A stretch of DNA of 64,000 nucleotides, taken from the sequence record MK250021.1; one strand, written 5' to 3'. Both the position numbers and the translations under genes were made by a program. Positions 1 to 64,000 of the stretch are shown here, piece after piece; within the stretch, counting starts at the first letter, position 1; every line of letters begins with the position of its first letter. The notes under the pieces were generated by a model. The model was not told the DNA's origin. It ran no database searches and saw only the letters and a program-made list of their open reading frames with translations.

Positions 1-11
1 TTACTCATAAC

Positions 12-380
12 TTATCTTACCCATTCATTAATATAACCATATTCATTACGTGCATTCTCTGGATAGCGGTTATCAACATCATGTTTCCAACTAAGAAATT
101 CTTCTTCTGTAAAATAACTGTTAGTATACCAGAAATTACAATCACTACCATCACTTGTCTGATGATGATACCTTATCAAATTTGTTCTAGTATTCCATGA
201 TAATGTATCATTATAATTGTATACAGTTTTACCTGTTTTTATATATGATAAAAGTTCTTCCCATGATTTAAAACCATGCTCTTTATAATGTTGTAGTTCT
301 TTCATCTTTTTTTCTTTAAGACGAAAGTTTTCCTCTTCATCAAACTTATTTTTTAACTCACTTAAAACATGATTATCCAT
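12..380 (-). CDS. hypothetical protein (122 aa)
   Basis: Open frame ATG to TAA, downstream of a TGTATCTTTG promoter motif; no recognisable motif. Confidence 0.7.
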   Translation of the reverse strand: MDNHVLSELKNKFDEEENFRLKEKKMKELQHYKEHGFKSWEELLSYIKTGKTVYNYNDTLSWNTRTNLIRYHHQTSDGSDCNFWYTNSYFTEEEFLSWKHDVDNRYPENARNEYGYINEWVR

Positions 381-382
381 AA

Positions 383-565
383 TTACTCAATTGTTTTAGA
401 TTCAACAACAAGACCATTGCCTATACTAGTTGCAACACGAGATGCATATTCAATATTATTGTAAACTCCATAATACCAATAACCATCTGGACATTCTCTT
501 ACAACAGTATAAGGATATTCAGTTTTATACTCGTTAAACTTATTTGGTAAATTATTTACAACCAT
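383..565 (-). CDS. hypothetical protein (60 aa)
   Basis: Short ORF, first gene after promoter motif at 611-622, 2 nt from the next gene. Confidence 0.65.
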   Translation of the reverse strand: MVVNNLPNKFNEYKTEYPYTVVRECPDGYWYYGVYNNIEYASRVATSIGNGLVVESKTIE

Positions 566-610
566 AATTTTTATATTTTAAATTATTATTTTTAATTGTT
601 ATTTTTATAA

Positions 611-622
611 TACAAAGATACA
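611..622 (-). promoter_or_regulatory. Bacteroidota sigma70-type -7 promoter element (TGTATCTTTGTA)
   Basis: Matches the TAnnTTTG consensus; the same motif recurs in at least 9 intergenic regions, each oriented towards the downstream gene. Confidence 0.7.
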
Positions 623-643
623 CATTTTGTTTTAAATAAAAAA

Positions 644-1585
644 TTAATCTGGTAAAACTTCAATATTTTTTAGCATTTTAAAGTCATTAATTTTATATTT
701 TAATGTAAACTTTATATTATTACCATTTCTAATAGAACCATTTCTATACATCCATAAGTAATTATAGCTTTTACAATAAATGCCTGCTCCATTATTATAT
801 TTTTCACAACACATCAAACGTGTATGTTCTCTCAATGCTGTATCAGACCAAATAAATTCTACTTTATTACCTAAATTATCTTTTAATATAAAACTATAAA
901 ACCCAAATACATTAAGTTTATTAACAATACCTTGATAATTATTTACTTGATACCTTACATATTCATCAGACATATCATATTTTTTATAAATATCTCTTAA
1001 TGAATTATTGTATATATTATTAAAGGTTTTCTGTTGTTCTATGTTAACTGTACATTTAATACAAATATTAAGATATACAAAATTTCCTTCGACTTTTGGT
1101 TCACCTACAGTTAATGAATAATTATACATTTTACATGCAGTTTCAGTAAGTTTTTCTAAGAAATGATTAAATGATATATCAGTATTTCCTCTATTCGTTG
1201 CTTTAATTTCTCTATTAGCAATTAATCTAGAACCATCAATAGAAACTGATGAACCATGATTTTCTACATAATTATTAAGTTTATCAAGTGATACGACAAC
1301 ACTTAACTTAATAGTATGAGAAGATTCATTATATGATATTTCTTTATATGATTTGATATTACCATTTGTAATCATAACAGTTTCATCCGAAAACAAATCA
1401 TTTGTATCAATAGATGAACGAGATGATATATATGTACCATATGCTTCTGTTAATGCAAATCTTAATGCGGACATTGTTGCTTCTGATTTATTCTTACCAG
1501 TTCCCTCTGATACAATAGTAACATCATTTCCAAAACAACTAATTGTTATAATAGAAAGAAATAAAAATATAATAAATCTTCTCAT
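644..1585 (-). CDS. secreted/envelope protein with LPP20-like N-terminal domain (313 aa)
   Basis: N-terminal signal peptide (MRRFIIFLFLSIITISCFG) followed by V-x-S-E-G-x-G...A...AL..AL pattern typical of LPP20-like domains. Confidence 0.6.
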   Translation of the reverse strand: MRRFIIFLFLSIITISCFGNDVTIVSEGTGKNKSEATMSALRFALTEAYGTYISSRSSIDTNDLFSDETVMITNGNIKSYKEISYNESSHTIKLSVVVSLDKLNNYVENHGSSVSIDGSRLIANREIKATNRGNTDISFNHFLEKLTETACKMYNYSLTVGEPKVEGNFVYLNICIKCTVNIEQQKTFNNIYNNSLRDIYKKYDMSDEYVRYQVNNYQGIVNKLNVFGFYSFILKDNLGNKVEFIWSDTALREHTRLMCCEKYNNGAGIYCKSYNYLWMYRNGSIRNGNNIKFTLKYKINDFKMLKNIEVLPD

Positions 1586-1592
1586 AATGAAT

Positions 1593-2138
1593 TTACTTTT
1601 TTAACTTAATATAATAAATGTAAACATTTGTATTTCGTTCAGTTATCTTCTTTAACATAGAAAGATTCCTAACTTCACCAATAGATGATTGAACTATTTC
1701 ATCTGTAAACGTATAACTATCTGAATTATGCGAATTTTCATTCATATTCGTTGATGTTGATGCACTTATATCAGAATTACCCAAATCATTATTTCCATCA
1801 GAATTTTCTGTATAGAGATTTGATTCTGAATCTTCTACATTATATACAGAATAAGAACGGTTCCTGGCACCTTTTAGAAATTCAACGACTGAACGAGTTG
1901 CCTTCATATTAGCAATTCTATCAATGTATTCAGGATTCCTATTATTTGCAATTTTAATAATGGAAACAAGAACATTACCGTTTGATGTCTTATAAACATT
2001 ACATCCTGTTACACCATTTTCTATATATTCTGATACGACCTTATTACGAAGTTTTACTTTATTCTTTTCACTAATTGCTTGTGAAAAACTATTTGTATAC
2101 ATAAAGATACAAATAAGGAAAGATAGAATATATTTCAT
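1593..2138 (-). CDS. secreted/envelope protein (181 aa)
   Basis: Signal peptide MKYILSFLICIFMYTNSFSQ; co-oriented and tightly spaced with neighbours. Confidence 0.65.
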   Translation of the reverse strand: MKYILSFLICIFMYTNSFSQAISEKNKVKLRNKVVSEYIENGVTGCNVYKTSNGNVLVSIIKIANNRNPEYIDRIANMKATRSVVEFLKGARNRSYSVYNVEDSESNLYTENSDGNNDLGNSDISASTSTNMNENSHNSDSYTFTDEIVQSSIGEVRNLSMLKKITERNTNVYIYYIKLKK

Positions 2139-2197
2139 AACCTATAATATAATTAATGTTAAACTATATTTTACTTAATTTTATTTAATGTTATCAG

Positions 2198-2872
2198 TTA
2201 ATCTTCTGATGAGACAGATTCATTATCATCAGATGCTTTTCTCTTTTTATCAGCTTGATAACTATCAAGTTCATCCCATGCTTCCATCATATCACGTTCA
2301 AATTCTTTTTCTTTCTTAAGAATCGTACGATCTTGCTTCTTCATTGTATCAATAATATTCTCCTTATCATACTTTACACAAACTTCAAATCGATACATAT
2401 TCTTATAACGATTATAATATTTTGCTACTTTAACAACAGAAATACCTTCAGTGATTCCCTTACATGCAGTTACGATTTGCTCACGAGATTTATTACTGAT
2501 AGTTGATCCTTCATCTGTTTCCAATTCATCATTATATTGATCAATGCCATAGCGAATATAAAGTTCCATCTTTTGACGAATACTTGCAGATGCCGCAGCC
2601 TTTGCCTTGTTAAGTGCAAACATTTGGTTCTTTGATTCACCAATACCATAAGCACGGATTTCGTCTGTACCAGTTTCCAATGCATATTCCATTACTGGTG
2701 ATATATCATCAAATGAATATCCATCATTTTTTGGACCATATTCATTAATATACTGTTGCAACTTTTGATTCTCTACACGGAGATTATGAATCTCTGTAGT
2801 ATCCTTTTTACTTGCATAACTTGTAACCGTAATCGCAAACATTGCGATAATCATAAAAATAAATTTCTTCAT
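2198..2872 (-). CDS. secreted LPP20-like protein (224 aa)
   Basis: Signal peptide MKKFIFMIIAMFAITVTSYA; IRAYGIGESKNQMFALNKAKAAA resembles the LPP20 core. Confidence 0.6.
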   Translation of the reverse strand: MKKFIFMIIAMFAITVTSYASKKDTTEIHNLRVENQKLQQYINEYGPKNDGYSFDDISPVMEYALETGTDEIRAYGIGESKNQMFALNKAKAAASASIRQKMELYIRYGIDQYNDELETDEGSTISNKSREQIVTACKGITEGISVVKVAKYYNRYKNMYRFEVCVKYDKENIIDTMKKQDRTILKKEKEFERDMMEAWDELDSYQADKKRKASDDNESVSSED

Positions 2873-2923
2873 AACGTATAAGTTTTTTAAAAAATTAATA
2901 ATACTTTATTTAATTTAAACTAA

Positions 2924-2935
2924 TACAAAGATACA
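2924..2935 (-). promoter_or_regulatory. Bacteroidota-type -7 promoter element
   Basis: TGTATCTTTGTA on the minus strand upstream of the 2872 start. Confidence 0.7.
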
Positions 2936-3005
2936 TAAAATAATTATAATAAAAAAATATAAACTACAAATATAAGTTAATAAATAAGAAAATATTTTAA
3001 TTAAT

Positions 3006-3291
3006 ATGGAAAGATTATATAAAGAATTAATTAAAGATATATCAATAAGTGTAAAGTAGGCAATAGAAGAATCAATAGGTACATTACAAACTGATAATGA
3101 TATAGATATAATATATATATATACGTAATAATATTAATAATTTAGATTTAAGTGAGTTTAATTATGATATATTAAATTATCTGATACCTGATAAAGAAAC
3201 ATTAATTAATACAGTATTATGTAAAATGTCGGTATCTGACGAAACAATTAATAATATAATGTTATAGATAAAAAATAAGTGTAAAAAATAA
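3006..3291 (+). pseudogene. frameshifted small gene with conserved leader peptide
   Basis: ATG 3006 encodes MERLYKELIKDISISVK(TAG)AIEES... and stops at TAA after the (AT)6A tract at 3111-3123; the +1 frame continues IRNNINNLDLSEFNY... to TAA 3291 with no start near its 5' end. Confidence 0.5.
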
Positions 3292-3346
3292 CTTTTTAAC
3301 ATTTTTAGATATATAATAAAAAGATTTTTTCGATTAAATAAGATTT

Positions 3347-5251
3347 ATGGTAAGCAAGAAGAGTTTAGAAAGTAAGTATCAAAGTATGTCGGAATTAGAT
3401 CATATCTTGAATAGATCAGGTATGTATATAGGTTCCGTAAAGAATGAGAATAAGCAAATGTTTTTATATTCATCAGATGATGCAAAGATGAAATTAGTTG
3501 ATGTTGAATATACACCAGCATTGTTAAAGATGTTGGATGAGATTATATCAAATTCATGTGATGAGTATAGAAGAATAGATAATATGGGATTGACAGAAAT
3601 GTCTGTTACCATTGATAAGCATGGACGAGTAATCGTAAGAGATAATGGTGGTATTCCTGTTGTTAAACATAAGGAAGCAGGAATTTATATTCCTGAATTT
3701 ATATTCTCACAACTAAGGACAAGTAGTAATTTTGATGATTCAGAAGATAGAGATGTAATAGGTACAAACGGTCTTGGTAGTAAAATTTGTAATATATTCT
3801 CTACGTTTTTTTCTATATATACAGCAGATAAGAAACATTCATATTATAGATCATGGAAGAATAACATGCGAGAAATGAATGATGATTTACAAGTTAAGAC
3901 CACGAAAGATCATTTTACAGAAAGTACATTTGACGTTGATTTTTCCAGATTTGAATGTGGTAATGAGTTCTCGGAAGATTTTATTAATATTATAGAAAAA
4001 CGTTGTATTGATGCAGCTGCCGCTAATATAGGTTTAACTGTTCATTTTAAATATACAAATGGTAATGATGTTGTTAGAGAATCTGAATGGCATTTTCGTG
4101 CATTTGATGAGTATATTGATTTATTTTCTGATTATGTAGATACAGAACAAATGTTGAAGTTTTCTGATTCTATCATGCAAGTTTGGGTATTTCCTGATAA
4201 TGGTATTAATGTTGGATTTGTGAATGGTGCTGAATGCTCAAGAGGAACACATATCAAAGCGGTTAGAAATGAAATTAATTCTGCTGTATCTGCATATCTT
4301 TTATCAAAAGAAAAAATTGATATTACGCCAAAGAATGTAGATGGAAAATATTCAATGTTCTGTACATTCCATGTTAATAATCCGTCTTATGATTCACAGA
4401 CAAAGGAATGTTTGACAACAGTAGTTGAAAGATTTTCAAATGATAATAAGTATACATTTAAGGTACCAGATTCATTTATTAAGTCTGTTTTGAAATCAGA
4501 GATTGTAGATATTGTAATAGATTGGTATAAACAAAAATGTGAAGTAGAGGATCAAAAAACATTAAGAAAACTTAATAGACAAGCTAAAGCGAAAATTCGT
4601 AATAATGATAAATTCATTGATGCAAATTCTAAAAGATCAGCTGATAGAGAGCTTTGGATATTCGAGGGTGATTCTGCACGCGCAGGATTTAGAGCAGCAA
4701 GAGACCCACAAACACAAGCAGCATATATGTTACGAGGAGTAATTCTTAATGTAATGGGACTTGCTCCAACAAAGATTATGGCAAATAAAGAGTTGTCTGA
4801 TTTATTTAATATCATCGGTTTACAATGGGGTGAACCTGTAGATGTGAAGAAATTGAATTTCAGTAAATTGGTTATAGCAACAGATGCTGATTTTGATGGT
4901 AGTAAAATCGCAGGTCTTCTTTTAACATTCTTTAATTTATGGCCAGAACTTTATGATGCAGGTTTAATTTGTAGATGTATTACACCTATTATTAAAGCTG
5001 TTAAAGGAAACGATGTTCAGAAATTTTATACGATGGATGAATTTAGGAAGAAAGAAAATTCATTGAAAGGATACAAGATAACATATTTAAAAGGTCTTGG
5101 CTCAAGTACGAATGAAGATTATAAGGATATGATGAGAAATTCTGTTCTTCATTTCTTTAAGAAAGATGAACTTTCTGATATGACTATTAAAACATGGTTT
5201 GGAAAGGGTATTGCAAAAGAGAGAAAATCATTACTTAAGAATGAAGTTTAA
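3347..5251 (+). CDS. type IIA DNA topoisomerase, ATPase+TOPRIM subunit (T4 gp39/gp60-like, GyrB-like)
   Basis: GHKL motifs (EIISNSCDE, DNGGIP, GTNGLGSK), TOPRIM EGDSA, IATDADFDG, YLKGLGS. Confidence 0.95.
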   Translation: MVSKKSLESKYQSMSELDHILNRSGMYIGSVKNENKQMFLYSSDDAKMKLVDVEYTPALLKMLDEIISNSCDEYRRIDNMGLTEMSVTIDKHGRVIVRDNGGIPVVKHKEAGIYIPEFIFSQLRTSSNFDDSEDRDVIGTNGLGSKICNIFSTFFSIYTADKKHSYYRSWKNNMREMNDDLQVKTTKDHFTESTFDVDFSRFECGNEFSEDFINIIEKRCIDAAAANIGLTVHFKYTNGNDVVRESEWHFRAFDEYIDLFSDYVDTEQMLKFSDSIMQVWVFPDNGINVGFVNGAECSRGTHIKAVRNEINSAVSAYLLSKEKIDITPKNVDGKYSMFCTFHVNNPSYDSQTKECLTTVVERFSNDNKYTFKVPDSFIKSVLKSEIVDIVIDWYKQKCEVEDQKTLRKLNRQAKAKIRNNDKFIDANSKRSADRELWIFEGDSARAGFRAARDPQTQAAYMLRGVILNVMGLAPTKIMANKELSDLFNIIGLQWGEPVDVKKLNFSKLVIATDADFDGSKIAGLLLTFFNLWPELYDAGLICRCITPIIKAVKGNDVQKFYTMDEFRKKENSLKGYKITYLKGLGSSTNEDYKDMMRNSVLHFFKKDELSDMTIKTWFGKGIAKERKSLLKNEV

Positions 5252-5257
5252 TTATAT

Positions 5258-5298
5258 AATTCCATATGTTAATAAATTTTAAACATATGGAATTTTTT
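5258..5298 (+). terminator. intrinsic terminator
   Basis: AATTCCATATGTT / AACATATGGAATT stem followed by T-tract just after the topoisomerase stop. Confidence 0.7.
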
Positions 5299-5314
5299 AT
5301 TATATAATAATGTG

Positions 5315-5325
5315 TGTATCTTTGT
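5315..5325 (+). promoter_or_regulatory. Bacteroidota-type -7 promoter element
   Basis: TGTATCTTTGT upstream of PRTase copy 1. Confidence 0.7.
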
Positions 5326-5357
5326 GATAATATATAAAATTAAATAAAAAATAAATT

Positions 5358-6302
5358 ATGAATAAAGAATTATTAAAAGAAAATATATCGGAATCCGTTA
5401 AAGATATATTAAAGAAATATAATATTAGTGATATTAATGAATCAAATATATTAATATCTATAAATAATTGTATAGATAATATATTTGAAGGAATAGATAT
5501 AGATCAAAGAAAACGACTTGTATCATTTAATCCAAATCATCAGAATTATGTAGATACAAATGATCCATGGAATCCAAAACCTATATATAATGAAGTAGAA
5601 GGTTATAAGGTAATTTCAATATTTAAACGTAAAGAAACTGAAGATAAACATGATGGAAATCCTGTTATATATGCACTTAAAGATATAAGAGGATGGAAAT
5701 TTAAAAATCCATCATATGACATATTTGCATTATTACGTAGATTTGTTTCAGTAACAAAAGAGCTTAAAGAAAATTTTGATGTTATTATTACCACACCATC
5801 TTCTAATAAATTAAATACCGAAGTTTTATATAGAATAAGGAGACTTATAAATCATGAAACATCATATGAGGATTTCTTTTATAAATATGGTGCTAATGAT
5901 GTGTATGAAAATTTTCTTGATACTAATTATCTAGAAACACATTATAATGAAGATGAGCAGGAACATATACATGATTTATTATATGAAGCAATTTCTAATA
6001 TGATGAAACCTAAAGAAAACAAAGGTAATGATGGTATTTTTTCTTATAAATTTATACCCCAACAAGAATTACGAAAATGTATTATAAAATCATTAGGCAT
6101 TAATAAATTGTATAAAGATGAAATAACATATGGTAAGTATTTAAATGGTAAGAAAATACTGGTTATAGATGATACAGTCACATCGGGTAAAACCATATCT
6201 GATTCGGCGACAGCAATAAAAGATATGTATGATCCAGAATCTATAACATTTTTAACTTTATTTTCACCATTAGAACGAAATAAAAATAATTTAGAAAAAT
6301 GA
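5358..6302 (+). CDS. phosphoribosyltransferase-fold protein, copy 1 (314 aa)
   Basis: Type I PRTase PRPP-binding loop [13 protein letters not shown]; TPSS motif; paralog of 9367..10293. Confidence 0.8.
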
Positions 6303-7177
6303 ATATTATAGATGGGAAATTAATATCAACTCAAATTAAAGAAGAAATAAAAAATGAAGTTGATAATATTATAAATAAAGGAGGACGACAACCACATCTT
6401 GTAGCAATAATAGTAGGTCATGATGGAGGATCTGAAACATATGTACGAAATAAAGTTAAAGCTTGTGAAGCATGTGGATTTAAAAGTACAGTATACCAAT
6501 ATGAAGATAATATATCAGAAGAAGATTTAATTAATAAAATTATATTATTAAATAATAATCCGAATGTAGATGGTTTTATAGTTCAACTTCCATTACCTAA
6601 ACATATTAATGAACAAAAAATAATTGAAACAATTGATTATAAAAAGGATGTAGATGGTTTTCATCCAATTAATGTAGGACGATTAAATATAGGTTTACCT
6701 TGTTATATATCAGCTACGCCAAAAGGTATTTTTGAATTATTGAAAAGATATAATATTGAAACAAAAGGAAAACATTGTGTTATTATTGGACGTAGTAATA
6801 TTGTTGGTAAACCTATGTCTACATTGATGGTTCAAAAACAATATGGAGATTCAACAGTAACAGTATGCCATTCACATACTGAGAATTTAAAGGAAATAAC
6901 AAAACATGCAGATATATTAATTGTAGCTCTTGGTAAACCTGAATTTGTAACTGCAGATATGATAAAAGAAAATGCAGTTGTTATTGATGTTGGTACAACA
7001 CGAATTCCTGATAATACAAAAAAGTCAGGATTTAGATTATGTGGAGATGTAAAATATAATGAAGTTGCACCGTTATGTAGTTATATTACACCTGTACCTG
7101 GAGGAGTCGGACCTATGACGATTGCAATGCTTATGCAAAATACATTATCTGCGTATAAACATGAAATATATGATTAA
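6299..7177 (+). CDS. folD: bifunctional methylenetetrahydrofolate dehydrogenase/cyclohydrolase
   Basis: [51 protein letters not shown] motifs. Confidence 0.95.
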
Positions 7178-7196
7178 TTATTAAAATGAATAAATT

Positions 7197-7751
7197 ATGA
7201 CTATTATATTTTCAAATATGTTAGATCCAGATTGTCAAGTTATTAGAAATGCATGGCAAGGATTAGATAATATACATCTTATAGAAATAACACCAGATAT
7301 AGATGGTTATGAAGATATAGTTAATAATGCAATTATATCAGAAGATGATACTATATTATTTTTGGGACATGGTACAGCAAAAGGTTTATTATTTCCAAAT
7401 TTTAATAAAGAAAAATATTTATTACATGAATTTAATATAAATTTAGTTCATGCAAAAAATATAATATGTTGTTGGTGTTATGCATCAGATTTTGTAATTA
7501 ATAATAACTTACATAATACATTCTCAACATCTATGTTTATTTCTAATACAAATGAAGCAAATGATAATGGTATAGATAATTATACACAAAAACAAATTAA
7601 TATAAATGGTGAGAGATTTTATAGTAATATAAATCAATTATTGAAATATAATATACCATTGAATGAATGGGTAATGCAATTGGGTGCAAAGATGGATATT
7701 GAAAATGAAATAGATACATTTAATAGACAAGGATTATTTTATAAAGAATAA
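7197..7751 (+). CDS. hypothetical protein, possible caspase/gingipain-like (clan CD) fold
   Basis: Hydrophobic strand + GHG (ILFLGHG) and downstream strand + Cys (IICCWCYAS). Confidence 0.4.
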   Translation: MTIIFSNMLDPDCQVIRNAWQGLDNIHLIEITPDIDGYEDIVNNAIISEDDTILFLGHGTAKGLLFPNFNKEKYLLHEFNINLVHAKNIICCWCYASDFVINNNLHNTFSTSMFISNTNEANDNGIDNYTQKQININGERFYSNINQLLKYNIPLNEWVMQLGAKMDIENEIDTFNRQGLFYKE

Positions 7752-7786
7752 AAAAGGAAGATACAATAATAAGTATCTTCCTTTTT
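7751..7786. terminator. bidirectional intrinsic terminator
   Basis: AAAAAGGAAGATAC / GTATCTTCCTTTTT between convergent genes. Confidence 0.75.
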
Positions 7787-7791
7787 ATATA

Positions 7792-9252
7792 TTAAATTAA
7801 TTTACCTTTTATAATATCTTCTTTGATAATATTAAACAATTTTTCTCCAAAAGCATTTAAATCTTTAACAACACATGTATAAACTGCATCATCTGAATCT
7901 CTATAAGCATATGCATTATCAGATATATATTTGTTCCTATATGTATCAGATGGTGAAAGTTTTGTTAAATTAATTAATACATCAGATTTATTCATATCTG
8001 AACTTCCAGACTGTAAATAACATTGTATAATAAATTTACGCACATCGGTATTATAATATAATGATTTAATAGCTCCACTCCAATCATTATAATTAACATT
8101 AATTAATTTATCAGGATTATTCTTTAATATTTGCTTAATATTTTCTTTTACCCATTCAAAATAATTAGAAGGATTACTATCCATATTATATTTAATTAAA
8201 GTTTCTTCACTATGTTCTGCATTTCCTGATTCATCTCCCGTTTGTTTATATTTAATATAAGGTTTAACGATATATAAAAATACTCCTTTTGAAAATAATT
8301 TTATTATATTAGGCTTATTTTCAAAATATCTACATGCAGTGAAATTATATTTAAATAAATTATTTCCATCAAATTTTTCATTGAAATCACGTCGTCTTGC
8401 ATCTGGTGCGAATGACGCAGCTTCATTATGAATAAAACAATCATATGAATTTTCCTTTATATCAATAGTTAAATATTGATAAAATGTATCCCAACCTCTT
8501 TTTCTAGTGCCTACATTTTCATAAATTTCAAATAATACATCATTTGTACTTTTAAATAATTTATTAAAATTAACAATATCATTTTGAAGTAAACTGATAA
8601 GTTTATCAAAGTTCTATCCAGATTTTCTAACTAAACTATTTACATATTTTTCAATATCTACTTCACATTTATCAAATGCTTTGTTATAACTACCAACAAA
8701 ACTGGTTTTTAAATCATTGCTATCATATAATGATACAGGTATATGTTGTATAAGTGAATCTAGTATTGTAATATATTTTTTATTAATAGGTGAACGTTTA
8801 GCACGTGGTTTTGAAACATTAGGAGTTGAAATTACAGGTTCAGTTACACGTGTTTTTCTAGAAACCGGTTGTTTTTGTACAGGTTCAGATGAAATACCCA
8901 TATTAATATTATATAGCTATTGAATTTCTTCTATAGTTCCACCCAAATCTAATATTCTGTGTCCAAATAATTTGAATACTTTAATTTTATCTATATCTCT
9001 TTCACTTTTTGGACATGGTTTTTTCATAATAATTAAAGCTGCAACATATCTGTTAAGTAAATCATCCTTAGTAAGTTTCTTCATAGGTTTTACCAACTCA
9101 CATTCAGTAGCTTTATTTCTTGAACAAACTGACGCAACACTTAACCATAATTTCCTATCTAATGTTCTATGGTCAATACGTTTTGCCATTTCATTTAATG
9201 ATTTCTTTAAACTATATGATATACCATTCATTAATTCTTTATATAATGACAT
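7792..9252 (-). CDS. hypothetical protein (486 aa, 2 in-frame TAG), shares N-terminal domain with 39800..41425
   Basis: Track ORFs 8917..9252, 8614..8901 and 7792..8184 are one frame joined only by TAG at 8917 and 8614; homology to 39800 continues across the TAG (EEIQ*LYN vs EEIQALYN). Confidence 0.85.
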
Positions 9253-9329
9253 TGTGTTTAATATTAAAACTTTTTATATTTATTTGTTTTAATAGTAAAG
9301 ACTTTATGTTTCCTAATTAATAAAATAAA

Positions 9330-9341
9330 TGTATCTTTGTA
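9330..9341 (+). promoter_or_regulatory. Bacteroidota-type -7 promoter element
   Basis: TGTATCTTTGTA upstream of PRTase copy 2. Confidence 0.7.
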
Positions 9342-9366
9342 TATAAATTAAAAATAATAGTTAGTT

Positions 9367-10293
9367 ATGACTAAAGATGAATTGAAAAATATTGTTTCCT
9401 CTGTTATGAGTGAAACTTTAAAAAAATATAATATTAATGAAATTGAAACAAATAATATGTTATTTTCATTAAATGAATATATGGATAATCATATGTTTGA
9501 AGGAATAGATGTAGATGATGAAAATCATATTGTTTCATTTAATCCTAATCATCAAGAATATGTAGATACAAATGATCATTGGAATCCAAAACCTATATAT
9601 AATGAAATAAATGGTTATAAGGTAATATCTATATTCAAACGAAAGGATACAGAAAATAATTTAGACGGTAATCCTTTAATTTATGCATTAAAAGGTCATA
9701 AATGGAAGTTTAAGAATCCATCATATGATATATTCGCGTTATTACGTAGATTCGTTGCAGTAACAAAAGAACTTAAAGAAACATATGATGTAATTATAAC
9801 AACACCATCATCTAATAAATTAAATACTGAAGTATTATATAAAGTTAGAAGGTTGATAAAACATGAAACTTCATATGAAGATTTCTTTATGAAGAATGAT
9901 GCTATTTATGTATATGAAGAATTATTGGATAATAATTGGATTGAAAAACATTATAATGAAAAAGATGCAAAACGAATAGATACTGAAATATATAGGGCTA
10001 TTTGTCGCATACAAAAATCAAAAGATAACGGAGGTAATGATGGTGTTTTTTCATATAAGTTTATACGAAATAAAGATGTAAGAAATGCAATAATTCAATC
10101 CATGAGTATAAATGATATGTATAAAGATGAAATAACATATGGTAAGTATTTAAATGGAAAGAAAATATTGGTTATAGATGATACAGTTACATCTGGTAAG
10201 ACTATATCTGATTCTGCTGAAGCAATTATTGAAACATATGCACCAGAATCTATAACATTCCTAACTTTATTTTCACCTTTAATGTCTGAATAA
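9367..10293 (+). CDS. phosphoribosyltransferase-fold protein, copy 2 (308 aa)
   Basis: [13 protein letters not shown]; long near-identical blocks shared with 5358..6302. Confidence 0.8.
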   Translation: MTKDELKNIVSSVMSETLKKYNINEIETNNMLFSLNEYMDNHMFEGIDVDDENHIVSFNPNHQEYVDTNDHWNPKPIYNEINGYKVISIFKRKDTENNLDGNPLIYALKGHKWKFKNPSYDIFALLRRFVAVTKELKETYDVIITTPSSNKLNTEVLYKVRRLIKHETSYEDFFMKNDAIYVYEELLDNNWIEKHYNEKDAKRIDTEIYRAICRIQKSKDNGGNDGVFSYKFIRNKDVRNAIIQSMSINDMYKDEITYGKYLNGKKILVIDDTVTSGKTISDSAEAIIETYAPESITFLTLFSPLMSE

Positions 10294-10295
10294 TT

Positions 10296-11168
10296 ATGAA
10301 GAAATTATTTAATTTAAATAATAATATTTGTGACCAAATATTAAATGAAGCACAAATACATTTTACAAAGAATTGTTCAAATAAATGTCCATTTTGTATA
10401 GATGCATTTAATAACGGTGTTGGAAATTCAAAACCTGATATTGATAAGATATTTTTATCAGTTTTAAATATAAAAGATAAAATTGATGAAATTGCAGTGT
10501 CTGGGGGCGAACCTATGCTTTATATAGAAGACTTACTTAAGTTGGTAAAGAATATAAAAAGATTTGCTAAATTACCGGTTACTGTAATTACATCAATGCC
10601 TATACCATGCTGGACAGAAAAGGAAACATTCTTTGAAATTATAAAAGTGATAGATCATTTAATCATATCACCACAACATTACGATCAAGAAGTTGGTGAC
10701 AAAATAAGACATAGTGTTTCACTTTATAATAGAGATAGATTATTTGAAGAAATTCCATATAAGAATAAAGTTTCATTAACACTAAATGCTATTAAAGGAT
10801 ATTTAGATTCAAAAGAAGATTTTATTGATAATATTAAACATTTTGAAAAATTAGGGTATTCTCATTTTAAGTTAGCAGAAATGTTTGAACATGATGAACT
10901 TTATGTTTCATTAGAGGATATATTTGGATTTAAATTACCTAAACCATTCGCTTATGGTTGTAGTAATAAACATTTTGATTTATCACCATATTTAGGATAT
11001 AAATCAAATTCAGATTTTACAATAAAAAGATGTTGTTTTTATAAAACACATAAACAACATGCATCAATAAATGATTTATTGAAAATACTAATAAGACCAT
11101 TATTTTCAAAGAAATATTTCTTTTGTATAATATATGAAAATGGTGAAATTGTTCAGAGATGGTCATAA
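10296..11168 (+). CDS. radical SAM enzyme (290 aa)
   Basis: CxxxCxxC (CSNKCPFC) and SGGEP motifs. Confidence 0.85.
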   Translation: MKKLFNLNNNICDQILNEAQIHFTKNCSNKCPFCIDAFNNGVGNSKPDIDKIFLSVLNIKDKIDEIAVSGGEPMLYIEDLLKLVKNIKRFAKLPVTVITSMPIPCWTEKETFFEIIKVIDHLIISPQHYDQEVGDKIRHSVSLYNRDRLFEEIPYKNKVSLTLNAIKGYLDSKEDFIDNIKHFEKLGYSHFKLAEMFEHDELYVSLEDIFGFKLPKPFAYGCSNKHFDLSPYLGYKSNSDFTIKRCCFYKTHKQHASINDLLKILIRPLFSKKYFFCIIYENGEIVQRWS

Positions 11169-11186
11169 AATTAAATAAAAATAAAA

Positions 11187-11687
11187 ATGGATTATAAAAA
11201 TATTATAGATACAATAACAAAATATGTAGGTGATTATATAGCATCCCATGCAAATAGAAATGAATTACTTACAAGTTATGATTCTGTTAATAAGATAGAT
11301 GAAGCTATAAAGAATATAGATAATACTCTTAATTCTATAGATGATTCTGAATTATCAGAAAAACTTAAAGATTATAAACAAAAGAAGGAGGAAGAAAAAC
11401 GAACTATAATGAATGACCTCATGTATAAAATATTACCAAAACAACCGGTAATTGATATGGATGATTATGTTAGAATACAAGATAATAAAGGAGAACATTT
11501 AATTCTTAAAAATGTTGATGATTCTTTTATAGATCCTTTATTTCCTTCAAAAATAACGGCAGTTAAACAAAAGGAAAAGAAGAAAACTGTTACAAAAACA
11601 GCAAGAGAATATTATGATGATTATTCATCAGGAGGATGTGGTAATACATATGGTTCTCCATATCATCATTGGAGTGGTGGATGTTAA
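11187..11687 (+). CDS. hypothetical protein with Gly/Cys-rich C-terminal tail (166 aa)
   Basis: Open frame; ends SSGGCGNTYGSPYHHWSGGC. Confidence 0.7.
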   Translation: MDYKNIIDTITKYVGDYIASHANRNELLTSYDSVNKIDEAIKNIDNTLNSIDDSELSEKLKDYKQKKEEEKRTIMNDLMYKILPKQPVIDMDDYVRIQDNKGEHLILKNVDDSFIDPLFPSKITAVKQKEKKKTVTKTAREYYDDYSSGGCGNTYGSPYHHWSGGC

Positions 11688-11719
11688 AAAATATAAAGTT
11701 TTAATATATAAAGATTATT

Positions 11720-12661
11720 ATGTCAAAAGAAGAAATAATTAATAGTTTTCCAGAACCATTATATGGTTATAATTTATCTAAAGATAAAGTTATAGAACTA
11801 ATAGAGTTATGTATGAATTCTAAATCAGCTAATATATTAAATAATATTTTAACTGATTTTATTAATAAAAATGTTTCACATATTGATTTTATAATTAGGG
11901 AAGATGATATAGATACCGGTATTTTAAGTAAAAAAGATATTGATAGTAATTTAAAATTCGATCAATTTATGGCATGGTATTATGGTTTTTCTGATTATAA
12001 TAAAATCATGTATGATAAGTATTCAGATTATTTAAAAGATAAACATGTTATTGCACCTAAATATTGTGTAAAAGATTGGTTTAATGATGTAATAAAGTAT
12101 TATAAAGAGCAACATCAACCAATTCATACGTTATATGATGCATGTAAAATTGCTGCTGATATGCTTTATAAAGATGTATTCAATGAAGAATATCAAAGTA
12201 TGAGGACGTCATATCATAATGATCAAACATTGATGTGTCAAGCATTAGGATCATATCTTAAACAGAAATATATGTATAAAGTAAGTGTTTCTCAAAAGAA
12301 ATTGTTCTATAAGGAAACAATGAGATGCCTTATGTTTCCACGATATTTTGGTTATAATAATGATTATCTTTCATATATATTTAAAAAAGGAAAGTATCCT
12401 CGTAAAACAAAGAAATTTCTTAATAATCCAAATAGTCATAATATTTCTGGCAAAAATAGATTTAATAAAATTAGAAGAAATAAAACACATATGAATATTA
12501 GGAAATTATATTCTGATTATGGTCCTCAAATGGATTTATATCATATATTTAAAAATTCAGGTATTCCTGAAGAAATAACAAATAAGATTTGTCCTTGGAA
12601 AGAATATGTATCTATAAACATCGATGATATGTCAGTTAATGTAAACGGAACATTTTATTAA
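11720..12661 (+). CDS. hypothetical protein (313 aa)
   Basis: Long open frame within the operon; no recognised motif. Confidence 0.75.
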   Translation: MSKEEIINSFPEPLYGYNLSKDKVIELIELCMNSKSANILNNILTDFINKNVSHIDFIIREDDIDTGILSKKDIDSNLKFDQFMAWYYGFSDYNKIMYDKYSDYLKDKHVIAPKYCVKDWFNDVIKYYKEQHQPIHTLYDACKIAADMLYKDVFNEEYQSMRTSYHNDQTLMCQALGSYLKQKYMYKVSVSQKKLFYKETMRCLMFPRYFGYNNDYLSYIFKKGKYPRKTKKFLNNPNSHNISGKNRFNKIRRNKTHMNIRKLYSDYGPQMDLYHIFKNSGIPEEITNKICPWKEYVSINIDDMSVNVNGTFY

Positions 12662-12670
12662 ATTAAAATT

Positions 12671-13843
12671 ATGGAAGAAAAACAATAGATAAATGATGAA
12701 TATATAATTTCTTTATTTTTCACATCAACTACAATGCCACATAGAATAAGATCATCATCCAATAAAATAATTGAAAATAATAATGATATAAAAAAATATT
12801 TGTTACATAGATTTAACGATTCTAATAATTGTAGTTATAAAGAAATACTTCATAGAATAAAATATAATATAGAAGAAAAACCTAAATGCCCAATTTGTGG
12901 AAAATATGTAAAATATTATGGTCTTTCAAATATGTTATATGGGAAAACATGTTCACGTAAATGTCAATACGAATATATGAAAACCGATGAATTTCAAAAT
13001 AAAATAGATCATTCATATATGAAAGATCCTAATATTATAAAAAGAATATAGGATAAACGAAAATTAAAAATGAATGAAATTAGAGAAAAGACAAAATAGA
13101 CTCTTTTTGTCAGATATGGTGATTCACATTATAATAATAGAAATAAATGTAAACAAACATTATTAGAAAAATATGGTGTTGATAATATAATGTAGTTAGA
13201 TTTTGTAAAAGATAAAATAAAGAAAACAAATTTGATTCGTTATGGTGTTGAATGGTCAGCACAAAATAAGCAAATAAATCAAAAAACAATAGATACACAA
13301 ATAAAAAAATATGGTGGTGTATTTAATCCAGAAAAAGTAAGAAAAACAAATATTGAAAAATATGGAGTGGAAAAACCATTTATGTCTGAAGAAATTCAAA
13401 ATAAAGTTGAAAATAAACGAGATATTATTCAAAAGAAAACTAATATAACAAAACGTTTAAGAGGTACATTTAATACATCAAAACCTGAAAATGAATCTAA
13501 AACTTTATTAGAAAATAAATTTGGCATTAATAATGTATTAACTCAATATAAAACCGAATTATATCCATTTTATTGTGACTTTTATGTCAAATCATTAAAT
13601 TTATATATAGAATGTAATTATCATTGGACACATGGTGGTCATGTATTTAATGAAAATGATTTAAATGATATAGAAAAACTTAATAAATGGAAAAATAAAA
13701 ATACAAAATTTTATAATACAGCAATAGATGTTTGGACTGTAAGAGATCCATTAAAAATAAAAACCGCATATGATAATAATTTAAATTATAAAACTTTTTA
13801 TTCTTTAGATGAATTAAAACAATATTTAGAAAATACATTATAA
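12671..13843 (+). CDS. putative free-standing homing endonuclease (Zn finger + KYGV repeats + Vsr/DUF559-like nuclease; 390 aa, 4 TAG)
   Basis: ATG 12671, TAG at codon 6 and three more join track ORFs 12734..13051 and 13232..13843; CPICGK...CSRKC, repeated (R/K)YG(V/D), C-terminal CDFYVKSLNLYIECNYHWTH. Confidence 0.75.
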
Positions 13844-13868
13844 ATATAAGAAACTATAATTTTAATAA

Positions 13869-15293
13869 ATGAAAGTAACAACAAAGAAAGTTAAAGGTTT
13901 AGACGCACATATTATTGAAGATAGTAATAAGAAAGTAGTAAGAACTATAACAGATTTTTTAAATACAGATTATAAGGATTATACAAAATATGTAATTGCT
14001 ACAAGAGCATTACCGAGTCTTCTTGATGGATTTAAAGTAGGAGCTAGAAAGATTATGCATGCTGCTTTCCATGGAGGTATGAAAAATGGGTCTGAGATCA
14101 AGAATTTGAATTTGGTTGGCGATGTTTATAATTTAACATTATATCAACATGGTGACGCGAGTTTGGTAAATACAATGTTTACAATGTCTGCAGAGTTCCG
14201 TGATAACCTGCATCCTATTACCATAACTGGTCAACATGGTTCGTTACGTGATGAAAAAGCTGTTTCAGCTCCACGTTATCTTTATTGTAAGTTATCTCCA
14301 TACGCAAAACTTTATAAAGTAGATGAAGATCTTCTTGAATATGTTTTTGATGAAGGTGCTTATCTTGAACCAGTAAATTATTGGCCTATTATTCCTACTG
14401 TTATTACTGCACGTGCAGAAGGTATGGCACCAGGTTATAAATTCAGTTCATTTTCTTATAACCCTATTGATATTATCGACGCATGTACAGAAGTATTGAA
14501 TACTGGAGATATTAAAGAAACTATTATTAGACCTTATGTTAGAGGTATTGAAGAAGATAGATTTACATTTGATAAAGATGCTGGTAAATGGTTGAATTCA
14601 GGTGTATATAAGGTAGATATTAAGAATGATATATTTCAGGTAACAGACCTTCCATATGATATGGGATTTGATAAGTTTGAGAAGAAACTTAATGATATGG
14701 TAGAAAAAGGGTATCTTAAGGATTGGAAGAATTATTCTCAGGATGATAAGTTGAATTATTGGTTGATATTTCCTAAGAAACAACTTGAACGTGAGATGAA
14801 ACCAGAACGTAAAGATAAACTTTTTAAGAAAATTGGATTATATACATATGTACCAGATGATTTACTTTATGTTCTTGATGAACATAAGAAAGTAAAGCAT
14901 TTTATCAATAAGGAAGAACTTATTAAATATTTTGTTAATATTCGTCTTAACAAATATAATGATAGGAAAGATAGATTAGTTTCTGTCATGGAAAAACGTT
15001 ATGAGGAAAACAATAATATTTGTAAATTTATAGAATTAGTTAACAGTGGTGAATTAGTTATCTCTAATAGAAAGAGAAAAGATGTAAAGGATGATTTGAA
15101 GAAATATAATTTACCTGAAACTGTATTACAAATTCAGATTTCTAAGTTAACTGATGAAGAGAAGAAAGAATTGATTAAGAAGAATAAGGAGATTGAAAAA
15201 GAACTTAAGTATATTAAGAAAACAACTATTAAGGACATGTATCTTAATGATTTAAGTGAATTGAGAAAATCTCTTGAAAATGATTTTAAATAA
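13869..15293 (+). CDS. type IIA DNA topoisomerase, DNA-cleavage subunit (T4 gp52-like, GyrA-like)
   Basis: RALPSLLDGFKVGARK, YQHGDASL, catalytic APRY. Confidence 0.95.
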   Translation: MKVTTKKVKGLDAHIIEDSNKKVVRTITDFLNTDYKDYTKYVIATRALPSLLDGFKVGARKIMHAAFHGGMKNGSEIKNLNLVGDVYNLTLYQHGDASLVNTMFTMSAEFRDNLHPITITGQHGSLRDEKAVSAPRYLYCKLSPYAKLYKVDEDLLEYVFDEGAYLEPVNYWPIIPTVITARAEGMAPGYKFSSFSYNPIDIIDACTEVLNTGDIKETIIRPYVRGIEEDRFTFDKDAGKWLNSGVYKVDIKNDIFQVTDLPYDMGFDKFEKKLNDMVEKGYLKDWKNYSQDDKLNYWLIFPKKQLEREMKPERKDKLFKKIGLYTYVPDDLLYVLDEHKKVKHFINKEELIKYFVNIRLNKYNDRKDRLVSVMEKRYEENNNICKFIELVNSGELVISNRKRKDVKDDLKKYNLPETVLQIQISKLTDEEKKELIKKNKEIEKELKYIKKTTIKDMYLNDLSELRKSLENDFK

Positions 15294-16057
15294 TGATAGA
15301 TAATCTTTTTGATGATGATATTTTAATTGGTGATGATTCATCTTCTGTATTTAATGATACAGGAGTTGAATCATTAACTAATTTAATAGGTAATAATATT
15401 ACGGAACTTAAGAAAAATTCATATCTTAATATGAGAGGAACTAATTATGATGTATGGAGAGCATATCTTAATGAGACAAAAGGAAGATACCATGATGGAT
15501 ATTGGAATAGTTTTTCATATAATGTAAATGATCCTTATAATGTTACATTAAAAATTAAATCATTAAATGGATTTAAATTTCATAATAGACAAACAAATTA
15601 TAGATTAGGTATTTTAGACATTAATTTATTTAGATGCATTCCATATATACAGAAGATAGAATTAGAACCAATATATGATGATAGAACAATATTTAATGAT
15701 ATTATCTTTATGAATATGTTAAATAACAATAAACATAAAGATAATAATATGATAGATAAATCATTTGTTGATAATTTACAATGGTTAGAAGAAATACGGA
15801 ATGAATATCAAATAAAGAATAATATATCACAGTATATAGTATTTCAAGGATGTGTATTTGATGTTGATGCAATTCAATATTTAAATGATAATATTCCAGA
15901 TAATTTTGATATTATCATAACTTCAGACTGTGATATATTTATGAATGATGAATATATAAATGTTTTTAGATTACCATTGATGTTTAATACTAATTTTGAT
16001 TGGAATACATGTAATAAAATATCATTATATAGAGAACCTATATTTAAAATTCATTAA
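15293..16057 (+). CDS. hypothetical protein with LFDDD-type leader (254 aa)
   Basis: Open frame overlapping the topoisomerase stop by 1 nt; starts MIDNLFDDDILIGDD. Confidence 0.7.
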   Translation: MIDNLFDDDILIGDDSSSVFNDTGVESLTNLIGNNITELKKNSYLNMRGTNYDVWRAYLNETKGRYHDGYWNSFSYNVNDPYNVTLKIKSLNGFKFHNRQTNYRLGILDINLFRCIPYIQKIELEPIYDDRTIFNDIIFMNMLNNNKHKDNNMIDKSFVDNLQWLEEIRNEYQIKNNISQYIVFQGCVFDVDAIQYLNDNIPDNFDIIITSDCDIFMNDEYINVFRLPLMFNTNFDWNTCNKISLYREPIFKIH

Positions 16058-16374
16058 AAAAGACCATTGTTTATAGAATTATTATCTTTTGTTAACTCAT
16101 AAGCATATTCAATTAATTCTGATGATGATTTACATTCAATAAGAATAACTTTAGACCTCATACTATCTAAATAACCTTTATTTATATTTTCATATACAGG
16201 ATATTTGTTATGTTCAAAGTCTTTATGAATAATAAGATATGGACAAAAACTAAAGTCGGATAAGTATGTTTCTGGATAACCTAATTTATGAAGTTTATCT
16301 AATAATTTTTTAATATCTTCTACAATATGTAAATCAATATAATATATTTTATAAAACATTTTAATAATTTTCAT
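16054..16374 (-). CDS. hypothetical protein (106 aa)
   Basis: Open frame ATG to TAA. Confidence 0.6.
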   Translation of the reverse strand: MKIIKMFYKIYYIDLHIVEDIKKLLDKLHKLGYPETYLSDFSFCPYLIIHKDFEHNKYPVYENINKGYLDSMRSKVILIECKSSSELIEYAYELTKDNNSINNGLF

Positions 16375-16409
16375 TTATAAATTATATAACAGAAATTAGT
16401 AAAAGATTT

Positions 16410-16703
16410 ATGGAAACCAAGAAAAGAATAGAATTATATAATAGATATTATAAAGGTGTTTATCTTGAGCAAATATCTGAACATGAATATCAGTTACATG
16501 GACCAGATGAAATATTTCATTATATGAGAGTCGGATTTAATAATGATATTAATTGTAAACCAGATTATACAAATATTAATTTTATAGATCCAGATGGAGG
16601 ACCATTTTTGAGTGTAGGAAATAAAATAGATGAAGATAAAATTATCACATCTATTATTAGTATGAAAATTGAAAATAAATGTGTATATATTCTAGAAATT
16701 TAA
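16410..16703 (+). CDS. hypothetical phage protein (97 aa)
   Basis: Open frame with FIDPDGGPFLSVG motif; followed by a terminator. Confidence 0.7.
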   Translation: METKKRIELYNRYYKGVYLEQISEHEYQLHGPDEIFHYMRVGFNNDINCKPDYTNINFIDPDGGPFLSVGNKIDEDKIITSIISMKIENKCVYILEI

Positions 16704-16731
16704 AAGGAAGATCAATGATGATCTTCCTTTT
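16702..16731. terminator. bidirectional intrinsic terminator
   Basis: AAAAGGAAGATCA / TGATCTTCCTTTT between convergent genes. Confidence 0.75.
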
Positions 16732-16742
16732 ATATATTGTTA

Positions 16743-17867
16743 TTAATCGAAAATATCATGATATTGTTCTAAAGCATAATCTGATAGTTTAACAGTTATA
16801 CACGAATTAGGGGTTGCATTTCTTAATATTATAGGATCTTTTGCCGTATTTTCATTATTTGCAAATCTTGTATCTATCATAGCATAAAAATCAAATGTTA
16901 TACCCTTTGATGTTAATTCATATTCAGCAGAATCATCTTCTTTTTCTAATTCATTTAATGGATATATATCTTTCTATAATAACCATAATAAGAATACAGG
17001 TATTTTATATTGCTTTGATACCTTTGATGCATTAATAGATTTATTCCAGTTAAAATACATAACTCCATAAGGCTCATTATTTTTATCTAAATCAAAATAT
17101 TTAATAAATTGCGTTATTCCTGTACCTACTGTTTTTTTATACCTATTTTTTAAAAATGATAATCGTTTTTCTCTATCTTTAGTATTCTTAATGATATTTT
17201 TCTAATCATCAGAATCCTTCTCATCATATATAACTTTACCTGTTAATTTAATGGTTGCAATATCTTTAAATGAATATCTACCTTCATTTGTATATCGATG
17301 TTCCATAAAAATTATGCCTTCATCTTCAGATAATAATATTTTATGACAATACATATCTTTTTTAAATATATCTTGAATAATTGACGGCATTTTAGGAAAT
17401 GTATGACATACCCAAATTGTATACTTTTCAATATCAGCATTATATGCATTAAACATTGGTTGCCCTGGTGAAGGAAAATTATAATTTGGACGAAGTAATT
17501 TCTGAGCTTTCATATAATCTATGCCATGTGTAAATGCATATGGACAATTTGATGCTGTATATTCAGTAAATCCTTTTGCTTTAAGTTGGTTCATTACTTT
17601 TTCTCCATATGCATCAATACCATATGATATTTTACTTTCATGTGTTAATATTTGATTTCCATCCTTATCTCTATCATATTTCCATGCACGAGGTTTATCA
17701 ACACCTAATAAATCTATGATAACTGGTTTTAAATCATTCGATGCTATTTTTGATGATATTTCCTAATCTATTAAGCCTGTATTTTCTTCATCTCCTAAAA
17801 TATCATCATCAAATAGATCGGACGATGATTCATATAATTTTAATAACTTATATATATTCTTTTTCAT
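16743..17867 (-). CDS. hypothetical protein with LFDDD leader (374 aa, 3 TAG)
   Basis: ATG 17867 (MKKNIYKLLKLYESSSDLFDDDILGDEE) reads through 3 TAG to TAA 16743; includes track ORF 17202..17594. Confidence 0.8.
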
Positions 17868-17909
17868 ATATTAATATTCTTATATTATGTATAATATTTA
17901 TTAAATAAA

Positions 17910-17947
17910 AAAGAACTGTAAATCTTTTTGATAATTTACAGTTCTTT
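17910..17947 (-). terminator. intrinsic terminator
   Basis: AAAGAACTGTAAAT / ATTTACAGTTCTTT immediately after the stop of the 1328-aa gene. Confidence 0.7.
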
Positions 17948-17965
17948 AATTTATGTATTATTATA

Positions 17966-20900
17966 TTAACTTGCTAATATAAGAAGTATTGGTGTAAGTG
18001 CTGCAGACTTCCATATAGCATAGAATGTTTTATTCGATGTAATTGCAGCTGAATTACCTGATGTTGAACCAGAAGTTGCAGAATCACTTGTTGCCCATCC
18101 TTGGAATGTATATCCAGATTTAGTAGGTGTATAAGTACTGAATGATACTGTACTACCGGATTCAACAGATTGAGTAGGATTAGTGGTTGAACTATTATAT
18201 GTACCACCATTAAGATTCCATGTAACTGTAAATACTTGTTTCCATGCAGCGTAATATTTTGTATCACCACTATTAATAGTAGCAGTTGATGTTGAACCTG
18301 ATGTTGCAGAACTTGTTTCTGCCCATCCTTTAAAGTTATATCCACTTCTCGTTGGAGTATAACTGCCTAAATTGATTGATTTTACATATGTAACATATGG
18401 AGTAGTTGTATATGTTGTACTACTTACTACTAATGAACCACCATTTGGATAAAGACTAACTTTATATGATGCAATAGTTAACTATGCGTATACAGTCGTT
18501 GCAGATGTTATTGCTGTTTCTGTTTTTGAAATTAAAGTACCACCAGATGATGCAGTATACCATGCTGCTGTATATCTTATTGTATCTGCGTCATTCTTAA
18601 TAGGACTTGCAAAAGATGCAGGTACAGATAATTCATTATATTTTGTATTTTTATTAACTGACGATTTTTTGTTTGCTTTTGTGCCATCTTCCCATATTGC
18701 AATAGATGTATTTGTATTTTGCCAGGTAATTGTAACAGAATCTTTAGACCATGTTGCATAATATGTTTTTGCTTCTGAAACTTTCTATGAACCTGTTAAT
18801 GTTCCAGATGTGTCAGTATCTCTTATATTCCATCCTGCAAATGTATAATCAGTTTTAACAGGTTTATAATCATCATATTTAAATGATGTTACGTAAATTT
18901 CCCATTTTGTTGATTTATCTGAACTAGATACTTGTCCGCCATTACAATCTAATATAACTTTATAATTTGTACTGAAATGTAAATAGAATGTAGTATCACC
19001 TGTTACTGTAGTGTCATTATCTTTAATAACTATATTACCAGTTTCAGTAGTATACCAACTTCCATTTGACTTATATTGCTCTGATTTGTCTGAATTATAT
19101 AAAGTAACCCTAACACCTGATGGGACCTTTATATCTTTATATACCGTATCATATTTTTCTGTTGTCGTTGTTGATGATGTATATGTTTGGTCATCTTTAG
19201 AATAGAAATTATATACAGGGTAACTCTTCCAATATATTGTATAACTTCTTGCCGAACTTGAATATATAGCATAGAAATTAAATGTATTATTAATTGTAGT
19301 TATAGGATATGGAAATGTCACTATACTACCAGTTGAAGTTAATGACCATCCACTAAATGAATAAGTAGATGCTTTATCTGCTGCTTTTGTTGGTTCTGAA
19401 TTATATGTTTCTGTTTTATCACCATAATTTACTGTTGTAGATTTCTATGTGGTGTTATCTGAGAATACACCACCATTTGAGTTCCAATATATATTTTTTT
19501 CTGTTATTGTAAAATTCGCAGTAAATTTATGAGAAGATGTTAAATTAAATGTATATGGCATGCTATGACCACCGTCTGCATCAACCCAAGCTACAAATGA
19601 ATATTTTGACTTTGTTGGACTTACTTTATAACCTGCATCGGTTGTAGATACAGTTACACTTCCTTTTGCATAATAATAATATATTTCTGTTGTTTTTGTA
19701 CCACTTCCAGATGATGCAGATAATGTACCTCCATTAGGATCCCATGTTACTTTGATATATGCGGTTGGTTGCGTCCATCGAGCATATAATGTAATGTCAC
19801 TTTGTAATGTAGATGAACTAGATACAGCGTTACCGTCTGTTTTGGTGGAATAATTATTAGCAAATGTATATTTATAATTACTTCCATCTATCCATGTTGG
19901 TGTTTCATCCGGAGTTAAATCTGTATATTTAGTACCTTCACTAAATTTTTTTGTTACAGTTGTATCTGTTATTGCGGAACCATTTCTATACCATTTTGCA
20001 TATGAATTATTGATGCTAAATGTTACTGTATATGTTGTTGTATTACCTGTTTGTGATAATGTCGCCGTTCCAGTAAGGCCATTATAACTACCAGTAAATG
20101 TATATTTTCTACTGTCTTTACTTGTACCTAAATTTGGGATAGTGACACTTGAATCTGATACAGTAATACTATTATCAGTAGTACTCGAACCAATTTTATA
20201 TGAGCCGGTAAAAGTAGTGCCGTTAGTAACAGTTGTATCCGTATCTTTTGTACTTGTAGCTCTAGATGTCCATGATACATTATATGTTTTCGTCAGTACT
20301 GCTTTTAATGTTGCCGAACCACCTTTATAATCATAAGTAGTAGGGTCTACAGATACCTTTAATTTAGATGATGATTCTATAGATGCTTGTGTTCCAGAAT
20401 TACCTTGCCTTGTAAGTGTTGCAGTAGATGTAGCAGTTAATATTGTACCGGAATTATTTTTAACATCATATTGTTTCCCATCGTATATATGTTTAAGTCC
20501 TTTAACTGCTACAGAAATTGTAGCGTAACTATTATTAGCTGATGCTGTAGTTGTACCTAAAGATTCAGCTGTTTTAGATGTTGGTGTAAATGTATACATT
20601 GAATTAGTTAAGTCGCTTAATGTCCAATTTACAGTTTCCTATGAAGTCTTACCTTCCATAGAAGTATAATGCCATATATATGTACCCTTCAATGTACAAT
20701 CCGTTGCAGTTATAGTCCCTCCTGATGCTGGAAAATGATAACCAGATGAACCTTTTGCATAACTAAATGTTGTAATATTTAAATCAGTATAATAGAAAGC
20801 TTTAGATGTATCAGGACCATCTAATTTCTGAGTTACTGTAGCTTCATTAGATTTTATATTATCATATGTTGTTTGAAATTTTATAGTTCTTGCAGATGAT

Positions 20901-21952
20901 GTTGCAGGTATTGTATATGATCCTCCTCTTATATTAGTTGTTCCAGATATACCAGATACCGTATAATTACTATTAGCACTTAATGTTTCTGGACCTTGAT
21001 TTGCATCAGTTCCACCACCGGATGTTGAACCAGAAGAATATTGATATACAGTTTTATGTAATGTATATTTTCTACTTAAACTAAATGTTACAGTTCCACC
21101 GGAGCTATATACTACAGTTGGACTTACAGAAAGAATAACGCTTTCTGTTGTTTTAGTTTCCCCTGTTTTAACTGATTTTACATTAGCGTCTTGTTTAACA
21201 GTAAATTCAGGGTGTGTTAGTGTAACACTATCTATTGTTGTTGATTTTTGGATAGTTCCGCCTGCGGCAATTGTTTTAACATTTGTTACACCTGATTCTG
21301 TTGTACCTTTTGTTGTTGCCGAAACGGTTGTAAACGTAACAGTTTCAGAAGCATCTTCTGTTTCACCGGAATTGAATGTTTTTCTGTATGTTAATTTACC
21401 AGAACTTACAGTTCCACCAGATGCAGGAATATTATCAACTGTGATAACGGCATTATCTAATTTAGTTACATACTTATCACGTTTTGTTTGAGTAATTGTT
21501 ATATTTGCTTGTTCATGTATATCGCCACGTAACCCAACTGCATATATTATAATAGTTCTATCTGATGAAGCATTATCTCTTTGTTCAAATGTAACACTAA
21601 AAGGATTATTATATGTATTTTGACCATACTAAGTTGGTGTATTATTTATTTTACAACCTGATGTCTCACCACTTTTAAAAGAGGCATTAGGATAGTTATA
21701 TACTCTTTCTTCTGTTCTTGTAGAAAAGCCTTCGCGTATTAAATATGTCTCTTTACGATATAAATTAAATGTTTGTGTTGTACCACCTTCCCATGATATA
21801 TTAGGTACAGTATTTGGGTCAGAACCGTATTCTATTTTAATTAAAGTTTCTGTTTTCTTTACATAGAATCTTTTACTGCTTTTCTAACCTTCCCATGATA
21901 CGTGACTATTTTTCTAAACATCTATTGCCTAATTACTATTTTTTATAATCAT
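17966..21952 (-). CDS. tail fibre/adhesin-like Ig-domain protein (1328 aa, at least 8 TAG): BACON-like N-half plus Listeria-Bacteroides (InlB B-repeat-like) repeats
   Basis: Single frame ATG 21952 to TAA 17966, interrupted only by TAG in the parts read; T/S-rich; PASGG and N-x-SSDRT...ITQ motifs; repeated (V/W)-x-x-NGG...PT(K/R)-x-(G/D)Y-x-F-x-GW...YA-x-W; one TAG falls at VYA*L where other repeats have a sense codon. Confidence 0.8.
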
Positions 21953-21970
21953 GATTAAATAATATTATTT

Positions 21971-23041
21971 TTAAAACTAATCCTTATATGCATTATATGT
22001 AGCAATTACATCTTTAAGATGAATATCAGGGAATAATTGTAATTTTTTCAATACCTATATATAATCCTATCTATTATAATATATATTTCTAGATATTCTA
22101 TAAGGATTCTTTCCAGTTATAACAGATATTAGAATATCGTCATTAAATGAAAGTTGCATATCTTTATAATCTCTATTCTTCGCACATATAAATAAAGCAG
22201 CAAGTCTCGCAACCATTTTATCAGGATTTGTTATCTTATCAAAACCACTATACTTACCGGTCATTAAGCATTTATCCATACGATCAATGTCTTTCTATGT
22301 AACTTTATATACTTTACCTGTACATGTTAATTCATCAGCAAGTCTCTTTGTGCTAAATATAGTTTCAACTTGTCCTTTTAATGCAATACTAATTTCATTA
22401 ATTTTCTTATTTACATTTGAAAACTATTCTTGATTAATCTTATCAATAACTTTATTAATAGACGCATTTTTATCTTTATCACCTGGTCGGCGTAAAGGCG
22501 TTGATGGATATTTAATTAATTTCCATATAACTTTATAATCTGTTCCAAAATTATTAAATACAACAGCCCATGATTTTAATACTTTTTCTTTATTTCTATA
22601 TGTAATAGTATAAGGTTCCTATTTAATTGTAAATTCAATTTTTTTACTCTATTCCGAACCTATATAACATATAAAATAATATACTTCCTGAAATTTTCCT
22701 GTTTCTGGATCAATAACTGAATTACGGTTAATTATAACCATTTTATTTTTATCAGATAATTTATCTTTATCCATCTTTGATGCCCAAAAGAAACCATTAT
22801 CCGTACATCTATCTATTTCATTCATAACAGCTACTACTGTATTGATTACCTAATTATTTAAATCGTATTTATTAATAAAATATTCATTTACCTCTTCTTG
22901 ATTATCACACTATCCTAACGATGTTATCTTTGTAGCATTTGAAATTAATTCAGATGTTTTATTTGATGCATCATCATTATATAAATCATCAAATTCATCA
23001 TCAAATAAACTTTCCAATAAAAGTTTGATATTCTTGTTCAT
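21971..23041 (-). CDS. hypothetical protein with LLE-SLFDD leader (356 aa, 9 TAG)
   Basis: ATG 23041 (MNKNIKLLLESLFDDEFDD) is open to TAA 21971 if TAG is sense; includes track ORF 22067..22279. Confidence 0.8.
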
Positions 23042-23117
23042 AAAACGTTAAAAAATACTTTTATTATTTATTTTTGATATATTTTCATTAATGTGTTTTC
23101 TTATTTCAAATAAATGT

Positions 23118-23129
23118 TGTATCTTTGTA
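23118..23129 (+). promoter_or_regulatory. Bacteroidota-type -7 promoter element
   Basis: TGTATCTTTGTA heading the operon that ends in the TonB-dependent receptor. Confidence 0.7.
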
Positions 23130-23154
23130 TTGAATTAAATTAAACAATTAAGTT

Positions 23155-23532
23155 ATGATATTAAATATTGATAATTATGAAATATTAAACTTTTATGGAT
23201 ATACGTCTGTTATTAAACAGGATGAACGTATCTATGAAGTTTCATCATTAGATAATTCACCCAATGAACATATGCGATATGAGAAGTTAAATATTTTTTA
23301 TAATAAAATAATAGATAAAATAAGAAATAAAATAGATAAGACAAATATTTTATATTATATATTAGACGATAATAAATGTGTATTTAAACTAAAACATGTT
23401 AAATCTGGAAACATTATCTATATCGGTAAATATGATTTTGAAATTTCCATAGGATTGGATTGTCATCAAAGATTTGGACATTCATATGATTTTATAACAA
23501 ATAAGGAAACATATAAAACAGAAGAATTATGA
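23155..23532 (+). CDS. hypothetical protein (125 aa)
   Basis: First gene after the promoter; ATGA overlap with the next gene. Confidence 0.7.
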   Translation: MILNIDNYEILNFYGYTSVIKQDERIYEVSSLDNSPNEHMRYEKLNIFYNKIIDKIRNKIDKTNILYYILDDNKCVFKLKHVKSGNIIYIGKYDFEISIGLDCHQRFGHSYDFITNKETYKTEEL

Positions 23533-23846
23533 TTATACATAATGCAAAGAATTGTAGAATTAAGGAAGAAGATAAACAAGTGTTAAAGAATGGAGGTATG
23601 TTCATTCTTATAACAATACTTATGATTGTTACTTATGCTTGTATTGTTATGCCTATTAGTATTATGCGAGAAAAGAAGTTTGTTGGTACTGATAATAAAA
23701 CTGAAGCACAATTTAAAATTATATTGAGAGACAAATATATTGATGAAGATTTTGTTCAGCAAATTAGCACGAGCGGATGGAATTCATATGAAGTATATGA
23801 TTCCAATATGAAGAAACATAGAATTATATGGAAAGAAGTGGAATAA
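23529..23846 (+). CDS. small membrane protein (105 aa)
   Basis: One hydrophobic helix (MFILITILMIVTYACIVMPISIM). Confidence 0.7.
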   Translation: MIIHNAKNCRIKEEDKQVLKNGGMFILITILMIVTYACIVMPISIMREKKFVGTDNKTEAQFKIILRDKYIDEDFVQQISTSGWNSYEVYDSNMKKHRIIWKEVE

Positions 23847-23932
23847 TGAATAGAAAAGAAACTTTATATACAACTATATCATTTATGTTAGGTATAATTA
23901 TGATATTAGTAGTAATTTATTTATTTTCTTGA
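23846..23932 (+). CDS. very small membrane peptide (28 aa)
   Basis: TAATG coupling with the upstream stop; MNRKETLYTTISFMLGIIMILVVIYLFS; below the track length cut-off. Confidence 0.45.
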   Translation: MNRKETLYTTISFMLGIIMILVVIYLFS

Positions 23933-23971
23933 TAATATAAAATAAGTTTAATTTTTAAATAAAATATCTAA

Positions 23972-26026
23972 ATGAATAAGATTATTTTTTCTATGCTCAT
24001 TATGGTAATGAGTATTGCTAACATGTATGCAGAAAATGTTTCTGATACAGTGAAGTTGAAAGAGGTAACTGTTACTTCTCTTTTCCGTAATAATGTGCAG
24101 ACAGGTAGTATGATTAATACATCTACACTTAAGTCTTTGAATCATGGTCAGGGAACAGATTATGTATTGCAAAGACTTCCTAATATTTATGCGTATAATG
24201 ATAATGGAACACAAATGGGATACTGTTATTTCCGTATGCGTGGCATGGGTCAGGAACGTATGAATGTTACATTGGATGGAATGCCTTGGAACGAAGCAGA
24301 AGATTTTGGATGTTATTTTAGTAATTCTCCAGATCTTATGTCTTCTATGCATACTATTAAGGTAGAGAAAGGTGCATCTGTAACTAATAATGGAACAGCT
24401 GCTTATGCAGGAAATGTTTCTCTTGAATCTGTAGATTTGAAGAAAGATACCGATTCTTATTTTGACCTTGGATATGGTTCATTTAATTCATCTCGAATTA
24501 CAGGTGTTTATAATATGGGACAGAAAGGACATTGGGGATTACATGTTCGTGGCACTGCACAGCAAACTGATGGTTATAAGGAGAATACTTACAATAATTC
24601 GAAGGCAATTACTATTAAGACCGGATATTTCTTTAATGAACGACATTCATTGGATTTCTTGACAATGACTGGTTATCATAGGAATGGACAGGGATTTCAG
24701 GGAATTACTGAAGATTTAATTCCGAAGCATCCGACACCATTTAAGCAGATGATTTCAGGTAATCGTCAACAGGAAACAGATGATTTCTTAACAACTTATA
24801 ATAGGTTTCAATATAAGGGAGTTCTTTCAGACAAAGTATTTCTAACATCATCTGTGTATTGGCAACATCAGACAGGTAATTACCGTATTGGTTGGGATGA
24901 TGAGACACGACCAACAGGAAGTGTATTGAATAACTATCATCTTAATTATAATTTGACCGGATTTAACACTATTGTAAAGTATTATCCTATTGATAATCTT
25001 TCTCTTACATCTGGTGTAAATGCTTATGTATATCATCGTAGACATCAGGGATATGATATTACAAATTCTGATAGTATTATCACGGCATGGAAAAATCCAG
25101 GACTTACACCATATTATGATAACTCAGGAACAAAACCAGATGTGAATGTATTTGCAAATGTAAAGTATGCACCAGTAAATAAGTTCACTATTGATGCTGC
25201 TGTTCAATATCGTTATACGTCATTGCATTATCGTGTAAATACACCAATGGATGAATATGATACAAAGTTTAATCATGATTGGAATTTTGTAAATTACAGT
25301 ATTGGACTTAATTATGATATTGATAAGTATTCAAAGGTATATGCACGTTATGCTGTAACAAACCGTGAACCATCCAGAACTGATTTATTCTGTGCAGAGT
25401 ATCGTTCAAATGAATCGGAGATGAATACAAAGAATGAGAGAGTTCATGATATTGAAGCAGGTTATGAGATCCGTAACAATAAGGTTAATTTCAATATTAA
25501 TGGTTTTTATATGAATTTCAGTAATGAACTTGTTGCAACCGGTGAACTTTCAAAGATGAATGGTCTTCCATTGCATAAGCAACATGATGCATACCGTCTT
25601 GGATTGGAACTTGCCCTTGATTATAATCCTATTAATACATTGCATTTCATTGCAAATGCGGCATGGTCAGAGAATAAATTAAAGAATATTGAGGGTAAGG
25701 AAATGAATCATACATTCTCACCTTCATCTACATTGTTTGCTGAAGCTAATTATACGGTTAATAAAATTAAGTTTGGTTTGAATACAAATTTCCGTTCATC
25801 AATGTATATGGATATTTATAATAAGAATAAACTTAAGGAGAATCTTACGTTAAATGCTTATGTAAATGCACGAGTATCAAAGATCGTAGAGTTGAACCTT
25901 GTATTGAATAACATTACAAATAGGCTTAACTTCTCTAATGGCTCTGTAGATATTCCAACCAATACTGCATATTATTTGGTTGATACACCATTTAATATGT
26001 TCGCTTCTGCAAAGTTTCATTTTTAA
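23972..26026 (+). CDS. TonB-dependent outer membrane receptor (684 aa)
   Basis: Signal peptide, LKEVTVTS, plug domain (RMRGMGQERMNVTLDGMPWNEAED...SPDLMSS...VEKG...AYAGNVSL), amphipathic beta strands, C-terminal Phe (AKFHF); no TAG. Confidence 0.9.
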   Translation: MNKIIFSMLIMVMSIANMYAENVSDTVKLKEVTVTSLFRNNVQTGSMINTSTLKSLNHGQGTDYVLQRLPNIYAYNDNGTQMGYCYFRMRGMGQERMNVTLDGMPWNEAEDFGCYFSNSPDLMSSMHTIKVEKGASVTNNGTAAYAGNVSLESVDLKKDTDSYFDLGYGSFNSSRITGVYNMGQKGHWGLHVRGTAQQTDGYKENTYNNSKAITIKTGYFFNERHSLDFLTMTGYHRNGQGFQGITEDLIPKHPTPFKQMISGNRQQETDDFLTTYNRFQYKGVLSDKVFLTSSVYWQHQTGNYRIGWDDETRPTGSVLNNYHLNYNLTGFNTIVKYYPIDNLSLTSGVNAYVYHRRHQGYDITNSDSIITAWKNPGLTPYYDNSGTKPDVNVFANVKYAPVNKFTIDAAVQYRYTSLHYRVNTPMDEYDTKFNHDWNFVNYSIGLNYDIDKYSKVYARYAVTNREPSRTDLFCAEYRSNESEMNTKNERVHDIEAGYEIRNNKVNFNINGFYMNFSNELVATGELSKMNGLPLHKQHDAYRLGLELALDYNPINTLHFIANAAWSENKLKNIEGKEMNHTFSPSSTLFAEANYTVNKIKFGLNTNFRSSMYMDIYNKNKLKENLTLNAYVNARVSKIVELNLVLNNITNRLNFSNGSVDIPTNTAYYLVDTPFNMFASAKFHF

Positions 26027-26069
26027 TAAATAAGGTGTCTTTTATACATATTTTTTTAATTAATTTAAT

Positions 26070-26101
26070 AAGGAGAATTAACACGGTAGTTAATTCTCCT
26101 T
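26070..26101. terminator. bidirectional intrinsic terminator
   Basis: AAGGAGAATTAAC / GTTAATTCTCCTT between convergent genes. Confidence 0.7.
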
Positions 26102-26108
26102 TATTTTT

Positions 26109-26474
26109 TTATTCATATGTAATATAATAATCTTTATTAGTTCTAACTTTTAATTTCTTTGCATTAGAAGATGAAATAAAAATAGTAATATCTTCATCTT
26201 TTAATTCATTAAAATCCTTATTAGAATTGATTGTAAGTTTACCATCATTCACATTATATGTAATGTTAGTAAATTTTGATTTAGTTCTGACAGAAACACA
26301 ATCAATAATATCATTGTAAATTCTAACTTTTGCAGGGACATTTACATAAACGACATTAATAGAATCTGTTAATAATGTTGGATTAACTAATGAATTTTCA
26401 TTAATGTTAATTTTACCAAAGCATACAGTGATGCTGAATATTCCTATAAGGAATAAAATAAATAATTTTTTCAT
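26109..26474 (-). CDS. secreted protein (121 aa), possibly GIN/DUF2807-like
   Basis: Signal peptide MKKLFILFLIGIFSITVCFG; beta-rich body; family call weak. Confidence 0.55.
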   Translation of the reverse strand: MKKLFILFLIGIFSITVCFGKININENSLVNPTLLTDSINVVYVNVPAKVRIYNDIIDCVSVRTKSKFTNITYNVNDGKLTINSNKDFNELKDEDITIFISSSNAKKLKVRTNKDYYITYE

Positions 26475-26613
26475 AACGTAATTTATTTAATTTTAAAATT
26501 TATTTTTAACTTTCTTTAACTATCATTTTATTTATCTGAATAATTCATATTTTTAATGTAAGAAAAAGTTTATTATAAATAATGAAATGAAAAATTGAAA
26601 ACTAATTTGATAA

Positions 26614-27870
26614 ATGAGTAAATTAAATGAATAGAATATAAATGAGTTTTTATGGACATGTGCAGGAGTTAATAAAGATGTATTAAGATTATACCCGAGT
26701 GAATATGCTAAATATGCTGGTAGTGGCGGAACTATTTTATTCACAGCATTAATGGCTATGATTTCTGGTGGATATGCGATGTTTTTTGTATTCAGTAATG
26801 TTATTGTTGCTTTTATATTCGCTATATTTTGGGGATTGCTTATATTTAACCTTGATAGATTTATTGTTAATTCCATGTATACAGATGGTAAAGATTCAAT
26901 AAGTTGGAGAAAATTAAAAGCAGCACTTCCTAGAATTATAATGGCAATATTTTTAGGTATAGTTATATCGACACCTCTCGAGATGAAGATATTTAATGAT
27001 AGAATTGAATCATAGTTATTGAAAGATAATATAGAGAGAATAAATTCAGCAAAGAATGAATCATCTGATTATAAAACAATTTCATTATTACAAACTGAAT
27101 AGAGTTAGTTATCAAAAGAAAGAAAACAACTGGTAGACGATTTACAAAAAGCATAGAAAGATTTAAAGGAAGAAGCAGAGGGAAATGCATTATCTGGTAT
27201 GGTTGGGCATGGATCTATATATAGAGACAAAGAGATTTATGTTAACCAATGTAAATAGTCATTATCTGAATGGGATAAACTTCATAAAGAAAGATTAACA
27301 ACTATATAGAAAAGAATAGATGACGTTAATCAACATATCAATAAGTTTGAAGATAAAGTTGATAATTTAAAAGAAGATGGATTTAGCGCACGTTATGAAG
27401 CGTTTTCAAATTTAAGAAAATAGAATTCATCTTTAGAAATTGTTTCATTAATGATAACAATGTTGTTTATAATAATAGAGATAACTCCTACATTTTTTAA
27501 ACTTATTATGATAGCAGGACCTTATGATGAACATATGAGAATTGAACAATATAAGATTTCTGCATATGTATAGAAAGAAAAGAATAATGTAGATACAGAT
27601 TTAAAAATAGATGAATATAATAATAAACAAAAATTAAAATCTATTATAAAAGATGACATAATTAATATTGAAGAAGATAATCAAAAACCTATTACATATT
27701 CATCTATTAAACCATTAACATTAGATGAAGAACCTGAAATCGTTCCTTATTAGGTGAAGTCAAATACAAAAATAGAAACAAAAACTATTACACCGAATAA
27801 AGAACTTGAATTTAAGAGGAATTCAAAGGGATAGTTATTACTAGATTTTTCATCAAGACATAAAGGTTAA
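26614..27870 (+). CDS. DUF4407-like multi-pass membrane/coiled-coil protein (418 aa, 11 TAG)
   Basis: FLWTCAG...EYAKYAGSGGTILFTALMAMISGGYA...WGLLIFNLDRFIV...LPRIIMAIFLGIVISTPLEMKIF, EAEG...GHG, IEITP..FK...GPYD; family motifs continue across the TAG codons. Confidence 0.85.
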
Positions 27871-27935
27871 AAATATTTAAAATGAACATTAAGTAATATA
27901 AACTTAATGTTCATTTTTTAATATAAAAAATATTA

Positions 27936-27947
27936 TGTATCTTTGTA
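27936..27947 (+). promoter_or_regulatory. Bacteroidota-type -7 promoter element
   Basis: TGTATCTTTGTA upstream of 27974. Confidence 0.7.
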
Positions 27948-27973
27948 ATATAATAATTTAAACATTAAATAAT

Positions 27974-28981
27974 ATGGAACAGAAACTTATTTTGAAAATG
28001 TGTAAGCCTGCAACGAAGCTTAATAAATATATCATTACTGTTAAAGGCACGTATAATAATATGTTACCTTATGAAACAAAAATGGTAACAGTAGATGCAG
28101 ATATGATGAATGATTTTGTATTGTTGTTCTTATCATATATGGGTAATAGAAATTGGAAGCATACATGGAAGGATTGTAAGTTTGGAGAAGATTTCAAACA
28201 TGGTCCATTGCAGACATATCTTGGAGCATTTACAGATGATTGTCATTATCCTTGTATTGATATTAATTGGAATGATGTTATTTCTGTAAAACTTTCATAT
28301 ATTGATGAAAATTCCACTTATTATGAGTGTACACTTCCTGATGTGGAAGAGTTGTATGAAACCGAGGAATATTTCTTGAAAGAACTTAAAGAAAAGTTTA
28401 ATGTATTCAATAAGAATGATAAGAGAGACGATTTGGATGATGGTACAGAACTAGTAGATTCATATGAGCTGGAACTTGTTCGTAACATTCTTCGTTCGAC
28501 TGGTAAGTGGGATGATAGAGATATTGATAATTTGTTCTTTATCAATAACGATATTGGGTTTACTTCAATATGTGCAAGAGATTCTTATTATGATGATTTA
28601 TTGAAGGTCATTAAACAGGAATATGCAAAGAGTGCAACCGGTGTTGAATATGGTGGATTTAAACCAGAAACTTTTGAAAAAGTTCATAATGCTATTATGA
28701 AGTCTGATCTTCCAGATGAAACAAAATCTTTTGCTATCGACATTTGTGGTAAGTACAATAAGAATAATATTTTATCTGAAAATCAGAAGAAAGAATTAAA
28801 AAAGATTATTGAGTCTTTTAATATTCTTAATGGTACTTATGGTTGTGTTGGACCTAATGGTTGGAGTGGTATTTACATTCAGCATGTTATTGATCCAGAA
28901 CAGATTGATTTTGATGATTTTGATGAGAATGAAGTCATTAAATATGAAGGTGAAACTTATATTATTCATGAAGGAGATTAA
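27974..28981 (+). CDS. hypothetical protein (335 aa)
   Basis: Long open frame, no TAG. Confidence 0.75.
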   Translation: MEQKLILKMCKPATKLNKYIITVKGTYNNMLPYETKMVTVDADMMNDFVLLFLSYMGNRNWKHTWKDCKFGEDFKHGPLQTYLGAFTDDCHYPCIDINWNDVISVKLSYIDENSTYYECTLPDVEELYETEEYFLKELKEKFNVFNKNDKRDDLDDGTELVDSYELELVRNILRSTGKWDDRDIDNLFFINNDIGFTSICARDSYYDDLLKVIKQEYAKSATGVEYGGFKPETFEKVHNAIMKSDLPDETKSFAIDICGKYNKNNILSENQKKELKKIIESFNILNGTYGCVGPNGWSGIYIQHVIDPEQIDFDDFDENEVIKYEGETYIIHEGD

Positions 28982-28984
28982 TAT

Positions 28985-29381
28985 ATGATTTTAACAGAAA
29001 TAATATCAATAAGGAATTCTTATAGGATTCTTTAGCGGAGTTCTTGGTGAAAAAGGAGATAGTGAAGAATATACATATAAGTTAGGACCTATAGATGATT
29101 TATCACCATTATTTAAATGGGGAAATCGTTTTATAATTCCATGTGTATTATTTGCTTCACCAATAGGTTTTCTTGGAATTCCTTTATTGTATTTAGGCTT
29201 ATGTATAATTTTCGCATGTTTTGGAATTGATATTTATATATTAAGTGATAATACATTGAATATTATAGGACCTTATATATTACTATATTTTATATCATTG
29301 ATGATAGGATATAGTATAGGATGTTTTGTGACTAAAAAAGTAATATCTAATTTAATAAAGAAATATAATCATGAAAAATAA
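28985..29381 (+). pseudogene. membrane protein with apparent +1 frameshift near 29012
   Basis: ATG 28985 gives MILTEIISI; removing one A at 29011-29012 joins GILIGFFSGVLGEK... to TAA 29381, a multi-TM protein of about 131 aa. Confidence 0.5.
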
Positions 29382-29883
29382 TAAGTTTTATATTATTTTA
29401 GGATATAATGCACTTGATGAATCATATTGTGGTTATGTAGAGAATTCATTCTCTATGGGATGTGATGATGAGAGAGTACAGTTGTATTCTGTAAGTAAAG
29501 GAGATTTTCCGTGGAAGAATCGAGATTTTCCGGAGAGAAAGAAAATAGCAAAGAAATATCTAAAAGAAAATGGTGGTAGAAAAGCTTCTTTTGCACATGA
29601 TTATATTCCTGATGCTTATATGAATCCAAATTCTCCAAACCAATGGATTTGGTTTTATTTGCGTGATATTGCAGACAATTTGAATAAGAAACATTATAAT
29701 AATTGTTATTGGCAAGTATTTCGTGTTAACAGTAAACATTGCCCTGTTAATATAGATATGAAAGAATATTATAAGATTCAACATAATAAGAAATATAGAA
29801 TGACATTAACGAAATATGAAATAAGAAATATTAAATTTACAGTACAAGATCCTTTATTATTAGACTTTATACGTAATATTTAA
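29371..29883 (+). CDS. hypothetical protein (170 aa)
   Basis: Open frame, last gene before the ncRNA island. Confidence 0.75.
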   Translation: MKNNKFYIILGYNALDESYCGYVENSFSMGCDDERVQLYSVSKGDFPWKNRDFPERKKIAKKYLKENGGRKASFAHDYIPDAYMNPNSPNQWIWFYLRDIADNLNKKHYNNCYWQVFRVNSKHCPVNIDMKEYYKIQHNKKYRMTLTKYEIRNIKFTVQDPLLLDFIRNI

Positions 29884-29895
29884 TATAAAAAATAT

Positions 29896-30174
29896 ACAGT
29901 ATATAATTTTGTTATCTAAGTACATGATAATAAAATAGTGCATATCTAGTAAGACTATATGTATTTCAGTAATGGTACTGAAAGTGTTAATCGTTACTCA
30001 CGAAACAATATAAGAGTTATATGTTATATAGTAAAGACTAATATTGCAAAAGGTTAATACGCATATATAACATATATACCATTTGAGATTATGGTGAATA
30101 ATTGCAATTAGAATGTAACCATAATAATATGGCGGACCAATATAACATTCTGGGTTCGATTCCCTATATACTGT
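29896..30174 (+). ncRNA. 279-nt multi-hairpin RNA with tRNA-like acceptor/T-arm closure
   Basis: ACAGTATATA (29896) pairs with TATATACTGT (30165); GGG-TTCGATT-CCC T-loop at 30152-30164; internal helices TTTCAGTA/TACTGAAA, ATATGTTATATA/TATATAACATAT, AGAATGT/ACATTCT. Confidence 0.7.
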
Positions 30175-30229
30175 CTAAATAAAAAATTAAAAAAAGATTC
30201 ATAATTATTTTTTTAATTAAAAAAGAATG

Positions 30230-30241
30230 TGTATCTTTGTA
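30230..30241 (+). promoter_or_regulatory. Bacteroidota-type -7 promoter element driving non-coding RNAs
   Basis: TGTATCTTTGTA with no ORF downstream for more than 1.1 kb. Confidence 0.7.
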
Positions 30242-30255
30242 TTGTAAGAAATAAA

Positions 30256-30377
30256 AATGGTGATACAACCTATAAGCCATAGGTAACATGAGTTCGGTAA
30301 CCTCATGGTTCGTAAGTCGTGATAACGAATAGTCTCGGTAATAGTTGAAAAACCTTCATCGGTTATGTATCATTATT
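30256..30377 (+). ncRNA. structured RNA (closing stem plus at least three internal hairpins)
   Basis: AATGGTGATACA / TGTATCATTATT 12-bp closure; CCTAT/ATAGG, CATGAG/CTCATG and TTCGT/ACGAA hairpins. Confidence 0.55.
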
Positions 30378-30583
30378 TAACATTCATATGAGAATTAACG
30401 AAATGTCTCATATGAGCATGAGGAGTATTCCAACGGAACCGGTGTGTTTGGATTTTTAGTTGTGCATTTTTTTAATCTGACTATATTGTTGAGAAACAAT
30501 GAAAAAGAAGATACGTCGTCAGTACAAGTCCATATAATAATTTCGAAATAAAAATGGAAACTGTTAAAAATCGTATCTATTTT

Positions 30584-30681
30584 GGTTATGTTACATAATG
30601 GTTAATGAGGTATCTAATTGATATTTTAATATCAATGGAAGAAAGGTATTGCGGTGACGGGTTCGAGTCCCTCCATAACCA
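30584..30681 (+). tRNA. non-canonical tRNA-like gene with a hairpin inserted in the anticodon loop
   Basis: Perfect 7-bp acceptor GGTTATG/CATAACC plus discriminator A; D-loop AATGGTTA; T-loop TTCGAGT with a bulged stem; the anticodon loop holds about 30 nt including an ATTGATA/TATCAAT hairpin; anticodon not assignable. Confidence 0.6.
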
Positions 30682-30901
30682 CTCCTTATAATAATGAAAA
30701 GGATGCAATTATCTAACATAGATATTATTATAGTATAAGAAATTATGATAATTCTTAAAATGATAATCAAGAGATTGAAGTAACTAATTAATGTATAGTT
30801 ACTAAGGCGAAAGTATAACTGCAATTATATTAGTAGTTGGCGTTTAAAAGATTGAAGAAAATTATTTGCAGATAATTTTTGGATTGATATTAAATGTAAA
30901 A

Positions 30902-30995
30902 ATTATAATAGTGTAGCGGGAATGCACGTTCGATGATAAATCGGAAAGGGATTAACGGTATGACGTTATTAAGGGTTCGACTCCCTCTTATAAAC
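30902..30995 (+). tRNA. degenerate tRNA-like gene with long variable arm
   Basis: A/T-only acceptor (6 of 7 pairs), D-arm GTGT/GCAC, anticodon arm TTCGA-TGATAAA-TCGGA lacking U33, variable hairpin AACG/CGTT, T-arm GGG-TTCGACT-CCC. Confidence 0.55.
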
Positions 30996-31001
30996 AAATT
31001 T

Positions 31002-31156
31002 AAATACATATATTCTCACGAAGAGCGAGTAAGAGAAGGTGAGCAAATTATGTCTAATGTTATAAGTGATCATAATAACAGCTAAAACATAACAGAATTA
31101 TCTTAACGTAGGAGCTGTAAAAGGATGAACGTATGGTAACATCATTATATGTATTT
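31002..31156 (+). ncRNA. structured RNA with 11-bp closing stem
   Basis: AAATACATATA / TATATGTATTT; internal TTCTC/GAGAA and ACAGCT/AGCTGT helices. Confidence 0.5.
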
Positions 31157-31282
31157 TTATTGAATTTTTAATTGTTTGAAAATAACTTAATATATGTACT
31201 ACATCAAACTAATGACATATAAAATCAAACCAAGATGATAAGACAGAATTAAGTTATTTTTAATTTGTTTTGTTTATTTTCT

Positions 31283-31315
31283 AAAAGTCTATAATGGTTT
31301 TCATTATAGACTTTT
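31283..31315 (+). terminator. intrinsic terminator ending the ncRNA island
   Basis: AAAAGTCTATAATG / CATTATAGACTTTT. Confidence 0.7.
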
Positions 31316-31332
31316 TTATTTAAAATAAAATG

Positions 31333-31342
31333 TGTATCTTTG
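31333..31342 (+). promoter_or_regulatory. Bacteroidota-type -7 promoter element
   Basis: TGTATCTTTG heading the nadR-pnuC operon. Confidence 0.65.
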
Positions 31343-31382
31343 AAATATAAATTATAAGTAAAATAAAGTTGAATTATTAATT

Positions 31383-31796
31383 ATGTATTATATAAATCAT
31401 GAATTAGTTAATGTAGTAGAGATTAATCCTTTTGAAATTGAATCTGGAAACTTTCCAGATGAGATGATAACTATAGATGAATTAATAGATAGAATAAAGA
31501 ATAAGAAACCTATTAAACAAGGTATTAAAATTCATTTTAATATGTATGACATCATTTATGATGTAAATTCACATATATTTATGCATGACACATTCATTCA
31601 TATTCCTACTAATACAAAGATATTTGTAGAATATGATGAGAATTGGGGATGGGAACGTACATTTCTTCTTATTCCTAATTATTCAGAAAAAATATGGATA
31701 GGAGATAATAATGAAGATTGTTGGTGGGATGCTACTCACAATGAAGGTTCTTATTCTTTTGAGATGAAATCTTTTATTGAAATAGAAATAGATTAA
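31383..31796 (+). CDS. hypothetical protein (137 aa)
   Basis: Open frame after the promoter. Confidence 0.7.
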   Translation: MYYINHELVNVVEINPFEIESGNFPDEMITIDELIDRIKNKKPIKQGIKIHFNMYDIIYDVNSHIFMHDTFIHIPTNTKIFVEYDENWGWERTFLLIPNYSEKIWIGDNNEDCWWDATHNEGSYSFEMKSFIEIEID

Positions 31797-31816
31797 TATA
31801 TTTAAATTTAATAAAA

Positions 31817-32974
31817 ATGAGTAAGAATATAGGAATTTGTTTTGGCGGATATTGTCCAATGCATCAAGGTCATCTTGATGTTATTATGCGAGCAAAGAAA
31901 GAATCAGATATTGTTTATGTTGTTGTATGTGGATATACAGATGAACCACGTGCGAATGAAATAGGTTTGAATATAAAGCAACGAGAACGACTTATTAGAG
32001 AATATTTTAAAGGCGATGAGATTATAAAAGTTGTTACTGTTAATGATACAGAATTAGGTATTGATGAAAGTATGTCTGAACATAATTGGAAAGTATGGAC
32101 TGATTATGTGAAGAAACTTATTGTTAACAAAGTTTTAGACCATAAAGATAATTGGCCTTTTACAGTAGACGATACTATTAACGCATTTGAGTTGAAACTT
32201 ACTTTTTATGTTGGCGAGAAGTTTTATGTTAAATCATTAGAGAAATTAAATTATAATGTTGTATTGGTAGGATATGACAGCAATTCACCTTCTAACAGAA
32301 GTAATGATATTTCTGCAACTCTTATACGTCAGAGACCACAACTTTACTGGAATAAGATTGTATCTACATTCAAACCAAAACTAACAAAGAAGATTCTTGT
32401 ATTAGGAACAGCATCAGAAGGCAAATCAACTCTTGTAAAAGATATTGGTAATTATTTTCAGGTTCCATATACTACTGAATTTGGTAGGGATTATATGGCG
32501 AAACATTGTATGTTAGATCCAGATATTACAGTAAACGATTTTGTTGAATTCCTTATAGGACAAAGACAATATTATTTTGATGCACTTAACAGTGATAAGA
32601 ATAAAGGTGTTATTATTTCTGATACTGATAATCTCGTTACTCTTATGTATGCGAAGGCATATACAATGGATAAGAACATGCAGATTACTGAAAAAGAATA
32701 TAATGATATATTGTTACCACTTGCAAAATCATTGCAGACTAATGTAGATTGGGATGTAATTTATCTTATCAAACCACATAATACATTTGTCGATGATGGA
32801 ACACGTTATATGGAGCAAAGTTCTATTGAAGAACGTATAAAAAATTATCATATTCTTGTTAAATTATTGGAGGACTTTGATTTACTTCATAAGGTTATAG
32901 AACTAGATGGTACATATCTTGAGCATTTTGATTATGTAAAGAATTATATAAATACACTCTATGAAAAGTATTAA
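31817..32974 (+). CDS. nadR: NadR-like NMN adenylyltransferase / nicotinamide riboside kinase (no HTH)
   Basis: Cytidylyltransferase-fold HxGH (PMHQGH), ISATLIR, P-loop GTASEGKST, EFGRDY, ISDTD. Confidence 0.9.
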   Translation: MSKNIGICFGGYCPMHQGHLDVIMRAKKESDIVYVVVCGYTDEPRANEIGLNIKQRERLIREYFKGDEIIKVVTVNDTELGIDESMSEHNWKVWTDYVKKLIVNKVLDHKDNWPFTVDDTINAFELKLTFYVGEKFYVKSLEKLNYNVVLVGYDSNSPSNRSNDISATLIRQRPQLYWNKIVSTFKPKLTKKILVLGTASEGKSTLVKDIGNYFQVPYTTEFGRDYMAKHCMLDPDITVNDFVEFLIGQRQYYFDALNSDKNKGVIISDTDNLVTLMYAKAYTMDKNMQITEKEYNDILLPLAKSLQTNVDWDVIYLIKPHNTFVDDGTRYMEQSSIEERIKNYHILVKLLEDFDLLHKVIELDGTYLEHFDYVKNYINTLYEKY

Positions 32975-33623
32975 TAATATTTTATATACAGAGTTTATAA
33001 AAGGAAGAAACATATTTGAACATATGTTTCTTCTTGTAGGTATAATATTACAATTTATTGTATATTATATTACAAACGATACAATGATTTCATTAATATC
33101 TGGAGTAACAGGTATTATATCTGTTGTATTATGTTCACAGAGAAAAATTTCATTTTATTTCTTTGGATTTATACAATTATTTACTTATATGTATTTAGCA
33201 TGGCAGCAGAAATTTTATGGTGAATTAGTAGAAAATATATTCTATATAATTACCATGATTATAGGTATTGTTACATGGTTAACGAATTATAATAAGGATG
33301 AACAAATAGTAGAATCTAAAAGACTTTCTAATATACAGTTAAGTATAATAAGTAGTATAATGATTTTATTGTGTATTTTATTTGGGTATTATATGAGTAA
33401 TTATACAGATAATACACAACCATATATGGATGCTTTTTCTACAATACCGGCATTTATAGCACAAACATTATTGATGATGAGATATAGGGAACAATGGATA
33501 TTTTGGATTATAATTGATATTGTATCTATATTCATGTGGGGAATTGTAGGGAATTGGATAATGGTTATACAATTCATATTTTGGACGTTAAATTGTTTAT
33601 ACGGTTATATAAAATGGAAATAA
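32961..33623 (+). CDS. pnuC: PnuC-family nicotinamide riboside/vitamin transporter
   Basis: Multi-TM 220 aa; LISGVTGIISVVL, YMDAFSTIP, RYREQWIFWIIIDIVSI motifs; overlaps nadR. Confidence 0.9.
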   Translation: MKSINNILYTEFIKGRNIFEHMFLLVGIILQFIVYYITNDTMISLISGVTGIISVVLCSQRKISFYFFGFIQLFTYMYLAWQQKFYGELVENIFYIITMIIGIVTWLTNYNKDEQIVESKRLSNIQLSIISSIMILLCILFGYYMSNYTDNTQPYMDAFSTIPAFIAQTLLMMRYREQWIFWIIIDIVSIFMWGIVGNWIMVIQFIFWTLNCLYGYIKWK

Positions 33624-33630
33624 TGTAAAC

Positions 33631-33852
33631 ATGGCAGGATTTGTTATTATTGTAATTGTTATTTGCATAACTGTTTATGCGATATATGATTCTAAGCATA
33701 CATCAGAAGTAGAGCAAACATTCTGGGGTAAAGATAAAAGTGATTCATCCAGATTAAAAAAAGTTAATGAAAGAATTACATCATTAATAAGTAGAGTGGA
33801 ATTACTTGAAAATAAAGTAAAGAGATTAGAAAATAATAATATAATAGAATAA
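33631..33852 (+). CDS. small membrane/coiled-coil protein (73 aa)
   Basis: N-terminal TM helix plus heptad tail. Confidence 0.65.
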   Translation: MAGFVIIVIVICITVYAIYDSKHTSEVEQTFWGKDKSDSSRLKKVNERITSLISRVELLENKVKRLENNNIIE

Positions 33853-33853
33853 A

Positions 33854-34306
33854 ATGGAGCGGACAAATTTTGAAGTATATGATTGGTTGAAAGAACATCA
33901 AAAAGAAAATAATTATTCAGACCAATTTATTGAAGCATATAAAGAATGTTATTTTTTAAATAGGTTATCTGGTAAATTTTTTCTTGGAACATACGCGGGT
34001 TATTCAGTAAAGCCTGATAATAGTGATAAATCTTATTTCGTAGAAGACGGAATTAGAGGACAAGTAAAAGGATATTTTACAGTTTTAAATGGGAAACTTA
34101 TTCAACTTGATCCTTTATCTGATATTCAAAATTATGATAAGTATACCAAATTAAAGGATAATCTACATAAATATATGTATACTAGACTTGAAAATATTGA
34201 GATGCTGAGAAAAATTTATTCAGATAGAACTGATGAAATAAAAACCCAAATAGATGATCATATTAATTCATTGAATACAATAATTTATCTATTATCTAAA
34301 TATTAA
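33854..34306 (+). CDS. hypothetical protein (150 aa)
   Basis: Open frame in operon. Confidence 0.7.
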   Translation: MERTNFEVYDWLKEHQKENNYSDQFIEAYKECYFLNRLSGKFFLGTYAGYSVKPDNSDKSYFVEDGIRGQVKGYFTVLNGKLIQLDPLSDIQNYDKYTKLKDNLHKYMYTRLENIEMLRKIYSDRTDEIKTQIDDHINSLNTIIYLLSKY

Positions 34307-34319
34307 TAATTAACAAAAT

Positions 34320-34490
34320 ATGATTATGAATTTTATAAGTTGGATCTGTATTATATATACAGCATTTACATTGGTTTGTTTTGTATGGCTAACATATGCT
34401 ATTAAGAAAGCTCCATTAGTAGATCCTCAAGAACCATTTTTAAAAGGTGATATAAAATCAGAAGATCTAGAAGAAGATAAGGAGGAATAA
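34320..34490 (+). CDS. small membrane protein (56 aa)
   Basis: MIMNFISWICIIYTAFTLVCFVWLTYAIKKAP...; fills the gap between genes; missed by the track. Confidence 0.6.
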   Translation: MIMNFISWICIIYTAFTLVCFVWLTYAIKKAPLVDPQEPFLKGDIKSEDLEEDKEE

Positions 34491-34493
34491 GTT

Positions 34494-35255
34494 ATGGCTT
34501 ACATAGATAAAACATATATATCTGATTATCAGCAGTTTATACAAGTTAGAGATTGGTGTAAAGATAAAAAAGTAGAATTAAAAAATGGATTAGTGTATAA
34601 TGCTATTGATTTCCTTATGTATCCTGATATAACAGAAGAAGAATTCAATAGTTGGAAAAATGAAATTATTCAACGACATATAAAAACATATAATGAATCA
34701 AAGGAAGACGCAGAAAAACATTTTGAAATTCCTCTTTGGAATACACCAACATATTTCGATATTTGGCTTATAAGAAATTGCCCTATTGATTTTATTCAAA
34801 ATAGGTTAAAAGAACAATATGGTGAAGAATATAATCAAATAAAGAATTATAGATCTGAACATGATACATATCAGAGAAATGGATTAGGGAAGAATTTTCA
34901 TTATAAGGTAATTGAAAAACCTAACTGGAAACCAAGATATAATTTTATTTATACTGATAGACATAGTAATAAGAAAGTATATAAAGAAAGTAGGAAATCT
35001 TGGTGGTTTGTTGAACTTCGAGATTTATCAGGTAATGATATAATGTGGGAAGCAAATCAGGAGTATAATTATTGGACTAATTGGATTGAAGCATTACCAT
35101 TTACATCTAATATGATGGATATTAGGAAAAAGAAAAATCTTAATATTCACTCTATTATTAGAATGATAAAACATTGGGATTTACCTGCTAATACACAAGT
35201 TAAAGTTGTAAATAGATACTTTAATTATGGGTGGATAATTAACATTAAGAAATAA
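34494..35255 (+). CDS. hypothetical protein (253 aa)
   Basis: Open frame with a GGAGG-type RBS upstream; followed by a hairpin. Confidence 0.75.
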   Translation: MAYIDKTYISDYQQFIQVRDWCKDKKVELKNGLVYNAIDFLMYPDITEEEFNSWKNEIIQRHIKTYNESKEDAEKHFEIPLWNTPTYFDIWLIRNCPIDFIQNRLKEQYGEEYNQIKNYRSEHDTYQRNGLGKNFHYKVIEKPNWKPRYNFIYTDRHSNKKVYKESRKSWWFVELRDLSGNDIMWEANQEYNYWTNWIEALPFTSNMMDIRKKKNLNIHSIIRMIKHWDLPANTQVKVVNRYFNYGWIINIKK

Positions 35256-35328
35256 TATTAATAGGATGATATAAACTAATATATCATCCTATTATTTTAA
35301 TAAATATTTAAATGTTAATTTTTATTAA

Positions 35329-36393
35329 ATGAATAAATTAATTAAGAAATTAATGGAGGGATTATTTGATGATTTTGATGATGAAATTTTATCAAATTCA
35401 GATAATTCAAATAATGTATCTCAATAGATAATTGAAACGGAAGATAAACCTAAAATTAAAGAATGGTTGTTAGATAATATTATTTGTAAATATGGAACAC
35501 CATTTAAATGTGATGAAGGTAATGATATTGAATATACATTTGAATCAGATGGATTACATTGTAATTTAAAATTTAATGTACAAGATGCAAAATTTATGAA
35601 TTCTATTCCAGATTATGTTAAAATTAATAAAATAACTTGTAATACTGTAGAATTTGCAGACTTTATTAATTTACCTAAAGAAATAGATGGGACATTAAAT
35701 ATAAAAGGATGTAAGGAAAAAGATTTAAATGTACAATTACCAGAGAAATTAGGTGTATTATCGCTTATTAATTGTAAAATACGTTCATTGAAAGGATTAA
35801 GTAATACATGTAAATCAATAGAGCATCTTTGTATAGAAAATTGTAATATGTTTACTTCATTTAATGGGATTCCAGATAATGTTGGATTTATATAGTTAAT
35901 TAAATGTAAGAAAATAGTAGATTTAGAAGGAATTCCAGATACAGTAGAGAGAATTGTATTAGTTTCATTACCTTCATTTGAAAGTTTAAAAGGATGTCCA
36001 AATAAATTAAGTAATGGATTGTATATATAGGAGTGTCCATATTTAACCACATTAGCTTATTGTCCATCATTAATAATGGACCAATGTGAAATACATGATT
36101 GTATGTTATATCAGTTAGATATGAAAAATACAAGAATTTGTGGTACATTTAAATTAAGTAATAATAATTTATCAGATTTAGAAAATGGACCAAAACAGAT
36201 AGACGGATCATATATAGTTTCGGAACCGTATTTAGCAAAATTTAAAGCTAATGAAACTATTATGACAAATGCGTATAATAATGCGGAATTTATATATCAA
36301 GTTAGGAAAAAATATTTTAAAGGAAATAAAAATGACATGCCATAGATGAACAATGGTGTAAAAATTGTATGTCAATATTTAGAAGATCTCTAA
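35329..36393 (+). CDS. leucine-rich-repeat-like protein with LME-GLFDD leader (354 aa, 4 TAG)
   Basis: Repeats SLKGLSN / SFNGIPD / DLEGIPD / SLKGCPN continue across TAG; joins track ORFs 35467..35895 and 36076..36345. Confidence 0.8.
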
Positions 36394-36461
36394 TTAAAAA
36401 TAAAAAGAGAATAACTAACACAATATAGTTATTCTCTTTTACTTTTATTATATATTATTAA

Positions 36462-37262
36462 TTACTTACCGTAATGGATATAATCAATAAGAGCATTTGT
36501 ATCAAGATTTGACTCAACTGTTTCTTGATCATTAACTTCCTTAAGAGCAGCGATTACAGCCTTAAGCAACTTACTACGACGAGCAAGCAAATCAGCACGT
36601 TGCTTTTGTGACCACTCACCAGTAAACTTCTGCAATGTATAATCACCGATTTCAACTGTCTTCTTACGTTGAACAACCGCCGCACGATAATTAGCTGGAA
36701 TATTAGCAGGATCAATATTAGGATCCTTCAAAATCTCTTCTGTTGTCTCTGTAGTACGGGAAACACCCTTTACAAGTTCATTCTCAAGAATCTCTCGACC
36801 ATTATATTCTGTATTATGTGTTGGTGTCCAAATCTCTGAATCTGAATAAACAGGGATTCTCTCATACATTGTTACCAACTCTTTAGAAGTAAGAATACTC
36901 TTAAGACGCATAAGGTCCAATGCAGTTAGTTCACCGAATGAATGACCATCAACTACAAGCTCTACCTTCTTTGCACCGAGAGAATTCGTAGCTTCAACTG
37001 AAAATACCTCATTAAGATAATTAGTAGCAATATCCTTAAACCAATTCAACTGTTCTGAAACTGTAGTCTGTACTGCTGTTACACCCTTCTTTGTAGGATC
37101 CTCTGGATAACCCTCACGAGGAACATAAGTCTTCTTCTCACCACGGAATGCGCCTTGTGAATTCTTAAAATAAGATGCATACTCATTAATTTCCTTTGCA
37201 TACACTGATGCAGAATGGTCGACCTTCGCAAGTACGACATTCATCTTTTCTACTTTTGCCAT
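36462..37262 (-). CDS. conserved-looking hypothetical protein (266 aa), probably highly expressed
   Basis: Higher-GC, capsid-like codon usage; FRGEKKTYVP...GxWS...R; no confident family call. Confidence 0.8.
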   Translation of the reverse strand: MAKVEKMNVVLAKVDHSASVYAKEINEYASYFKNSQGAFRGEKKTYVPREGYPEDPTKKGVTAVQTTVSEQLNWFKDIATNYLNEVFSVEATNSLGAKKVELVVDGHSFGELTALDLMRLKSILTSKELVTMYERIPVYSDSEIWTPTHNTEYNGREILENELVKGVSRTTETTEEILKDPNIDPANIPANYRAAVVQRKKTVEIGDYTLQKFTGEWSQKQRADLLARRSKLLKAVIAALKEVNDQETVESNLDTNALIDYIHYGK

Positions 37263-37405
37263 AATTTATTAAAATTAAATGTTAATGTTAAATCTAAATT
37301 TTTTAATTACTTAATGTATATGATAAGTATAAGAAAAAGTCTATTATAAATAGAATAAAATATAAAATATTAAAGTAAATAATGATTAATAACAAATAGA
37401 ATTTA

Positions 37406-38539
37406 ATGGATGATATATTAGATGCAATATCAAAAGGATTAAAAGAAAGTTTAAATATAGAAGAGCAAATCCATCCATATAATGGTGTTTTAACGGATAT
37501 AAGAGATTACGAATCTGTATTTCATTCTCCAAATTTTGAATTATATAAATTAAATGAAAAATATCATGAAGTATGTATATCTCAATAGATATTAAATAAT
37601 ATTATAAAAATAATTAAAGATAATAAAAATAATTTAGGAAAAGACATATATACAAATTATTGCTTTAAAATATATAAAGTTAATAATCATAAAACATATA
37701 AAATATATAAATCAATTAATATTAATAAAGATCACCCTATATATGTAAATTTATATTCTAATAAAAGTAATGTATATGGTAAAACAGAAAATAGACTTAT
37801 ATCTAATGATATAAATTTAGATAATGATCATATAAGAATATATATAAATGTTTATTATATTAATATGGAAAAATTTATATATTCTGTATTAAAACATGAA
37901 TTAACACATGTTGTTGAAATGTATTCTGCTAAAAAGTTTAATAATATTAATAATTTAAAAAATACTATAGGAATTGATAAGGATAATGATATAATGTTAG
38001 ATATAAATCCATTAGCAAAAAATATGTTAAATAGGATGGTTTACTTATTTTCTAATACTGAACATAATGCACACATAAATGGTTTAGCTGAATTTATCAA
38101 TAAATTATCACCAACAGAAATAAAAAAATATACAAAATATATACAACATGAAGATGATGATGAAAATATTAAAGTAATTAATAATATAAATAATCCTATA
38201 TATAATTTTATGAGAAATTATGATGATTTAGATATATTAACAAATTATCAGGAATTTGAAGATTATATGTTTGATTTAAAAAGTTATTTAGAAAACAATG
38301 ATTTATTACCAATTTTTTATTTAGGTTATTTATTATAGAAACATCATTTAATATATAACAAAACTTAGATAAATTGGGATTTTATTAAAAATTATATGGA
38401 TAAAAAATATAAAAATTATAGTAAATATCATAATATTGCTGTATAGATAGTAAGTTTCTATGATTATAAAATAAAACAATATAGAGAAGACATATATAAA
38501 ATAATATATAAGAAATTTAAAGAAAAGAAAATTATTTAA
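37406..38539 (+). CDS. putative Zn metalloprotease (HExxH; 377 aa, 4 TAG)
   Basis: VLKHELTHVVE followed by FSNTEHNAH (gluzincin-like third ligand); frame continuous through TAG. Confidence 0.7.
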
Positions 38540-38541
38540 TC

Positions 38542-39066
38542 ATGATAACAGTAAATAAATCAATAGATATAAATAAGGAATCATATCCTAAATGTCCATA
38601 TACAAATGGCTTTTGTGAACCGAATATATTATACAATGATTACTCTATTATTAAAAAAGATAAATGTTTAACATGTGAACATTGGAGAACTAATTACGAT
38701 TATATTCTTAATAAATCTTTAGAGTCTGCAAAGAAAAATAAGAAATCAAATTATAATCTTATTGTTAATGAGGTAAACAGAGACGGTGGAAAATATATAA
38801 AGTTTGATAGCGATGACATAGGGTTTCTTATATGTGCGACGTCTACAATAGAAGATTATTATTATGTTTACATGGATAAAGATAAAAATATAAAGATGTC
38901 TTCATGCGTAGGTGGATATGAAGTTATAAAGTCTTCAGAAATACCACAGAATCTCTCTGTATTGAGTTATATTCGTCAACATGATAAATTATATATAAAA
39001 GAAATTATAACGCGATACATAAAGAATTTGAAGTATGATAAGGTAATTACGAAAATATTTTACTAA
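38542..39066 (+). CDS. hypothetical protein (174 aa)
   Basis: Open frame; N-terminal Cys cluster. Confidence 0.7.
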   Translation: MITVNKSIDINKESYPKCPYTNGFCEPNILYNDYSIIKKDKCLTCEHWRTNYDYILNKSLESAKKNKKSNYNLIVNEVNRDGGKYIKFDSDDIGFLICATSTIEDYYYVYMDKDKNIKMSSCVGGYEVIKSSEIPQNLSVLSYIRQHDKLYIKEIITRYIKNLKYDKVITKIFY

Positions 39067-39116
39067 AAACAAATTAACCATTATTTTATATAACATATAA
39101 ACATTTAATATAGTTT

Positions 39117-39464
39117 ATGTCTAATATAGAAAAAGGAAGAAAAGAAATTATAGATAGATATTCTCCAGATATTACAAACAGTATGACTCATGTTTTGGAA
39201 AATATCTATAATGCTGGATGGCATGCAGGCAGGAAAGCAGAACGAGAGAAATGGAGTAAATGCGAATATCTCATGATTGCTCCTGAAAAAATGGAGAAGA
39301 TTAAACAAATATGTGAAAATCCACCATGTAAAAATTGTAAATGTAAAACAATGGATAGACTAACAGGATGTTTAGCAAATCCTCAAACATGTGAAGAATA
39401 TCAAGAATATTCTTTAGTTTGTGAATTAATTAAATATTTTAAAACATGTGCATATAAATCATAA
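39117..39464 (+). CDS. hypothetical Cys-rich protein (115 aa)
   Basis: Open frame; CKNCKC...C...C. Confidence 0.7.
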   Translation: MSNIEKGRKEIIDRYSPDITNSMTHVLENIYNAGWHAGRKAEREKWSKCEYLMIAPEKMEKIKQICENPPCKNCKCKTMDRLTGCLANPQTCEEYQEYSLVCELIKYFKTCAYKS

Positions 39465-39532
39465 GACTTTATTTTGGAATTTCATTATAATATGTAAAAT
39501 AATAAACTAATAAATTTTACATAATAATTAAT

Positions 39533-39700
39533 ATGAAACAGATTAAAACTAATCAATTCAATTCCGATAAAGTACAGGTAAAGATGCCTTGGACTGTTTA
39601 TGATAACTATAATATAAAGAAAGATCCAAAGGTAACAATAGGTGTTCCTATTAATGAAAATTTGAAACTAATAGATACTGATAAAACAATTTGGTATTAA
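39533..39700 (+). CDS. small hypothetical protein (55 aa)
   Basis: ATG to TAA followed by a terminator hairpin; below the track cut-off. Confidence 0.5.
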   Translation: MKQIKTNQFNSDKVQVKMPWTVYDNYNIKKDPKVTIGVPINENLKLIDTDKTIWY

Positions 39701-39799
39701 TAGATATAAAAAAGTCTGAATTATATATGATTATAATTCAGACTTTTTATTTTATTTATATATGTAAAATAAATAATATAATAATTTATTATATTAAAA

Positions 39800-41425
39800 A
39801 TGAATCAAAAATTATATAGAAGTTTAATTGAAAGTATAGGTATTGCTATTAAGAAATCAATAAATGAAATGGCAAGACTTTCTGTATAGAGAACCATAGA
39901 TAAGAAACTTTGGTTAAGCGTAGCATCTACATGTTCTAGAAATAAATCAACAGAAGCAGAGAATATTAAACCAGGTAAAGGAGATAAAGATAATCTTCTC
40001 AATAGATATGTTGCAGCTCTTATTATAATGAGAAAACCATGTCCATAGTCTGAAGATGATATTGATGATATTAAAACATTTAAATTGGTAGGACATAAGT
40101 ATTTAGAATTAGGTGGTACTATTGAAGAAATTCAAGCTTTATATAATAAAAATACAGGAAAACCTTCTACTAATAATACATCTACAAAAAAGCAAGTTGA
40201 AGCAAAAGATAATACGGAAAACAATAAAGGTTTTGATAATGCAGTAGAATAGAAAACATCTGGAGGCGGATTATTCGACGATGATGATATATTTGGAGAC
40301 GATGAAGTTAATAGAGCATTAACATCTGACTTACAAAAAAAGATTTTAGATCTACCAAAAGAAACATCATTAGAAAATGTATTAATGTAGAGTATAGGTA
40401 TTACAAAACCACGTGGATGGAAATATATCAAACATACAAATGAAGAATATGATAAATTTGTATTTAATATGAGTGGTACAAGCATAACACCAGAATACAC
40501 ATGGAATTATCCTAAATATTTGAAAGATTTCATAAACCTTATAAACAGTAAAGGATGGAAATTATATAAGGTTGAAGCACCGTCTTTATTCGGTTATTAT
40601 AGATTTGAAAATATGACACCTGCATAGGTAAAACAATAGATACAATACGCATGTGAATCAAGATATAAACTTGGTAGAGACTTAACAGAAACTATAGATA
40701 ACCGCTTTAAAGAATATGAAGATTTTATAAATAAACGTAGAAAGGACATATAGACATTCGATAATGATTTTGTAAAACAAATGTTTGAATCTGATGAGAA
40801 TGTATATAGAGTGTTTTTATCGCCTGATGAAGGACTTATGCTGACATGTACAAGACCTATACCAGTAAATGTATCATATGGTAATTCAAATATTTCAAAA
40901 AATTATTATACTAATTATACAGAATGGATATGGACTGTAACATTTACAGGAAATGTAAATGATTATGATGAAAAAGATAAAACAGATATAAAAAAATTAA
41001 AGGAAGATAATAAGAAATATAATAAGCGCAAAAAAATATTTAGAACATTATTAGATAAACGATGTGGCTTGTCAGGATTTAAGTGGACAGTGTTTAATGA
41101 TGGTAATGGTTATCCTATAATGGTTAAGATATGTAGTAAAGGATCATGTAAGATTACATATGATAACTTTACAAAAAAATATTATAATCCTTATACAAGT
41201 AAATCTAGTTATTATTATATACCTACAGATGATAAGACATTTCCTAATTCATTTAAGGAGGCTGTTTAGAATAAAGAACATTGGGGTGTATCATTGGTGA
41301 AATTAGTATGTTGTAATAATGACGGGAAATATGGTCATTCCCTATATGGTGGAAGTGATGATGAAGCATATATGATTATAATGCCTACATATTATGGTAA
41401 AGCCATGATTGATTCTCTATTATAA
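39800..41425 (+). CDS. chimeric hypothetical protein (541 aa, 8 TAG)
   Basis: N-terminal ~110 aa homologous to 7792..9252; middle LFDDDDIFGDD...KPRGWKY...SKGW similar to 16743..17867; includes track ORF 40781..41269. Confidence 0.85.
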
Positions 41426-41474
41426 TGAATACAAATAAATATATATGAATTAAAATATAATTTTTAATAATAAA

Positions 41475-41891
41475 ATGAAAGTTAGTGAAAAGAAGAAATT
41501 ATATGAGTCTATCATGATGAATGTATCAAAGATAGTTAAGAAAAAATTAAATGAATATGGCGATGGTATCGAGCAGGATGTTGATCCAGATGATGATATT
41601 ACTGTATATGTTCCTTTGATTGGTTGTGAATGCACTGTTATTCCTTGTTATGATGAGGAAACAGGTGGAACATTCTACGAGGTTCATGATGATAATGATG
41701 AATATGTATGTGAGATTCATGATGATGTGGATACATCAGATGAAGACGCATTGGTAGATGCTATTGAGGACAATTACCAATGGGAATCAAAATCAGGTGA
41801 TTATGAAAATGTTGATCCATTAGGTCCTGATGATTCTGATGTAGATGATGAGTTCGATACTTATGAAGAAGACGAAGATTATGATGTTTAA
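41475..41891 (+). CDS. small acidic protein with LYESIM...LNE leader (138 aa)
   Basis: Basic leader followed by a D/E-rich body. Confidence 0.75.
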   Translation: MKVSEKKKLYESIMMNVSKIVKKKLNEYGDGIEQDVDPDDDITVYVPLIGCECTVIPCYDEETGGTFYEVHDDNDEYVCEIHDDVDTSDEDALVDAIEDNYQWESKSGDYENVDPLGPDDSDVDDEFDTYEEDEDYDV

Positions 41892-41894
41892 TAA

Positions 41895-42248
41895 ATGAAA
41901 AGAATTATTAATATAAGACCATTATCAGAAAATACAATAAGGAAATCTTTTGGTACTTCATTAGAAGATAAACTGAGAGAATTAAGAGATGAAGTAAAGG
42001 ATAGTAGATTACTTGAAGATACTTTAGTATTTCAGATAGGTAGGGAAGTATATACAGATAATGGTACAAGATATAAATTATTGGGAGGTCATCTATCATA
42101 CCAGGAAATGGGATTAACATAGATGGACCAACAGTTATATAGTAATATTGTTTCAGGTAAAACTGATGTTGATACAGTGCTATATAACTGGAAGAATAAA
42201 AAGGTTAAAAAATTGAACTTTTCTTCAAGAAAAACATAGAAAAAGTAA
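41895..42248 (+). CDS. hypothetical protein (117 aa, 2 TAG)
   Basis: Track ORF 41895..42122 ends in TAG; the frame continues to TAA 42248. Confidence 0.65.
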
Positions 42249-42251
42249 AAT

Positions 42252-42294
42252 AAAATGGTGAATATTTAATTTTATGTTAAATATTCACCATTTT
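42252..42294. terminator. bidirectional intrinsic terminator
   Basis: AAAATGGTGAATATTTAA / TTAAATATTCACCATTTT between convergent genes. Confidence 0.75.
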
Positions 42295-42296
42295 TA

Positions 42297-42738
42297 TTAA
42301 TATGTAGATAATTCTTGTGTAAATGTACTTAATGCATCATCTATAGATGAAAACTCTCCAAATGATACTTCTGTATCAGGATCAGAAAATACTTCAAATT
42401 CGAAATCTATTTTATCAACAGGGCCAACGGCTAATGTATATGTTCCATTATTATTCTATTGAATAGTTAAATGACTATTTTCTCCTCCACAAAAATCATC
42501 GAATTTCTATTGTAAATTATAATTATTTGCAAATATTCTCAATAATGATTCTGGTTCTCTATGTGTACCTTTTGAACCTCTCATAATTCTAACTTCAGAT
42601 GAATTAAAATATGATAAAATTATTTTCTTTAAATTATTTAATAGGTATATTAGAGTTTTCATTAAGCGTTCTTTTTACAGTTTTTGAAACAGATTTCATT
42701 ATAGATTCATAAAGTGATTTCTTTTGATTTTTATTCAT
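42297..42738 (-). pseudogene. leader-bearing gene with +1 frame offset (or a 34-aa leader ORF overlapping a 121-aa ORF)
   Basis: ATG 42738 gives MNKNQKKSLYESIMKSVSKTVKRTLNENSNIPIK then TAA; the +1 frame (own ATG at 42662) runs to TAA 42297 through 2 TAG. Confidence 0.5.
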
Positions 42739-42821
42739 AGTAATTATTTATATTTTAATTTTCATTTATATATTTATACTGAAAATATAATTATAAAAAT
42801 CCTATGTCTTTATTTACATAA

Positions 42822-43259
42822 TCAAAATAGTGCTTCACATTTATTCTCTTTTATCGGGCACCAATTCTCAAAATCCCATTTGAAAAAATCAGTACATATA
42901 ATATTATGATTTATAATATCTGTTATTTTATCTGTAATTTCAAAATTATATTTTTTTATTAGTTTTATTAATCTTTCTTTTAATTCTTCTGTATTATCAT
43001 CCATTAATTCTGTTGCATAACATGTATTTATTGCATTTTCTACATCTGAAATATTATTACAATTTTTTAATCTTTGTTCAACGACATATAAAAATATATT
43101 ACCTATACCTGCGCAAGGGTCTAAAAAAGTTTTAGAGAAATCTGTAAATACTTCTGGTGTTTCTTCACATAATTTTTCAACTATATGTATTGGCGTAAAA
43201 TCTTCTTGTGTTATATGATGTCGTTCTTTTCGTTTTTGATTTATATCTTGCTATAACAT
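42822..43259 (-). CDS. stand-alone SAM-binding half of a DNA amino-methyltransferase (145 aa, TAG at codon 3)
   Basis: QEDFTPIHIV (motif X), TFLDPCAGIGN (motif I), YATEL (motif II), IICTDFF (motif III); no NPPY. Confidence 0.8.
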
Positions 43260-43282
43260 TATAAATATTATTAATTTCTAAT

Positions 43283-43290
43283 TATTTATA
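43283..43290 (-). promoter_or_regulatory. T4-like late promoter motif TATAAATA
   Basis: Exact T4 late consensus 24 nt upstream of the ATG at 43259; the AT-rich background weakens significance. Confidence 0.4.
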
Positions 43291-43315
43291 TTAGAGAATA
43301 TTCATATTGTTTATT

Positions 43316-43387
43316 TGTAAGGGTTATGGTGATATGATGAAGGATCATATTTATAGAGAAGGAATTACAAAAACAAATAATAATACT
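43316..43387 (+). repeat. outer inverted repeat, left arm (72 bp)
   Basis: Perfect reverse complement of 44330..44401. Confidence 0.9.
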
Positions 43388-43544
43388 CACTACTGTTTTT
43401 TTGCAGATATATGTGCAATAACAGGTCATGGCAATGAAAAAGCAATGTTATCTAATACTGCATATAAAGTATGTAAATATGGCGAATATTTAAATAGATA
43501 TACTGAAACACTTTGTCGATTAAGTAATACAGATACTTATAAAG

Positions 43545-43620
43545 TATATGGTACTAAAGATGAATTAGAAAATTGGAAATATTTTGTTTTTAATAATAAA
43601 TTACCATTATTTCTTAATAT
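43545..43620 (+). repeat. inner inverted repeat, left arm (76 bp)
   Basis: Perfect reverse complement of 44016..44091. Confidence 0.9.
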
Positions 43621-43825
43621 CGTGTTGACAATAAATCAGCATAATAATTCAAAAGACTATGTACCATGGTTTACTAATAAAAAATACACAGATAGTGAAA
43701 TATATAAAATATTAAATATTAATAATATTGAGCAATTATTAATTAACAAAATAATAATTAAGTTTGAAAGAAATAATACATGGTTTAAAAGATATATAAT
43801 AGGTATGTGATCTATTATATATCTT

Positions 43826-45172
43826 TTATTTTCCGCATATATATCGTTTAAACCAATTTGAATTTCTTTCGAATTTTTTAATTATATTATCCATAAATAA
43901 GATTTCATCATTATTAATATTTAATATTTTATATATTTCACTATCTGTGTATTGTTTATTTACAATCCATGGCATATATTGTTTAACAACATTATTTTGA
44001 TTAATAATTAAACATATATTAAGAAATAATGGTAATTTATTATTAAAAACAAAATATTTCCAATTTTCTAATTCATCTTTAGTACCATATAAACAATCAG
44101 CTATTTTATTAGTTTGATGTTTACCTTTATCATATTTAAAGGGTTTAATGTTATTTATATTATTCATATAATAATGAAAACAAGGTGATGTATATGAAGT
44201 AATAAATGAACCATATTTATGATTACAAAAATTTGATTCAGCTTCAAATTTTCCACCAACTTGTGAAGATTCAATACCACATAAGCTTCCACCTGTTCCT
44301 CCAAGTATTTCTGGATATTTACAGTAATAAGTATTATTATTTGTTTTTGTAATTCCTTCTCTATAAATATGATCCTTCATCATATCACCATAACCCTTAC
44401 ACTTATTTAAAATACTTTGTATAATATCATAATTACCGATAAGATTACAATCATTTATATTATCAACAATTTGTTTATCACCACAATTAATAAATTCAAT
44501 ATTATTAAATTCTTGTGAATTATCTATAAAAGTTATTGAACATGGAACATATTGTGAAATATTAAATGATTTATTATAATTTTCAATTATAATTTTTTTA
44601 ACATGGTTTTTAATACGATTTTTTAAGGGAATATACCATTTTTTATTATTTGGTATATCTTTTCTTAAATTAATAAGCCATGTAGATGGCTCAATAATTG
44701 TCATTTTCCCATTATTATTTAATATATCTAATCCCTTATTAAAAAATTCTAAATGTAAATTTGTATTTCTATTTGGTCCAACATAAGGTGGATTCTGAAT
44801 AATATAATCAAATTTAGGCATATTTTTTATATTTAATTTTATATAATTAAATATATTTTCTGCATCATATATATTTGTATATTTTAAATAATATATATTT
44901 TTACATATTTTACTATATTCTTTATATGTTTTTAGCACAAATATATTAAACATTTTATTAATTAAATTATCAATATAATTATAATCAATATCATTAAATG
45001 TTAAAAATACAATTTTACCATTATTATCATATAAATATTTTTTTAATGTAATAGTTTGTTCAATAAATTCAACAGAATCTATTGTTCCAAATAAATTATT
45101 AATTTTATGTAAAATACATAAACATGTTTTTACATTATTAAAATTTGATAATTCAGAAAATATTTTAATCAT
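43826..45172 (-). CDS. DNA adenine methyltransferase catalytic + target-recognition subunit (Eco57I-like; 448 aa)
   Basis: FDYIIQNPPY (motif IV), LHLEF, GKMTIIEPSTW; no clear motif I. Confidence 0.85.
   Translation of the reverse strand: MIKIFSELSNFNNVKTCLCILHKINNLFGTIDSVEFIEQTITLKKYLYDNNGKIVFLTFNDIDYNYIDNLINKMFNIFVLKTYKEYSKICKNIYYLKYTNIYDAENIFNYIKLNIKNMPKFDYIIQNPPYVGPNRNTNLHLEFFNKGLDILNNNGKMTIIEPSTWLINLRKDIPNNKKWYIPLKNRIKNHVKKIIIENYNKSFNISQYVPCSITFIDNSQEFNNIEFINCGDKQIVDNINDCNLIGNYDIIQSILNKCKGYGDMMKDHIYREGITKTNNNTYYCKYPEILGGTGGSLCGIESSQVGGKFEAESNFCNHKYGSFITSYTSPCFHYYMNNINNIKPFKYDKGKHQTNKIADCLYGTKDELENWKYFVFNNKLPLFLNICLIINQNNVVKQYMPWIVNKQYTDSEIYKILNINNDEILFMDNIIKKFERNSNWFKRYICGK
44016..44091 (-). 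repeat. inner inverted repeat, right arm (76 bp)
   Basis: Matches 43545..43620. Confidence 0.9.
44330..44401 (-). repeat. outer inverted repeat, right arm (72 bp)
   Basis: Matches 43316..43387. Confidence 0.9.
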
Positions 45173-45183
45173 AGTTATATTAT

Positions 45184-45918
45184 TTATACTTTATATTTTA
45201 TAATATTATCTATTGTTTGTTTAAATTCTTCCCAGAAATCATAATCATTTATATAATCATTTATAGTATTTCCATCGATAATTATGAGGTTTTCATATAA
45301 AGAATTATTTTCAAATGCTCTTTTATATTCATTATAATAAGCGGATGTAAATAATATTAATGTTTTGTCTTTTGTATTTTCTGGTGTAATAGGTTTAATA
45401 AATCCATTTTTTGTACCTTGTGCTAATAATTTATCCATTATATCTGCATGAATATCAAATTTTTTGGATGTTCTAAATTTTACTTGTATTACTCCATTTT
45501 TATTTTCTCCTAAACCTCTTCTATTTAATAAACATACAGCATCTACTCCATAATCTTTATAACTTTCTGGTGGTAAACATATATATTTAAATATATATGT
45601 TTCTACAGTATCTTTATCTTTTACGTGAATACTTATACTTTTAAAATAATTTAAAAATATAATACAGAATAATTCAAAAATATATCCTTTAAATTGTTCT
45701 TGCTCATCAATTATATTATTTTTTATTAATATATTATTTGTATATTCTGTAAAATCATCTATTGTATTAAATGATGTTATATCAGATAAATATTTTATAT
45801 TTAATATTATATTTAATATTTTTCGAGGTATACTTGTACTTTTATTTCTATACGTACTTTTATCTCTCCATCTTTTCAAAAAATTATCAAATGCATATAA
45901 TTCTTTAATATTAATCAT
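45184..45918 (-). CDS. PD-(D/E)XK restriction endonuclease-like subunit (Mrr-like; 244 aa)
   Basis: GYIFELFC...DYGVDAV...GVIQVKFR. Confidence 0.75.
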   Translation of the reverse strand: MINIKELYAFDNFLKRWRDKSTYRNKSTSIPRKILNIILNIKYLSDITSFNTIDDFTEYTNNILIKNNIIDEQEQFKGYIFELFCIIFLNYFKSISIHVKDKDTVETYIFKYICLPPESYKDYGVDAVCLLNRRGLGENKNGVIQVKFRTSKKFDIHADIMDKLLAQGTKNGFIKPITPENTKDKTLILFTSAYYNEYKRAFENNSLYENLIIIDGNTINDYINDYDFWEEFKQTIDNIIKYKV

Positions 45919-47576
45919 ATATCTATATTATTCTGTTTAAGAACTTCTTTAATTACATTAAGTCTATCTGTTTCATTAAATAAATTTAATGTATTTATAT
46001 TTGTTGATAAAGTAGCAAAATTACACATTTTATATATACTATTTAAATTTATATATCCACCATTTATTTTTAATTCTTTAACAACAGGAATAATTCTATT
46101 TTTAAGTTCTTCTTGCAAATTTAGTTTTAATTCATCTATACGTTGTTTAATTTCTATGATTGGCGATTTTTCCTTATAATCTGTTGTATTATAATTATCA
46201 TATCGTTTTAATGGATTTTTTGGATGTGAAATATTATCAGATATATTATCATATAAAATATTATCTATACCATAATATTCAACAATTGTACTTGATATAT
46301 TTTTATTATATTCATCATTACCATTAGATACTATATATACATTAGCGAATTTTTTAATTCTATCATTATATGATTTCCCTCTTTCTCCTGAGTTTGTTCT
46401 CAAGCAACGACCAATTATTTGTATAATTCTATTTTTTGAATCGCTATCACCATTTGTATTATTGACTATAATGCAATCAGATATTGATTTAATATCAATC
46501 CCTTGAATAAGTTTTCGACAATGAAATATTATACAATTATCATTATATGAATCTACTTTATTACAAAAATCATTAATTTCGTAATCATCATCAGATGTAT
46601 TTTTAAAACATTTATAATATTTTGAACATTTATTGTATAATTCTGTTGCTTGCTGTCTACTAAAACATGTAACTAATAATTTATTATTTTTTGTATTTTT
46701 TGATTTAATAGCATCATTCATACAGGCAATTATAATTTTATCAGTAATAATACCATTTGAAGTGATATTAAATTTTACATATGGTTTTATTATAATATTA
46801 TCTTTAATTGCATTATCTGCAGATATATTTACAATACGTTCATCTTCTGGAACGTTTATTTTACCTGATAATTTATTTTTATTTATAATATTATTAAATA
46901 GTTTTACAAAAATACTTGGTGTTGCAGAAAAACCATATAATTTATAACTATTTTTTACTAATTTATCAAAATTTATATTATTTGAAAATAAATTTGTAGT
47001 ATTATCTATTACAGTATGACATTCATCAATATATGTAATTAAATCTACTTTCTTTTTATTAATTTTTACATTATCAATAAATTTATATAATGATTTATTA
47101 CATGATGAAACTAAAGCAATATCATAATCGCTATTTTCAAAATTATCTAATACAGTCTTAGACGATTTTGAATTATTATATAATTGATAAATTTCTATAT
47201 TATTATTAATATTATCATTTACAGGTTTTTCATATATTCTTGTTTCATCTGATGAATTTAATATTAATAATAATTTATAATTATTTAATACATTATTACA
47301 TTTTCCTAATACATTTAAAAAATCAGTAAATGTTTGGACATTTAAATTTAATATGTGTGAACATATACAAATAATAAGTTTCTTGGATGCCTTTTTATTT
47401 TGTATATTGTATATACAATCATCAAATATATATCCAGATTTCCCATATCCAGTAGGCATAACAACTGTACCAAAATTCCTACCAGTAGATGCAATAATAT
47501 CAATTTTTCTTAATCCATTATTAAATGAATCTATATACCATTGCATTTTATTGTCTATATTATTTGTTGTATTCAT
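45915..47576 (-). CDS. SF2 DExH helicase/translocase (Type III/ISP Res-like; 553 aa)
   Basis: MPTGYGKS, IDECH, FSATP, KLIQGID, QIIGRCLR. Confidence 0.85.
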   Translation of the reverse strand: MNTTNNIDNKMQWYIDSFNNGLRKIDIIASTGRNFGTVVMPTGYGKSGYIFDDCIYNIQNKKASKKLIICICSHILNLNVQTFTDFLNVLGKCNNVLNNYKLLLILNSSDETRIYEKPVNDNINNNIEIYQLYNNSKSSKTVLDNFENSDYDIALVSSCNKSLYKFIDNVKINKKKVDLITYIDECHTVIDNTTNLFSNNINFDKLVKNSYKLYGFSATPSIFVKLFNNIINKNKLSGKINVPEDERIVNISADNAIKDNIIIKPYVKFNITSNGIITDKIIIACMNDAIKSKNTKNNKLLVTCFSRQQATELYNKCSKYYKCFKNTSDDDYEINDFCNKVDSYNDNCIIFHCRKLIQGIDIKSISDCIIVNNTNGDSDSKNRIIQIIGRCLRTNSGERGKSYNDRIKKFANVYIVSNGNDEYNKNISSTIVEYYGIDNILYDNISDNISHPKNPLKRYDNYNTTDYKEKSPIIEIKQRIDELKLNLQEELKNRIIPVVKELKINGGYINLNSIYKMCNFATLSTNINTLNLFNETDRLNVIKEVLKQNNIDI

Positions 47577-47619
47577 AATCCTTTATATTTAATTGTTTAT
47601 TATTCATTTATTAATAATG

Positions 47620-47629
47620 CAAAGATACA
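47620..47629 (-). promoter_or_regulatory. Bacteroidota-type -7 promoter element
   Basis: TGTATCTTTG upstream of the helicase. Confidence 0.65.
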
Positions 47630-47685
47630 TATTATTTTCTAAAATAAAAAATGATAGATTAGAAAATCTATCATTTTAATATTAT

Positions 47686-48153
47686 TTAAGAAAGAAATAC
47701 TTTATAAATATCTTTCGCTAATTTATTTCTATCTTCTTCATTATTAATAAAGTTAGTCATGATATAATCTATCAATCCTTCATAACTATGAAAATTAACA
47801 CTTCTAATTCTCATAATTTCTTTTACTTGCTCTTCATTCAGATATTCATCCATAATCCAATCAAACAATGCTGGTATATCATCAGGTTTCATAAAATTAA
47901 TAATGATATTAAAATAACTCGCATCTAACTCAATAGCTCGGTTACAAAATGAACTGTACTTACCGTAATTTCCATTTTTGAAATCTTCTTCACTCAACGG
48001 GCCTTCTCCGGTAAGTCTTCTGGAAACTACATATCGCCTAATTGCCTTGTTCATATCCTTTATAGACTTACTCATTCTCAAACCATCATCATTCTTATCG
48101 ATGAGTTTCTGAACTCTATCAAAATCTTTTTTCTCTACATTAGTGTAAATCAT
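47686..48153 (-). CDS. hypothetical protein (155 aa)
   Basis: Open frame; weak resemblance (RYV....L...P.SE.D) to the shared domain of 9252/39800. Confidence 0.7.
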   Translation of the reverse strand: MIYTNVEKKDFDRVQKLIDKNDDGLRMSKSIKDMNKAIRRYVVSRRLTGEGPLSEEDFKNGNYGKYSSFCNRAIELDASYFNIIINFMKPDDIPALFDWIMDEYLNEEQVKEIMRIRSVNFHSYEGLIDYIMTNFINNEEDRNKLAKDIYKVFLS

Positions 48154-48319
48154 AAACTAATCAATATTTAATAAATTAAACAAAAAAGAATTAGCGTATA
48201 AACATTCCTATTATTTATTAATGAAAAAAACGTTATATCACTAATTATACATTATCTTATATTATGTAATAATTAAAAAGTTCAATATATAAATAAAGAA
48301 AATATTATTATTTTTAATA

Positions 48320-49255
48320 ATGATAAAAAAGAAATATCCTAATTTACATGGTGCATGTATAGACAATTTTCATAAATTATATTCTGCTGATTTATATGAA
48401 TAGTATGGTATATTAAATTATAATGATTAGTCATTTCGTTTAAAAATTGAAACAATAGCAACCGGAATATATGATATGATAAAGACTGAAAAACAACCGT
48501 ATTATAAAGAATTTTATGTAAAAAACGTATTTAATTTTATATGGAAATTAAATATTGTAGTTGATTCCACATTTAATTTTACATCGGTATTTACACCTGA
48601 AGTTGAATTTAAATATAATTATTAGAATCATATAGTTGAACACGCAGTGATATTTATAAATCCGTTAAAATTTACTAATATAGATTCTATTGTACCAGCA
48701 ATATATCATGAGATAAAACATATATTTGATCACACAATTAAAATTACAAATGATATACAATAGAAAGAAGTATTATTTAGAGATTATTTAATACAAACAT
48801 ATGAATTATAGGATGAACCAGAAATAAGTTTTACAACATATAATAAAAATCTTATACAAAATAATGAAACGCCAATTATGTATTATTTAAGTTCATTTAT
48901 AGATTATGTTGCATATTCAGAATATACGGCATATTTAGAAAATATAGATGATAGTTATAAACATGATTTAAACAATATAAGAAGAATAAAATTTTTAAAA
49001 AGTAAGTATACATATACACAAATTAAAAAATTTATATATTTAAATATACAATCTGGTAATTTTTTATTAATATATTATAATATTGAAAAATATATTAATG
49101 ATATATTAATGATGAATAATTTAAATATAATAAATCAGAAATATAAATAGAATTTTAATGATATATACGGTGTTAATACTATACAACAAGTATTGAAGAT
49201 TTATTTAAAAAGAATACAAAAAGTAAAAATACGTGCAAAAAAAACTATTTTATAA
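48320..49255 (+). pseudogene. HExxH Zn metalloprotease-like gene interrupted by two TGA codons
   Basis: IYHEIKHIF and YSEYTAYLE lie in one TAG-containing frame, but TGA occurs at 48803 and 48815; architecture resembles 37406..38539. Confidence 0.55.
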
Positions 49256-49320
49256 TAGATATAATAATTCAAAATTTGAGCGTATGATAAATGAAAAAGG
49301 TTGAATATTAAGAGTAATAT

Positions 49321-51264
49321 TCAACCTTTAATATTTTGTATAATCTTATCCCGTTCTTCTTTCGTTATTATAACAACATATTCTTTATTGGAACCAAAAT
49401 GAGATCTGTTTGTCAACGTTTCTTTTATATATGGCACATATTTTGTAATCAAATCATCTGTCACAAACAAATATTTCTGACAATCATAATTCTTAAGACA
49501 AATATCTATCCATCTGTCACATCCTCTGTTAACAGACTCTACTCCAGGCCAATTTTCAATATTTCCATATGGCGAACATGTCAACAAACATTGGTATTTA
49601 CCAGTATTCTTACAACAATCTGCAATTCCTAAATCACATGTAACATTAACTAATAAATCAGAATCAATTATAGGTTTCAAAAACTTATATATCTCCTTAC
49701 TTTCCTTAACACTTGATTCACATAAATCTCTACCTATATATGATTTATTACATGCCAATGTTCCTATCATTCTTCCACTATATCCCGAGAACGGATCAAA
49801 TATTGTATCAAATTCATTAAGATATTTCTTTATAAGATATTTTGCTAAATCCGGTTTGAAATATGTAACAGTCTGAAACATCCTAGATGCATTCAATCCA
49901 ATTCCATATATAAAATCAGGAACATAACATAAATCAATATATTTCCTATGTTCTTCTGATTTATACCAATCAGCAAATTTCAATCTATTACATAATAACT
50001 TCCTGAATAATTCCTTATCATTTTTAATCATATTCCATCCATCAAAAGGTGAAACACTATTTTCAATATGTGCATATATAATAGACTTATGAAACATCTT
50101 AATAATCTTGGATGGTGTCTTCAAATTCCTATCCTTTGATTTTATATATTCAAATTCCTTGATACAATCTAATTCTGTAACAGGATGAACAGTAGAAGGT
50201 GGGAAATATATATTCTGAATTTTTTCAAACTCTCTATCTAAATACTTATCGACAATCTCATTAACATGTGCGGATGTAGCATTAGCGCTCTTACACATAT
50301 TTTCTTCTGTCTCTTCTTCACCGTTAATCAATACAGGTTTGTATTTAGGCTTACTTAATAAATCAGATATAGGTGTATTCTTATCAACTATTTTTTCTTT
50401 TTTCTTTTCTGATTTAATATCTAAACTATTTGTCTCAGTCTTAATAGGAAATACATCATTGATACTTGATGTTTTTTTCGTTTCCTTATCCTTATTATGA
50501 ATTGATTTCTTTAATTTCTCCTGCTTTTCTTTTTCTATATCAATCTTATCTTGTTTCTCAATAATCTCATTTATATTATCATCAACAGTATACTTAATCA
50601 ATAGTGTCGGAATATATTTAAATCTTGGAGCCTTACTGGAACAACTTGTTGAACAATATTTAGTATACAACTTTGTATTCTTACCAACCCAAATAACAGG
50701 TTTTCCACATACGGGACATGTAGGTTTTTCTTCTACGCCTTTCCTTATTCGTTGAACAGTTTCCAATATAGATGCAGAATCTTTATATCTATTATTAAGA
50801 TAATCCAATATGTACTTATTAGTAATCAATGGAACATATTTATCATATATGATATGATTCTTAATAATATAATCATTCATTTCATCTAATTCAGTAATTG
50901 AATTCTGCCAATCTACGAATTTTGAATCCCTGTGTTTAGCAATCTCAAAACTATCCTTGTATTTTTCACGAGTCATAGAAGCATGCATCGCTTTACATAT
51001 ATAAGATCCACATGTAGTTTTGTATCCGTTTCCTATACGTCCACTCCATTCTGCTTTCTTACTGCAATACTTACATGTTACTATCTCATGCAAATCATGA
51101 ATAACATAATAAAGTCTCTCTAATATATCTTCATCATTCTTTAAAAAATCTGTAAACTCATATACTTCTTTATTAATATCTTCATGATTTCTAACTATAT
51201 ATATTAATTGTCTTAAACTTATTTCATTATTATTATATTGCTTTATATAATCATTTAATTGCAT
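49321..51264 (-). CDS. Zn-finger/DNA methyltransferase fusion (647 aa)
   Basis: Two CxxC...CxxxC modules, then IFDPFSGYSGR (motif I), YIGRD, LLTCSPY (SPPY-like motif IV). Confidence 0.75.
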   Translation of the reverse strand: MQLNDYIKQYNNNEISLRQLIYIVRNHEDINKEVYEFTDFLKNDEDILERLYYVIHDLHEIVTCKYCSKKAEWSGRIGNGYKTTCGSYICKAMHASMTREKYKDSFEIAKHRDSKFVDWQNSITELDEMNDYIIKNHIIYDKYVPLITNKYILDYLNNRYKDSASILETVQRIRKGVEEKPTCPVCGKPVIWVGKNTKLYTKYCSTSCSSKAPRFKYIPTLLIKYTVDDNINEIIEKQDKIDIEKEKQEKLKKSIHNKDKETKKTSSINDVFPIKTETNSLDIKSEKKKEKIVDKNTPISDLLSKPKYKPVLINGEEETEENMCKSANATSAHVNEIVDKYLDREFEKIQNIYFPPSTVHPVTELDCIKEFEYIKSKDRNLKTPSKIIKMFHKSIIYAHIENSVSPFDGWNMIKNDKELFRKLLCNRLKFADWYKSEEHRKYIDLCYVPDFIYGIGLNASRMFQTVTYFKPDLAKYLIKKYLNEFDTIFDPFSGYSGRMIGTLACNKSYIGRDLCESSVKESKEIYKFLKPIIDSDLLVNVTCDLGIADCCKNTGKYQCLLTCSPYGNIENWPGVESVNRGCDRWIDICLKNYDCQKYLFVTDDLITKYVPYIKETLTNRSHFGSNKEYVVIITKEERDKIIQNIKG

Positions 51265-51393
51265 AACTATACTTGCTGTTTAATTTCTTACCTTATATTT
51301 ATAGTTAAAAAATACCTATTTGTTTTTAAAAAATAAACATAAACTTCGAGTATTCTTTTATATATAAATAATGTGAAATATACTTAAAAATTT

Positions 51394-53049
51394 ATGAACA
51401 CTATTCAAGAAATATTTACCAATGATATAATAAAAGGATTAAAAGAAACTTATATAATAGATAATGAAATAAAATCAAAATCATTAATTAAAAAATCTGT
51501 ATTTAATAAATTTCCTGAATTTTATAATGTATATAAACAACATTTTTCTGAAGATGAATTCAGAGAAATACTTTATTGTATATTAAAAGATATTCCTACT
51601 ATACCTAAATGTAAAAATCCTAATTGTAACAATAACACGAAATTACGGAATTTCAAAATAGGATTTCAACAATGTTGTTGTAAAGAATGTACAGCAGAAT
51701 ATCAACATTTGTCTAATGAGCATGCTGATAAATGTAAACAAGGTGCATTGAAACATTATGTCAATATACATAAAGTAGATTCATATACAGAAAATATGAA
51801 CTGTGATTATTCAAAACCAAATTATTATATATTCAATAATTATTGTATTCATGGTAATATACCGGTTTATAAAACTACGGCAAATAAAATACATGAATAT
51901 AATAACGGAACATTCTGTATTCAATGTAACAAAAACATAATAGATACATATATACCTACAGAAAAAGAAATAAATGAATTCCAAAAGATATTTCCTGAGT
52001 TTTATAAGAAATATTCACATAATATGAAATATAAATGGTGGTTAACTTATTTTCCTAAATATTATAAAATTCTAATAACTTATTTTGAAAAATATGTAGA
52101 ACCAGTTAATGATAATATAGTTATGAAAGAAGTATATTATCAATTTCTTCATGATTTAAAAGGAAGACCACATTGTTGTATATGTGATACTAAAGTTTCA
52201 TTTTCACCAACAGCAAATGAATATAGAAAATTCTGTGATAAACACTTATATGGATTTAATAAATCATCTCAAGAAATAGAATTAGGAAAATTTATTGATT
52301 CATTAAATTTAAATGTAATTAAAAATACACAAGATATTATTAAAGGTGAATTGGATTTTTATTTTCCTAATAATAATGTTGCTATAGAATATAATGGCTG
52401 TTGGTGGCATTCCGATAAATTTAAAACAAAAAATTACCATTATAATAAATGGAAACAATGTAAAGATAAAGGAATTCAATTAATATTCATATGGGAAGAT
52501 GATCTCTTATATAAAAGAGATATAGTATATTCACTTATTAAATCAAAATTAGGAATATATAATATCAGAATATATGCAAGGAAAACAATAATTAAAGAAG
52601 TTCCTTATAATATAGCAAAAGAATTTATAAATAAAAATCACCTTCAAGGATATTCGATAGATAAAATACGATTAGGACTTTATTATAATGATGAATTAAT
52701 TTCAATAATGACATTTGGTAAATCCAGATTCAAATCTGATAATGATGATATAGAGATAATAAGATTTTGTAATAAACTTAATTATCAAATAATTGGAGGC
52801 GCCAGTAAATTATTTTCACATTTTAAAAAACATTATGATTATAAAAATATTATCAGTTATGCAGAATGTGATATATCAAACGGTAAACTTTATGAGAATC
52901 TTGGAATGACTTATATAAGCAGAAGTGATAATTGGAAATGGATGTATAAAGGAATAAGATATAATAGATTAAATAAAATTAAAGATTCTGAACATAAACA
53001 AGATTTAGTTAAATGTTATAGTGCAGGAATTTTAAAATATAAATTATAA
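51394..53049 (+). CDS. Hef-like putative homing endonuclease (Zn fingers + Vsr-like nuclease + C-terminal domain; 551 aa)
   Basis: ELDFYFPNNNVAIEYNGCWWHS...IFIWEDD; IYARK...NHLQG...GGASKL...ISYA. Confidence 0.75.
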   Translation: MNTIQEIFTNDIIKGLKETYIIDNEIKSKSLIKKSVFNKFPEFYNVYKQHFSEDEFREILYCILKDIPTIPKCKNPNCNNNTKLRNFKIGFQQCCCKECTAEYQHLSNEHADKCKQGALKHYVNIHKVDSYTENMNCDYSKPNYYIFNNYCIHGNIPVYKTTANKIHEYNNGTFCIQCNKNIIDTYIPTEKEINEFQKIFPEFYKKYSHNMKYKWWLTYFPKYYKILITYFEKYVEPVNDNIVMKEVYYQFLHDLKGRPHCCICDTKVSFSPTANEYRKFCDKHLYGFNKSSQEIELGKFIDSLNLNVIKNTQDIIKGELDFYFPNNNVAIEYNGCWWHSDKFKTKNYHYNKWKQCKDKGIQLIFIWEDDLLYKRDIVYSLIKSKLGIYNIRIYARKTIIKEVPYNIAKEFINKNHLQGYSIDKIRLGLYYNDELISIMTFGKSRFKSDNDDIEIIRFCNKLNYQIIGGASKLFSHFKKHYDYKNIISYAECDISNGKLYENLGMTYISRSDNWKWMYKGIRYNRLNKIKDSEHKQDLVKCYSAGILKYKL

Positions 53050-53051
53050 TT

Positions 53052-54749
53052 ATGGAATTAAATTTAGATGAATATAGAAAAGATTTCAATATAAAAAGAT
53101 TTAATAATTTATTACGATACCATGAAGATTTATTAGATACATTAAAAAAGAAAACATCATTTTTAGATGAACATAATCCGGAGAAATCTGAACGTGTATA
53201 TTGTTGGTATAATAATATAACAGAAATTCAAAAATGTCCTCATTGTGGTAAATCTAGAAAATTCCATAAATTTCCTGTTGGTTATTTTCCTACATGTGGT
53301 ACAAAGGAATGTAGAGCAAAATCAGTTGCATATGGAAATAAATATCACCATGACTTTAAAGAAATTCAGAAAAAGATGAGAGAAACATATGCGAAAAATC
53401 ATAATGGAATTACACATAATATGCAAGATCCTGAATTTAAGAAAAAATTCTTTGAAGATTTTAAGAAGAAACATAATGGTGCATCATGTGGTGTTCAAAC
53501 AGAATTAGCAAATAAGAATAGAGAAAAATCAACATTAGAAAAATATGGTGTTAAATGTGCATTAGAATCAAAGGAAGTTCGTAATAAAATATATGAAAAA
53601 TATGGGAATAATGCACATAAAGTAATTACTGATAAATCAGCAAAAGCTAGAAAAATAAATTCATTAAATGATATTATTAAAAAAATATCAGAAATGAATT
53701 ATACATATATTTCTAATAATAATGATACATTTCAAATTAAATGTAATAAATGTGGTCATATAAATGAAATTAATAGACAAGCAATAAATTATTATTACAG
53801 AAATATAAAGCATATATATTGCAATAAATGTGAATATAAAGAATTAATGTTTAGGAGTAATTTTGAAAAAGATGTTGTAAATGAAATTGGTAAATTAATA
53901 AAAGATACAAAATATTCTATATTAACTAATAAACATATTTATAATGGTAAGGAACATTATGAAGTAGATATATTAATTCCTGAATTAAATTTAGCAATAG
54001 ATTGTAATGGTTTATATTGGCATTCTGAATTACAAAAATCAGATAATTATTATCATTATAAAAAGAAAGAATTTATAGAAAAATTAGGTTATTCTTTAAT
54101 TTNNNNNNNNNNNNNNNNNNNNNATGATATTAATAAGAAAGAAATTATATTAAGTCGTTTATCTAGTAAATTAAAATTAAATAAACATGTATATGCAAGA
54201 AAATGTATAATTAAAGAATTAACTCCTAAATTATATAGAGATTTTTGTAATGAAAATCATTTACATGGATCTGTTAATGCATCTATAAAAGTTGGATTAT
54301 ATTATAATAATGAATTAGTTGAAGTAATAGGATTAGGTAAATCTCGAAACTTAATAGGACATAATAAAGACACTGTTTCATATGAGCTATTACGTTTATG
54401 TACAAAAAAATATATTAATGTTATTGGTGGTTTTTCTAAATTAATGAAATATATTATTACTAATTTTAATATATCATCTATATATAGTTATGCTGATTTA
54501 TCATGGATTGATTTAAAAGGATCATCATATATTAATAGTGGATTTATTATAGATAAAATAATAGATAATGAATATTGGTGGGTAGTTAATAATATAAGAG
54601 AAAATCGTTTGAATTATACTAAAAATAAATTAGTATCATTAGGATATGATAAGAATTTAACAGAAATAGAAATTATGCATTCATTAAAACATTATAGAGT
54701 ATTCGGCCCTGGTAATTTAAAATTTATATATAAAAAGAAAAGTCTCTAA
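53052..54749 (+). CDS. Hef-like putative homing endonuclease, tandem paralog (565 aa; spans the N gap)
   Basis: EVDILIPELNLAIDCNGLYWHS; VYARK...NHLHG...GGFSKL...YSYAD; KYGV-like repeat. Confidence 0.75.
   Translation: MELNLDEYRKDFNIKRFNNLLRYHEDLLDTLKKKTSFLDEHNPEKSERVYCWYNNITEIQKCPHCGKSRKFHKFPVGYFPTCGTKECRAKSVAYGNKYHHDFKEIQKKMRETYAKNHNGITHNMQDPEFKKKFFEDFKKKHNGASCGVQTELANKNREKSTLEKYGVKCALESKEVRNKIYEKYGNNAHKVITDKSAKARKINSLNDIIKKISEMNYTYISNNNDTFQIKCNKCGHINEINRQAINYYYRNIKHIYCNKCEYKELMFRSNFEKDVVNEIGKLIKDTKYSILTNKHIYNGKEHYEVDILIPELNLAIDCNGLYWHSELQKSDNYYHYKKKEFIEKLGYSLIXXXXXXXXDINKKEIILSRLSSKLKLNKHVYARKCIIKELTPKLYRDFCNENHLHGSVNASIKVGLYYNNELVEVIGLGKSRNLIGHNKDTVSYELLRLCTKKYINVIGGFSKLMKYIITNFNISSIYSYADLSWIDLKGSSYINSGFIIDKIIDNEYWWVVNNIRENRLNYTKNKLVSLGYDKNLTEIEIMHSLKHYRVFGPGNLKFIYKKKSL
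54103..54123. other. assembly gap (21 N)
   Basis: Run of N inside 53052..54749; the paralog suggests a WEDD-type motif falls here. Confidence 0.95.
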
Positions 54750-54770
54750 GAAATTAATCTTAGAGACTTT
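54739..54770. terminator. bidirectional intrinsic terminator
   Basis: AAAGTCTCTAAGA / TCTTAGAGACTTT between the endonuclease and capsid genes. Confidence 0.7.
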
Positions 54771-54795
54771 ATTATATAATTGTTTGATAAAATTA

Positions 54796-56799
54796 TCAAA
54801 GACCTGCAACATCTACACAGAATGTAAGATATTGTGTTTCTGGATAGAAACCAGCGTCTACAAGAGCATATCTTGATTTTATCATAAGCTTAGGACTCAT
54901 TGTACCTTCTGCAATAATCTGAACTGATTCAGCCATTACATATGGACAGAAGTGAACACCTGGTTCATCCTTGCCACCCTTACGACCAACAAGTACACGG
55001 TTATCAGAACCACCCATAAGAGGGTCAACATAGATTGTCAAACCGAACATACCACCGATTGGATAAAGTGAACCGCCATTCTGAGAAATAGTGTTAGCAA
55101 CAGGTGAGAATGTATAGTTAGCGTTACTCTGAAGGAGTGTAGCGATTGTGATGTTAGTTACAGCGAATGTAGCTGCACCATAACGACCTCTCTGAAGAAT
55201 CCAGTTAGAAGCAGCCAAGAAGTTAACAGCAAGTCTCTTAAGAAGAGTATCACGGTTTTCGAAAGCTGCGCCAGAAGGAATATACATTGGCTTGTATGGA
55301 AGAGCAACATTTACATAGCTCTTATAAGCAACACCAGTTGCATCATTCATATCTGACTGAGGAATTGCAAGAGCAGGAGTCATACGAACACCAGAAGTTG
55401 CAGTATAAGAAGGATCGAAGCTAAGATTCAAGTTAGCTGCAGGACCTTCAACCTCAACAAGTTTGTAATGGTTCTTCCAACCAAGAGCGAACAAACGAGA
55501 TGTGATGTGACGGTTAATAGTTGCAGAAAGCTCGTTGATACCAGCATTCTCTACCATCTTGATAACATCGATACCCCATTGTTTCTGAAGGTCTGTTACC
55601 TGTTCCTGTGTTACAGCGCAACCCACCATAATTGTACCAACCTGTACGTTCTTTGTGAACAACTGAAGTGAAAGTTGACGAGCCATTGTTTGCTCACCAG
55701 TACCACGACTCATTGGTTCATAAAGTGTTGTACCATCCTGATATGTACCATACCAAGCGTCACGATCACGCTCACCAGCACCTGTGAAACCTTGAATTTG
55801 ATCCTCAAGCATTGAGATAAGACGAGGAGCGTGAAGTGTAAGAACTACATTTACTTCCTCAGAAGAACCAACTGGAGTATAAACTGCAGTAAAATCAAGT
55901 GAACCACCATTGAAATATGCACCAAGTGACTGTGTACCAGAAACCACCTTGAACATAGGATCACCATCGATACGAGACCAACCAATGAACTCAACTACAA
56001 GTTCGTTAGAAGCACCTACATGTGGATGAGAAGAATCGAAATCTACAAAATCAGATGCAGATACAAGTGTTGTACCAGCAGGCATTGCAGAAGCACCCTT
56101 CAACATACGCTTAATCTGTGCAGGAGACAACTTAACAGCAGTAGAAGAATCTGTTGTAGAACCATCAGCAACAGTAGCCTCACCAGGAGCAATAGAAGCC
56201 TTGAATGAATGAGGAAGACCATACATCTCGAAAGGAGCGTTAGTCTGAGAGTTAGCCTGAGGATTCTGTGTACGAGCTGAATAAGCAGGAGTAGCACCAT
56301 AAGGTTGCTTTGAACCTGAATATACATAATCCATATAAGGAAGAACACCGGTAGGACCATCAAGTGGAGTTGTGTTTACAAGTTCGAAACCGATAGTCTT
56401 AGCAGCGACCTTAAGAGCAAGAGGTAACAAAGTAGGATACTTGTCACCAGAACCAAGGTTCTTGTTATCAGCGTAGTCAGCGCCAGTCAAAGCAGGTTTG
56501 CCAGCAGGAACTGGATCACCAACACCGAGTGTATTATAAAGGTTGTTATATGGTTGATATGTACCACCGAACTGTGAATATGCGTTAGATGGCATTACGA
56601 ATGCATCCTCATTCAACTTTGCTGTATTATGTGCAAGCTGAGACATCCAAGCAAGTTTATCAGCATCTTCAACACCTGTGATTTTCTTAATAGTAGGTGC
56701 CCATGATTCATAGATAGCTTTGTCGCTATTCTTAGCAGTTGCACGATTTACATATGATTCGTAAGCCTATGCAACAGACTTATTACTTTTTACTTTCAT
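54796..56799 (-). CDS. major capsid protein, T4 gp23-like (667 aa; single TAG at codon 11)
   Basis: LLPLALKVAAKTIGFELVNTTPLDGPTG, AGINELSATINRHI, YCPY-like HFCPY, SRYAL; upstream frame is open to ATG 56799 (MKVKSNKSVA*AYESY...ESWAPTIKK), matching the gp23-like propeptide. Confidence 0.92.
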
Positions 56800-57233
56800 A
56801 TTAAAATTTTGTTTATTAATTTTTTGTTAAATTTTATATTGAATTTCTTAAAATATTTATCTAAGTTATTTTTATTAATATTTACGTTTTAATTTGATAA
56901 TTTAATAACTTATAATATTTATTCAATATAATAATGGATATAAAATAAAAATATCCGTATTAAAGTTTAACTCAGATTACTTTTTACAAATTATTTATAT
57001 AATTAAATCACTATATTAAAATTTTGATTTATATATAATTACACTTTTTGTTTTCTAAGTATACTTTATTAAAATCTGTTCTTTAAATATAACCATTTTA
57101 ATTTGGTATGGTTAATTCAGTAGAATTGATTATTATAATTAATTTATTAAGTATTCTGTTATTTAAATTATTTATCTAATTATTTATCTATATTAAATTT
57201 AGTTAAAATTAAATTTAGTATATTTTAATTAGA

Positions 57234-57506
57234 TTATTTATTATTTTGTGTTTGCTGTTTTTCTTCTTGTTTCAACATATTATATGCTTTCATAAATTCT
57301 ATAGTATCATTAGAAAGCTTTGTATTTAACTTTTGATGTATATCTTTTACTTCTACACGTATATCATCTATAGAATCACGCATAGCAGGTTTAGTTATAC
57401 AAATATCCCAAATAATAGATCCCAATACAAATATAATAATTAGGATAGAACCTATACAACTAAATGAATTATAACATTTTTGAGTTGTCTAATTAGCATT
57501 TATCAT
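57234..57506 (-). CDS. small membrane/coiled-coil protein (90 aa; TAG at codon 6)
   Basis: TM helix CIGSILIIIFVLGSIIW is complete only when read from ATG 57506. Confidence 0.7.
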
Positions 57507-57564
57507 TTTTCATTAAAGTTATTATTTTTAATATATTTTCTCCCACTGTAATAACTTCTTTTAA

Positions 57565-58089
57565 TTATTTATCTTCTATTTTTAAAGTATCTTCTATTGC
57601 TTTATATTTTGTTAACTTATTGCATTTATCTAATGCTTTTTTATATTTTTCAGTAAAGAACTTATATGTATAATCATTTCGTTCTTTCATTGAATATAAA
57701 TCTTGAAGAATAGGATCATTTGGGTGATTCTATGAAATAAATCTATACATTAAATCAATTTCAAGCTATGTTGTATTATAAGCATGATGTAATACTTCTT
57801 CTTCAATATTTATTACATCTAAAATATAATATATATCATCTGCATAATCATCTTTTGTTACTGCAGTATTTACTATTTCATTTAAATCTTTAACTTCTGT
57901 ATGTAATTCTTGGATTTCATTATTATATATTTTTGAATAACTAAAATATATAACACCCAATAAAATAACAATACCCAATAAATTTCTTAATACTTTAGGA
58001 ATTTTAAATAAGGAATCAATGAATTCTTTTATTGCTTCTTGATCCCCTACTTTCTTAAAAAAATAGGATAAAATCTAAAATATATACAT
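57565..58089 (-). CDS. membrane/coiled-coil protein (174 aa; 3 TAG, first at codon 5)
   Basis: TM helix LLGIVILLGVIYFSY; frame open ATG 58089 to TAA 57565 via TAG. Confidence 0.7.
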
Positions 58090-58217
58090 TTGTATTTTTA
58101 AGTAATTAATATTATTTTAATATTTATTTCGATAGATATGTATAAAAAGAAAAGGGATATAAACGTTCAACTTCTACGTTTATATCCCTTAATATATATT
58201 AGCGCTTTTAAAATAGG

Positions 58218-59603
58218 TTATTTATTTATCGCAACTGAATACTCATCAATAAGAGCATCCAAAAACTTTTGTCCATTAAATCCAACCTTAAGAAACTTAA
58301 GTAACATTGGTGAATATCCAGACATATAAATATTTCCATAATTATCTGTTTCTGGTACTGTAGTATTTCTTGAATTAAAATTCCACCAAACAATATGAGT
58401 ATTCATATTATTCTTTTTAAAAATATCCATCATCTCATCTTTTGTTTGATTACTACCACAATCCATTTCCATATCAGATAATACAATAATCCATTCTGGT
58501 GCATTCTCTTTATCAAGATTCTTCAATGCTTCACATACAGCAGCAAAATCTGTATTTGAACAATCACCTGTATACATAGATTGAATCTCTCTCATATATT
58601 GTGAAGTTTCCGTAATCTTCTGTGTTTTTGTAACAGAAGTTCTCCAATAATATTCTTGATATGTATTTTCAATACCAAGTTTCAATAACTGCGGATGACT
58701 TGAAAAACTCAATACAGTATCAGGTGCATAAGATGAACATTTAGCAAGATAATGACCTACTGCATAAGCCTTACCCATACTATCATTAGAATCATGCATA
58801 GATCCTGATGTATCTACTACTGGAATCCAACTTCCTGAAATCTTTTCAATTTTACTAAAGAAAAGATCTGGATCAATCTTCTCACGATTCTTGTAAATAT
58901 CATATACATTAGTAGTAGAAATCTTCAATTCTGCTTTACCAGAGCGTACATCTTCCTGATATTTAGCAAATCTTTCCTTTGTATCGTCACCTGTTGCAAA
59001 ACGGTTAAAATACTTAATCATCGCAAGTGAAGGCACTTGTTCAAACTTAATAGCTTCTGTATTATGTCTTGAAAGTTTCTGCTCTGTTGTATCAGATTTA
59101 ATGAAATGTCCATATGTCTGTTTATTCATTCTAAACTGCTTTGCAATCTTACGAGCAAGCATAAGGTTCTTAGATGAATATCGTGGCATCCACTTCTTAC
59201 AAAGTTCATTACCATTACGAATTTCCTTATACAAATATTCACACATATTTGCAAAGGCGTCATCTGGCATAGTCTCCCAACCAATAAACAAGTCATCATA
59301 TCGGCCAGCTTTAACAACCATATCTGGTGTTACATCAGTCATCAACATAAGTCTGCGTCCAAGTTCACGTCTACCCAAACCAAATCTAGGATCTCGCATC
59401 ATCATAGCAAACAGTTTCTCTCTATCTGATTTTCCAATCATAGGAATCTCATCAAGATGCTTACTATAATACTCAGACATAAACAAAATATCCAACATAG
59501 GATTCATTGTTGTACTATATGCCTTGTCACCATTCTCTGTAGTCTTTAATGCAAAAATCTCTTCAAGTTTCATAAAATTATTCATTTTAATTTTGTTATT
59601 CAA
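58218..59603 (-). CDS. DUF2828-type TROVE/Ro-like + vWA protein (start may be 59582 or 59573)
   Basis: TTENGDKAY, RDPRFGLGRR, GRYDDL, KKWMPR, VPSLAM, MIDAS motif DTSGSM, TDF, SDMEMD, VWWN. Confidence 0.8.
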   Translation of the reverse strand: MNNKIKMNNFMKLEEIFALKTTENGDKAYSTTMNPMLDILFMSEYYSKHLDEIPMIGKSDREKLFAMMMRDPRFGLGRRELGRRLMLMTDVTPDMVVKAGRYDDLFIGWETMPDDAFANMCEYLYKEIRNGNELCKKWMPRYSSKNLMLARKIAKQFRMNKQTYGHFIKSDTTEQKLSRHNTEAIKFEQVPSLAMIKYFNRFATGDDTKERFAKYQEDVRSGKAELKISTTNVYDIYKNREKIDPDLFFSKIEKISGSWIPVVDTSGSMHDSNDSMGKAYAVGHYLAKCSSYAPDTVLSFSSHPQLLKLGIENTYQEYYWRTSVTKTQKITETSQYMREIQSMYTGDCSNTDFAAVCEALKNLDKENAPEWIIVLSDMEMDCGSNQTKDEMMDIFKKNNMNTHIVWWNFNSRNTTVPETDNYGNIYMSGYSPMLLKFLKVGFNGQKFLDALIDEYSVAINK

Positions 59604-59800
59604 AAGTCATTAATTTAATTAATTATCCAAAAATTATTAAAATAAAAAGTTGCGGTATTAACTTTCATATTAATAACAAAAAATTCAAGAGTCTTGTTGT
59701 TACCTATCAATCATAAAATATAGTCTAATAAAATAGTTTGCTGTATTGACTCTCATTATTATGTATATAATGATAAATTAAAAATGTCTATTATCTATCA

Positions 59801-60346
59801 TTATTTTTTCTTTATTAAATGTCCATGTGATATACACCACATCATTAAATCATATATGAGCGTTATAAGTTCATCTCCTTCTAGTACAGGATCTTTAAAC
59901 TCATATTTCTTTAATTTTATATGTTTATATATACCTTTTGTCTCTAATGGTTTATACATTACTTTATACATATAATCAATATCATTGTTTGTATCTTTTC
60001 TTTTAATTATATGTAATTTTAATGCATGATAATTTTTTGTTGTTTCTACATTAACAGCATTATATTCATTATCACAATATATAGTAGATGGTAATAATTC
60101 TATTAGTTGGTCTAATGTAAAACTTTTATAAGACATCTTTGCACTTAACCTATAATTACCATTACTGAATCTTAATTCATTATAAGAACTTGTATTTGCA
60201 TTATCTAATATTATATCAAATTCATATGGTGAATTTGTTCCACATGTATATTGGTAATAAAGGTGAACATGCTTATATTTCGGCATATACCCACCATATA
60301 TTTCATTTAATTTTACTTGTTCATCTGCTAATAACCAATTTCTCAT
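59801..60346 (-). CDS. hypothetical protein (181 aa)
   Basis: Open frame. Confidence 0.7.
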   Translation of the reverse strand: MRNWLLADEQVKLNEIYGGYMPKYKHVHLYYQYTCGTNSPYEFDIILDNANTSSYNELRFSNGNYRLSAKMSYKSFTLDQLIELLPSTIYCDNEYNAVNVETTKNYHALKLHIIKRKDTNNDIDYMYKVMYKPLETKGIYKHIKLKKYEFKDPVLEGDELITLIYDLMMWCISHGHLIKKK

Positions 60347-60445
60347 ATCTTAAAAATTATTAAAATAAAAAGAGTAGATAAATGATTTATTATCAAATAC
60401 CTACTCTTTATATTATTTAGAATATAATTAAAAGTCTAGTTTAAA

Positions 60446-63400
60446 TTAAACTAAAATTCTTATTGCATGCTTTGGTAACTATGTTAATTTACCACCTACT
60501 GTACAATCAACTAATCCTGTATCATCTGTTGTATCAACATATGATTTTGGATTAACTTTTATTTTACGTAATGGTTCATCATTTTCAGAAGCAATAACAG
60601 CATTTATCCAATCTTCAACAGGAATGTCTATATTGTCTTTATGCCATGTTTCTTCATTACCATCAACATAAACTCTTACATCATCTACGCCTTCTAGAAT
60701 ATCTTTAAGATTTGCCTTGAATCTTTTACCATTTAATGTATTAGTTAAAACTTGTGAGTCTACAACTATATTGCATTCAACAGTTTTACCATTCAAATCA
60801 TTCATCTTTTCTGCTTTAGGATTTTCTGGTGTTTTATTCAAGTTATTCTTATCGAATTCAAATTGATCTGGCGTATTGTCAATGTCTTTGAATTGAGACG
60901 GATCTGGTTTAATCTCATTTGAAGTTACATCAATAGTTTTACCATTTTTTGTAATCTTCAACTTTTGTTTATCACCAGTTTCTTCTTCAACTGCATATAC
61001 AGTCCATGGTTCATTCTTATAAAGAATCTTATCATTTACCTCATATTCAATAATTGCGCCTTCCTCTAAGAAAGGATTTTTCTTTTGTTTTTCAGTTACA
61101 AGATTAACATTAGGAAGTTTTGGTTTCACTGCTTCATTTTCATCCTGTTGTGGATCTAATGCTCCAACTAAACCGTCTTTCTTTTGTTTATCTTCGATTT
61201 CCTATTTAAAATCGTTATCTTCTTGCGTACCATATTTAGCATCATTTGCAGCTTTTGAATTATCAAGATCATTATCAGCGTCAACCTTTGTTGAACGTTT
61301 AATCTTACAATTCTCATTTATATACTTATTATTAGCGTCATATGATTTCCCTGTTAATGCGCTGAATATAGAAGAAACAACAAACATACAATCATCAGTA
61401 TCAGTTATATTATAAGATGTAAGTTGTTCACCCTTATCTGAATAATCAACTTTTAAAGACTCTATTGTTTGTCCAGGAACTTCATCTTTGAAATCTTCTA
61501 ATATTTGATAAAATTCTTTTGCATCCCTGTAATAAATATCTGCACCAATTTGATATATTGCATATGATTCAGAATCACCATCATACTCTTCTGATATTAC
61601 GAAATACTTTACAGTATCTGAATCTTCACCATAAGAATCAATATCTGTAACAATTATATTATGTTCATCATTAATTGCTTTTTCTGCAGACTTTATTGCT
61701 TTATCATGCATTTTACCTAATGTATCAAAATCTGTTTCTTCATTATAATCTTCTATTGGATCATTACCTTTAGAATCGGATGTAGAAATCTCGTTTGTGG
61801 TACTTCCATCAATTATCTCTTCTGTGAGAGGAGCACCTTTCTAATCCTTTGATTTAGAAGCCTTGATGGTAGCTTCATTTAAGAAAAAACTTTTACCTGC
61901 TTTATTTTTGAATACAGGTGTAATCTTGATAGATTTATGTTCTTTTAAAGGTTTCTTATCAGTTTTTACTACTTTCTTTTCTGGTATCTCTGTACCATCA
62001 GCGGAAGGTGCTGGTAATTCAATCTCAGTATTACCTGATTTATATGTTGGAATAATTACATCTTCATCGTCTGAATCTTCATCGTCTGAATCTTCATCGT
62101 CTGAATCAGCATCATCTACTTCCTTCATATTAAAACCAAAAGTATCATCGTCATCAGAATCATCTTCATTTGATTCTTCATCATCTTCCATTTTACTTAA
62201 AGGATAATCCCACTCCCAATCATCATCGTCATCATCAGAATCAAGTTTCTGTGAAAATACATCACGGTCTTCATCATTACCGTCTCTTAAATATGCATCT
62301 TCCCAATCTTCATCATTGTCATCATCTGAACCACGTAAAGCGGCAATTGTTGGACCAACTTCCTCATTTGCAGGTTCAGCAGTATCACAAATAGATGTAT
62401 AATCAGGATGTCCCTTAATTGCGTCGATAACAGCGGCATAAAGTTCATTAGTCATAGGTTCGTTATCAAGAATAGGATTATTGTTATCATCAAGATAGAA
62501 TTCTATAGTCTTGTTCTCTACATACTTCTTACCTGTGCCATCAATCATAGGAACGATTACGATAACAGAACCTGATTTTTCTTTCTTACCTTCCTTAACA
62601 TTCTCATCAAACATTACATCTGCAATCTTATAAGAGAATTTAGGTTGGTATGCATCTTCTTTTTCTTCTTCCTCTGTTTTAGGTGTATTCTCTGGATTTT
62701 CTTCAACATCCGTATTTGTTCCAAGAGGATCTTCTGTATCGCCACCAAATACATCTGTAGCTTCGTCACCTGGTTCAGCAACTTCATCATCAGACGTTTC
62801 ATCATCTGTACCCATATCAACAGTTGTCATACCTGTATTTTCAGGTTCATCCTCATCAGAAGTGTCACCAATAGTATCATCTTCAGAATTCATTTCATCA
62901 TTATCTTCATCAGAAATTGTATCATCTTCTGTTTCTTCTGGTTCGAAAATATCGTCATCGTCCTCTGAATCAATTGAAGAATTATTATCGTCATCGAAAC
63001 TTACTTCCTTAAATGCTTCTTCATCATCTTGATCATTATCATCATCAGAAGTAAACATATCTTCATCTGAATCTTCATCATCTGAATCCTCAAAATCTGG
63101 TTCATCTTCTGTTTCATCATTATCAGCATCTATTGCATCTGCGGCAGCATCATCAAAACCAGTACCATCTTCCTCTGAATCTTCATCATCAGAATCACTA
63201 CCTAAGAACTTAGCGAATTCATCATCAGATACTCTATCATCAGATTCATCAGACTCCTCATCACTAAAGTTATCAGTTGCTTCAGAATCTCCATTTTCTC
63301 CACTTAACGGTTGTGAAAGTTCATCTTTATTCGCGTCAACTTCATCATCAGACATTGGTTCATTTGGTTTTTCCTTAGTTACAGAACCATCATTTGTATC

Positions 63401-64000
63401 ATCATCTGTATCTTCTGTATCCGCTTCTGAATCAGTATCTTCATCATCTGAATGATCTTCGCCTGTTGCATCATCTGCTTGTTTTTGCCATTCTTTATAT
63501 TCAGCTTTAATATCATCAAGTTTCTCTTCTGCGTCAGAAATAGCTTTCTCAAGTTTCTCTTTATTTTCATCAGAAGCAGACTCAAGAGCCTTATTAAGTT
63601 TATCAATCATATCTTCATATTTCTCGATAGAATCTTCATATTGATTCTTTGTCTCATTAAGTTTAAGAATGATCTTATCTTGAGATGGAAGCAAATCACT
63701 AAACAATGAAGATACATTAATACCCATATGTTCATTCAACTTATTCTTGCAGAAAATAGGATTTACATTTCTATAGAATGTATGTTGTCCAATAGCATCG
63801 TTATGAGTTGCAATGAAAATATTTTGGTCAAGTCTAAACAAATCCGCATTAATATTATTATTCTCATTAAGAGTTACATGCTTTGCCCAATCAATCTTTG
63901 CGATATTATTAAAGTTCTCCAAAAGGCATGAACACATAATATAGAAGTTTGTATCGTAATCATCATACTTCATGCACATTTCTCTAAGATTACGAAGTGA
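60446..64000 (-). CDS. very large acidic protein, 5' end outside the window (>1184 aa; 3 TAG); candidate head scaffold/core protein
   Basis: Track ORFs 61841..63979, 61202..61711 and 60479..61129 are one frame joined by TAG; open beyond 64000; long D/E-rich region; several LNE/INE sites; near the capsid gene. Confidence 0.8.
62061..62105. repeat. 3 x 15-bp perfect tandem repeat encoding three DSDDE-type units
   Basis: TCTTCATCGTCTGAA x3. Confidence 0.9.

Follow-up and report, generated by a model that had tools for sequence, protein, structure and literature searches.

A switchable operon of helicase, nuclease and predicted two-piece DNA methylase in the megaphage Lak-B2

Restriction-modification (R-M) systems of the Type ISP, such as LlaGI and LlaBIII, combine an Mrr-like nuclease, an SF2 ATPase, an N6-adenine methyltransferase of the gamma/Eco57I kind and a recognition domain in a single polypeptide, in that order. 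In Type III systems, such as EcoP15I, the Res subunit is an SF2 helicase with a C-terminal PD-(D/E)xK nuclease, and specificity resides in the beta-class methyltransferase subunit Mod, which carries the recognition domain, and this specificity is used for cutting too. Specificity can also be switched by DNA inversion, as in the hsdS genes of Type I systems of S. pneumoniae (SpnD39III), Bacteroides fragilis and Mycoplasma pulmonis, in which silent partial specificity genes lie in inverted orientation and recombination between inverted repeats within coding sequence reshuffles recognition-domain halves and thereby the methylation specificity (PMC7672463, PMC7394358, PMC7641763). Catalytic domains built from two polypeptides are found in the bacterial cytosine-5 methyltransferases M.AquI and M.EcoHK31I. 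Circular permutants of methyltransferases have been made in the laboratory (PMC5944983). The operon described here, which is encoded by the giant gut phage Lak-B2, shares traits with each of these systems, and its DNA-recognition end is exchanged by a natural DNA inversion.

The four genes and the inverted cassette

The window, which is the whole stretch of DNA that was analysed, comprises 64,000 nucleotides of Prevotella phage Lak-B2 (MK250021, positions 1-64000). The locus has the following features:

45915-47576 (-), SF2 (ResIII-type) helicase/translocase, 553 aa, no in-frame TAG
45184-45918 (-), Mrr-like PD-(D/E)xK nuclease, 244 aa, its start overlapping the helicase stop (ATGA)
43826-45172 (-), predicted large methyltransferase subunit, 448 aa, with a Rossmann-like N-terminal extension without a glycine motif (residues 1-120, predicted), NPPY (motif IV) at residues 127-130 (44783-44794), and the C-terminal recognition domain from about residue 247
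43307-43810 (+), silent cassette, an alternative 3' end of the large-subunit gene, tail-to-tail with it and with different variable segments
43388-44329 (no strand), invertible segment, in the opposite orientation in Lak-B7
43316-43387 (no strand), outer perfect inverted repeat, left arm, 72 bp
44330-44401 (no strand), outer repeat, right arm, 72 bp, inside the expressed gene (residues 258-281)
43545-43620 (no strand), middle perfect inverted repeat, left arm, 76 bp
44016-44091 (no strand), middle repeat, right arm, 76 bp
43683-43726 (no strand), inner perfect inverted repeat, left arm, 44 bp
43910-43953 (no strand), inner repeat, right arm, 44 bp
42822-43259 (-), predicted small methyltransferase subunit, 145 aa, with motifs X (FTP), I (FLDPCAGIGN, 43098-43127), II and III, and an in-frame TAG at codon 3 (43251-43253) read as Gln

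The frame of the small protein is open only if this TAG is read as Gln, which is justified, as Lak phages are reported to use code 15, neighbouring frames in the window carry 2-8 in-frame TAGs, and with this reading the coverage by ORFs of 100 aa or more rises from 82% to 91% without more ORFs. The observation on which the original prediction rested, namely a minus-strand helicase, nuclease and NPPY methyltransferase without motif I, followed beyond an inverted cassette by a separate small protein with motifs X and I-III, is thus confirmed, with NPPY only a few residues away from where it had been placed. None of this is chance, as each of the proteins has many homologues with E-values below 1e-40.

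The helicase contains the motifs PTGYGKSG, DECH (II), SAT (III) and QIIGRCLR, with motifs I, II, III and VI visible and intact, and 42 homologues carry Pfam PF04851 (ResIII), PF00270 (DEAD) and PF00271 (Helicase_C). In the nuclease, E82, D122, D126 and Q145-x-K147 are invariant in 7 homologues, Atlas feature and structure matches are to Mrr_cat and Mrr_cat_2 clusters and to a viral cluster in which this fold is fused to a ResIII helicase, and one source names the homologue of Lak Sonny an Mrr domain protein, whereas a profile search against PDB sequences found nothing. The 448-aa protein has 532 homologues (Pfam Eco57I) and no FxGxG, and its AlphaFold2 model (pLDDT 92, pTM 0.91) is structurally closest to CamA, HsdM, M.TaqI, M.BseCI and MmeI, with Z 11-14. 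The family profile of the 145-aa protein matches motifs X-I of HsdM, M.BseCI, CamA and PglX. The motif sets of the two proteins are thus complementary, with motif IV onward and the recognition domain in the large protein and motifs X and I-III in the small one.

Conservation of the gene pair and of the operon

The split is not a local accident. In 17 of 19 independent loci, covering every type of N-terminal extension, the NPPY core gene is directly followed by a homologue of the small protein, so that the synteny of the small gene in relatives, the absence of which had been named beforehand as a refutation, could be confirmed. These loci include the cultured Aeromonas phage Ah1 (gp104, gp103) and cyanophage P-SSM2 (PSSM2_036, PSSM2_037). 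In unrelated 38-kb phage contigs, a homologue of the small protein (44% identity, E 4e-36) starts 2 nt after a 334-aa core that begins MQFDYIIQNPPY. Of the 150 best representative clusters of the small protein, 145 are 260 aa or shorter (median 156 aa), and nearly all are therefore stand-alone. Single-chain fusions also exist, in the order core then small: in the homologues P0219 and P0277 the core is at the N-terminus and the small module at the C-terminus, and phrog_11371 matches the core at profile positions 2-154 and the small protein at 282-381. In addition, a protein of 1189 aa at locus L018 (L numbers denote loci of the survey) is a helicase fused to the core.

The four genes form one conserved operon, in which only 11 nt separate the nuclease and methyltransferase genes. 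The order helicase, nuclease, core, small occurs in six distinct versions, and the helicase lies directly upstream of the nuclease and methyltransferase in Lak Sonny, L007, L008, L012 and L028. A ResIII helicase recurs next to the pair in unrelated lineages (L014, L022, L023, P-SSM2). On the other hand, Lak-B1, B3, B6 and B9 carry at the same site a split methyltransferase with its own inverted cassette but no helicase or nuclease, many small phages have the pair without these two genes, and in L001, L013, L017, L024 and L027 the pair occurs without a recognisable helicase.

Whether the large protein requires the small one is less certain. The original prediction held that the methyltransferase must assemble from two proteins, but the 448-aa protein does not simply lack its N-terminal half, as AlphaFold2 gives residues 1-120 a beta-alpha-beta-alpha-beta fold that aligns with the strand 1-3 half of HsdM, TaqI and CamA. 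This is a cryptic, motif-less half, which would occupy the place that the small subunit should fill, so that the large subunit might be self-sufficient or the small one might act differently; obligatory assembly is therefore likely but unproven for this protein. The roughly 335-aa relatives that start at NPPY, by contrast, lack a cofactor-binding half of their own. A prediction of the complex of the two Lak proteins gave no answer, and the predicted fold of a natural fusion was too poor to use. The small subunits of Lak Sonny and L007 have lost the GxG of motif I, whereas the small protein keeps canonical motifs X and I in B2, L008 and L012.

Inversion of the recognition domain

The original prediction treated the inverted cassette as an obstacle, but it is the most interesting part of the locus, a recognition-domain inversion switch. 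The cassette matches the core HMM at positions 129-322 (E 1e-53), and an exact-match scan revealed three nested perfect inverted repeats that bracket alternative, far more diverged segments of the recognition domain, with one set in the expressed gene and one in the silent cassette. Lak-B7 is Lak-B2 with exactly this segment flipped: positions 43316-44401 align at 100% identity in reverse orientation between collinear flanks, the crossover lies within the outer repeat, and the cassette is in Lak-B7 joined to the expressed gene, with both frames open in both states. Both orientations thus occur in nature, one in Lak-B2 and Lak-B8 and the other in Lak-B7, although only this one inversion event, at the outer repeat, is directly seen in this lineage. 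Cassettes occur in four different alleles, including L012 and the Lak-B3 allele, and the silent cassette of L008 is 99.4% identical to the C-terminus of P0007, a homologue that is expressed in another sample. The variable segments lie in the domain that aligns with the DNA-recognition domains of CamA, TaqI and BseCI. No recombinase was found within about 6 kb, among the ORFs from about 36.4 to 56.6 kb, to which the search in the 550-kb genome was confined.

Interpretation and relation to known systems

It is more likely than not that the locus encodes an ATP-dependent, restriction-modification-like module of four proteins with a DNA-inversion switch on its specificity. In this view, the methyltransferase is a gamma-type N6-adenine enzyme, the catalytic domain of which is divided between two genes, with motifs IV-VIII and the recognition domain in the large subunit and the cofactor half (motifs X, I, II, III) in the small subunit encoded downstream, and the two most likely form one catalytic domain. 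Recombination at the three nested repeats would flip one, two or all three variable segments into the expressed gene, giving up to eight variants, which would change the sequence that is methylated, and the phage can thus probably change which DNA sequence it marks as its own. The helicase and the nuclease, translated from the same operon, probably use the same recognition subunit, as in Type I, Type III and Type ISP enzymes, and would attack DNA that lacks the mark, such as host DNA or competing phages, so that cutting and marking would switch together. The gene content, the conserved pairing, the fusions and the existence of both orientations are demonstrated by the analysis, whereas expression, the physical assembly of the subunits, methylation, frequent and reversible switching within one population, the change of specificity, and restriction with any ATP-driven translocation and cleavage are inferred from sequence and predicted structure alone. 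The original interpretation as a disassembled Type ISP-like enzyme is therefore only partly supported: the operon, the pairing and the modules are as proposed, but the system is not a Type ISP member, as it is not one chain and its gene order differs, and Type III fits the content equally well.

A less likely but possible alternative is that the split methyltransferase is an orphan that protects phage DNA from host restriction, with the inversion switch hedging between hosts of different R-M specificities, while the helicase and nuclease are neighbours with a separate job in recombination, replication or host DNA breakdown and are not guided by the methyltransferase. The Lak genomes and other loci that have the pair without these genes indicate that the methyltransferase can act as an orphan and that restriction is not needed to explain it, but the overlapping or abutting genes in six versions of the operon, the recurrence of a ResIII helicase in unrelated lineages and its fusion to the core in L018 speak against it.

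It is rather improbable that the 448-aa protein is a complete methyltransferase with a divergent cofactor half (a cryptic motif I) and that the small protein is in Lak phages a leftover, a regulator or a competitor rather than an obligatory half. The predicted model does have a full seven-strand class I fold, F28-G29 after strand 1 and N60/D63 after strand 2 are invariant within the Lak-type extension, and the small subunits without GxG would agree with this, but the small gene is kept intact and next to the core in every lineage with an N-terminal extension, the extensions are unrelated in sequence between lineages, are absent in about a third of the homologues, which start at NPPY, and have no glycine-rich loop of the usual form in the Lak type, and canonical motifs are retained in several small proteins.

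That the cassette and the 145-aa gene are debris of a duplicated methyltransferase gene, and the B2/B7 difference a one-off rearrangement or an assembly artefact, given that Lak genomes are metagenome assemblies and 72-bp inverted repeats can mislead short-read assemblers, is very unlikely although only one event is seen, because three repeat pairs are perfect between far more diverged segments, which indicates ongoing exchange, both frames stay open in both states, and cassettes occur in four alleles, one of them found expressed in another sample.

A more far-reaching reading remains tentative. A lytic megaphage would carry a self/non-self nuclease system that it can reshuffle by inversion into up to eight recognition-domain variants, and its methyltransferase would be a natural, widespread two-gene intermediate of circular permutation, in which the catalytic half and the cofactor half assemble in trans while the large subunit keeps a decayed copy of the old cofactor half. 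If this is true, phages use phase-variable epigenetic marks in conflicts with hosts and rival phages, which has so far been described only for bacteria.

Compared with Type ISP enzymes, the same four modules are present, including the Mrr-like nuclease and the SF2 ATPase, but here as four separate proteins in the order helicase, nuclease, methyltransferase with recognition domain, cofactor half, with a predicted methyltransferase that is itself divided and a switchable recognition domain. Like in Type III Res, the helicase is followed by a PD-(D/E)xK nuclease, and the order of motifs across the two methyltransferase genes (IV-VIII, recognition domain, X, I-III) is that of beta-class Mod, but Res is divided into two overlapping genes (fused forms exist in other phages), Mod is divided into two as well, the methyltransferase genes lie downstream and not upstream, and the fold and sequence of the core resemble the gamma-class enzymes CamA, TaqI and HsdM rather than beta-class Mod. 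Like in invertible hsdS loci, a silent partial gene lies in inverted orientation with inverted repeats within coding sequence, but the switch acts on a recognition domain fused to the methyltransferase core and not on a separate S subunit, it is found in a lytic megaphage and not in a bacterium, and no invertase was found among the neighbouring ORFs. In contrast to the cytosine-5 enzymes M.AquI and M.EcoHK31I, the pair belongs to an amino-methyltransferase family that is widespread in phages and split between motifs III and IV with swapped gene order, and such a split-gene state is a plausible intermediate of circular permutation. The best structural matches over both the catalytic and the recognition domain are CamA, the orphan adenine methyltransferase of Clostridioides difficile, M.TaqI and M.BseCI (Z 12.5-13.4, about 280-320 residues aligned), which, however, are single-chain enzymes with a canonical motif I, and sequence identity is only 11-18%.

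Gene content of the operon and its genetic code

Lak megaphages are reported to read TAG as glutamine, which is code 15 (preprint 10.1101/2021.08.26.457843; PMC11165621), and the sequence of Prevotella phage Lak-B2 (MK250021.1, positions 1-64000), which the region matches at 100% identity with the same coordinates and the major head protein of which is shared by all Lak genomes, agrees with this. Frames beside the locus carry 2-8 in-frame TAGs and become long ORFs only under code 15, and coverage by ORFs of at least 100 aa rises from 82% to 91% without any increase in ORF number, which is why code 15 was used where needed. The locus consists of four minus-strand ORFs and one plus-strand frame:

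45915-47576, minus strand: 553-aa ORF, predicted SF2 helicase
45184-45918, minus strand: 244-aa ORF, predicted Mrr-like nuclease, whose start overlaps the previous stop as ATGA
43826-45172, minus strand: 448-aa ORF, predicted large methyltransferase subunit
43307-43810, plus strand: an inverted, diverged copy of the last third of the 448-aa gene, lying in the 566-nt gap before the next ORF
42822-43259, minus strand: 145-aa ORF, predicted small methyltransferase subunit, open only if the TAG at codon 3 is read through

The helicase has motifs I, II (DECH), III and VI, and its 42 homologues carry Pfam ResIII, DEAD and Helicase_C. The 244-aa protein has only six close homologues, in which E82, D122, D126, Q145 and K147 are invariant, and searches of a protein atlas by features and by structure place it with Mrr_cat and Mrr_cat_2 proteins and also match it to a viral cluster in which the same fold is fused to a ResIII helicase. 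The 448-aa protein has 532 homologues, many of them with Pfam Eco57I, NPPY is invariant at residues 127-130, and there is no FxGxG. The family profile of the 145-aa protein matches motifs X-I of HsdM, M.BseCI, CamA and PglX/BrxX. By contrast, single-sequence searches of the four proteins against PDB sequences, NCBIfam and PADLOC gave nothing or only marginal hits, and a profile of the nuclease against PDB also gave nothing. The original prediction had described a minus-strand run of helicase, Mrr-like nuclease and NPPY methyltransferase without motif I, with a separate 145-aa protein carrying motifs X and I-III beyond an inverted cassette, and this description is correct.

The TAG at 43251-43253, codon 3 of the 145-aa gene, is the only one in frame in the operon, as the helicase, nuclease and large subunit have none in 1,245 codons, while neighbouring genes have 1-8. 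The small subunit can therefore be made only once TAG is read as Gln, which might delay methyltransferase activity. It was examined whether this TAG is a conserved timing device, but it is present in Lak-B2, Lak-B7, the related locus L007 and the Lak-B3 allele and absent in Lak Sonny, in the Lak-A-like genome L008 and in the related locus L012, and thus it is not a family feature. Promoter scans were no better than for shuffled sequence, and the two terminator-like sites that were found do not fall between genes. The G+C content falls to 19-21% over the operon (44001-48000), against 22-33% in the flanks, which fits an island with a separate history.

In the surroundings of the operon, a 647-aa ORF without TAG at 49321-51264 (minus strand) has a C-terminal region (about residues 464-572, containing DPFSGYSG) that weakly matches Type II methyltransferase models and phrog_12517, and this may be a second methyltransferase 1.7 kb from the operon. 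Two adjacent paralogous genes at 51394-53049 and 53052-54749 (plus strand) resemble HNH homing endonucleases (phrog_3339, E 1e-83 and 1e-88) and lie next to a major-head-protein-like gene at 54796-56646. Further away, ARAGORN calls two unusually long tRNA-like genes of 99 and 94 nt at 30584-30682 and 30902-30995 (plus strand), Ile(GAT) and Tyr with the odd anticodon ATA, which may contain introns or be false calls in AT-rich DNA.

Conserved pairing of the core and the small subunit

The split of the methyltransferase is a family trait. Homologues of the large protein share a conserved core that begins at M(P)KFDYIIQNPPY, and about a third of them are roughly 335 aa long and start at that methionine, whereas the rest carry N-terminal extensions of several unrelated kinds. 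In unrelated 38-kb phage contigs, a 334-aa core is followed 2 nt later by a 131-aa protein that is 44% identical to the Lak small protein and ends just after motif III. When all collected loci were scanned with HMMs for core, small subunit, helicase and nuclease, the core was found to be directly followed by a small subunit in 17 of 19 independent loci, whatever the type of extension. The same pair is present in two groups of cultured phages, namely in Aeromonas phage Ah1 (3282-5459 of locus L025), where gp104 is accompanied by gp103 that is annotated as a DNA methyltransferase, and in Prochlorococcus phage P-SSM2 (2897-3857 of locus L026), where PSSM2_036, which starts MKFTLAIGNPPY, is accompanied by PSSM2_037, and a helicase and a dam gene follow within 3 kb. 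In such cultured T4-like phages, the genes are mostly annotated as hypothetical. A pattern-limited scan of 185,579 species genomes gave only two matches to the small subunit, a 4.9-kb contig binned with a Candidatus Aphodosoma MAG (L028), which holds the whole four-gene operon, and a 360-kb contig labelled Bacilli MAG (L027), which holds the core-small pair, and both may be phage contigs binned with bacteria.

An exhaustive search with the small protein found 712 representative clusters (E up to 0.001), and of the best 150, 145 are 260 aa or shorter and therefore stand-alone, whereas the few long ones carry the module at their C-terminus. Two of those long proteins, P0219 and P0277, begin with the NPPY-type core, and PHROG family 11371 matches the core at its start and the small protein at its end, so the two genes are fused in some phages in the same order in which they lie here. 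The small protein ends about 17 residues after motif III, which is where the strand bearing NPPY would begin in an ordinary gamma-class enzyme. Taken together, this is strong genomic evidence that the core and the small protein work as one enzyme.

For the Lak protein itself, a caveat has to be made. AlphaFold2 with 119 sequences gave a confident model of the 448-aa protein (pLDDT 92, pTM 0.91), in which residues 1-120 form strand-helix-strand-helix-strand-helix ahead of the NPPY strand, and the whole N-terminal 246 residues align with the catalytic domains of HsdM (Z 14.4, 199 residues), CamA, TaqI and BseCI, from a point near their motif I onward. On its own, the predicted extension resembles Rossmann-type nucleotide-binding domains, but it has no glycine-rich loop, and only F28-G29 and N60/D63 are invariant at the places where cofactor contacts would sit. 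In the model, the large subunit thus already fills the place that the small subunit should take. Either the extension is a decayed or placeholder half that the small subunit displaces, or the large subunit is self-sufficient, or the model over-completes the fold. The first possibility seems most likely, because every lineage with an extension still keeps an intact small gene, but this is inferred from the genomes alone. Profile-profile comparison detected no homology of the small subunit with the Lak extension, nor with the 'ILIIGN' type of extension, and only extensions of the P0077 type weakly match motif X of the small family, so the idea that the extension is a decayed copy of the cofactor half remains unproven for Lak. 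The complex prediction for the 448-aa protein with the 142 residues of the small protein that follow the TAG codon, folded without alignments, had a score of 0.00 and counts neither for nor against binding, and an AlphaFold2 model of the natural single-chain fusion P0219, meant to show a composite catalytic domain, was too poor to use (pLDDT 63, pTM 0.45). The small subunits of Lak Sonny (7365-7832 of locus L005) and L007 (7419-7816) read DPCAGVFY and DPCAGIFY where others have DPCAGIGN, so that the second glycine of motif I is lost, and the L007 copy is also broken by a run of N and a frame change.

The pair of NPPY core and following cofactor half is common in phages and offers a natural test of how circular permutation of methyltransferases arises. 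In practice, annotation pipelines that look for complete methyltransferases will miss both halves, and phage methylation capacity is therefore under-counted.

The inverted cassette in its two orientations

The inverted cassette appears to be a working switch, and it is found in both orientations. Lak-B7 is identical to Lak-B2 across this locus, except that 43316-44401 is present in reverse orientation at 100% identity between collinear flanks, and the crossover lies within the outermost of three nested perfect inverted repeats that were revealed by an exact-match scan, whereas Lak-B8 has the B2 orientation. The repeat pairs are:

43316-43387 and 44330-44401: 72 bp, outer pair
43545-43620 and 44016-44091: 76 bp, middle pair
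43683-43726 and 43910-43953: 44 bp, inner pair

These pairs separate three pairs of diverged segments, which correspond to residues 282-360, about 387-406 and about 422-448. Recombination at any pair would flip the segments inside it, giving up to eight combinations. Both reading frames stay open in both observed states, and the perfect identity of the repeats beside strongly diverged segments suggests repeated exchange. The two orientations are known from different genomes, and a search for sequencing runs gave none for the locus and only one weak match (0.04 of sampled words) for the invertible part.

The design recurs in other alleles. The Lak-A-like genome L008 has a 518-nt inverted repeat, and its silent cassette is 99.4% identical to the C-terminus of a full-length expressed homologue from another sample. 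Also L012 has a cassette, as has the different allele in Lak-B3, whereas Lak Sonny and L007 have none, and there the small gene abuts the large one. The Lak-B3 allele (3829-6714 of locus L010, which is MK250022 38082-48379) is a replacement at the same site and holds a 450-aa large subunit with an 'IVIFGN..G' type extension, an inverted cassette with an 88-nt repeat that is 95% complementary, a 104-aa ORF and a 158-aa small subunit, with no helicase or nuclease.

The variable segments lie in the C-terminal domain that aligns with the DNA-recognition domains of CamA, TaqI and BseCI, and they are also the least conserved part of the family alignment. A change of methylation specificity is therefore the likely consequence, although this is inferred. 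If the variants methylate different sites, a single megaphage lineage could hedge between hosts with different restriction systems, and it could also change the mark by which it tells its own DNA from host or rival DNA.

A possible restriction function and the relation to known systems

The order helicase-nuclease-core-small, with overlapping or abutting genes, occurs in six distinct versions, which are Lak-B2/B7/B8, Sonny, L007, L008, L012 and L028. A link of helicases to the methyltransferase is further indicated by ResIII helicases that lie next to the pair in the loci L014, L022 and L023, by a helicase two genes beyond the pair in P-SSM2, and by locus L018, where a helicase is fused to the core in one 1189-aa protein. 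Against an obligatory link, Lak-B1, B3, B6 and B9 carry at the same site a different split methyltransferase with a cassette but without a helicase or nuclease, the alleles of B1, B6 and B9 being identical to that of B3. Lak-B4, A2 and C1 share mainly the small gene, so the site holds at least four alleles, and Lak-A1 lacks the locus altogether. The locus is thus a variable island, and its left junction lies inside the conserved 3' end of the small gene.

True restriction of unmarked DNA is considered about as likely as not, and the main rival is an orphan protective methyltransferase whose switch hedges between hosts. The gene content, the conserved pairing with its natural fusions and the two orientations of the cassette can be read directly from the sequences, whereas the assembly of the two subunits, their methylation activity, the change of specificity and any restriction are inferred. 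The original prediction of a disassembled Type ISP-like enzyme, whose methyltransferase must assemble from two proteins, is therefore only partly supported: the pairing argues for a joint function of the two proteins, but a need for assembly is not shown.

The Lak papers that were read gave no description of this locus, and full-text searches of a literature collection that does not cover every journal gave no description of a phage-borne inversion switch on a methyltransferase, of specificity switching by inversion that acts on a recognition domain fused to the methyltransferase, or of split amino-methyltransferases of this kind. The module content equals that of Type ISP enzymes, and also that of a Type III system with both Res and Mod cut in two, but membership in either family fails on architecture. 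Specificity switching by inversion is known for bacterial Type I systems, and the closest known mechanisms are the hsdS inversion systems of these enzymes (PMC7672463, PMC7394358, PMC7641763).

What the first reader, a model, noticed from the sequence alone, without database searches (positions are those of the whole stretch)
42822..43290. SAM-binding subunit appears temporally gated separately from the rest of its system
Seen: the helicase, nuclease and catalytic genes have no TAG and sit behind a host-type TAnnTTTG promoter (47620). The SAM-binding gene has TAG at codon 3, no ATG again until after motif I, and an exact TATAAATA 24 nt upstream. In either inversion state an antisense cassette separates it from the operon, so it needs its own promoter. 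Inference: nuclease and TRD are made early, while complete methyltransferase activity appears only after the code switch. That would give an early restriction-only phase and late modification of progeny DNA.
Basis: inference. Interest (0 to 1): 0.65.

Follow-up and report, generated by a model that had tools for sequence, protein, structure and literature searches.

The report
Recoding-gated SAM-binding half of split methylase
In a Lak megaphage, the small gene for the cofactor-binding half of a split DNA methylase needs the phage's TAG-to-glutamine code switch and has a 'recoded-class' promoter, while the helicase, nuclease and catalytic/target-recognition genes do not, so the enzyme's parts are probably made at different times, though no expression data exist.

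Summary
The window is Prevotella phage Lak-B2, which reads TAG as glutamine. ORF 42822-43259 (-) has TAG at codon 3 and no ATG/GTG/TTG before codon 86. TATAAATA lies 23 nt upstream of its ATG. The helicase, Mrr-like nuclease and methylase/TRD genes (43826-47576) have 27 Gln codons and no TAG.

The ORF is a real gene under selection (dN/dS 0.18-0.27). It encodes motifs X, I, II and III of a gamma-type N6-adenine methylase. It belongs to a widespread phage family of split methylases with permuted gene order: a large subunit (motif IV to TRD) followed by a small SAM-binding subunit.

Across 314 kb of the genome, two upstream motifs separate the coding classes. ATAAATA precedes 35/57 TAG-rich lead genes against 12/93 TAG-free ones. 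TATCTTTG precedes 0/57 against 20/93. The operon carries the second motif and the small gene the first.

N-terminal TAGs recur in the small gene of four related lineages and are absent in three. Lak-B7 carries the TRD segment 43316-44401 inverted.

One complication: the large subunit is predicted to have its own degenerate N-half. Temporal gating is supported by sequence class only. A 'restriction-only early phase' remains inference.

The parts
42822..43259 (-). Small subunit gene (145 aa, P0001). It encodes the SAM-binding N-half of a gamma-type N6-adenine DNA methylase (motifs X, I, II, III). TAG (read as Gln) is at codon 3 (43253-43251).
   Evidence: Translation. PHROG 21201 'DNA methyltransferase' E 1.6e-16. 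TIGR02987 positions 7-104, E 7.8e-5. AF2 pLDDT 94.8. Best fold match is CamA residues 13-193, Z 11.3, followed by DrdV, MmeI and BrxX N-halves. dN/dS 0.18-0.27.
43283..43290 (-). TATAAATA, 23 nt before the ATG. It is a member of the ATAAATA motif class that precedes TAG-rich genes.
   Evidence: Sequence. ATAAATA found upstream of 35/57 TAG>=2 lead genes against 12/93 TAG-free, p 1.3e-9, peaking 30-39 nt upstream. Conserved at the same distance in relative L032.
43307..43810 (+). Silent, promoterless antisense cassette. It holds an alternative C-terminal TRD segment of the large subunit.
   Evidence: The translation shares blocks with P0002 residues from about 257 to the end. Inverted repeats.
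43316..44401 (.). Invertible segment (TRD shufflon) bounded by 111-nt inverted repeats. An inner 277-nt repeat pair lies at 43522-43798 / 43838-44114.
   Evidence: Lak-B7 carries exactly this segment in the opposite orientation at 100% identity.
43826..45172 (-). Large subunit (448 aa, P0002). It consists of a degenerate N-half (residues 1-120), motif IV FDYIIQNPPY (residues 121-130), the rest of the catalytic half, and a TaqI/CamA-like TRD. It has no TAG.
   Evidence: Pfam Eco57I over residues 59-170. AF2 pLDDT 91.4, pTM 0.90. Fold matches: HsdM Z 13.1, CamA Z 12.7, TaqI Z 12.4, LlaBIII Z 11.6, all aligned from residue 1.
45184..45918 (-). 244-aa protein (P0003), a probable Mrr-like PD-(D/E)xK nuclease. 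It has no TAG.
   Evidence: No Pfam, NCBIfam, PHROG or PADLOC hit. Atlas leads by features (0.92-0.95) and by structure (TM 0.57-0.67) point to Mrr_cat_2/Mrr_cat clusters. This is a lead, not a proof.
45915..47576 (-). SF2 helicase (553 aa, P0004) of ResIII type. It has no TAG.
   Evidence: Pfam ResIII 1.5e-7, DEAD, Helicase_C.
47620..47627 (-). TATCTTTG, within atgTATCTTTGca. This is the motif class found only before TAG-free or TAG-poor genes. It matches the Bacteroidetes -7 consensus TAnnTTTG.
   Evidence: TATCTTTG found upstream of 20/93 TAG-free lead genes against 0/57 TAG-rich, p 3.5e-5. Conserved before the helicase gene in L032, L033, L034, L035 and L030.
47653..47672 (-). AT-rich hairpin (8-bp stem) followed by a T-run. 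It is a likely terminator of the upstream gene and sets the operon apart as its own transcription unit.
   Evidence: Read. The consensus scan did not call it because the stem lacks G-C pairs.
42252..42294 (-). Strong terminator-like hairpin after the next gene downstream (42297-42662, 121 aa, 2 TAG, unknown function). It is the likely end of the transcription unit that contains the small subunit gene.

Best explanation
The ORF at 42822-43259 is a functional gene for the SAM-binding half (motifs X-I-II-III) of a split N6-adenine DNA methylase with permuted gene order.

Its partner is the 448-aa protein upstream, which carries NPPY, the rest of the catalytic half and an invertible target-recognition domain. 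That partner is co-operonic with an SF2 helicase and a probable Mrr-like nuclease. Together these are the parts list of a Type ISP-like restriction-modification enzyme, spread over separate polypeptides.

The three operon genes are written without TAG and sit behind a Bacteroidetes-type promoter (TATCTTTG). The host machinery can therefore express them on entry.

The small gene is separated from the operon by the antisense TRD cassette. It has the ATAAATA-type upstream element typical of TAG-rich genes, and its third codon is TAG. Full-length protein can therefore be made only once the phage's TAG-to-Gln suppression is active.

The likely result is that the helicase, nuclease and recognition parts accumulate first, and SAM-dependent methylation is enabled after the code switch. 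In Lak phages that switch probably coincides with the replication phase.

Shown: the gene's identity, its selection, its dependence on TAG, the two motif classes, and the natural inversion. Inferred: that the classes are temporal, that the two proteins assemble, and what the small-subunit-free complex does.
For: Identity of the window:
- It is Lak-B2.
- TAG=Q is supported by a non-recoded homologue (L012) that has Gln where the B4-type gene has TAG.

A split family exists:
- Short-form large subunits begin at motif IV (P0074, MQFDYIIQNPPY...). Each is followed by a 131-aa gene that ends just after motif III.
- Aeromonas phage Ah1 gp104/gp103 form the same pair.
- Natural fusions have the order IV...TRD...X-I-II-III (P0192, P0250).
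- PHROG 11371 places the domain C-terminally.
- The small-protein family has 712 clusters, nearly all stand-alone proteins of 100-240 aa.

Folds.

Selection: dN/dS 0.18-0.27.

The start is at 43259: relatives all begin ATG TTA, and the first 20 residues align.

Class evidence:
- 0 TAG in 27 operon Gln codons, against 40% TAG use in TAG-using genes.
- Motif enrichments.
- TATCTTTG is conserved before the helicase gene in 6 relatives.

Recurrent N-terminal TAGs in the small gene:
- B2 at codon 3; L033 at codons 3 and 16; L034 at codons 9 and 18; B4/A2/L011 at codon 9.
- The operon genes are TAG-free in all six relatives tallied, and in L034 as well.

Co-inheritance: the recombination boundary between B2-type and B4-type modules lies inside the small gene, near 42980.

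Published model: standard-code genes are expressed first and recoded genes after the switch. Lak phages encode tRNA(CUA) and RF2 (PMC8346664).
Against: - No expression data of any kind exist. No sequencing run was listed.
- The small gene has no TAG in L032 (a close Lak relative, codon 3 = GAA), L030 or L035. The gate is therefore not essential to the system.
- Lak-A2's fused helicase-methylase has 19 TAGs.
- Four of the five Gln residues of the protein lie in the first 18 residues. An N-terminal TAG is thus partly expected from composition. Conditional probabilities are only 0.16, 0.16 and 0.033 per lineage.
- 14 of 117 TAG-free lead genes also carry ATAAATA, for example the topoisomerase IV-A-like gene. 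The motif is therefore not exclusive.
- The large subunit is predicted to be a complete Rossmann fold by itself. Its own N-half sits where the small subunit would dock.
- In L030 and L034 motif I of the small protein lacks GxG.
- The complex prediction could not be run.
- An invertible TRD combined with restriction before methylation would endanger a genome that has just switched specificity.
Confidence: 0.55

Rival explanations
1. Incidental TAG. The small gene belongs to the recoded class because it was separated from the operon and acquired an ATAAATA promoter. A Gln or Glu codon in its tolerant N-terminal leader then drifted to TAG. The TAG has no adaptive gating role, and no functionally distinct 'restriction-only' phase exists.
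For: - L032, L030 and L035 lack the TAG; L032 has GAA at codon 3.
- Gln residues are concentrated in the leader, so per-lineage probabilities are modest.
- 35% of all ORFs carry TAG.
- The switch may be early, because Lak replication genes are mostly recoded.
Against: - TAGs recur in four lineages and always fall within the first 18 codons.
- This includes B4-type and L034, where the gene lies inside an otherwise TAG-free operon of about 1,300 codons.
- A codon-3 TAG is shared by B2 and L033 across dS of about 1.5.
Confidence: 0.3
2. The small protein is dispensable or decaying in this long-form system. The 448-aa protein has a complete fold and works, or only recognises DNA, on its own. The small gene would then be a leftover of the ancestral split arrangement.
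For: - P0002 is predicted as a full Rossmann fold from residue 1.
- Motif I is degenerate in the L030 and L034 small proteins.
- In L035 the small gene lies 2.8 kb away from the large one.
Against: - dN/dS is 0.18-0.27, with motifs X, I and II intact in B2, L032, L033, L035 and the B4 type.
- The cis N-half has no Gly loop and no conserved residue in 59 homologues.
- The small gene's 5' two-thirds is exchanged together with the operon.
Confidence: 0.1
3. Translation starts after the TAG at a non-canonical codon, or the ORF is a pseudogene.
For: ATA codons exist at positions 6 and 16. Many single N-terminal TAGs in my ORF calls are probably mis-called starts.
Against: - There is no ATG, GTG or TTG before codon 86.
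- The ATG-TTA start is conserved in seven relatives.
- The gene is under purifying selection.
- The TAG is identical in Lak-B2, B7 and B8.
Confidence: 0.04

Closest known systems
Type ISP restriction-modification enzymes (LlaGI, LlaBIII)
   Same: Same set of modules: Mrr-like nuclease, SF2 helicase-like motor, gamma-type N6-adenine methylase and C-terminal TRD. The P0002 and P0001 models both align to LlaBIII/LlaGI methylase regions (Z 11.6 and about 7).
   Different: Here the modules are separate polypeptides in the order helicase, nuclease, methylase/TRD. The methylase is split and its SAM-binding half is encoded last. The TRD is invertible. The system is phage-borne. No activity has been tested.
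Natural two-subunit DNA methylases (M.AquI, M.EcoHK31I; recalled from my own knowledge, not checked here) and engineered split M.SssI (PMC3404938, listed)
   Same: A single methylase fold is assembled from two polypeptides.
   Different: Those are C5-cytosine enzymes, and their subunit genes are not in different coding or promoter classes. This family is N6-adenine and is split between motifs III and IV. The catalytic half is encoded first.
Beta-class (permuted) amino-methylases such as Type III Mod (M.EcoP15I)
   Same: Linear order catalytic motif IV ... TRD ... SAM-binding motifs X-I-III. This order is seen in the gene order here and in the natural fusions P0192 and P0250.
   Different: By sequence and fold the family is nearest to gamma-type enzymes (Eco57I Pfam; CamA, TaqI, MmeI). 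The permutation therefore looks independent. In Lak-B2 the large subunit keeps a degenerate copy of the N-half, as an intermediate of a duplication-deletion route might.
Stop-codon recoding as a timer of late or lytic genes (Borges et al., preprint 10.1101/2021.08.26.457843)
   Same: TAG-free genes are translatable by host machinery. TAG-containing genes are blocked until suppressor tRNA/RF2 act. Lak is one of the clades described there.
   Different: The paper discusses structural, lysis and replication genes. It contains no occurrence of 'methyltransferase' or 'restriction'. Here the two classes cut through one enzyme system and are accompanied by two distinct upstream motifs.
Phase-variable Type I hsdS shufflons
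   Same: Inverted repeats inside TRD-coding sequence plus a silent antisense cassette. Both orientations are found in natural isolates.
   Different: No tyrosine or serine recombinase was detected anywhere in the 550-kb genome. The TRD is fused to the catalytic half of the methylase and is not a separate S subunit.

Membership tests
SAM-binding N-half of gamma-type N6-adenine DNA methylases | Motif X (FTP-helix), motif I (D/E-P-x-x-G-x-G), motif II acidic residue after beta-2, and motif III D after beta-3 | tested here: met
   FTPIHIV, FLDPCAGIGN, YATE and CTDFF are present. T22, G51 and N89 are invariant, and F21, P23, G53 and D88 near-invariant, in 73 homologues.
SAM-binding N-half of gamma-type N6-adenine DNA methylases | Half-Rossmann fold superposable on the N-half of solved enzymes | tested here: met
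   AF2 pLDDT 94.8 with beta-1, beta-2 and beta-3. Matches: CamA 13-193 Z 11.3 (131 aligned, rmsd 4.9), DrdV Z 9.3, MmeI Z 9.2, BrxX Z 9.1.
SAM-binding N-half of gamma-type N6-adenine DNA methylases | Binds S-adenosylmethionine | not testable with these tools
   No biochemical data exist.
Split, gene-order-permuted phage methylase pair (large IV-VIII+TRD, then small X-III) | The small gene lies downstream of, and on the same strand as, a gene encoding NPPY plus TRD | tested here: met
   Seen in B2 (with the cassette between), B4, L030, L032, L033, L034, L026, Ah1, L010, L012, L015, L018 and L022.
Split, gene-order-permuted phage methylase pair (large IV-VIII+TRD, then small X-III) | The large subunit lacks its own N-half | tested here: not met
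   This is true of short forms (P0074 starts at motif IV). P0002, however, has a predicted degenerate beta-1 to beta-3 half at residues 1-120.
Split, gene-order-permuted phage methylase pair (large IV-VIII+TRD, then small X-III) | The two proteins form a complex | not tested
Type ISP restriction-modification | Mrr-like nuclease, SF2 motor, gamma methylase and TRD all present | tested here: inconclusive
   Motor and methylase/TRD are supported. The nuclease rests on Atlas leads only. All parts are separate polypeptides rather than one chain.
Type ISP restriction-modification | ATP-dependent translocation and cleavage of unmodified DNA | not testable with these tools
   No data exist.
Recoding-timed gene (Borges model) | An in-frame recoded stop that must be read through, in a phage that has TAG-free and TAG-using gene sets | tested here: met
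Recoding-timed gene (Borges model) | Expression is delayed relative to TAG-free genes | not testable with these tools
   No RNA or protein data exist. None was listed.
T4-type late promoter (TATAAATA) | Exact TATAAATA at a fixed short distance before late genes | tested here: inconclusive
   The positional peak at 30-39 nt and the association with TAG-rich genes are clear. The motif is also found before 14 TAG-free genes. No gp55-like factor was sought, and transcription starts are unknown.
Inversion shufflon of a TRD | Inverted repeats, a silent cassette, and both orientations observed | tested here: met
Inversion shufflon of a TRD | A dedicated site-specific recombinase | tested here: not met
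   PF00239 and PF00589 were not found in the whole record.

The most novel reading that the evidence does not exclude
A phage uses its genetic-code switch to assemble one enzyme in two steps.

Before the switch, the large subunit is kept folded by a built-in, SAM-blind pseudo-half. It works with the helicase and nuclease as a recognition and cleavage machine against unmethylated (host or rival) DNA.

After the switch, the TAG-gated small subunit supplies a real SAM pocket, by displacing or complementing the pseudo-half. This turns on methylation just as phage DNA replicates.

A single N-terminal TAG would then be a general, cheap 'gate' codon in Lak phages. The major capsid gene shows the same pattern.
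Probability: 0.18. Interest if true: 0.85.

Novelty: new variant of a known kind. Interest (0 to 1): 0.63.

Why it matters
Stop-codon recoding as a timer of phage gene expression is still a hypothesis built on gene-content patterns. This locus gives it a compact, testable case. One enzyme system is cut by the code boundary, and the cut coincides with a change of promoter class.

The work also brings out three further points:
- A large, apparently undescribed family of split phage DNA methylases with permuted gene order and a stand-alone SAM-binding subunit.
- Two upstream motif classes that partition a 550-kb megaphage genome by codon usage.
- A natural TRD inversion in a phage-borne restriction-modification-like module.

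The protein parts can be tested by heterologous expression, even though Lak phages are uncultivated.

Tried and rejected
There is therefore no support or verdict on binding.
- The look-up of sequencing runs listed no run.
- No whole genome is held for this window. I fetched 250 kb more of the public record and analysed 314 kb in total.
- PDB sequence searches for P0001 and for the P0002 family found nothing useful.
- PADLOC gave only weak generic methylase hits.
- Resolvase and tyrosine-recombinase searches of the whole record were negative.
- DNA_pol_A was absent. The DNA_pol_B fragments lay outside the analysed part of the genome and had no stops in the matched stretches. I could therefore not verify for myself that replication genes carry TAG and rely on the preprint's statement.
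- ARAGORN found no tRNA(CUA) in the first 314 kb.
- I rejected the idea that P0002's first 120 residues are an unrelated accessory domain, because they align as the N-half of solved methylases.
- I rejected a downstream start.
- The small gene in L034 is interrupted by a run of N. I left it as it is and used only its first 64 codons.
- The genome-wide excess of TAG in the first tenth of ORFs (103 against about 63 per decile) is confounded by my longest-ORF start calls. I do not use it as evidence.

Full report
**What the window is.**
- The 5.5 kb around the finding are 100% identical to Prevotella phage Lak-B2 (MK250021) at the same coordinates, and to Lak-B8. Lak-B7 is 97% identical, in three aligned pieces.
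- Many long ORFs open only when TAG is read as an amino acid.
- In a non-recoded relative (L012) a Gln stands exactly where the B4-type small gene has TAG.
- Lak phages are reported to read TAG as Gln and to encode tRNA(CUA) and RF2 (PMC8346664).

**Check of the observation.**
- Under table 11 the frame is open only from M86 (42822-43004).
- With TAG=Q the ORF is 42822-43259, 145 aa, with one TAG at codon 3.
- The protein carries motif X (FTPIHIV), motif I (FLDPCAGIGN), motif II and motif III. It stops about 20 residues after motif III and has no NPPY.
- TATAAATA lies at 43290-43283, 23 nt before the ATG.
- The helicase (ResIII/DEAD/Helicase_C), the 244-aa protein and the 448-aa NPPY protein (Pfam Eco57I) contain no TAG.
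- TAtcTTTG lies at 47627-47620, 51 nt before the helicase start. It follows a hairpin plus T-run that ends the upstream gene.
- Between the NPPY gene and the small gene lies an antisense partial copy of the NPPY protein's C-terminal region, with 111-nt and 277-nt inverted repeats.
- Lak-B7 has 43316-44401 in the opposite orientation at 100% identity. The inversion therefore happens in nature, and an antisense cassette is present in both states.

**What the small gene is.**
- It hits PHROG 21201 ('DNA methyltransferase', 1.6e-16) and the first 100 positions of TIGR02987.
- Its AF2 model (pLDDT 94.8) is a helical cap plus beta-1, beta-2 and beta-3.
- The model superposes best on the N-terminal SAM-binding part of CamA (residues 13-193, Z 11.3), then on DrdV, MmeI and BrxX.
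- An exhaustive profile-free search found 712 clusters of relatives. Nearly all are stand-alone proteins of 100-240 aa.

**The split, permuted family.** In phages from several lineages the small gene directly follows a gene encoding NPPY plus a TaqI/CamA-like TRD.
- Examples are Aeromonas phage Ah1 gp104/gp103, cyanophage-like contigs, and several gut phages.
- The clearest case is L026. The large protein P0074 begins MQFDYIIQNPPY, that is, at motif IV. The next gene (131 aa) encodes X-I-II-III and ends right after motif III. Neither half can be a methylase alone.
- Natural fusions exist in the permuted order IV...TRD...X-I-II-III (P0192, P0250), and PHROG 11371 places the domain at a C-terminus.
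- A conventionally ordered relative also exists (P0136).
- The gene is under purifying selection: dN/dS is 0.23 for B2-L032 and 0.18 for B4-A2.
- The recombination boundary between the B2-type and B4-type modules falls inside the small gene near 42980. Its 5' two-thirds therefore travel with the operon.

**The system as a whole.**
- The same four genes (helicase about 540 aa, a protein of about 250 aa, large subunit about 450 aa, small subunit about 150 aa) recur in other megaphages: L030 (Wendovervirus sonii), L032, L033, L034 and L035.
- The 244-aa protein has no family hit. Atlas neighbours by features and by structure are Mrr_cat/Mrr_cat_2 nucleases. I treat this as a lead only.
- Nuclease, SF2 motor, gamma methylase and TRD together make the parts list of Type ISP enzymes, here as separate chains.

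**A complication found here.**
- The AF2 model of the large subunit (pLDDT 91.4, pTM 0.90) shows beta-alpha-beta-alpha-beta in residues 1-120, leading into beta-4 (FDYIIQN).
- It aligns from residue 1 with complete methylase domains: HsdM Z 13.1, CamA Z 12.7 (chain 37-577), TaqI Z 12.4 (chain 28-413).
- This cis N-half has no Gly-rich loop and no conserved residue among 59 homologues.
- It occupies the same structural place that the small subunit matches.
- Short forms lack it. Long forms look like an intermediate of a duplication-deletion route to permutation.
- How the intact trans half and the degenerate cis half coexist is unknown. The complex prediction could not be run.

**Is the TAG inside the coding sequence?** Yes.
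- All relatives start ATG TTA, and the following 20 residues align (MLxxD...RKERHHITQEDFTP).
- Lak-B2, B7 and B8 share the TAG.
- There is no canonical start before codon 86.

**Two regulatory classes.** I analysed 314 kb of Lak-B2 (window).
- I called 350 ORFs, of which 122 carry TAG.
- In TAG-using genes 40% of Gln codons are TAG. The operon has 27 Gln codons and none is TAG.
- An unbiased k-mer comparison covered positions -60 to -15 upstream of lead genes. ATAAATA occurs in 35/57 TAG>=2 genes against 12/93 TAG-free genes (p 1.3e-9). TATCTTTG, usually as TGTATCTTTG, occurs in 0/57 against 20/93 (p 3.5e-5).
- ATAAATA peaks 30-39 nt before the ATG. TATCTTTG spreads over 30-60 nt.
- TATCTTTG fits the Bacteroides -7 consensus TAnnTTTG (for example PMC4747536).
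- TATAAATA is the T4 late promoter (my own knowledge), and Lak-B2 has a gp23-like capsid gene.
- The operon carries the first motif, conserved before the helicase gene in six relatives.
- The small gene carries the second, conserved in L032.
- The association is strong but not absolute. 14 of 117 TAG-free lead genes, including a topoisomerase IV-A-like gene, have ATAAATA.

**Recurrence of the TAG.** TAG positions in the small gene are:

| Lineage | TAG codons in small gene |
|---|---|
| B2/B7/B8 | 3 |
| L033 | 3 and 16 |
| L034 | 9 and 18 |
| B4/A2/L011 type | 9 |
| L032, L030, L035 | none |

- In B4-type and L034 the gene abuts the large-subunit gene with no motif of its own. It is then the only TAG-bearing gene of a roughly 1,300-codon TAG-free operon.
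- All six TAGs lie in the first 18 codons. Gln residues are also concentrated there, so the conditional probabilities are modest: 0.16, 0.16 and 0.033.
- Lak-A2 has a different, fused helicase-methylase with 19 TAGs.

**Interpretation.**
- Its core inference is that the SAM-binding part belongs to a different expression class from the rest. Codon usage, promoter motif and comparative recurrence all support this.
- That the classes are temporal rests on the published model and on the host-like character of TATCTTTG.
- 'Late' should probably read 'after the switch'. The preprint says Lak replication genes are mostly recoded, so methylation competence would arrive with replication, which is when it is needed.
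- Whether a complex without the small subunit cleaves DNA is unknown. The cis pseudo-half offers a way for it to be stable.
- An invertible TRD sits uneasily with restriction before methylation, because a freshly switched genome would be unprotected. This remains unexplained.
- A read-through operon RNA would form a roughly 280-bp hairpin across the cassette. No terminator was predicted before the small gene, so its separate promoter is likely but not proven.

**Literature.**
- Neither the Borges preprint nor the Lak diversity paper mentions methyltransferase or restriction. The diversity paper was also searched for inversion and promoter and has neither.
- A recent methylase classification preprint does not describe split N6-adenine enzymes of this kind.
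- My searches were limited to the held library.

Noticed in passing
314 kb of Lak-B2 (window 1-64000 plus L005-L009): Two upstream motif classes partition the genome by codon usage. (A/T)ATAAATA lies 30-39 nt before the start of TAG-rich genes. TGTATCTTTG lies 30-60 nt before TAG-free genes. The second is never seen before genes with two or more TAGs.
   Followed up: yes
window 43316-44401: This is an invertible TRD segment. Lak-B7 carries it in the opposite orientation at 100% identity. No serine or tyrosine recombinase was found in the whole 550-kb record.
   Followed up: partly
window 43826-45172 (-), residues 1-120 of the product: The large methylase subunit keeps a degenerate, unconserved N-half of the Rossmann fold. 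Abundant short-form relatives lack it. It looks like an intermediate of permutation by duplication and deletion.
   Followed up: partly
window 54796-56799 (-): The T4 gp23-like major capsid gene (667 codons) has a single TAG, at codon 11. The next in-frame start is at codon 52. This is the same 'one N-terminal TAG' pattern as the small subunit gene.
   Followed up: partly
window near 42980 (inside the small gene): DNA identity to Lak-B4, B1 and B9 (94-96%) stops here. The restriction-modification-like module, including the 5' two-thirds of the small gene, is a swapped cassette among Lak-B genomes.
   Followed up: partly
window 23972-26026 (+): A TAG-free gene in a GC-richer stretch encodes a TonB-dependent receptor-like protein (Plug plus beta-barrel). 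This is unusual for a phage.
   Followed up: no
window 30584-30682 and 30902-30995 (+): Two unusually long tRNA-like genes (99 and 94 nt) were called Ile(GAT) and Tyr(AUA) by ARAGORN. No tRNA(CUA) was found in the first 314 kb.
   Followed up: partly
L035 9220-10301: In this relative the small subunit gene lies 2.8 kb downstream of the large one. It sits next to a Resolvase-family gene and an IS605 OrfB/TnpB-like gene.
   Followed up: no
L030 6365-6832 and L034 6419-6816: In the Wendovervirus-type lineage motif I of the small protein reads DPCAG-(V/I)FY, without GxG. The L034 copy is interrupted by an assembly gap of N, which I did not fill.
   Followed up: no
window 42297-42662 (-): A 121-aa ORF with two TAGs and no known family follows the small subunit gene. 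It is followed by a strong terminator at 42294-42252, so the two genes may be co-transcribed.
   Followed up: no
L002 107-3997 (Lak-A2): At the syntenic place Lak-A2 has a 1296-aa fused helicase-methylase with 19 TAGs. Two antisense ORFs and a B4-type small gene follow it. This is a different version of the module, written entirely in the recoded class.
   Followed up: partly

Follow-up and report, generated by a model that had tools for sequence, protein, structure and literature searches.

Background

Switching of restriction-modification specificity by DNA inversion is regarded as a bacterial bet-hedging device against phages. Gene-altering programmed inversions have been described for bacterial Type II/IIG, BREX PglX and DISARM DrmMI methyltransferases, in which an expressed Eco57I-domain or N6A methyltransferase gene faces a shorter, convergent silent 3' fragment, the two share inverted repeats and inversion swaps the C-terminal specificity part in frame (Milman, Yelin & Kishony 2023, PMC9881135). 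Helicase genes are neighbours of these systems, 'Eco57I ... domain-containing protein' is enriched among the inversion targets with an odds ratio of 16, and most described hsdS, Type II and BREX inversions in bacteria have a recombinase gene enriched nearby (PMC9881135). In the Type I hsdS invertons and shufflons of S. pneumoniae (SpnD39III), Bacteroides fragilis and Mycoplasma pulmonis (PMC7672463, PMC7641763, PMC7394358), specificity switches combinatorially by inversion between an expressed copy and silent copies that share several inverted repeats, the target-recognition modules being separated by conserved scaffold. The switched element in these is a separate S subunit with two TRDs, usually with a linked tyrosine or serine invertase.

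The phage invertible segments (Mu G/Gin, P1 C/Cin) and the R64 shufflon are mobile-element systems that diversify the C-terminal end of a specificity protein (tail fibres or the pilus adhesin) by DNA inversion, using short (19-34 bp) sites and a dedicated adjacent recombinase (Gin, Cin, Rci), with the R64 shufflon doing so with nested or multiple segments. Type ISP restriction-modification enzymes (LlaGI, LlaBIII; PDB 4xqk) are single polypeptides of about 1,500 aa with the domain order nuclease-helicase-methyltransferase-TRD, while the monomeric gamma-class methyltransferases CamA, M.BseCI and M.TaqI combine a Rossmann methyltransferase domain carrying NPPY with a C-terminal DNA-recognition domain.

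The locus examined here lies in a 64,000-nucleotide stretch of sequence record MK250021.1 (hereafter referred to as the window), which matches the start of the 550-kb genome of the Prevotella megaphage Lak-B2. A preliminary description based on the sequence alone had proposed that a methyltransferase gene and an alternative 3' part, sharing two perfect inverted-repeat (IR) pairs, form an invertible target-recognition cassette with four possible alleles and no adjacent recombinase, by which the phage population varies its methylation or restriction specificity. Text searches for invertons in huge phages or megaphages found nothing, and the Lak papers examined (PMC8346664; bioRxiv 10.1101/356790) and the Jug-phage paper (PMC12880540), as far as they were searched for these terms, do not mention inversion or methylation at this locus. 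The nearest viral record among those available for comparison, a 158-kb fragment (G001), lacks the locus. Its organisation, its states in related phages and the predicted folds of its products are described below.

Organisation of the locus

The features of the locus are as follows, with positions given for the window.

45915..47576 (-), first gene of the operon, an SF2 helicase-like ATPase of 553 aa with no in-frame TAG
45184..45918 (-), Mrr-like PD-(D/E)xK nuclease of 244 aa
43826..45172 (-), methyltransferase gene encoding 448 aa
44402..45172 (-), constant part of the methyltransferase gene (residues 1-257), a Rossmann methyltransferase domain with NPPY at residues 127-130
44330..44401 (-), outer IR, arm inside the expressed gene, encoding KGYGDMMKDHIY...NNT
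44092..44329 (-), expressed variable segment V-long (238 bp, about 80 aa, with a Gly-rich loop)
44016..44091 (-), middle IR, arm inside the expressed gene, encoding YGTKDELENWKYFVFNNKLPLFLNI
43826..44015 (-), expressed tail (type A), consisting of T1 (43954-44015), the inner IR arm (43910-43953) and T2 plus stop (43826-43909)
43307..43810 (+), open frame of 167 codons
43316..43810 (+), silent cassette with no stop codons, consisting of the outer IR arm (43316-43387), V-short (43388-43544), the middle IR arm (43545-43620), T1-B (43621-43682), the inner IR arm (43683-43726) and T2-B plus stop (43727-43810)
43316..44401 (no strand), largest invertible segment (1086 bp, outer IR arms included)
42822..43259 (-), small methyltransferase-like protein of 145 aa with motifs X, I, II and III only (FTP, LDPCAGIGN, TELM, DFFKWD), in which TAG at codon 3 is read as Q
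42891..48171 (no strand), accessory island that holds the whole system

The observation made in the preliminary description proved to be real. Both of its IR pairs are exact, with 72 of 72 bases complementary between 43316-43387 and 44330-44401 and 76 of 76 between 43545-43620 and 44016-44091, and a third perfect pair of 44 bp, which it had missed, lies in the tails (43683-43726 / 43910-43953). Thus, there are three nested pairs, so that up to eight alleles rather than four are possible. These three are the only perfect IRs of 28 bp or more with arms within 6 kb in the whole window. In 200 first-order Markov simulations of the region 42000-47000, the longest IR averaged 16 bp and never exceeded 22 bp, against 76 bp observed. 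The reading frames are also as had been described, the methyltransferase gene and the open frame of the cassette converging 15 bp apart. The segments between the repeats (238 and 157 bp) are about 50% identical at the DNA level, i.e. unrelated, while the tails are 70-72% identical.

The variable segment falls in a region that is hypervariable across the whole family, with no invariant or nearly invariant column between residues 295 and 320 of the protein P0001 (P numbers denote proteins of the families compared), against frequent ones in the flanking blocks. A promoter and terminator scan was uninformative, returning 72 promoter-like sites against 80 expected in shuffles.

The accessory island is present only in Lak-B2, B7 and B8. 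It is replaced by a different 3.07-kb methyltransferase island in Lak-B1 and Lak-B3, and Lak-B6 and Lak-B9 are 99.98-100% identical to Lak-B1 across that island.

Orientation states in related genomes

A comparison of the locus across related genomes had been named beforehand as a test, a single fixed orientation being the outcome that would have spoken against a switch, and more than one orientation was found. In the sister genome Lak-B7, the segment 43316-44401 is 100.000% identical but inverted, whereas the flanks are collinear and 99.95% and 99.92% identical, with only 2 mismatches on each side. The 421-aa enzyme that had been predicted for inversion at the outer pair is present in Lak-B7 as an intact ORF, the silent cassette of the window being the expressed 3' end of the gene in that genome. 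Near-identical contigs in two other Lak-like lineages (assemblies of relatives are denoted by L numbers) also differ in state. Between L015 and L017, a 553-bp segment bounded by the pair homologous to the middle IR is 100% identical when inverted, with only 2 mismatches in about 4950 bp once it is re-inverted. Between L008 and L019, the variable segments are exchanged while the tails stay in place, which equals outer plus middle inversion. In addition, the protein P0007 of L040 carries an A1-IR3-B2 junction, i.e. a junction at the third repeat.

The architecture is conserved, since the same layout is found in a relative whose methyltransferase is only 58% identical, and all silent cassettes are free of stop codons. 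The repeats evolve in concert, as IR1, IR2 and IR3 are 100% identical within the window but 81-93% identical between lineages. The type A and type B tails are older than the lineage split, with orthologous tails being 78-94% identical and paralogous tails 68-72%.

An alternative view is that the silent cassette is a relic of a partial duplication rather than part of a programmed switch, and that the different states are rare, essentially fixed rearrangements or products of recombination between co-infecting phages. Each assembly shows one state. A search for sequencing runs with two stretches of the window (42800-45600 and 45184-45918) listed none, so that orientations were not counted from reads, coexistence of both orientations within one clonal population and any rate of switching are unproven, and the data fit recurrent but possibly infrequent flips. 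Local silent cassettes were also sought in non-Lak relatives with near-identical N-terminal but different C-terminal parts (L037-L039) and none was found, so that allelic replacement by inter-phage recombination does occur in this family. However, this view is considered unlikely in the light of the persistence of the architecture down to 58% protein identity, the intact silent frames, the homogenisation of the repeats within genomes and the difference in orientation between genomes that differ by only about 0.05% in flanking sequence. Moreover, three of the four outer/middle combinations, plus a third-repeat junction, are seen in one lineage.

The possibility that the inverted segment was mis-oriented by assemblers because of the repeats was also examined. 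Three assemblies (L009, L013 and L040) carry the same module in both copies, which simple reciprocal inversion does not produce and which implies gene conversion or chimeric assembly of mixed populations. Nevertheless, the repeats (44-86 bp) are shorter than the k-mers named in several contig names (k141, k127) and shorter than typical reads, so that each junction is spanned by real sequence. Independent assemblies from different pipelines and studies give consistent, in-frame states, and the Lak-B genomes were manually curated (bioRxiv 10.1101/356790). An assembly artefact is therefore regarded as very unlikely.

Predicted products of the operon

The methyltransferase is the third gene of an operon with the helicase-like ATPase and the Mrr-like nuclease, followed by the small methyltransferase-like protein, a context that the preliminary description had not included. 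The first gene product matches Pfam ResIII (E 1.5e-7), DEAD and Helicase_C, and is conserved upstream of the methyltransferase in L008, L009, L035, L036 and L038. The 244-aa protein gave nothing in Pfam and PHROGs, but has the invariant residues E82, D126 and Q145-x-K147. Its AF2 model (pLDDT 79) has as its best PDB match the nuclease domain of the Type ISP enzyme LlaBIII (Z 8.4, 136 aa aligned), a score only modestly above background, followed by AspBHI and MspJI. Its Atlas neighbours carry Mrr_cat_2, some being fused to ResIII helicases, and its homologue P0128 is named an Mrr domain protein in UniRef. PADLOC gave no defence-system assignment for the helicase or the nuclease.

The methyltransferase has the features of a gamma-class N6-adenine enzyme (Eco57I/TaqI-like) in its motif IV, fold and C-terminal domain, though not in its motif I. 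Pfam Eco57I (PF07669) scores 27.1 bits against a cut-off of 25.3. The stretch FDYIIQNPPY at residues 121-130, with motif IV on strand beta-4 of a class-I Rossmann fold, is nearly invariant in 84 relatives. The AF2 model (pLDDT 89, pTM 0.89, with a dip to 68-75 in the variable segment) superposes over residues 1-246 on HsdM-type gamma N6A methyltransferases with Z 14 (rmsd 3.2 over 196 aa). A structural model placing the variable segment outside the DNA-contacting domain had been named as an outcome that would count against the interpretation. The model instead aligns over residues 1-419 with CamA (37..577), M.BseCI and M.TaqI (28..409), including their C-terminal DNA-recognition domains (VIA scores of Z 12.5-13.9 over 276-322 aligned residues), and with the methyltransferase-TRD part of LlaBIII (Z 12.2), and the variable part lies in this C-terminal domain, although residue-level DNA contacts of the variable segment were not mapped. 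Sequence identity to CamA, M.BseCI and M.TaqI is only 11-18%.

The canonical AdoMet-binding motif I (D/E-P-x-x-G-x-G) is absent from the N-terminal Rossmann half of the 448-aa protein. There are no invariant or nearly invariant residues before D122 in the family, and the sequence after the modelled strand beta-1 reads HKINNLFGT. The canonical LDPCAGIGN is found on the separate 145-aa protein, which is why it is unclear which polypeptide binds AdoMet. The 145-aa protein matches PHROG 21201 'DNA methyltransferase' (E 1.6e-16) and the N-terminal regions of PADLOC MTase_II, and lies directly downstream of the methyltransferase gene in relatives without a cassette. BLASTP of the N-terminal 130 aa of the methyltransferase against it showed no similarity, and PDB sequence searches with the 145-aa protein and with the family profile gave nothing significant beyond weak TaqI motif IV-VI alignments. 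Complex prediction for the 448-aa and 145-aa proteins gave no answer (score 0.00, controls not run), which is no evidence either way.

Recombination route

No recombinase domain appears in any ORF of the island 42891-48171, in agreement with the preliminary description. The whole Lak-B7 record has no tyrosine recombinase (PF00589), which also excludes an Rci enzyme of the R64 type encoded there, and no IS110/Piv-type enzyme. It has one RecA-like gene (48 bits) and one serine recombinase of the resolvase family (PF00239, 85 bits) about 79 kb away on the circular map. Extensive recent homologous recombination among baboon Lak phages is reported (bioRxiv 10.1101/356790), and RecA/RadA is a Lak core protein (PMC8346664), making a homologous recombination route plausible.

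A site-specific invertase acting in trans at short core sites hidden inside the long repeats, such as the single serine recombinase of the phage or a Prevotella master invertase of the Mpi/Tsr type, cannot be excluded but is considered unlikely. The phage enzyme has a 58-aa N-terminal extension followed by the catalytic domain at residues 59-192 of 201, with no HTH_7 hit, and thus lacks the Hin/Gin layout of an N-terminal catalytic domain followed by a C-terminal HTH. It is followed by a 449-aa ORF without a Pfam or PHROG hit, an arrangement that resembles IS607 TnpA/TnpB, although this resemblance was not examined. No short motif shared by the three repeat pairs was found, on inspection by eye only. 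The repeats are 44-86 bp, perfect, and sit on whatever protein blocks are conserved, which is what homology-driven exchange predicts.

Interpretation and significance

The evidence is best explained, with fairly good confidence, by a combinatorial, inversion-driven cassette switch for the C-terminal DNA-recognition domain of a phage-encoded gamma-class N6-adenine DNA methyltransferase. In this view, the expressed gene and a promoterless, stop-free spare 3' cassette lie tail to tail and share three nested blocks of identical sequence that coincide with the conserved scaffold of the domain. Recombination within the outer, middle or inner block would flip everything between the two arms and exchange the variable segment plus the whole tail, the tail, or only the last ~29 residues, respectively, always in frame, so that up to eight proteins could arise from one locus. 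As the operon has the domain content of Type ISP enzymes split into separate polypeptides, the swapped domain most likely sets the specificity of both methylation and restriction. The flips are believed to be made by general homologous recombination between the perfect repeats, using the RecA-like protein of the phage or host RecA during the recombination-rich replication of these phages, and the same process is believed to keep the repeats identical.

The repeats, the frames, the inverted states in near-identical genomes, the concerted evolution of the repeats and the folds of the methyltransferase and the nuclease are demonstrated by the present analysis, whereas the change of specificity, the activity of restriction, the recombination mechanism and the rate of switching are inferences from it. 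The earlier interpretation of an invertible target-recognition cassette is thus supported in its structural part by natural variants, while its functional consequence, a different methylated or restricted motif, is untested, no methylome or biochemical data being in existence. It also has to be amended with respect to the number of repeat pairs, the operon and island context and the bacterial precedents cited above.

A further-reaching reading, possible but held only tentatively, is that a virulent megaphage carries a complete, split Type ISP-like restriction-modification system whose shared methylation and cleavage specificity would be reshuffled among up to eight alleles by recombinase-independent, homology-driven inversions at three nested coding repeats. 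The phage population would then continuously diversify the 'self' mark on its DNA and the weapon it turns on host or rival phage DNA, a phase-variable epigenetic warfare encoded by a virus rather than by a cell.

The logic of inversion-driven switching is found here in a phage, on a replaceable island of a 550-kb genome, with natural isolates caught in several states. If the alleles methylate or cut different motifs, Lak populations would be epigenetically heterogeneous, and the outcome of co-infection and superinfection between Lak strains, as well as their sensitivity to the many Prevotella restriction-modification systems, could change from burst to burst, which metagenomic 'consensus' genomes would hide. 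The locus also offers a natural, compact set of chimeric recognition domains on one scaffold (at least five V types and two tail types) for studying how CamA/TaqI-like domains read DNA, and may be an example of programmed variation that needs no dedicated invertase.

Comparison with described systems

Among the closest known systems are the programmed inversions of bacterial Type II/IIG, BREX and DISARM methyltransferases, with which the locus shares the convergent silent 3' fragment, the shared inverted repeats, the in-frame exchange of the C-terminal part and the neighbouring helicase gene. It differs from these in residing in a lytic-type 550-kb phage genome instead of a bacterial chromosome, in having three nested repeat pairs that give combinatorial modules rather than a single swap, in having no linked recombinase, and in its much smaller methyltransferase (448 aa) with partners that are separate polypeptides. 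The hsdS invertons and shufflons share the combinatorial exchange with silent copies across several inverted repeats, but no HsdS-like ORF is present here and the inverted part is the 3' end of the methyltransferase gene itself, the TRD being its C-terminal domain.

The domain set of Type ISP enzymes, i.e. Mrr-like nuclease, SF2 helicase-like ATPase, gamma N6A methyltransferase and C-terminal TRD, is present in full, but in three genes in the order helicase, nuclease, methyltransferase-TRD, plus a fourth small methyltransferase-like gene. No activity has been shown, ATP-dependent translocation and cleavage of unmodified DNA not having been assayed here. In comparison with the Mu, P1 and R64 systems, the target is a DNA methyltransferase, the repeats are long perfect coding blocks instead of short sites such as the 19-bp sfx sites of Rci, and no invertase is linked. 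With CamA, M.BseCI and M.TaqI the protein shares the overall two-domain fold, but it differs in its non-canonical motif I, in being encoded in a helicase/nuclease operon and in being followed by a separate gene that carries only motifs X-I-II-III.

Inverted repeats and reading frames

The expressed methyltransferase gene and a convergent frame share perfect inverted repeats, and the features considered are as follows.

43826..45172 (-), expressed ORF encoding 448 aa
43307..43810 (+), convergent frame, open for 167 codons
43316-43387 / 44330-44401, outer inverted-repeat pair, 72 of 72 bases
43545-43620 / 44016-44091, middle inverted-repeat pair, 76 of 76 bases
43683-43726 / 43910-43953, third perfect pair, 44 bp, in the tails

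The first two pairs had been named in the preliminary description and were confirmed to be exact, while the third was identified in the present analysis. These three are the only perfect inverted repeats of 28 bp or more with arms within 6 kb in the entire 64-kb window, and in 200 first-order Markov simulations of the 5-kb region the longest inverted repeat never exceeded 22 bp. At the protein level, the repeats encode three blocks, KGYGDMMKDHIY...NNT, YGTKDELENWKYFVFNNKLPLFLNI and YTDSEIYKILNINN. Between these blocks lie an unrelated variable segment V (80 vs 53 aa, about 50% DNA identity) and two diverged tail pieces, T1 and T2 (70-72% identity). A run of 21 N at 54103-54123 is far from the locus.

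Comparison with sister genomes

The locus is that of Prevotella phage Lak-B2 (MK250021.1; 100% identical, at the same coordinates) and is also 100% identical to Lak-B8. The flanks in Lak-B7 (MK250026.1) are collinear and 99.95% and 99.92% identical, whereas the 1086-bp stretch corresponding to window 43316-44401 is 100.000% identical in the opposite orientation. Lak-B7 therefore expresses the constant part fused to what is the silent cassette in the window, as an intact 421-aa ORF, which is exactly the product that the preliminary description had predicted, and the long cassette is silent in Lak-B7. No sequencing reads were examined, and the coexistence of orientations in one population and the switching rate were thus not assessed.

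Cassette states in other lineages

A 416-kb IMG/VR contig (L008), whose methyltransferase is 58% identical, has the same layout: helicase, a ~250-aa gene, methyltransferase, convergent silent cassette and a 145-aa gene. Its perfect repeats are 86 and 68 bp. A protein search found 532 relatives, among which were sets with near-identical N-terminal parts and different C-terminal parts. Examination of their contigs revealed the states listed below, where W and K denote V and A and B denote the tail.

Cassette states in the contigs of relatives
L010, L011, L012: expressed W+A, silent K+B
L015, L016: expressed K+A, silent W+B
L017: expressed K+B, silent W+A

L015 and L017 differ by inversion of a 553-bp segment bounded by the middle repeat; the segment is 100% identical when inverted and only 2 mismatches remain in about 4950 bp once it is re-inverted. 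L008 and another contig, L019, differ by exchange of V alone, which equals outer plus middle inversion. Protein P0007, on contig L040, carries tail piece A1 joined through the third repeat to tail piece B2. All three repeat pairs have therefore been used, and up to 2^3 = 8 alleles are possible, rather than the four proposed from two pairs in the preliminary description. Three assemblies carry the same V (or T1) module in both the expressed and the silent copy (L009 5755-6073 / 6493-6811; L013 3303-3621 / 4041-4359; L040 3653-4147), giving 319-bp perfect inverted repeats. Reciprocal inversion cannot produce this, and it points either to gene conversion or to chimeric assembly of a mixed-orientation population. 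At least five V types circulate in Lak-like lineages, two per genome.

Non-Lak relatives also occur as pairs with 95-100% identical catalytic cores but 62-71% identical C-terminal domains (proteins P0013/P0021, P0054/P0066, P0024/P0039 and P0038/P0046), yet their loci (L037-L039) have no local silent cassette. In those phages the recognition domains seem to be exchanged by another route, such as inter-phage recombination or distant cassettes.

Concerted evolution of the repeats

Each repeat block is 100% identical between the two copies within the window genome but only 81-93% identical between lineages. The tail pieces show the opposite pattern, with paralogues being 68-72% identical and orthologues 78-94% identical. 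The A and B cassettes therefore pre-date the lineage splits, while the repeats are continually homogenised, which is the signature of ongoing exchange at the repeats.

Predicted fold of the methyltransferase

Pfam places residues 59-170 in Eco57I (PF07669) at 27.1 bits against a cut-off of 25.3, and NPPY lies at residues 127-130. An AlphaFold2 model built on 84 relatives is confident (pLDDT 89, pTM 0.89), with CamA, M.BseCI, Type I M subunits and M.TaqI as the best matches in Foldseek. In VIA-align, residues 1-246 superpose on HsdM-type catalytic domains (Z 14, rmsd 3.2 Å over 196 aa), and residues 1-419 superpose on CamA, M.BseCI and M.TaqI including their C-terminal DNA-recognition domains (Z 12.5-13.9), and on the methyltransferase-TRD part of the Type ISP enzyme LlaBIII (Z 12.2). 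The invertible part (residues ~258-448) is thus the recognition domain, although V was not mapped onto DNA contacts at residue level. V is the family-wide hypervariable, partly Gly-rich stretch, flanked by near-invariant scaffold.

Genomic context

Upstream in the same operon lie a 553-aa SF2 helicase-like protein (ResIII, DEAD, Helicase_C) and a 244-aa protein. The latter has invariant residues E82, D126 and Q145-x-K147, and its model (pLDDT 79) best matches the Mrr-like nuclease domain of LlaBIII (Z 8.4), followed by AspBHI and MspJI. Its Atlas neighbours carry Mrr_cat_2, some being fused to ResIII helicases, and UniRef names a 51%-identical homologue an Mrr domain protein. Helicase, Mrr-like nuclease and gamma methyltransferase-TRD together make up the domain set of Type ISP enzymes, but as separate genes in a different order. 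The helicase, nuclease and methyltransferase genes (43826-47576) have no in-frame TAG, whereas neighbouring genes (35329-42662 and 48320-49255) need TAG read as a sense codon (for example, 39800-41425 has 8 in-frame TAG codons and 37382-38539 has 5). This may mean that the operon can be translated before recoding sets in, i.e. is expressed early.

Downstream of the silent cassette lies a 145-aa gene (42822-43259, -), which encodes only methyltransferase motifs X, I, II and III (FTP, LDPCAGIGN, TELM, DFFKWD) and ends about where strand beta-4 and motif IV would begin. It has TAG at codon 3, where relatives have E. The expressed 448-aa protein lacks a canonical motif I, which sits on the 145-aa protein instead; a complex prediction gave no answer. 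Many family members are ~330 aa and start exactly at M-x-FDYIIQNPPY (for example, P0013 and P0064), and the family therefore looks like a methyltransferase split between motifs III and IV, with the genes in swapped order. In relatives without a cassette the small gene follows the methyltransferase gene immediately. The silent cassette is therefore an insertion between two ancestrally adjacent genes, and is so far specific to Lak-like lineages. The 660-kb Lak relative Wendovervirus sonii (L035, 659,950 bp; 3664-7832) has the four-gene operon of helicase, Mrr-like nuclease, methyltransferase and small methyltransferase-like protein with no silent cassette, which is probably the ancestral arrangement.

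The whole system lies on an accessory island (42891-48171) found only in Lak-B2, B7 and B8, while Lak-B1, B3, B6 and B9 carry another methyltransferase island at the same spot. This alternative island encodes a different 450-aa Eco57I-like methyltransferase (28% identity) with its own convergent, stop-free silent C-terminal cassette, sharing one ~88-bp inverted repeat that is only 96.6% identical (5672-5759 / 6908-6995 in L022, the stretch from Lak-B1, MK250020.1; the same in Lak-B3, B6 and B9). All four genomes have the same orientation, and this could be a second, less active or inactive inverton. Lak-B4 (MK250023.1, 40000-49000; L032) has yet another arrangement, in which only parts of the Lak-B1 island align, with about 3 kb of extra sequence. 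The site thus behaves as a hypervariable methyltransferase / restriction-modification island among sister genomes.

Possible mechanism of inversion

No recombinase lies on the island, in agreement with the preliminary description, which had noted none adjacent. The complete Lak-B7 record contains no tyrosine recombinase, no IS110/Piv-type enzyme, one RecA-like gene and a single serine recombinase about 79 kb away. The serine recombinase (514158-517559 of MK250026.1, L024; ORF 1327-1932) is 201 aa with 5 in-frame TAG codons, and its resolvase domain at residues 59-192 is C-terminal, which is not the Hin/Gin layout. It is followed by a 449-aa ORF (1982-3331) with 11 TAG codons and no Pfam or PHROG hit; the layout resembles IS607 TnpA+TnpB, a comparison that was not pursued by analysis.

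The Lak discovery paper reports extensive recent homologous recombination among exactly these baboon phages (bioRxiv 10.1101/356790), and RecA/RadA is a Lak core protein (PMC8346664). The repeats are long, perfect and positioned on conserved coding blocks. Therefore, homology-driven inversion is favoured here as an inference, although a trans-acting invertase remains possible, and such inversion would also explain the homogenisation of the repeats.

Comparison with known systems

The observation of an invertible cassette in the phage methyltransferase gene holds. Its interpretation is well supported structurally, whereas the proposed variation of methylation or restriction specificity in the phage population is an inference, as no methylation or cleavage data exist. 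The Lak and huge-phage literature, as far as it could be searched, does not mention the system. Inversion-driven switching of specificity is classical for Type I hsdS, and was recently shown to be common for bacterial Type II/IIG, BREX PglX and DISARM methyltransferases, with Eco57I-domain proteins strongly enriched among the targets (PMC9881135). The present system is new in that the carrier is a megaphage, with the cassette on a replaceable island, the design has three nested repeats and is combinatorial, there is no linked recombinase, and the operon context is a split Type ISP-like system.
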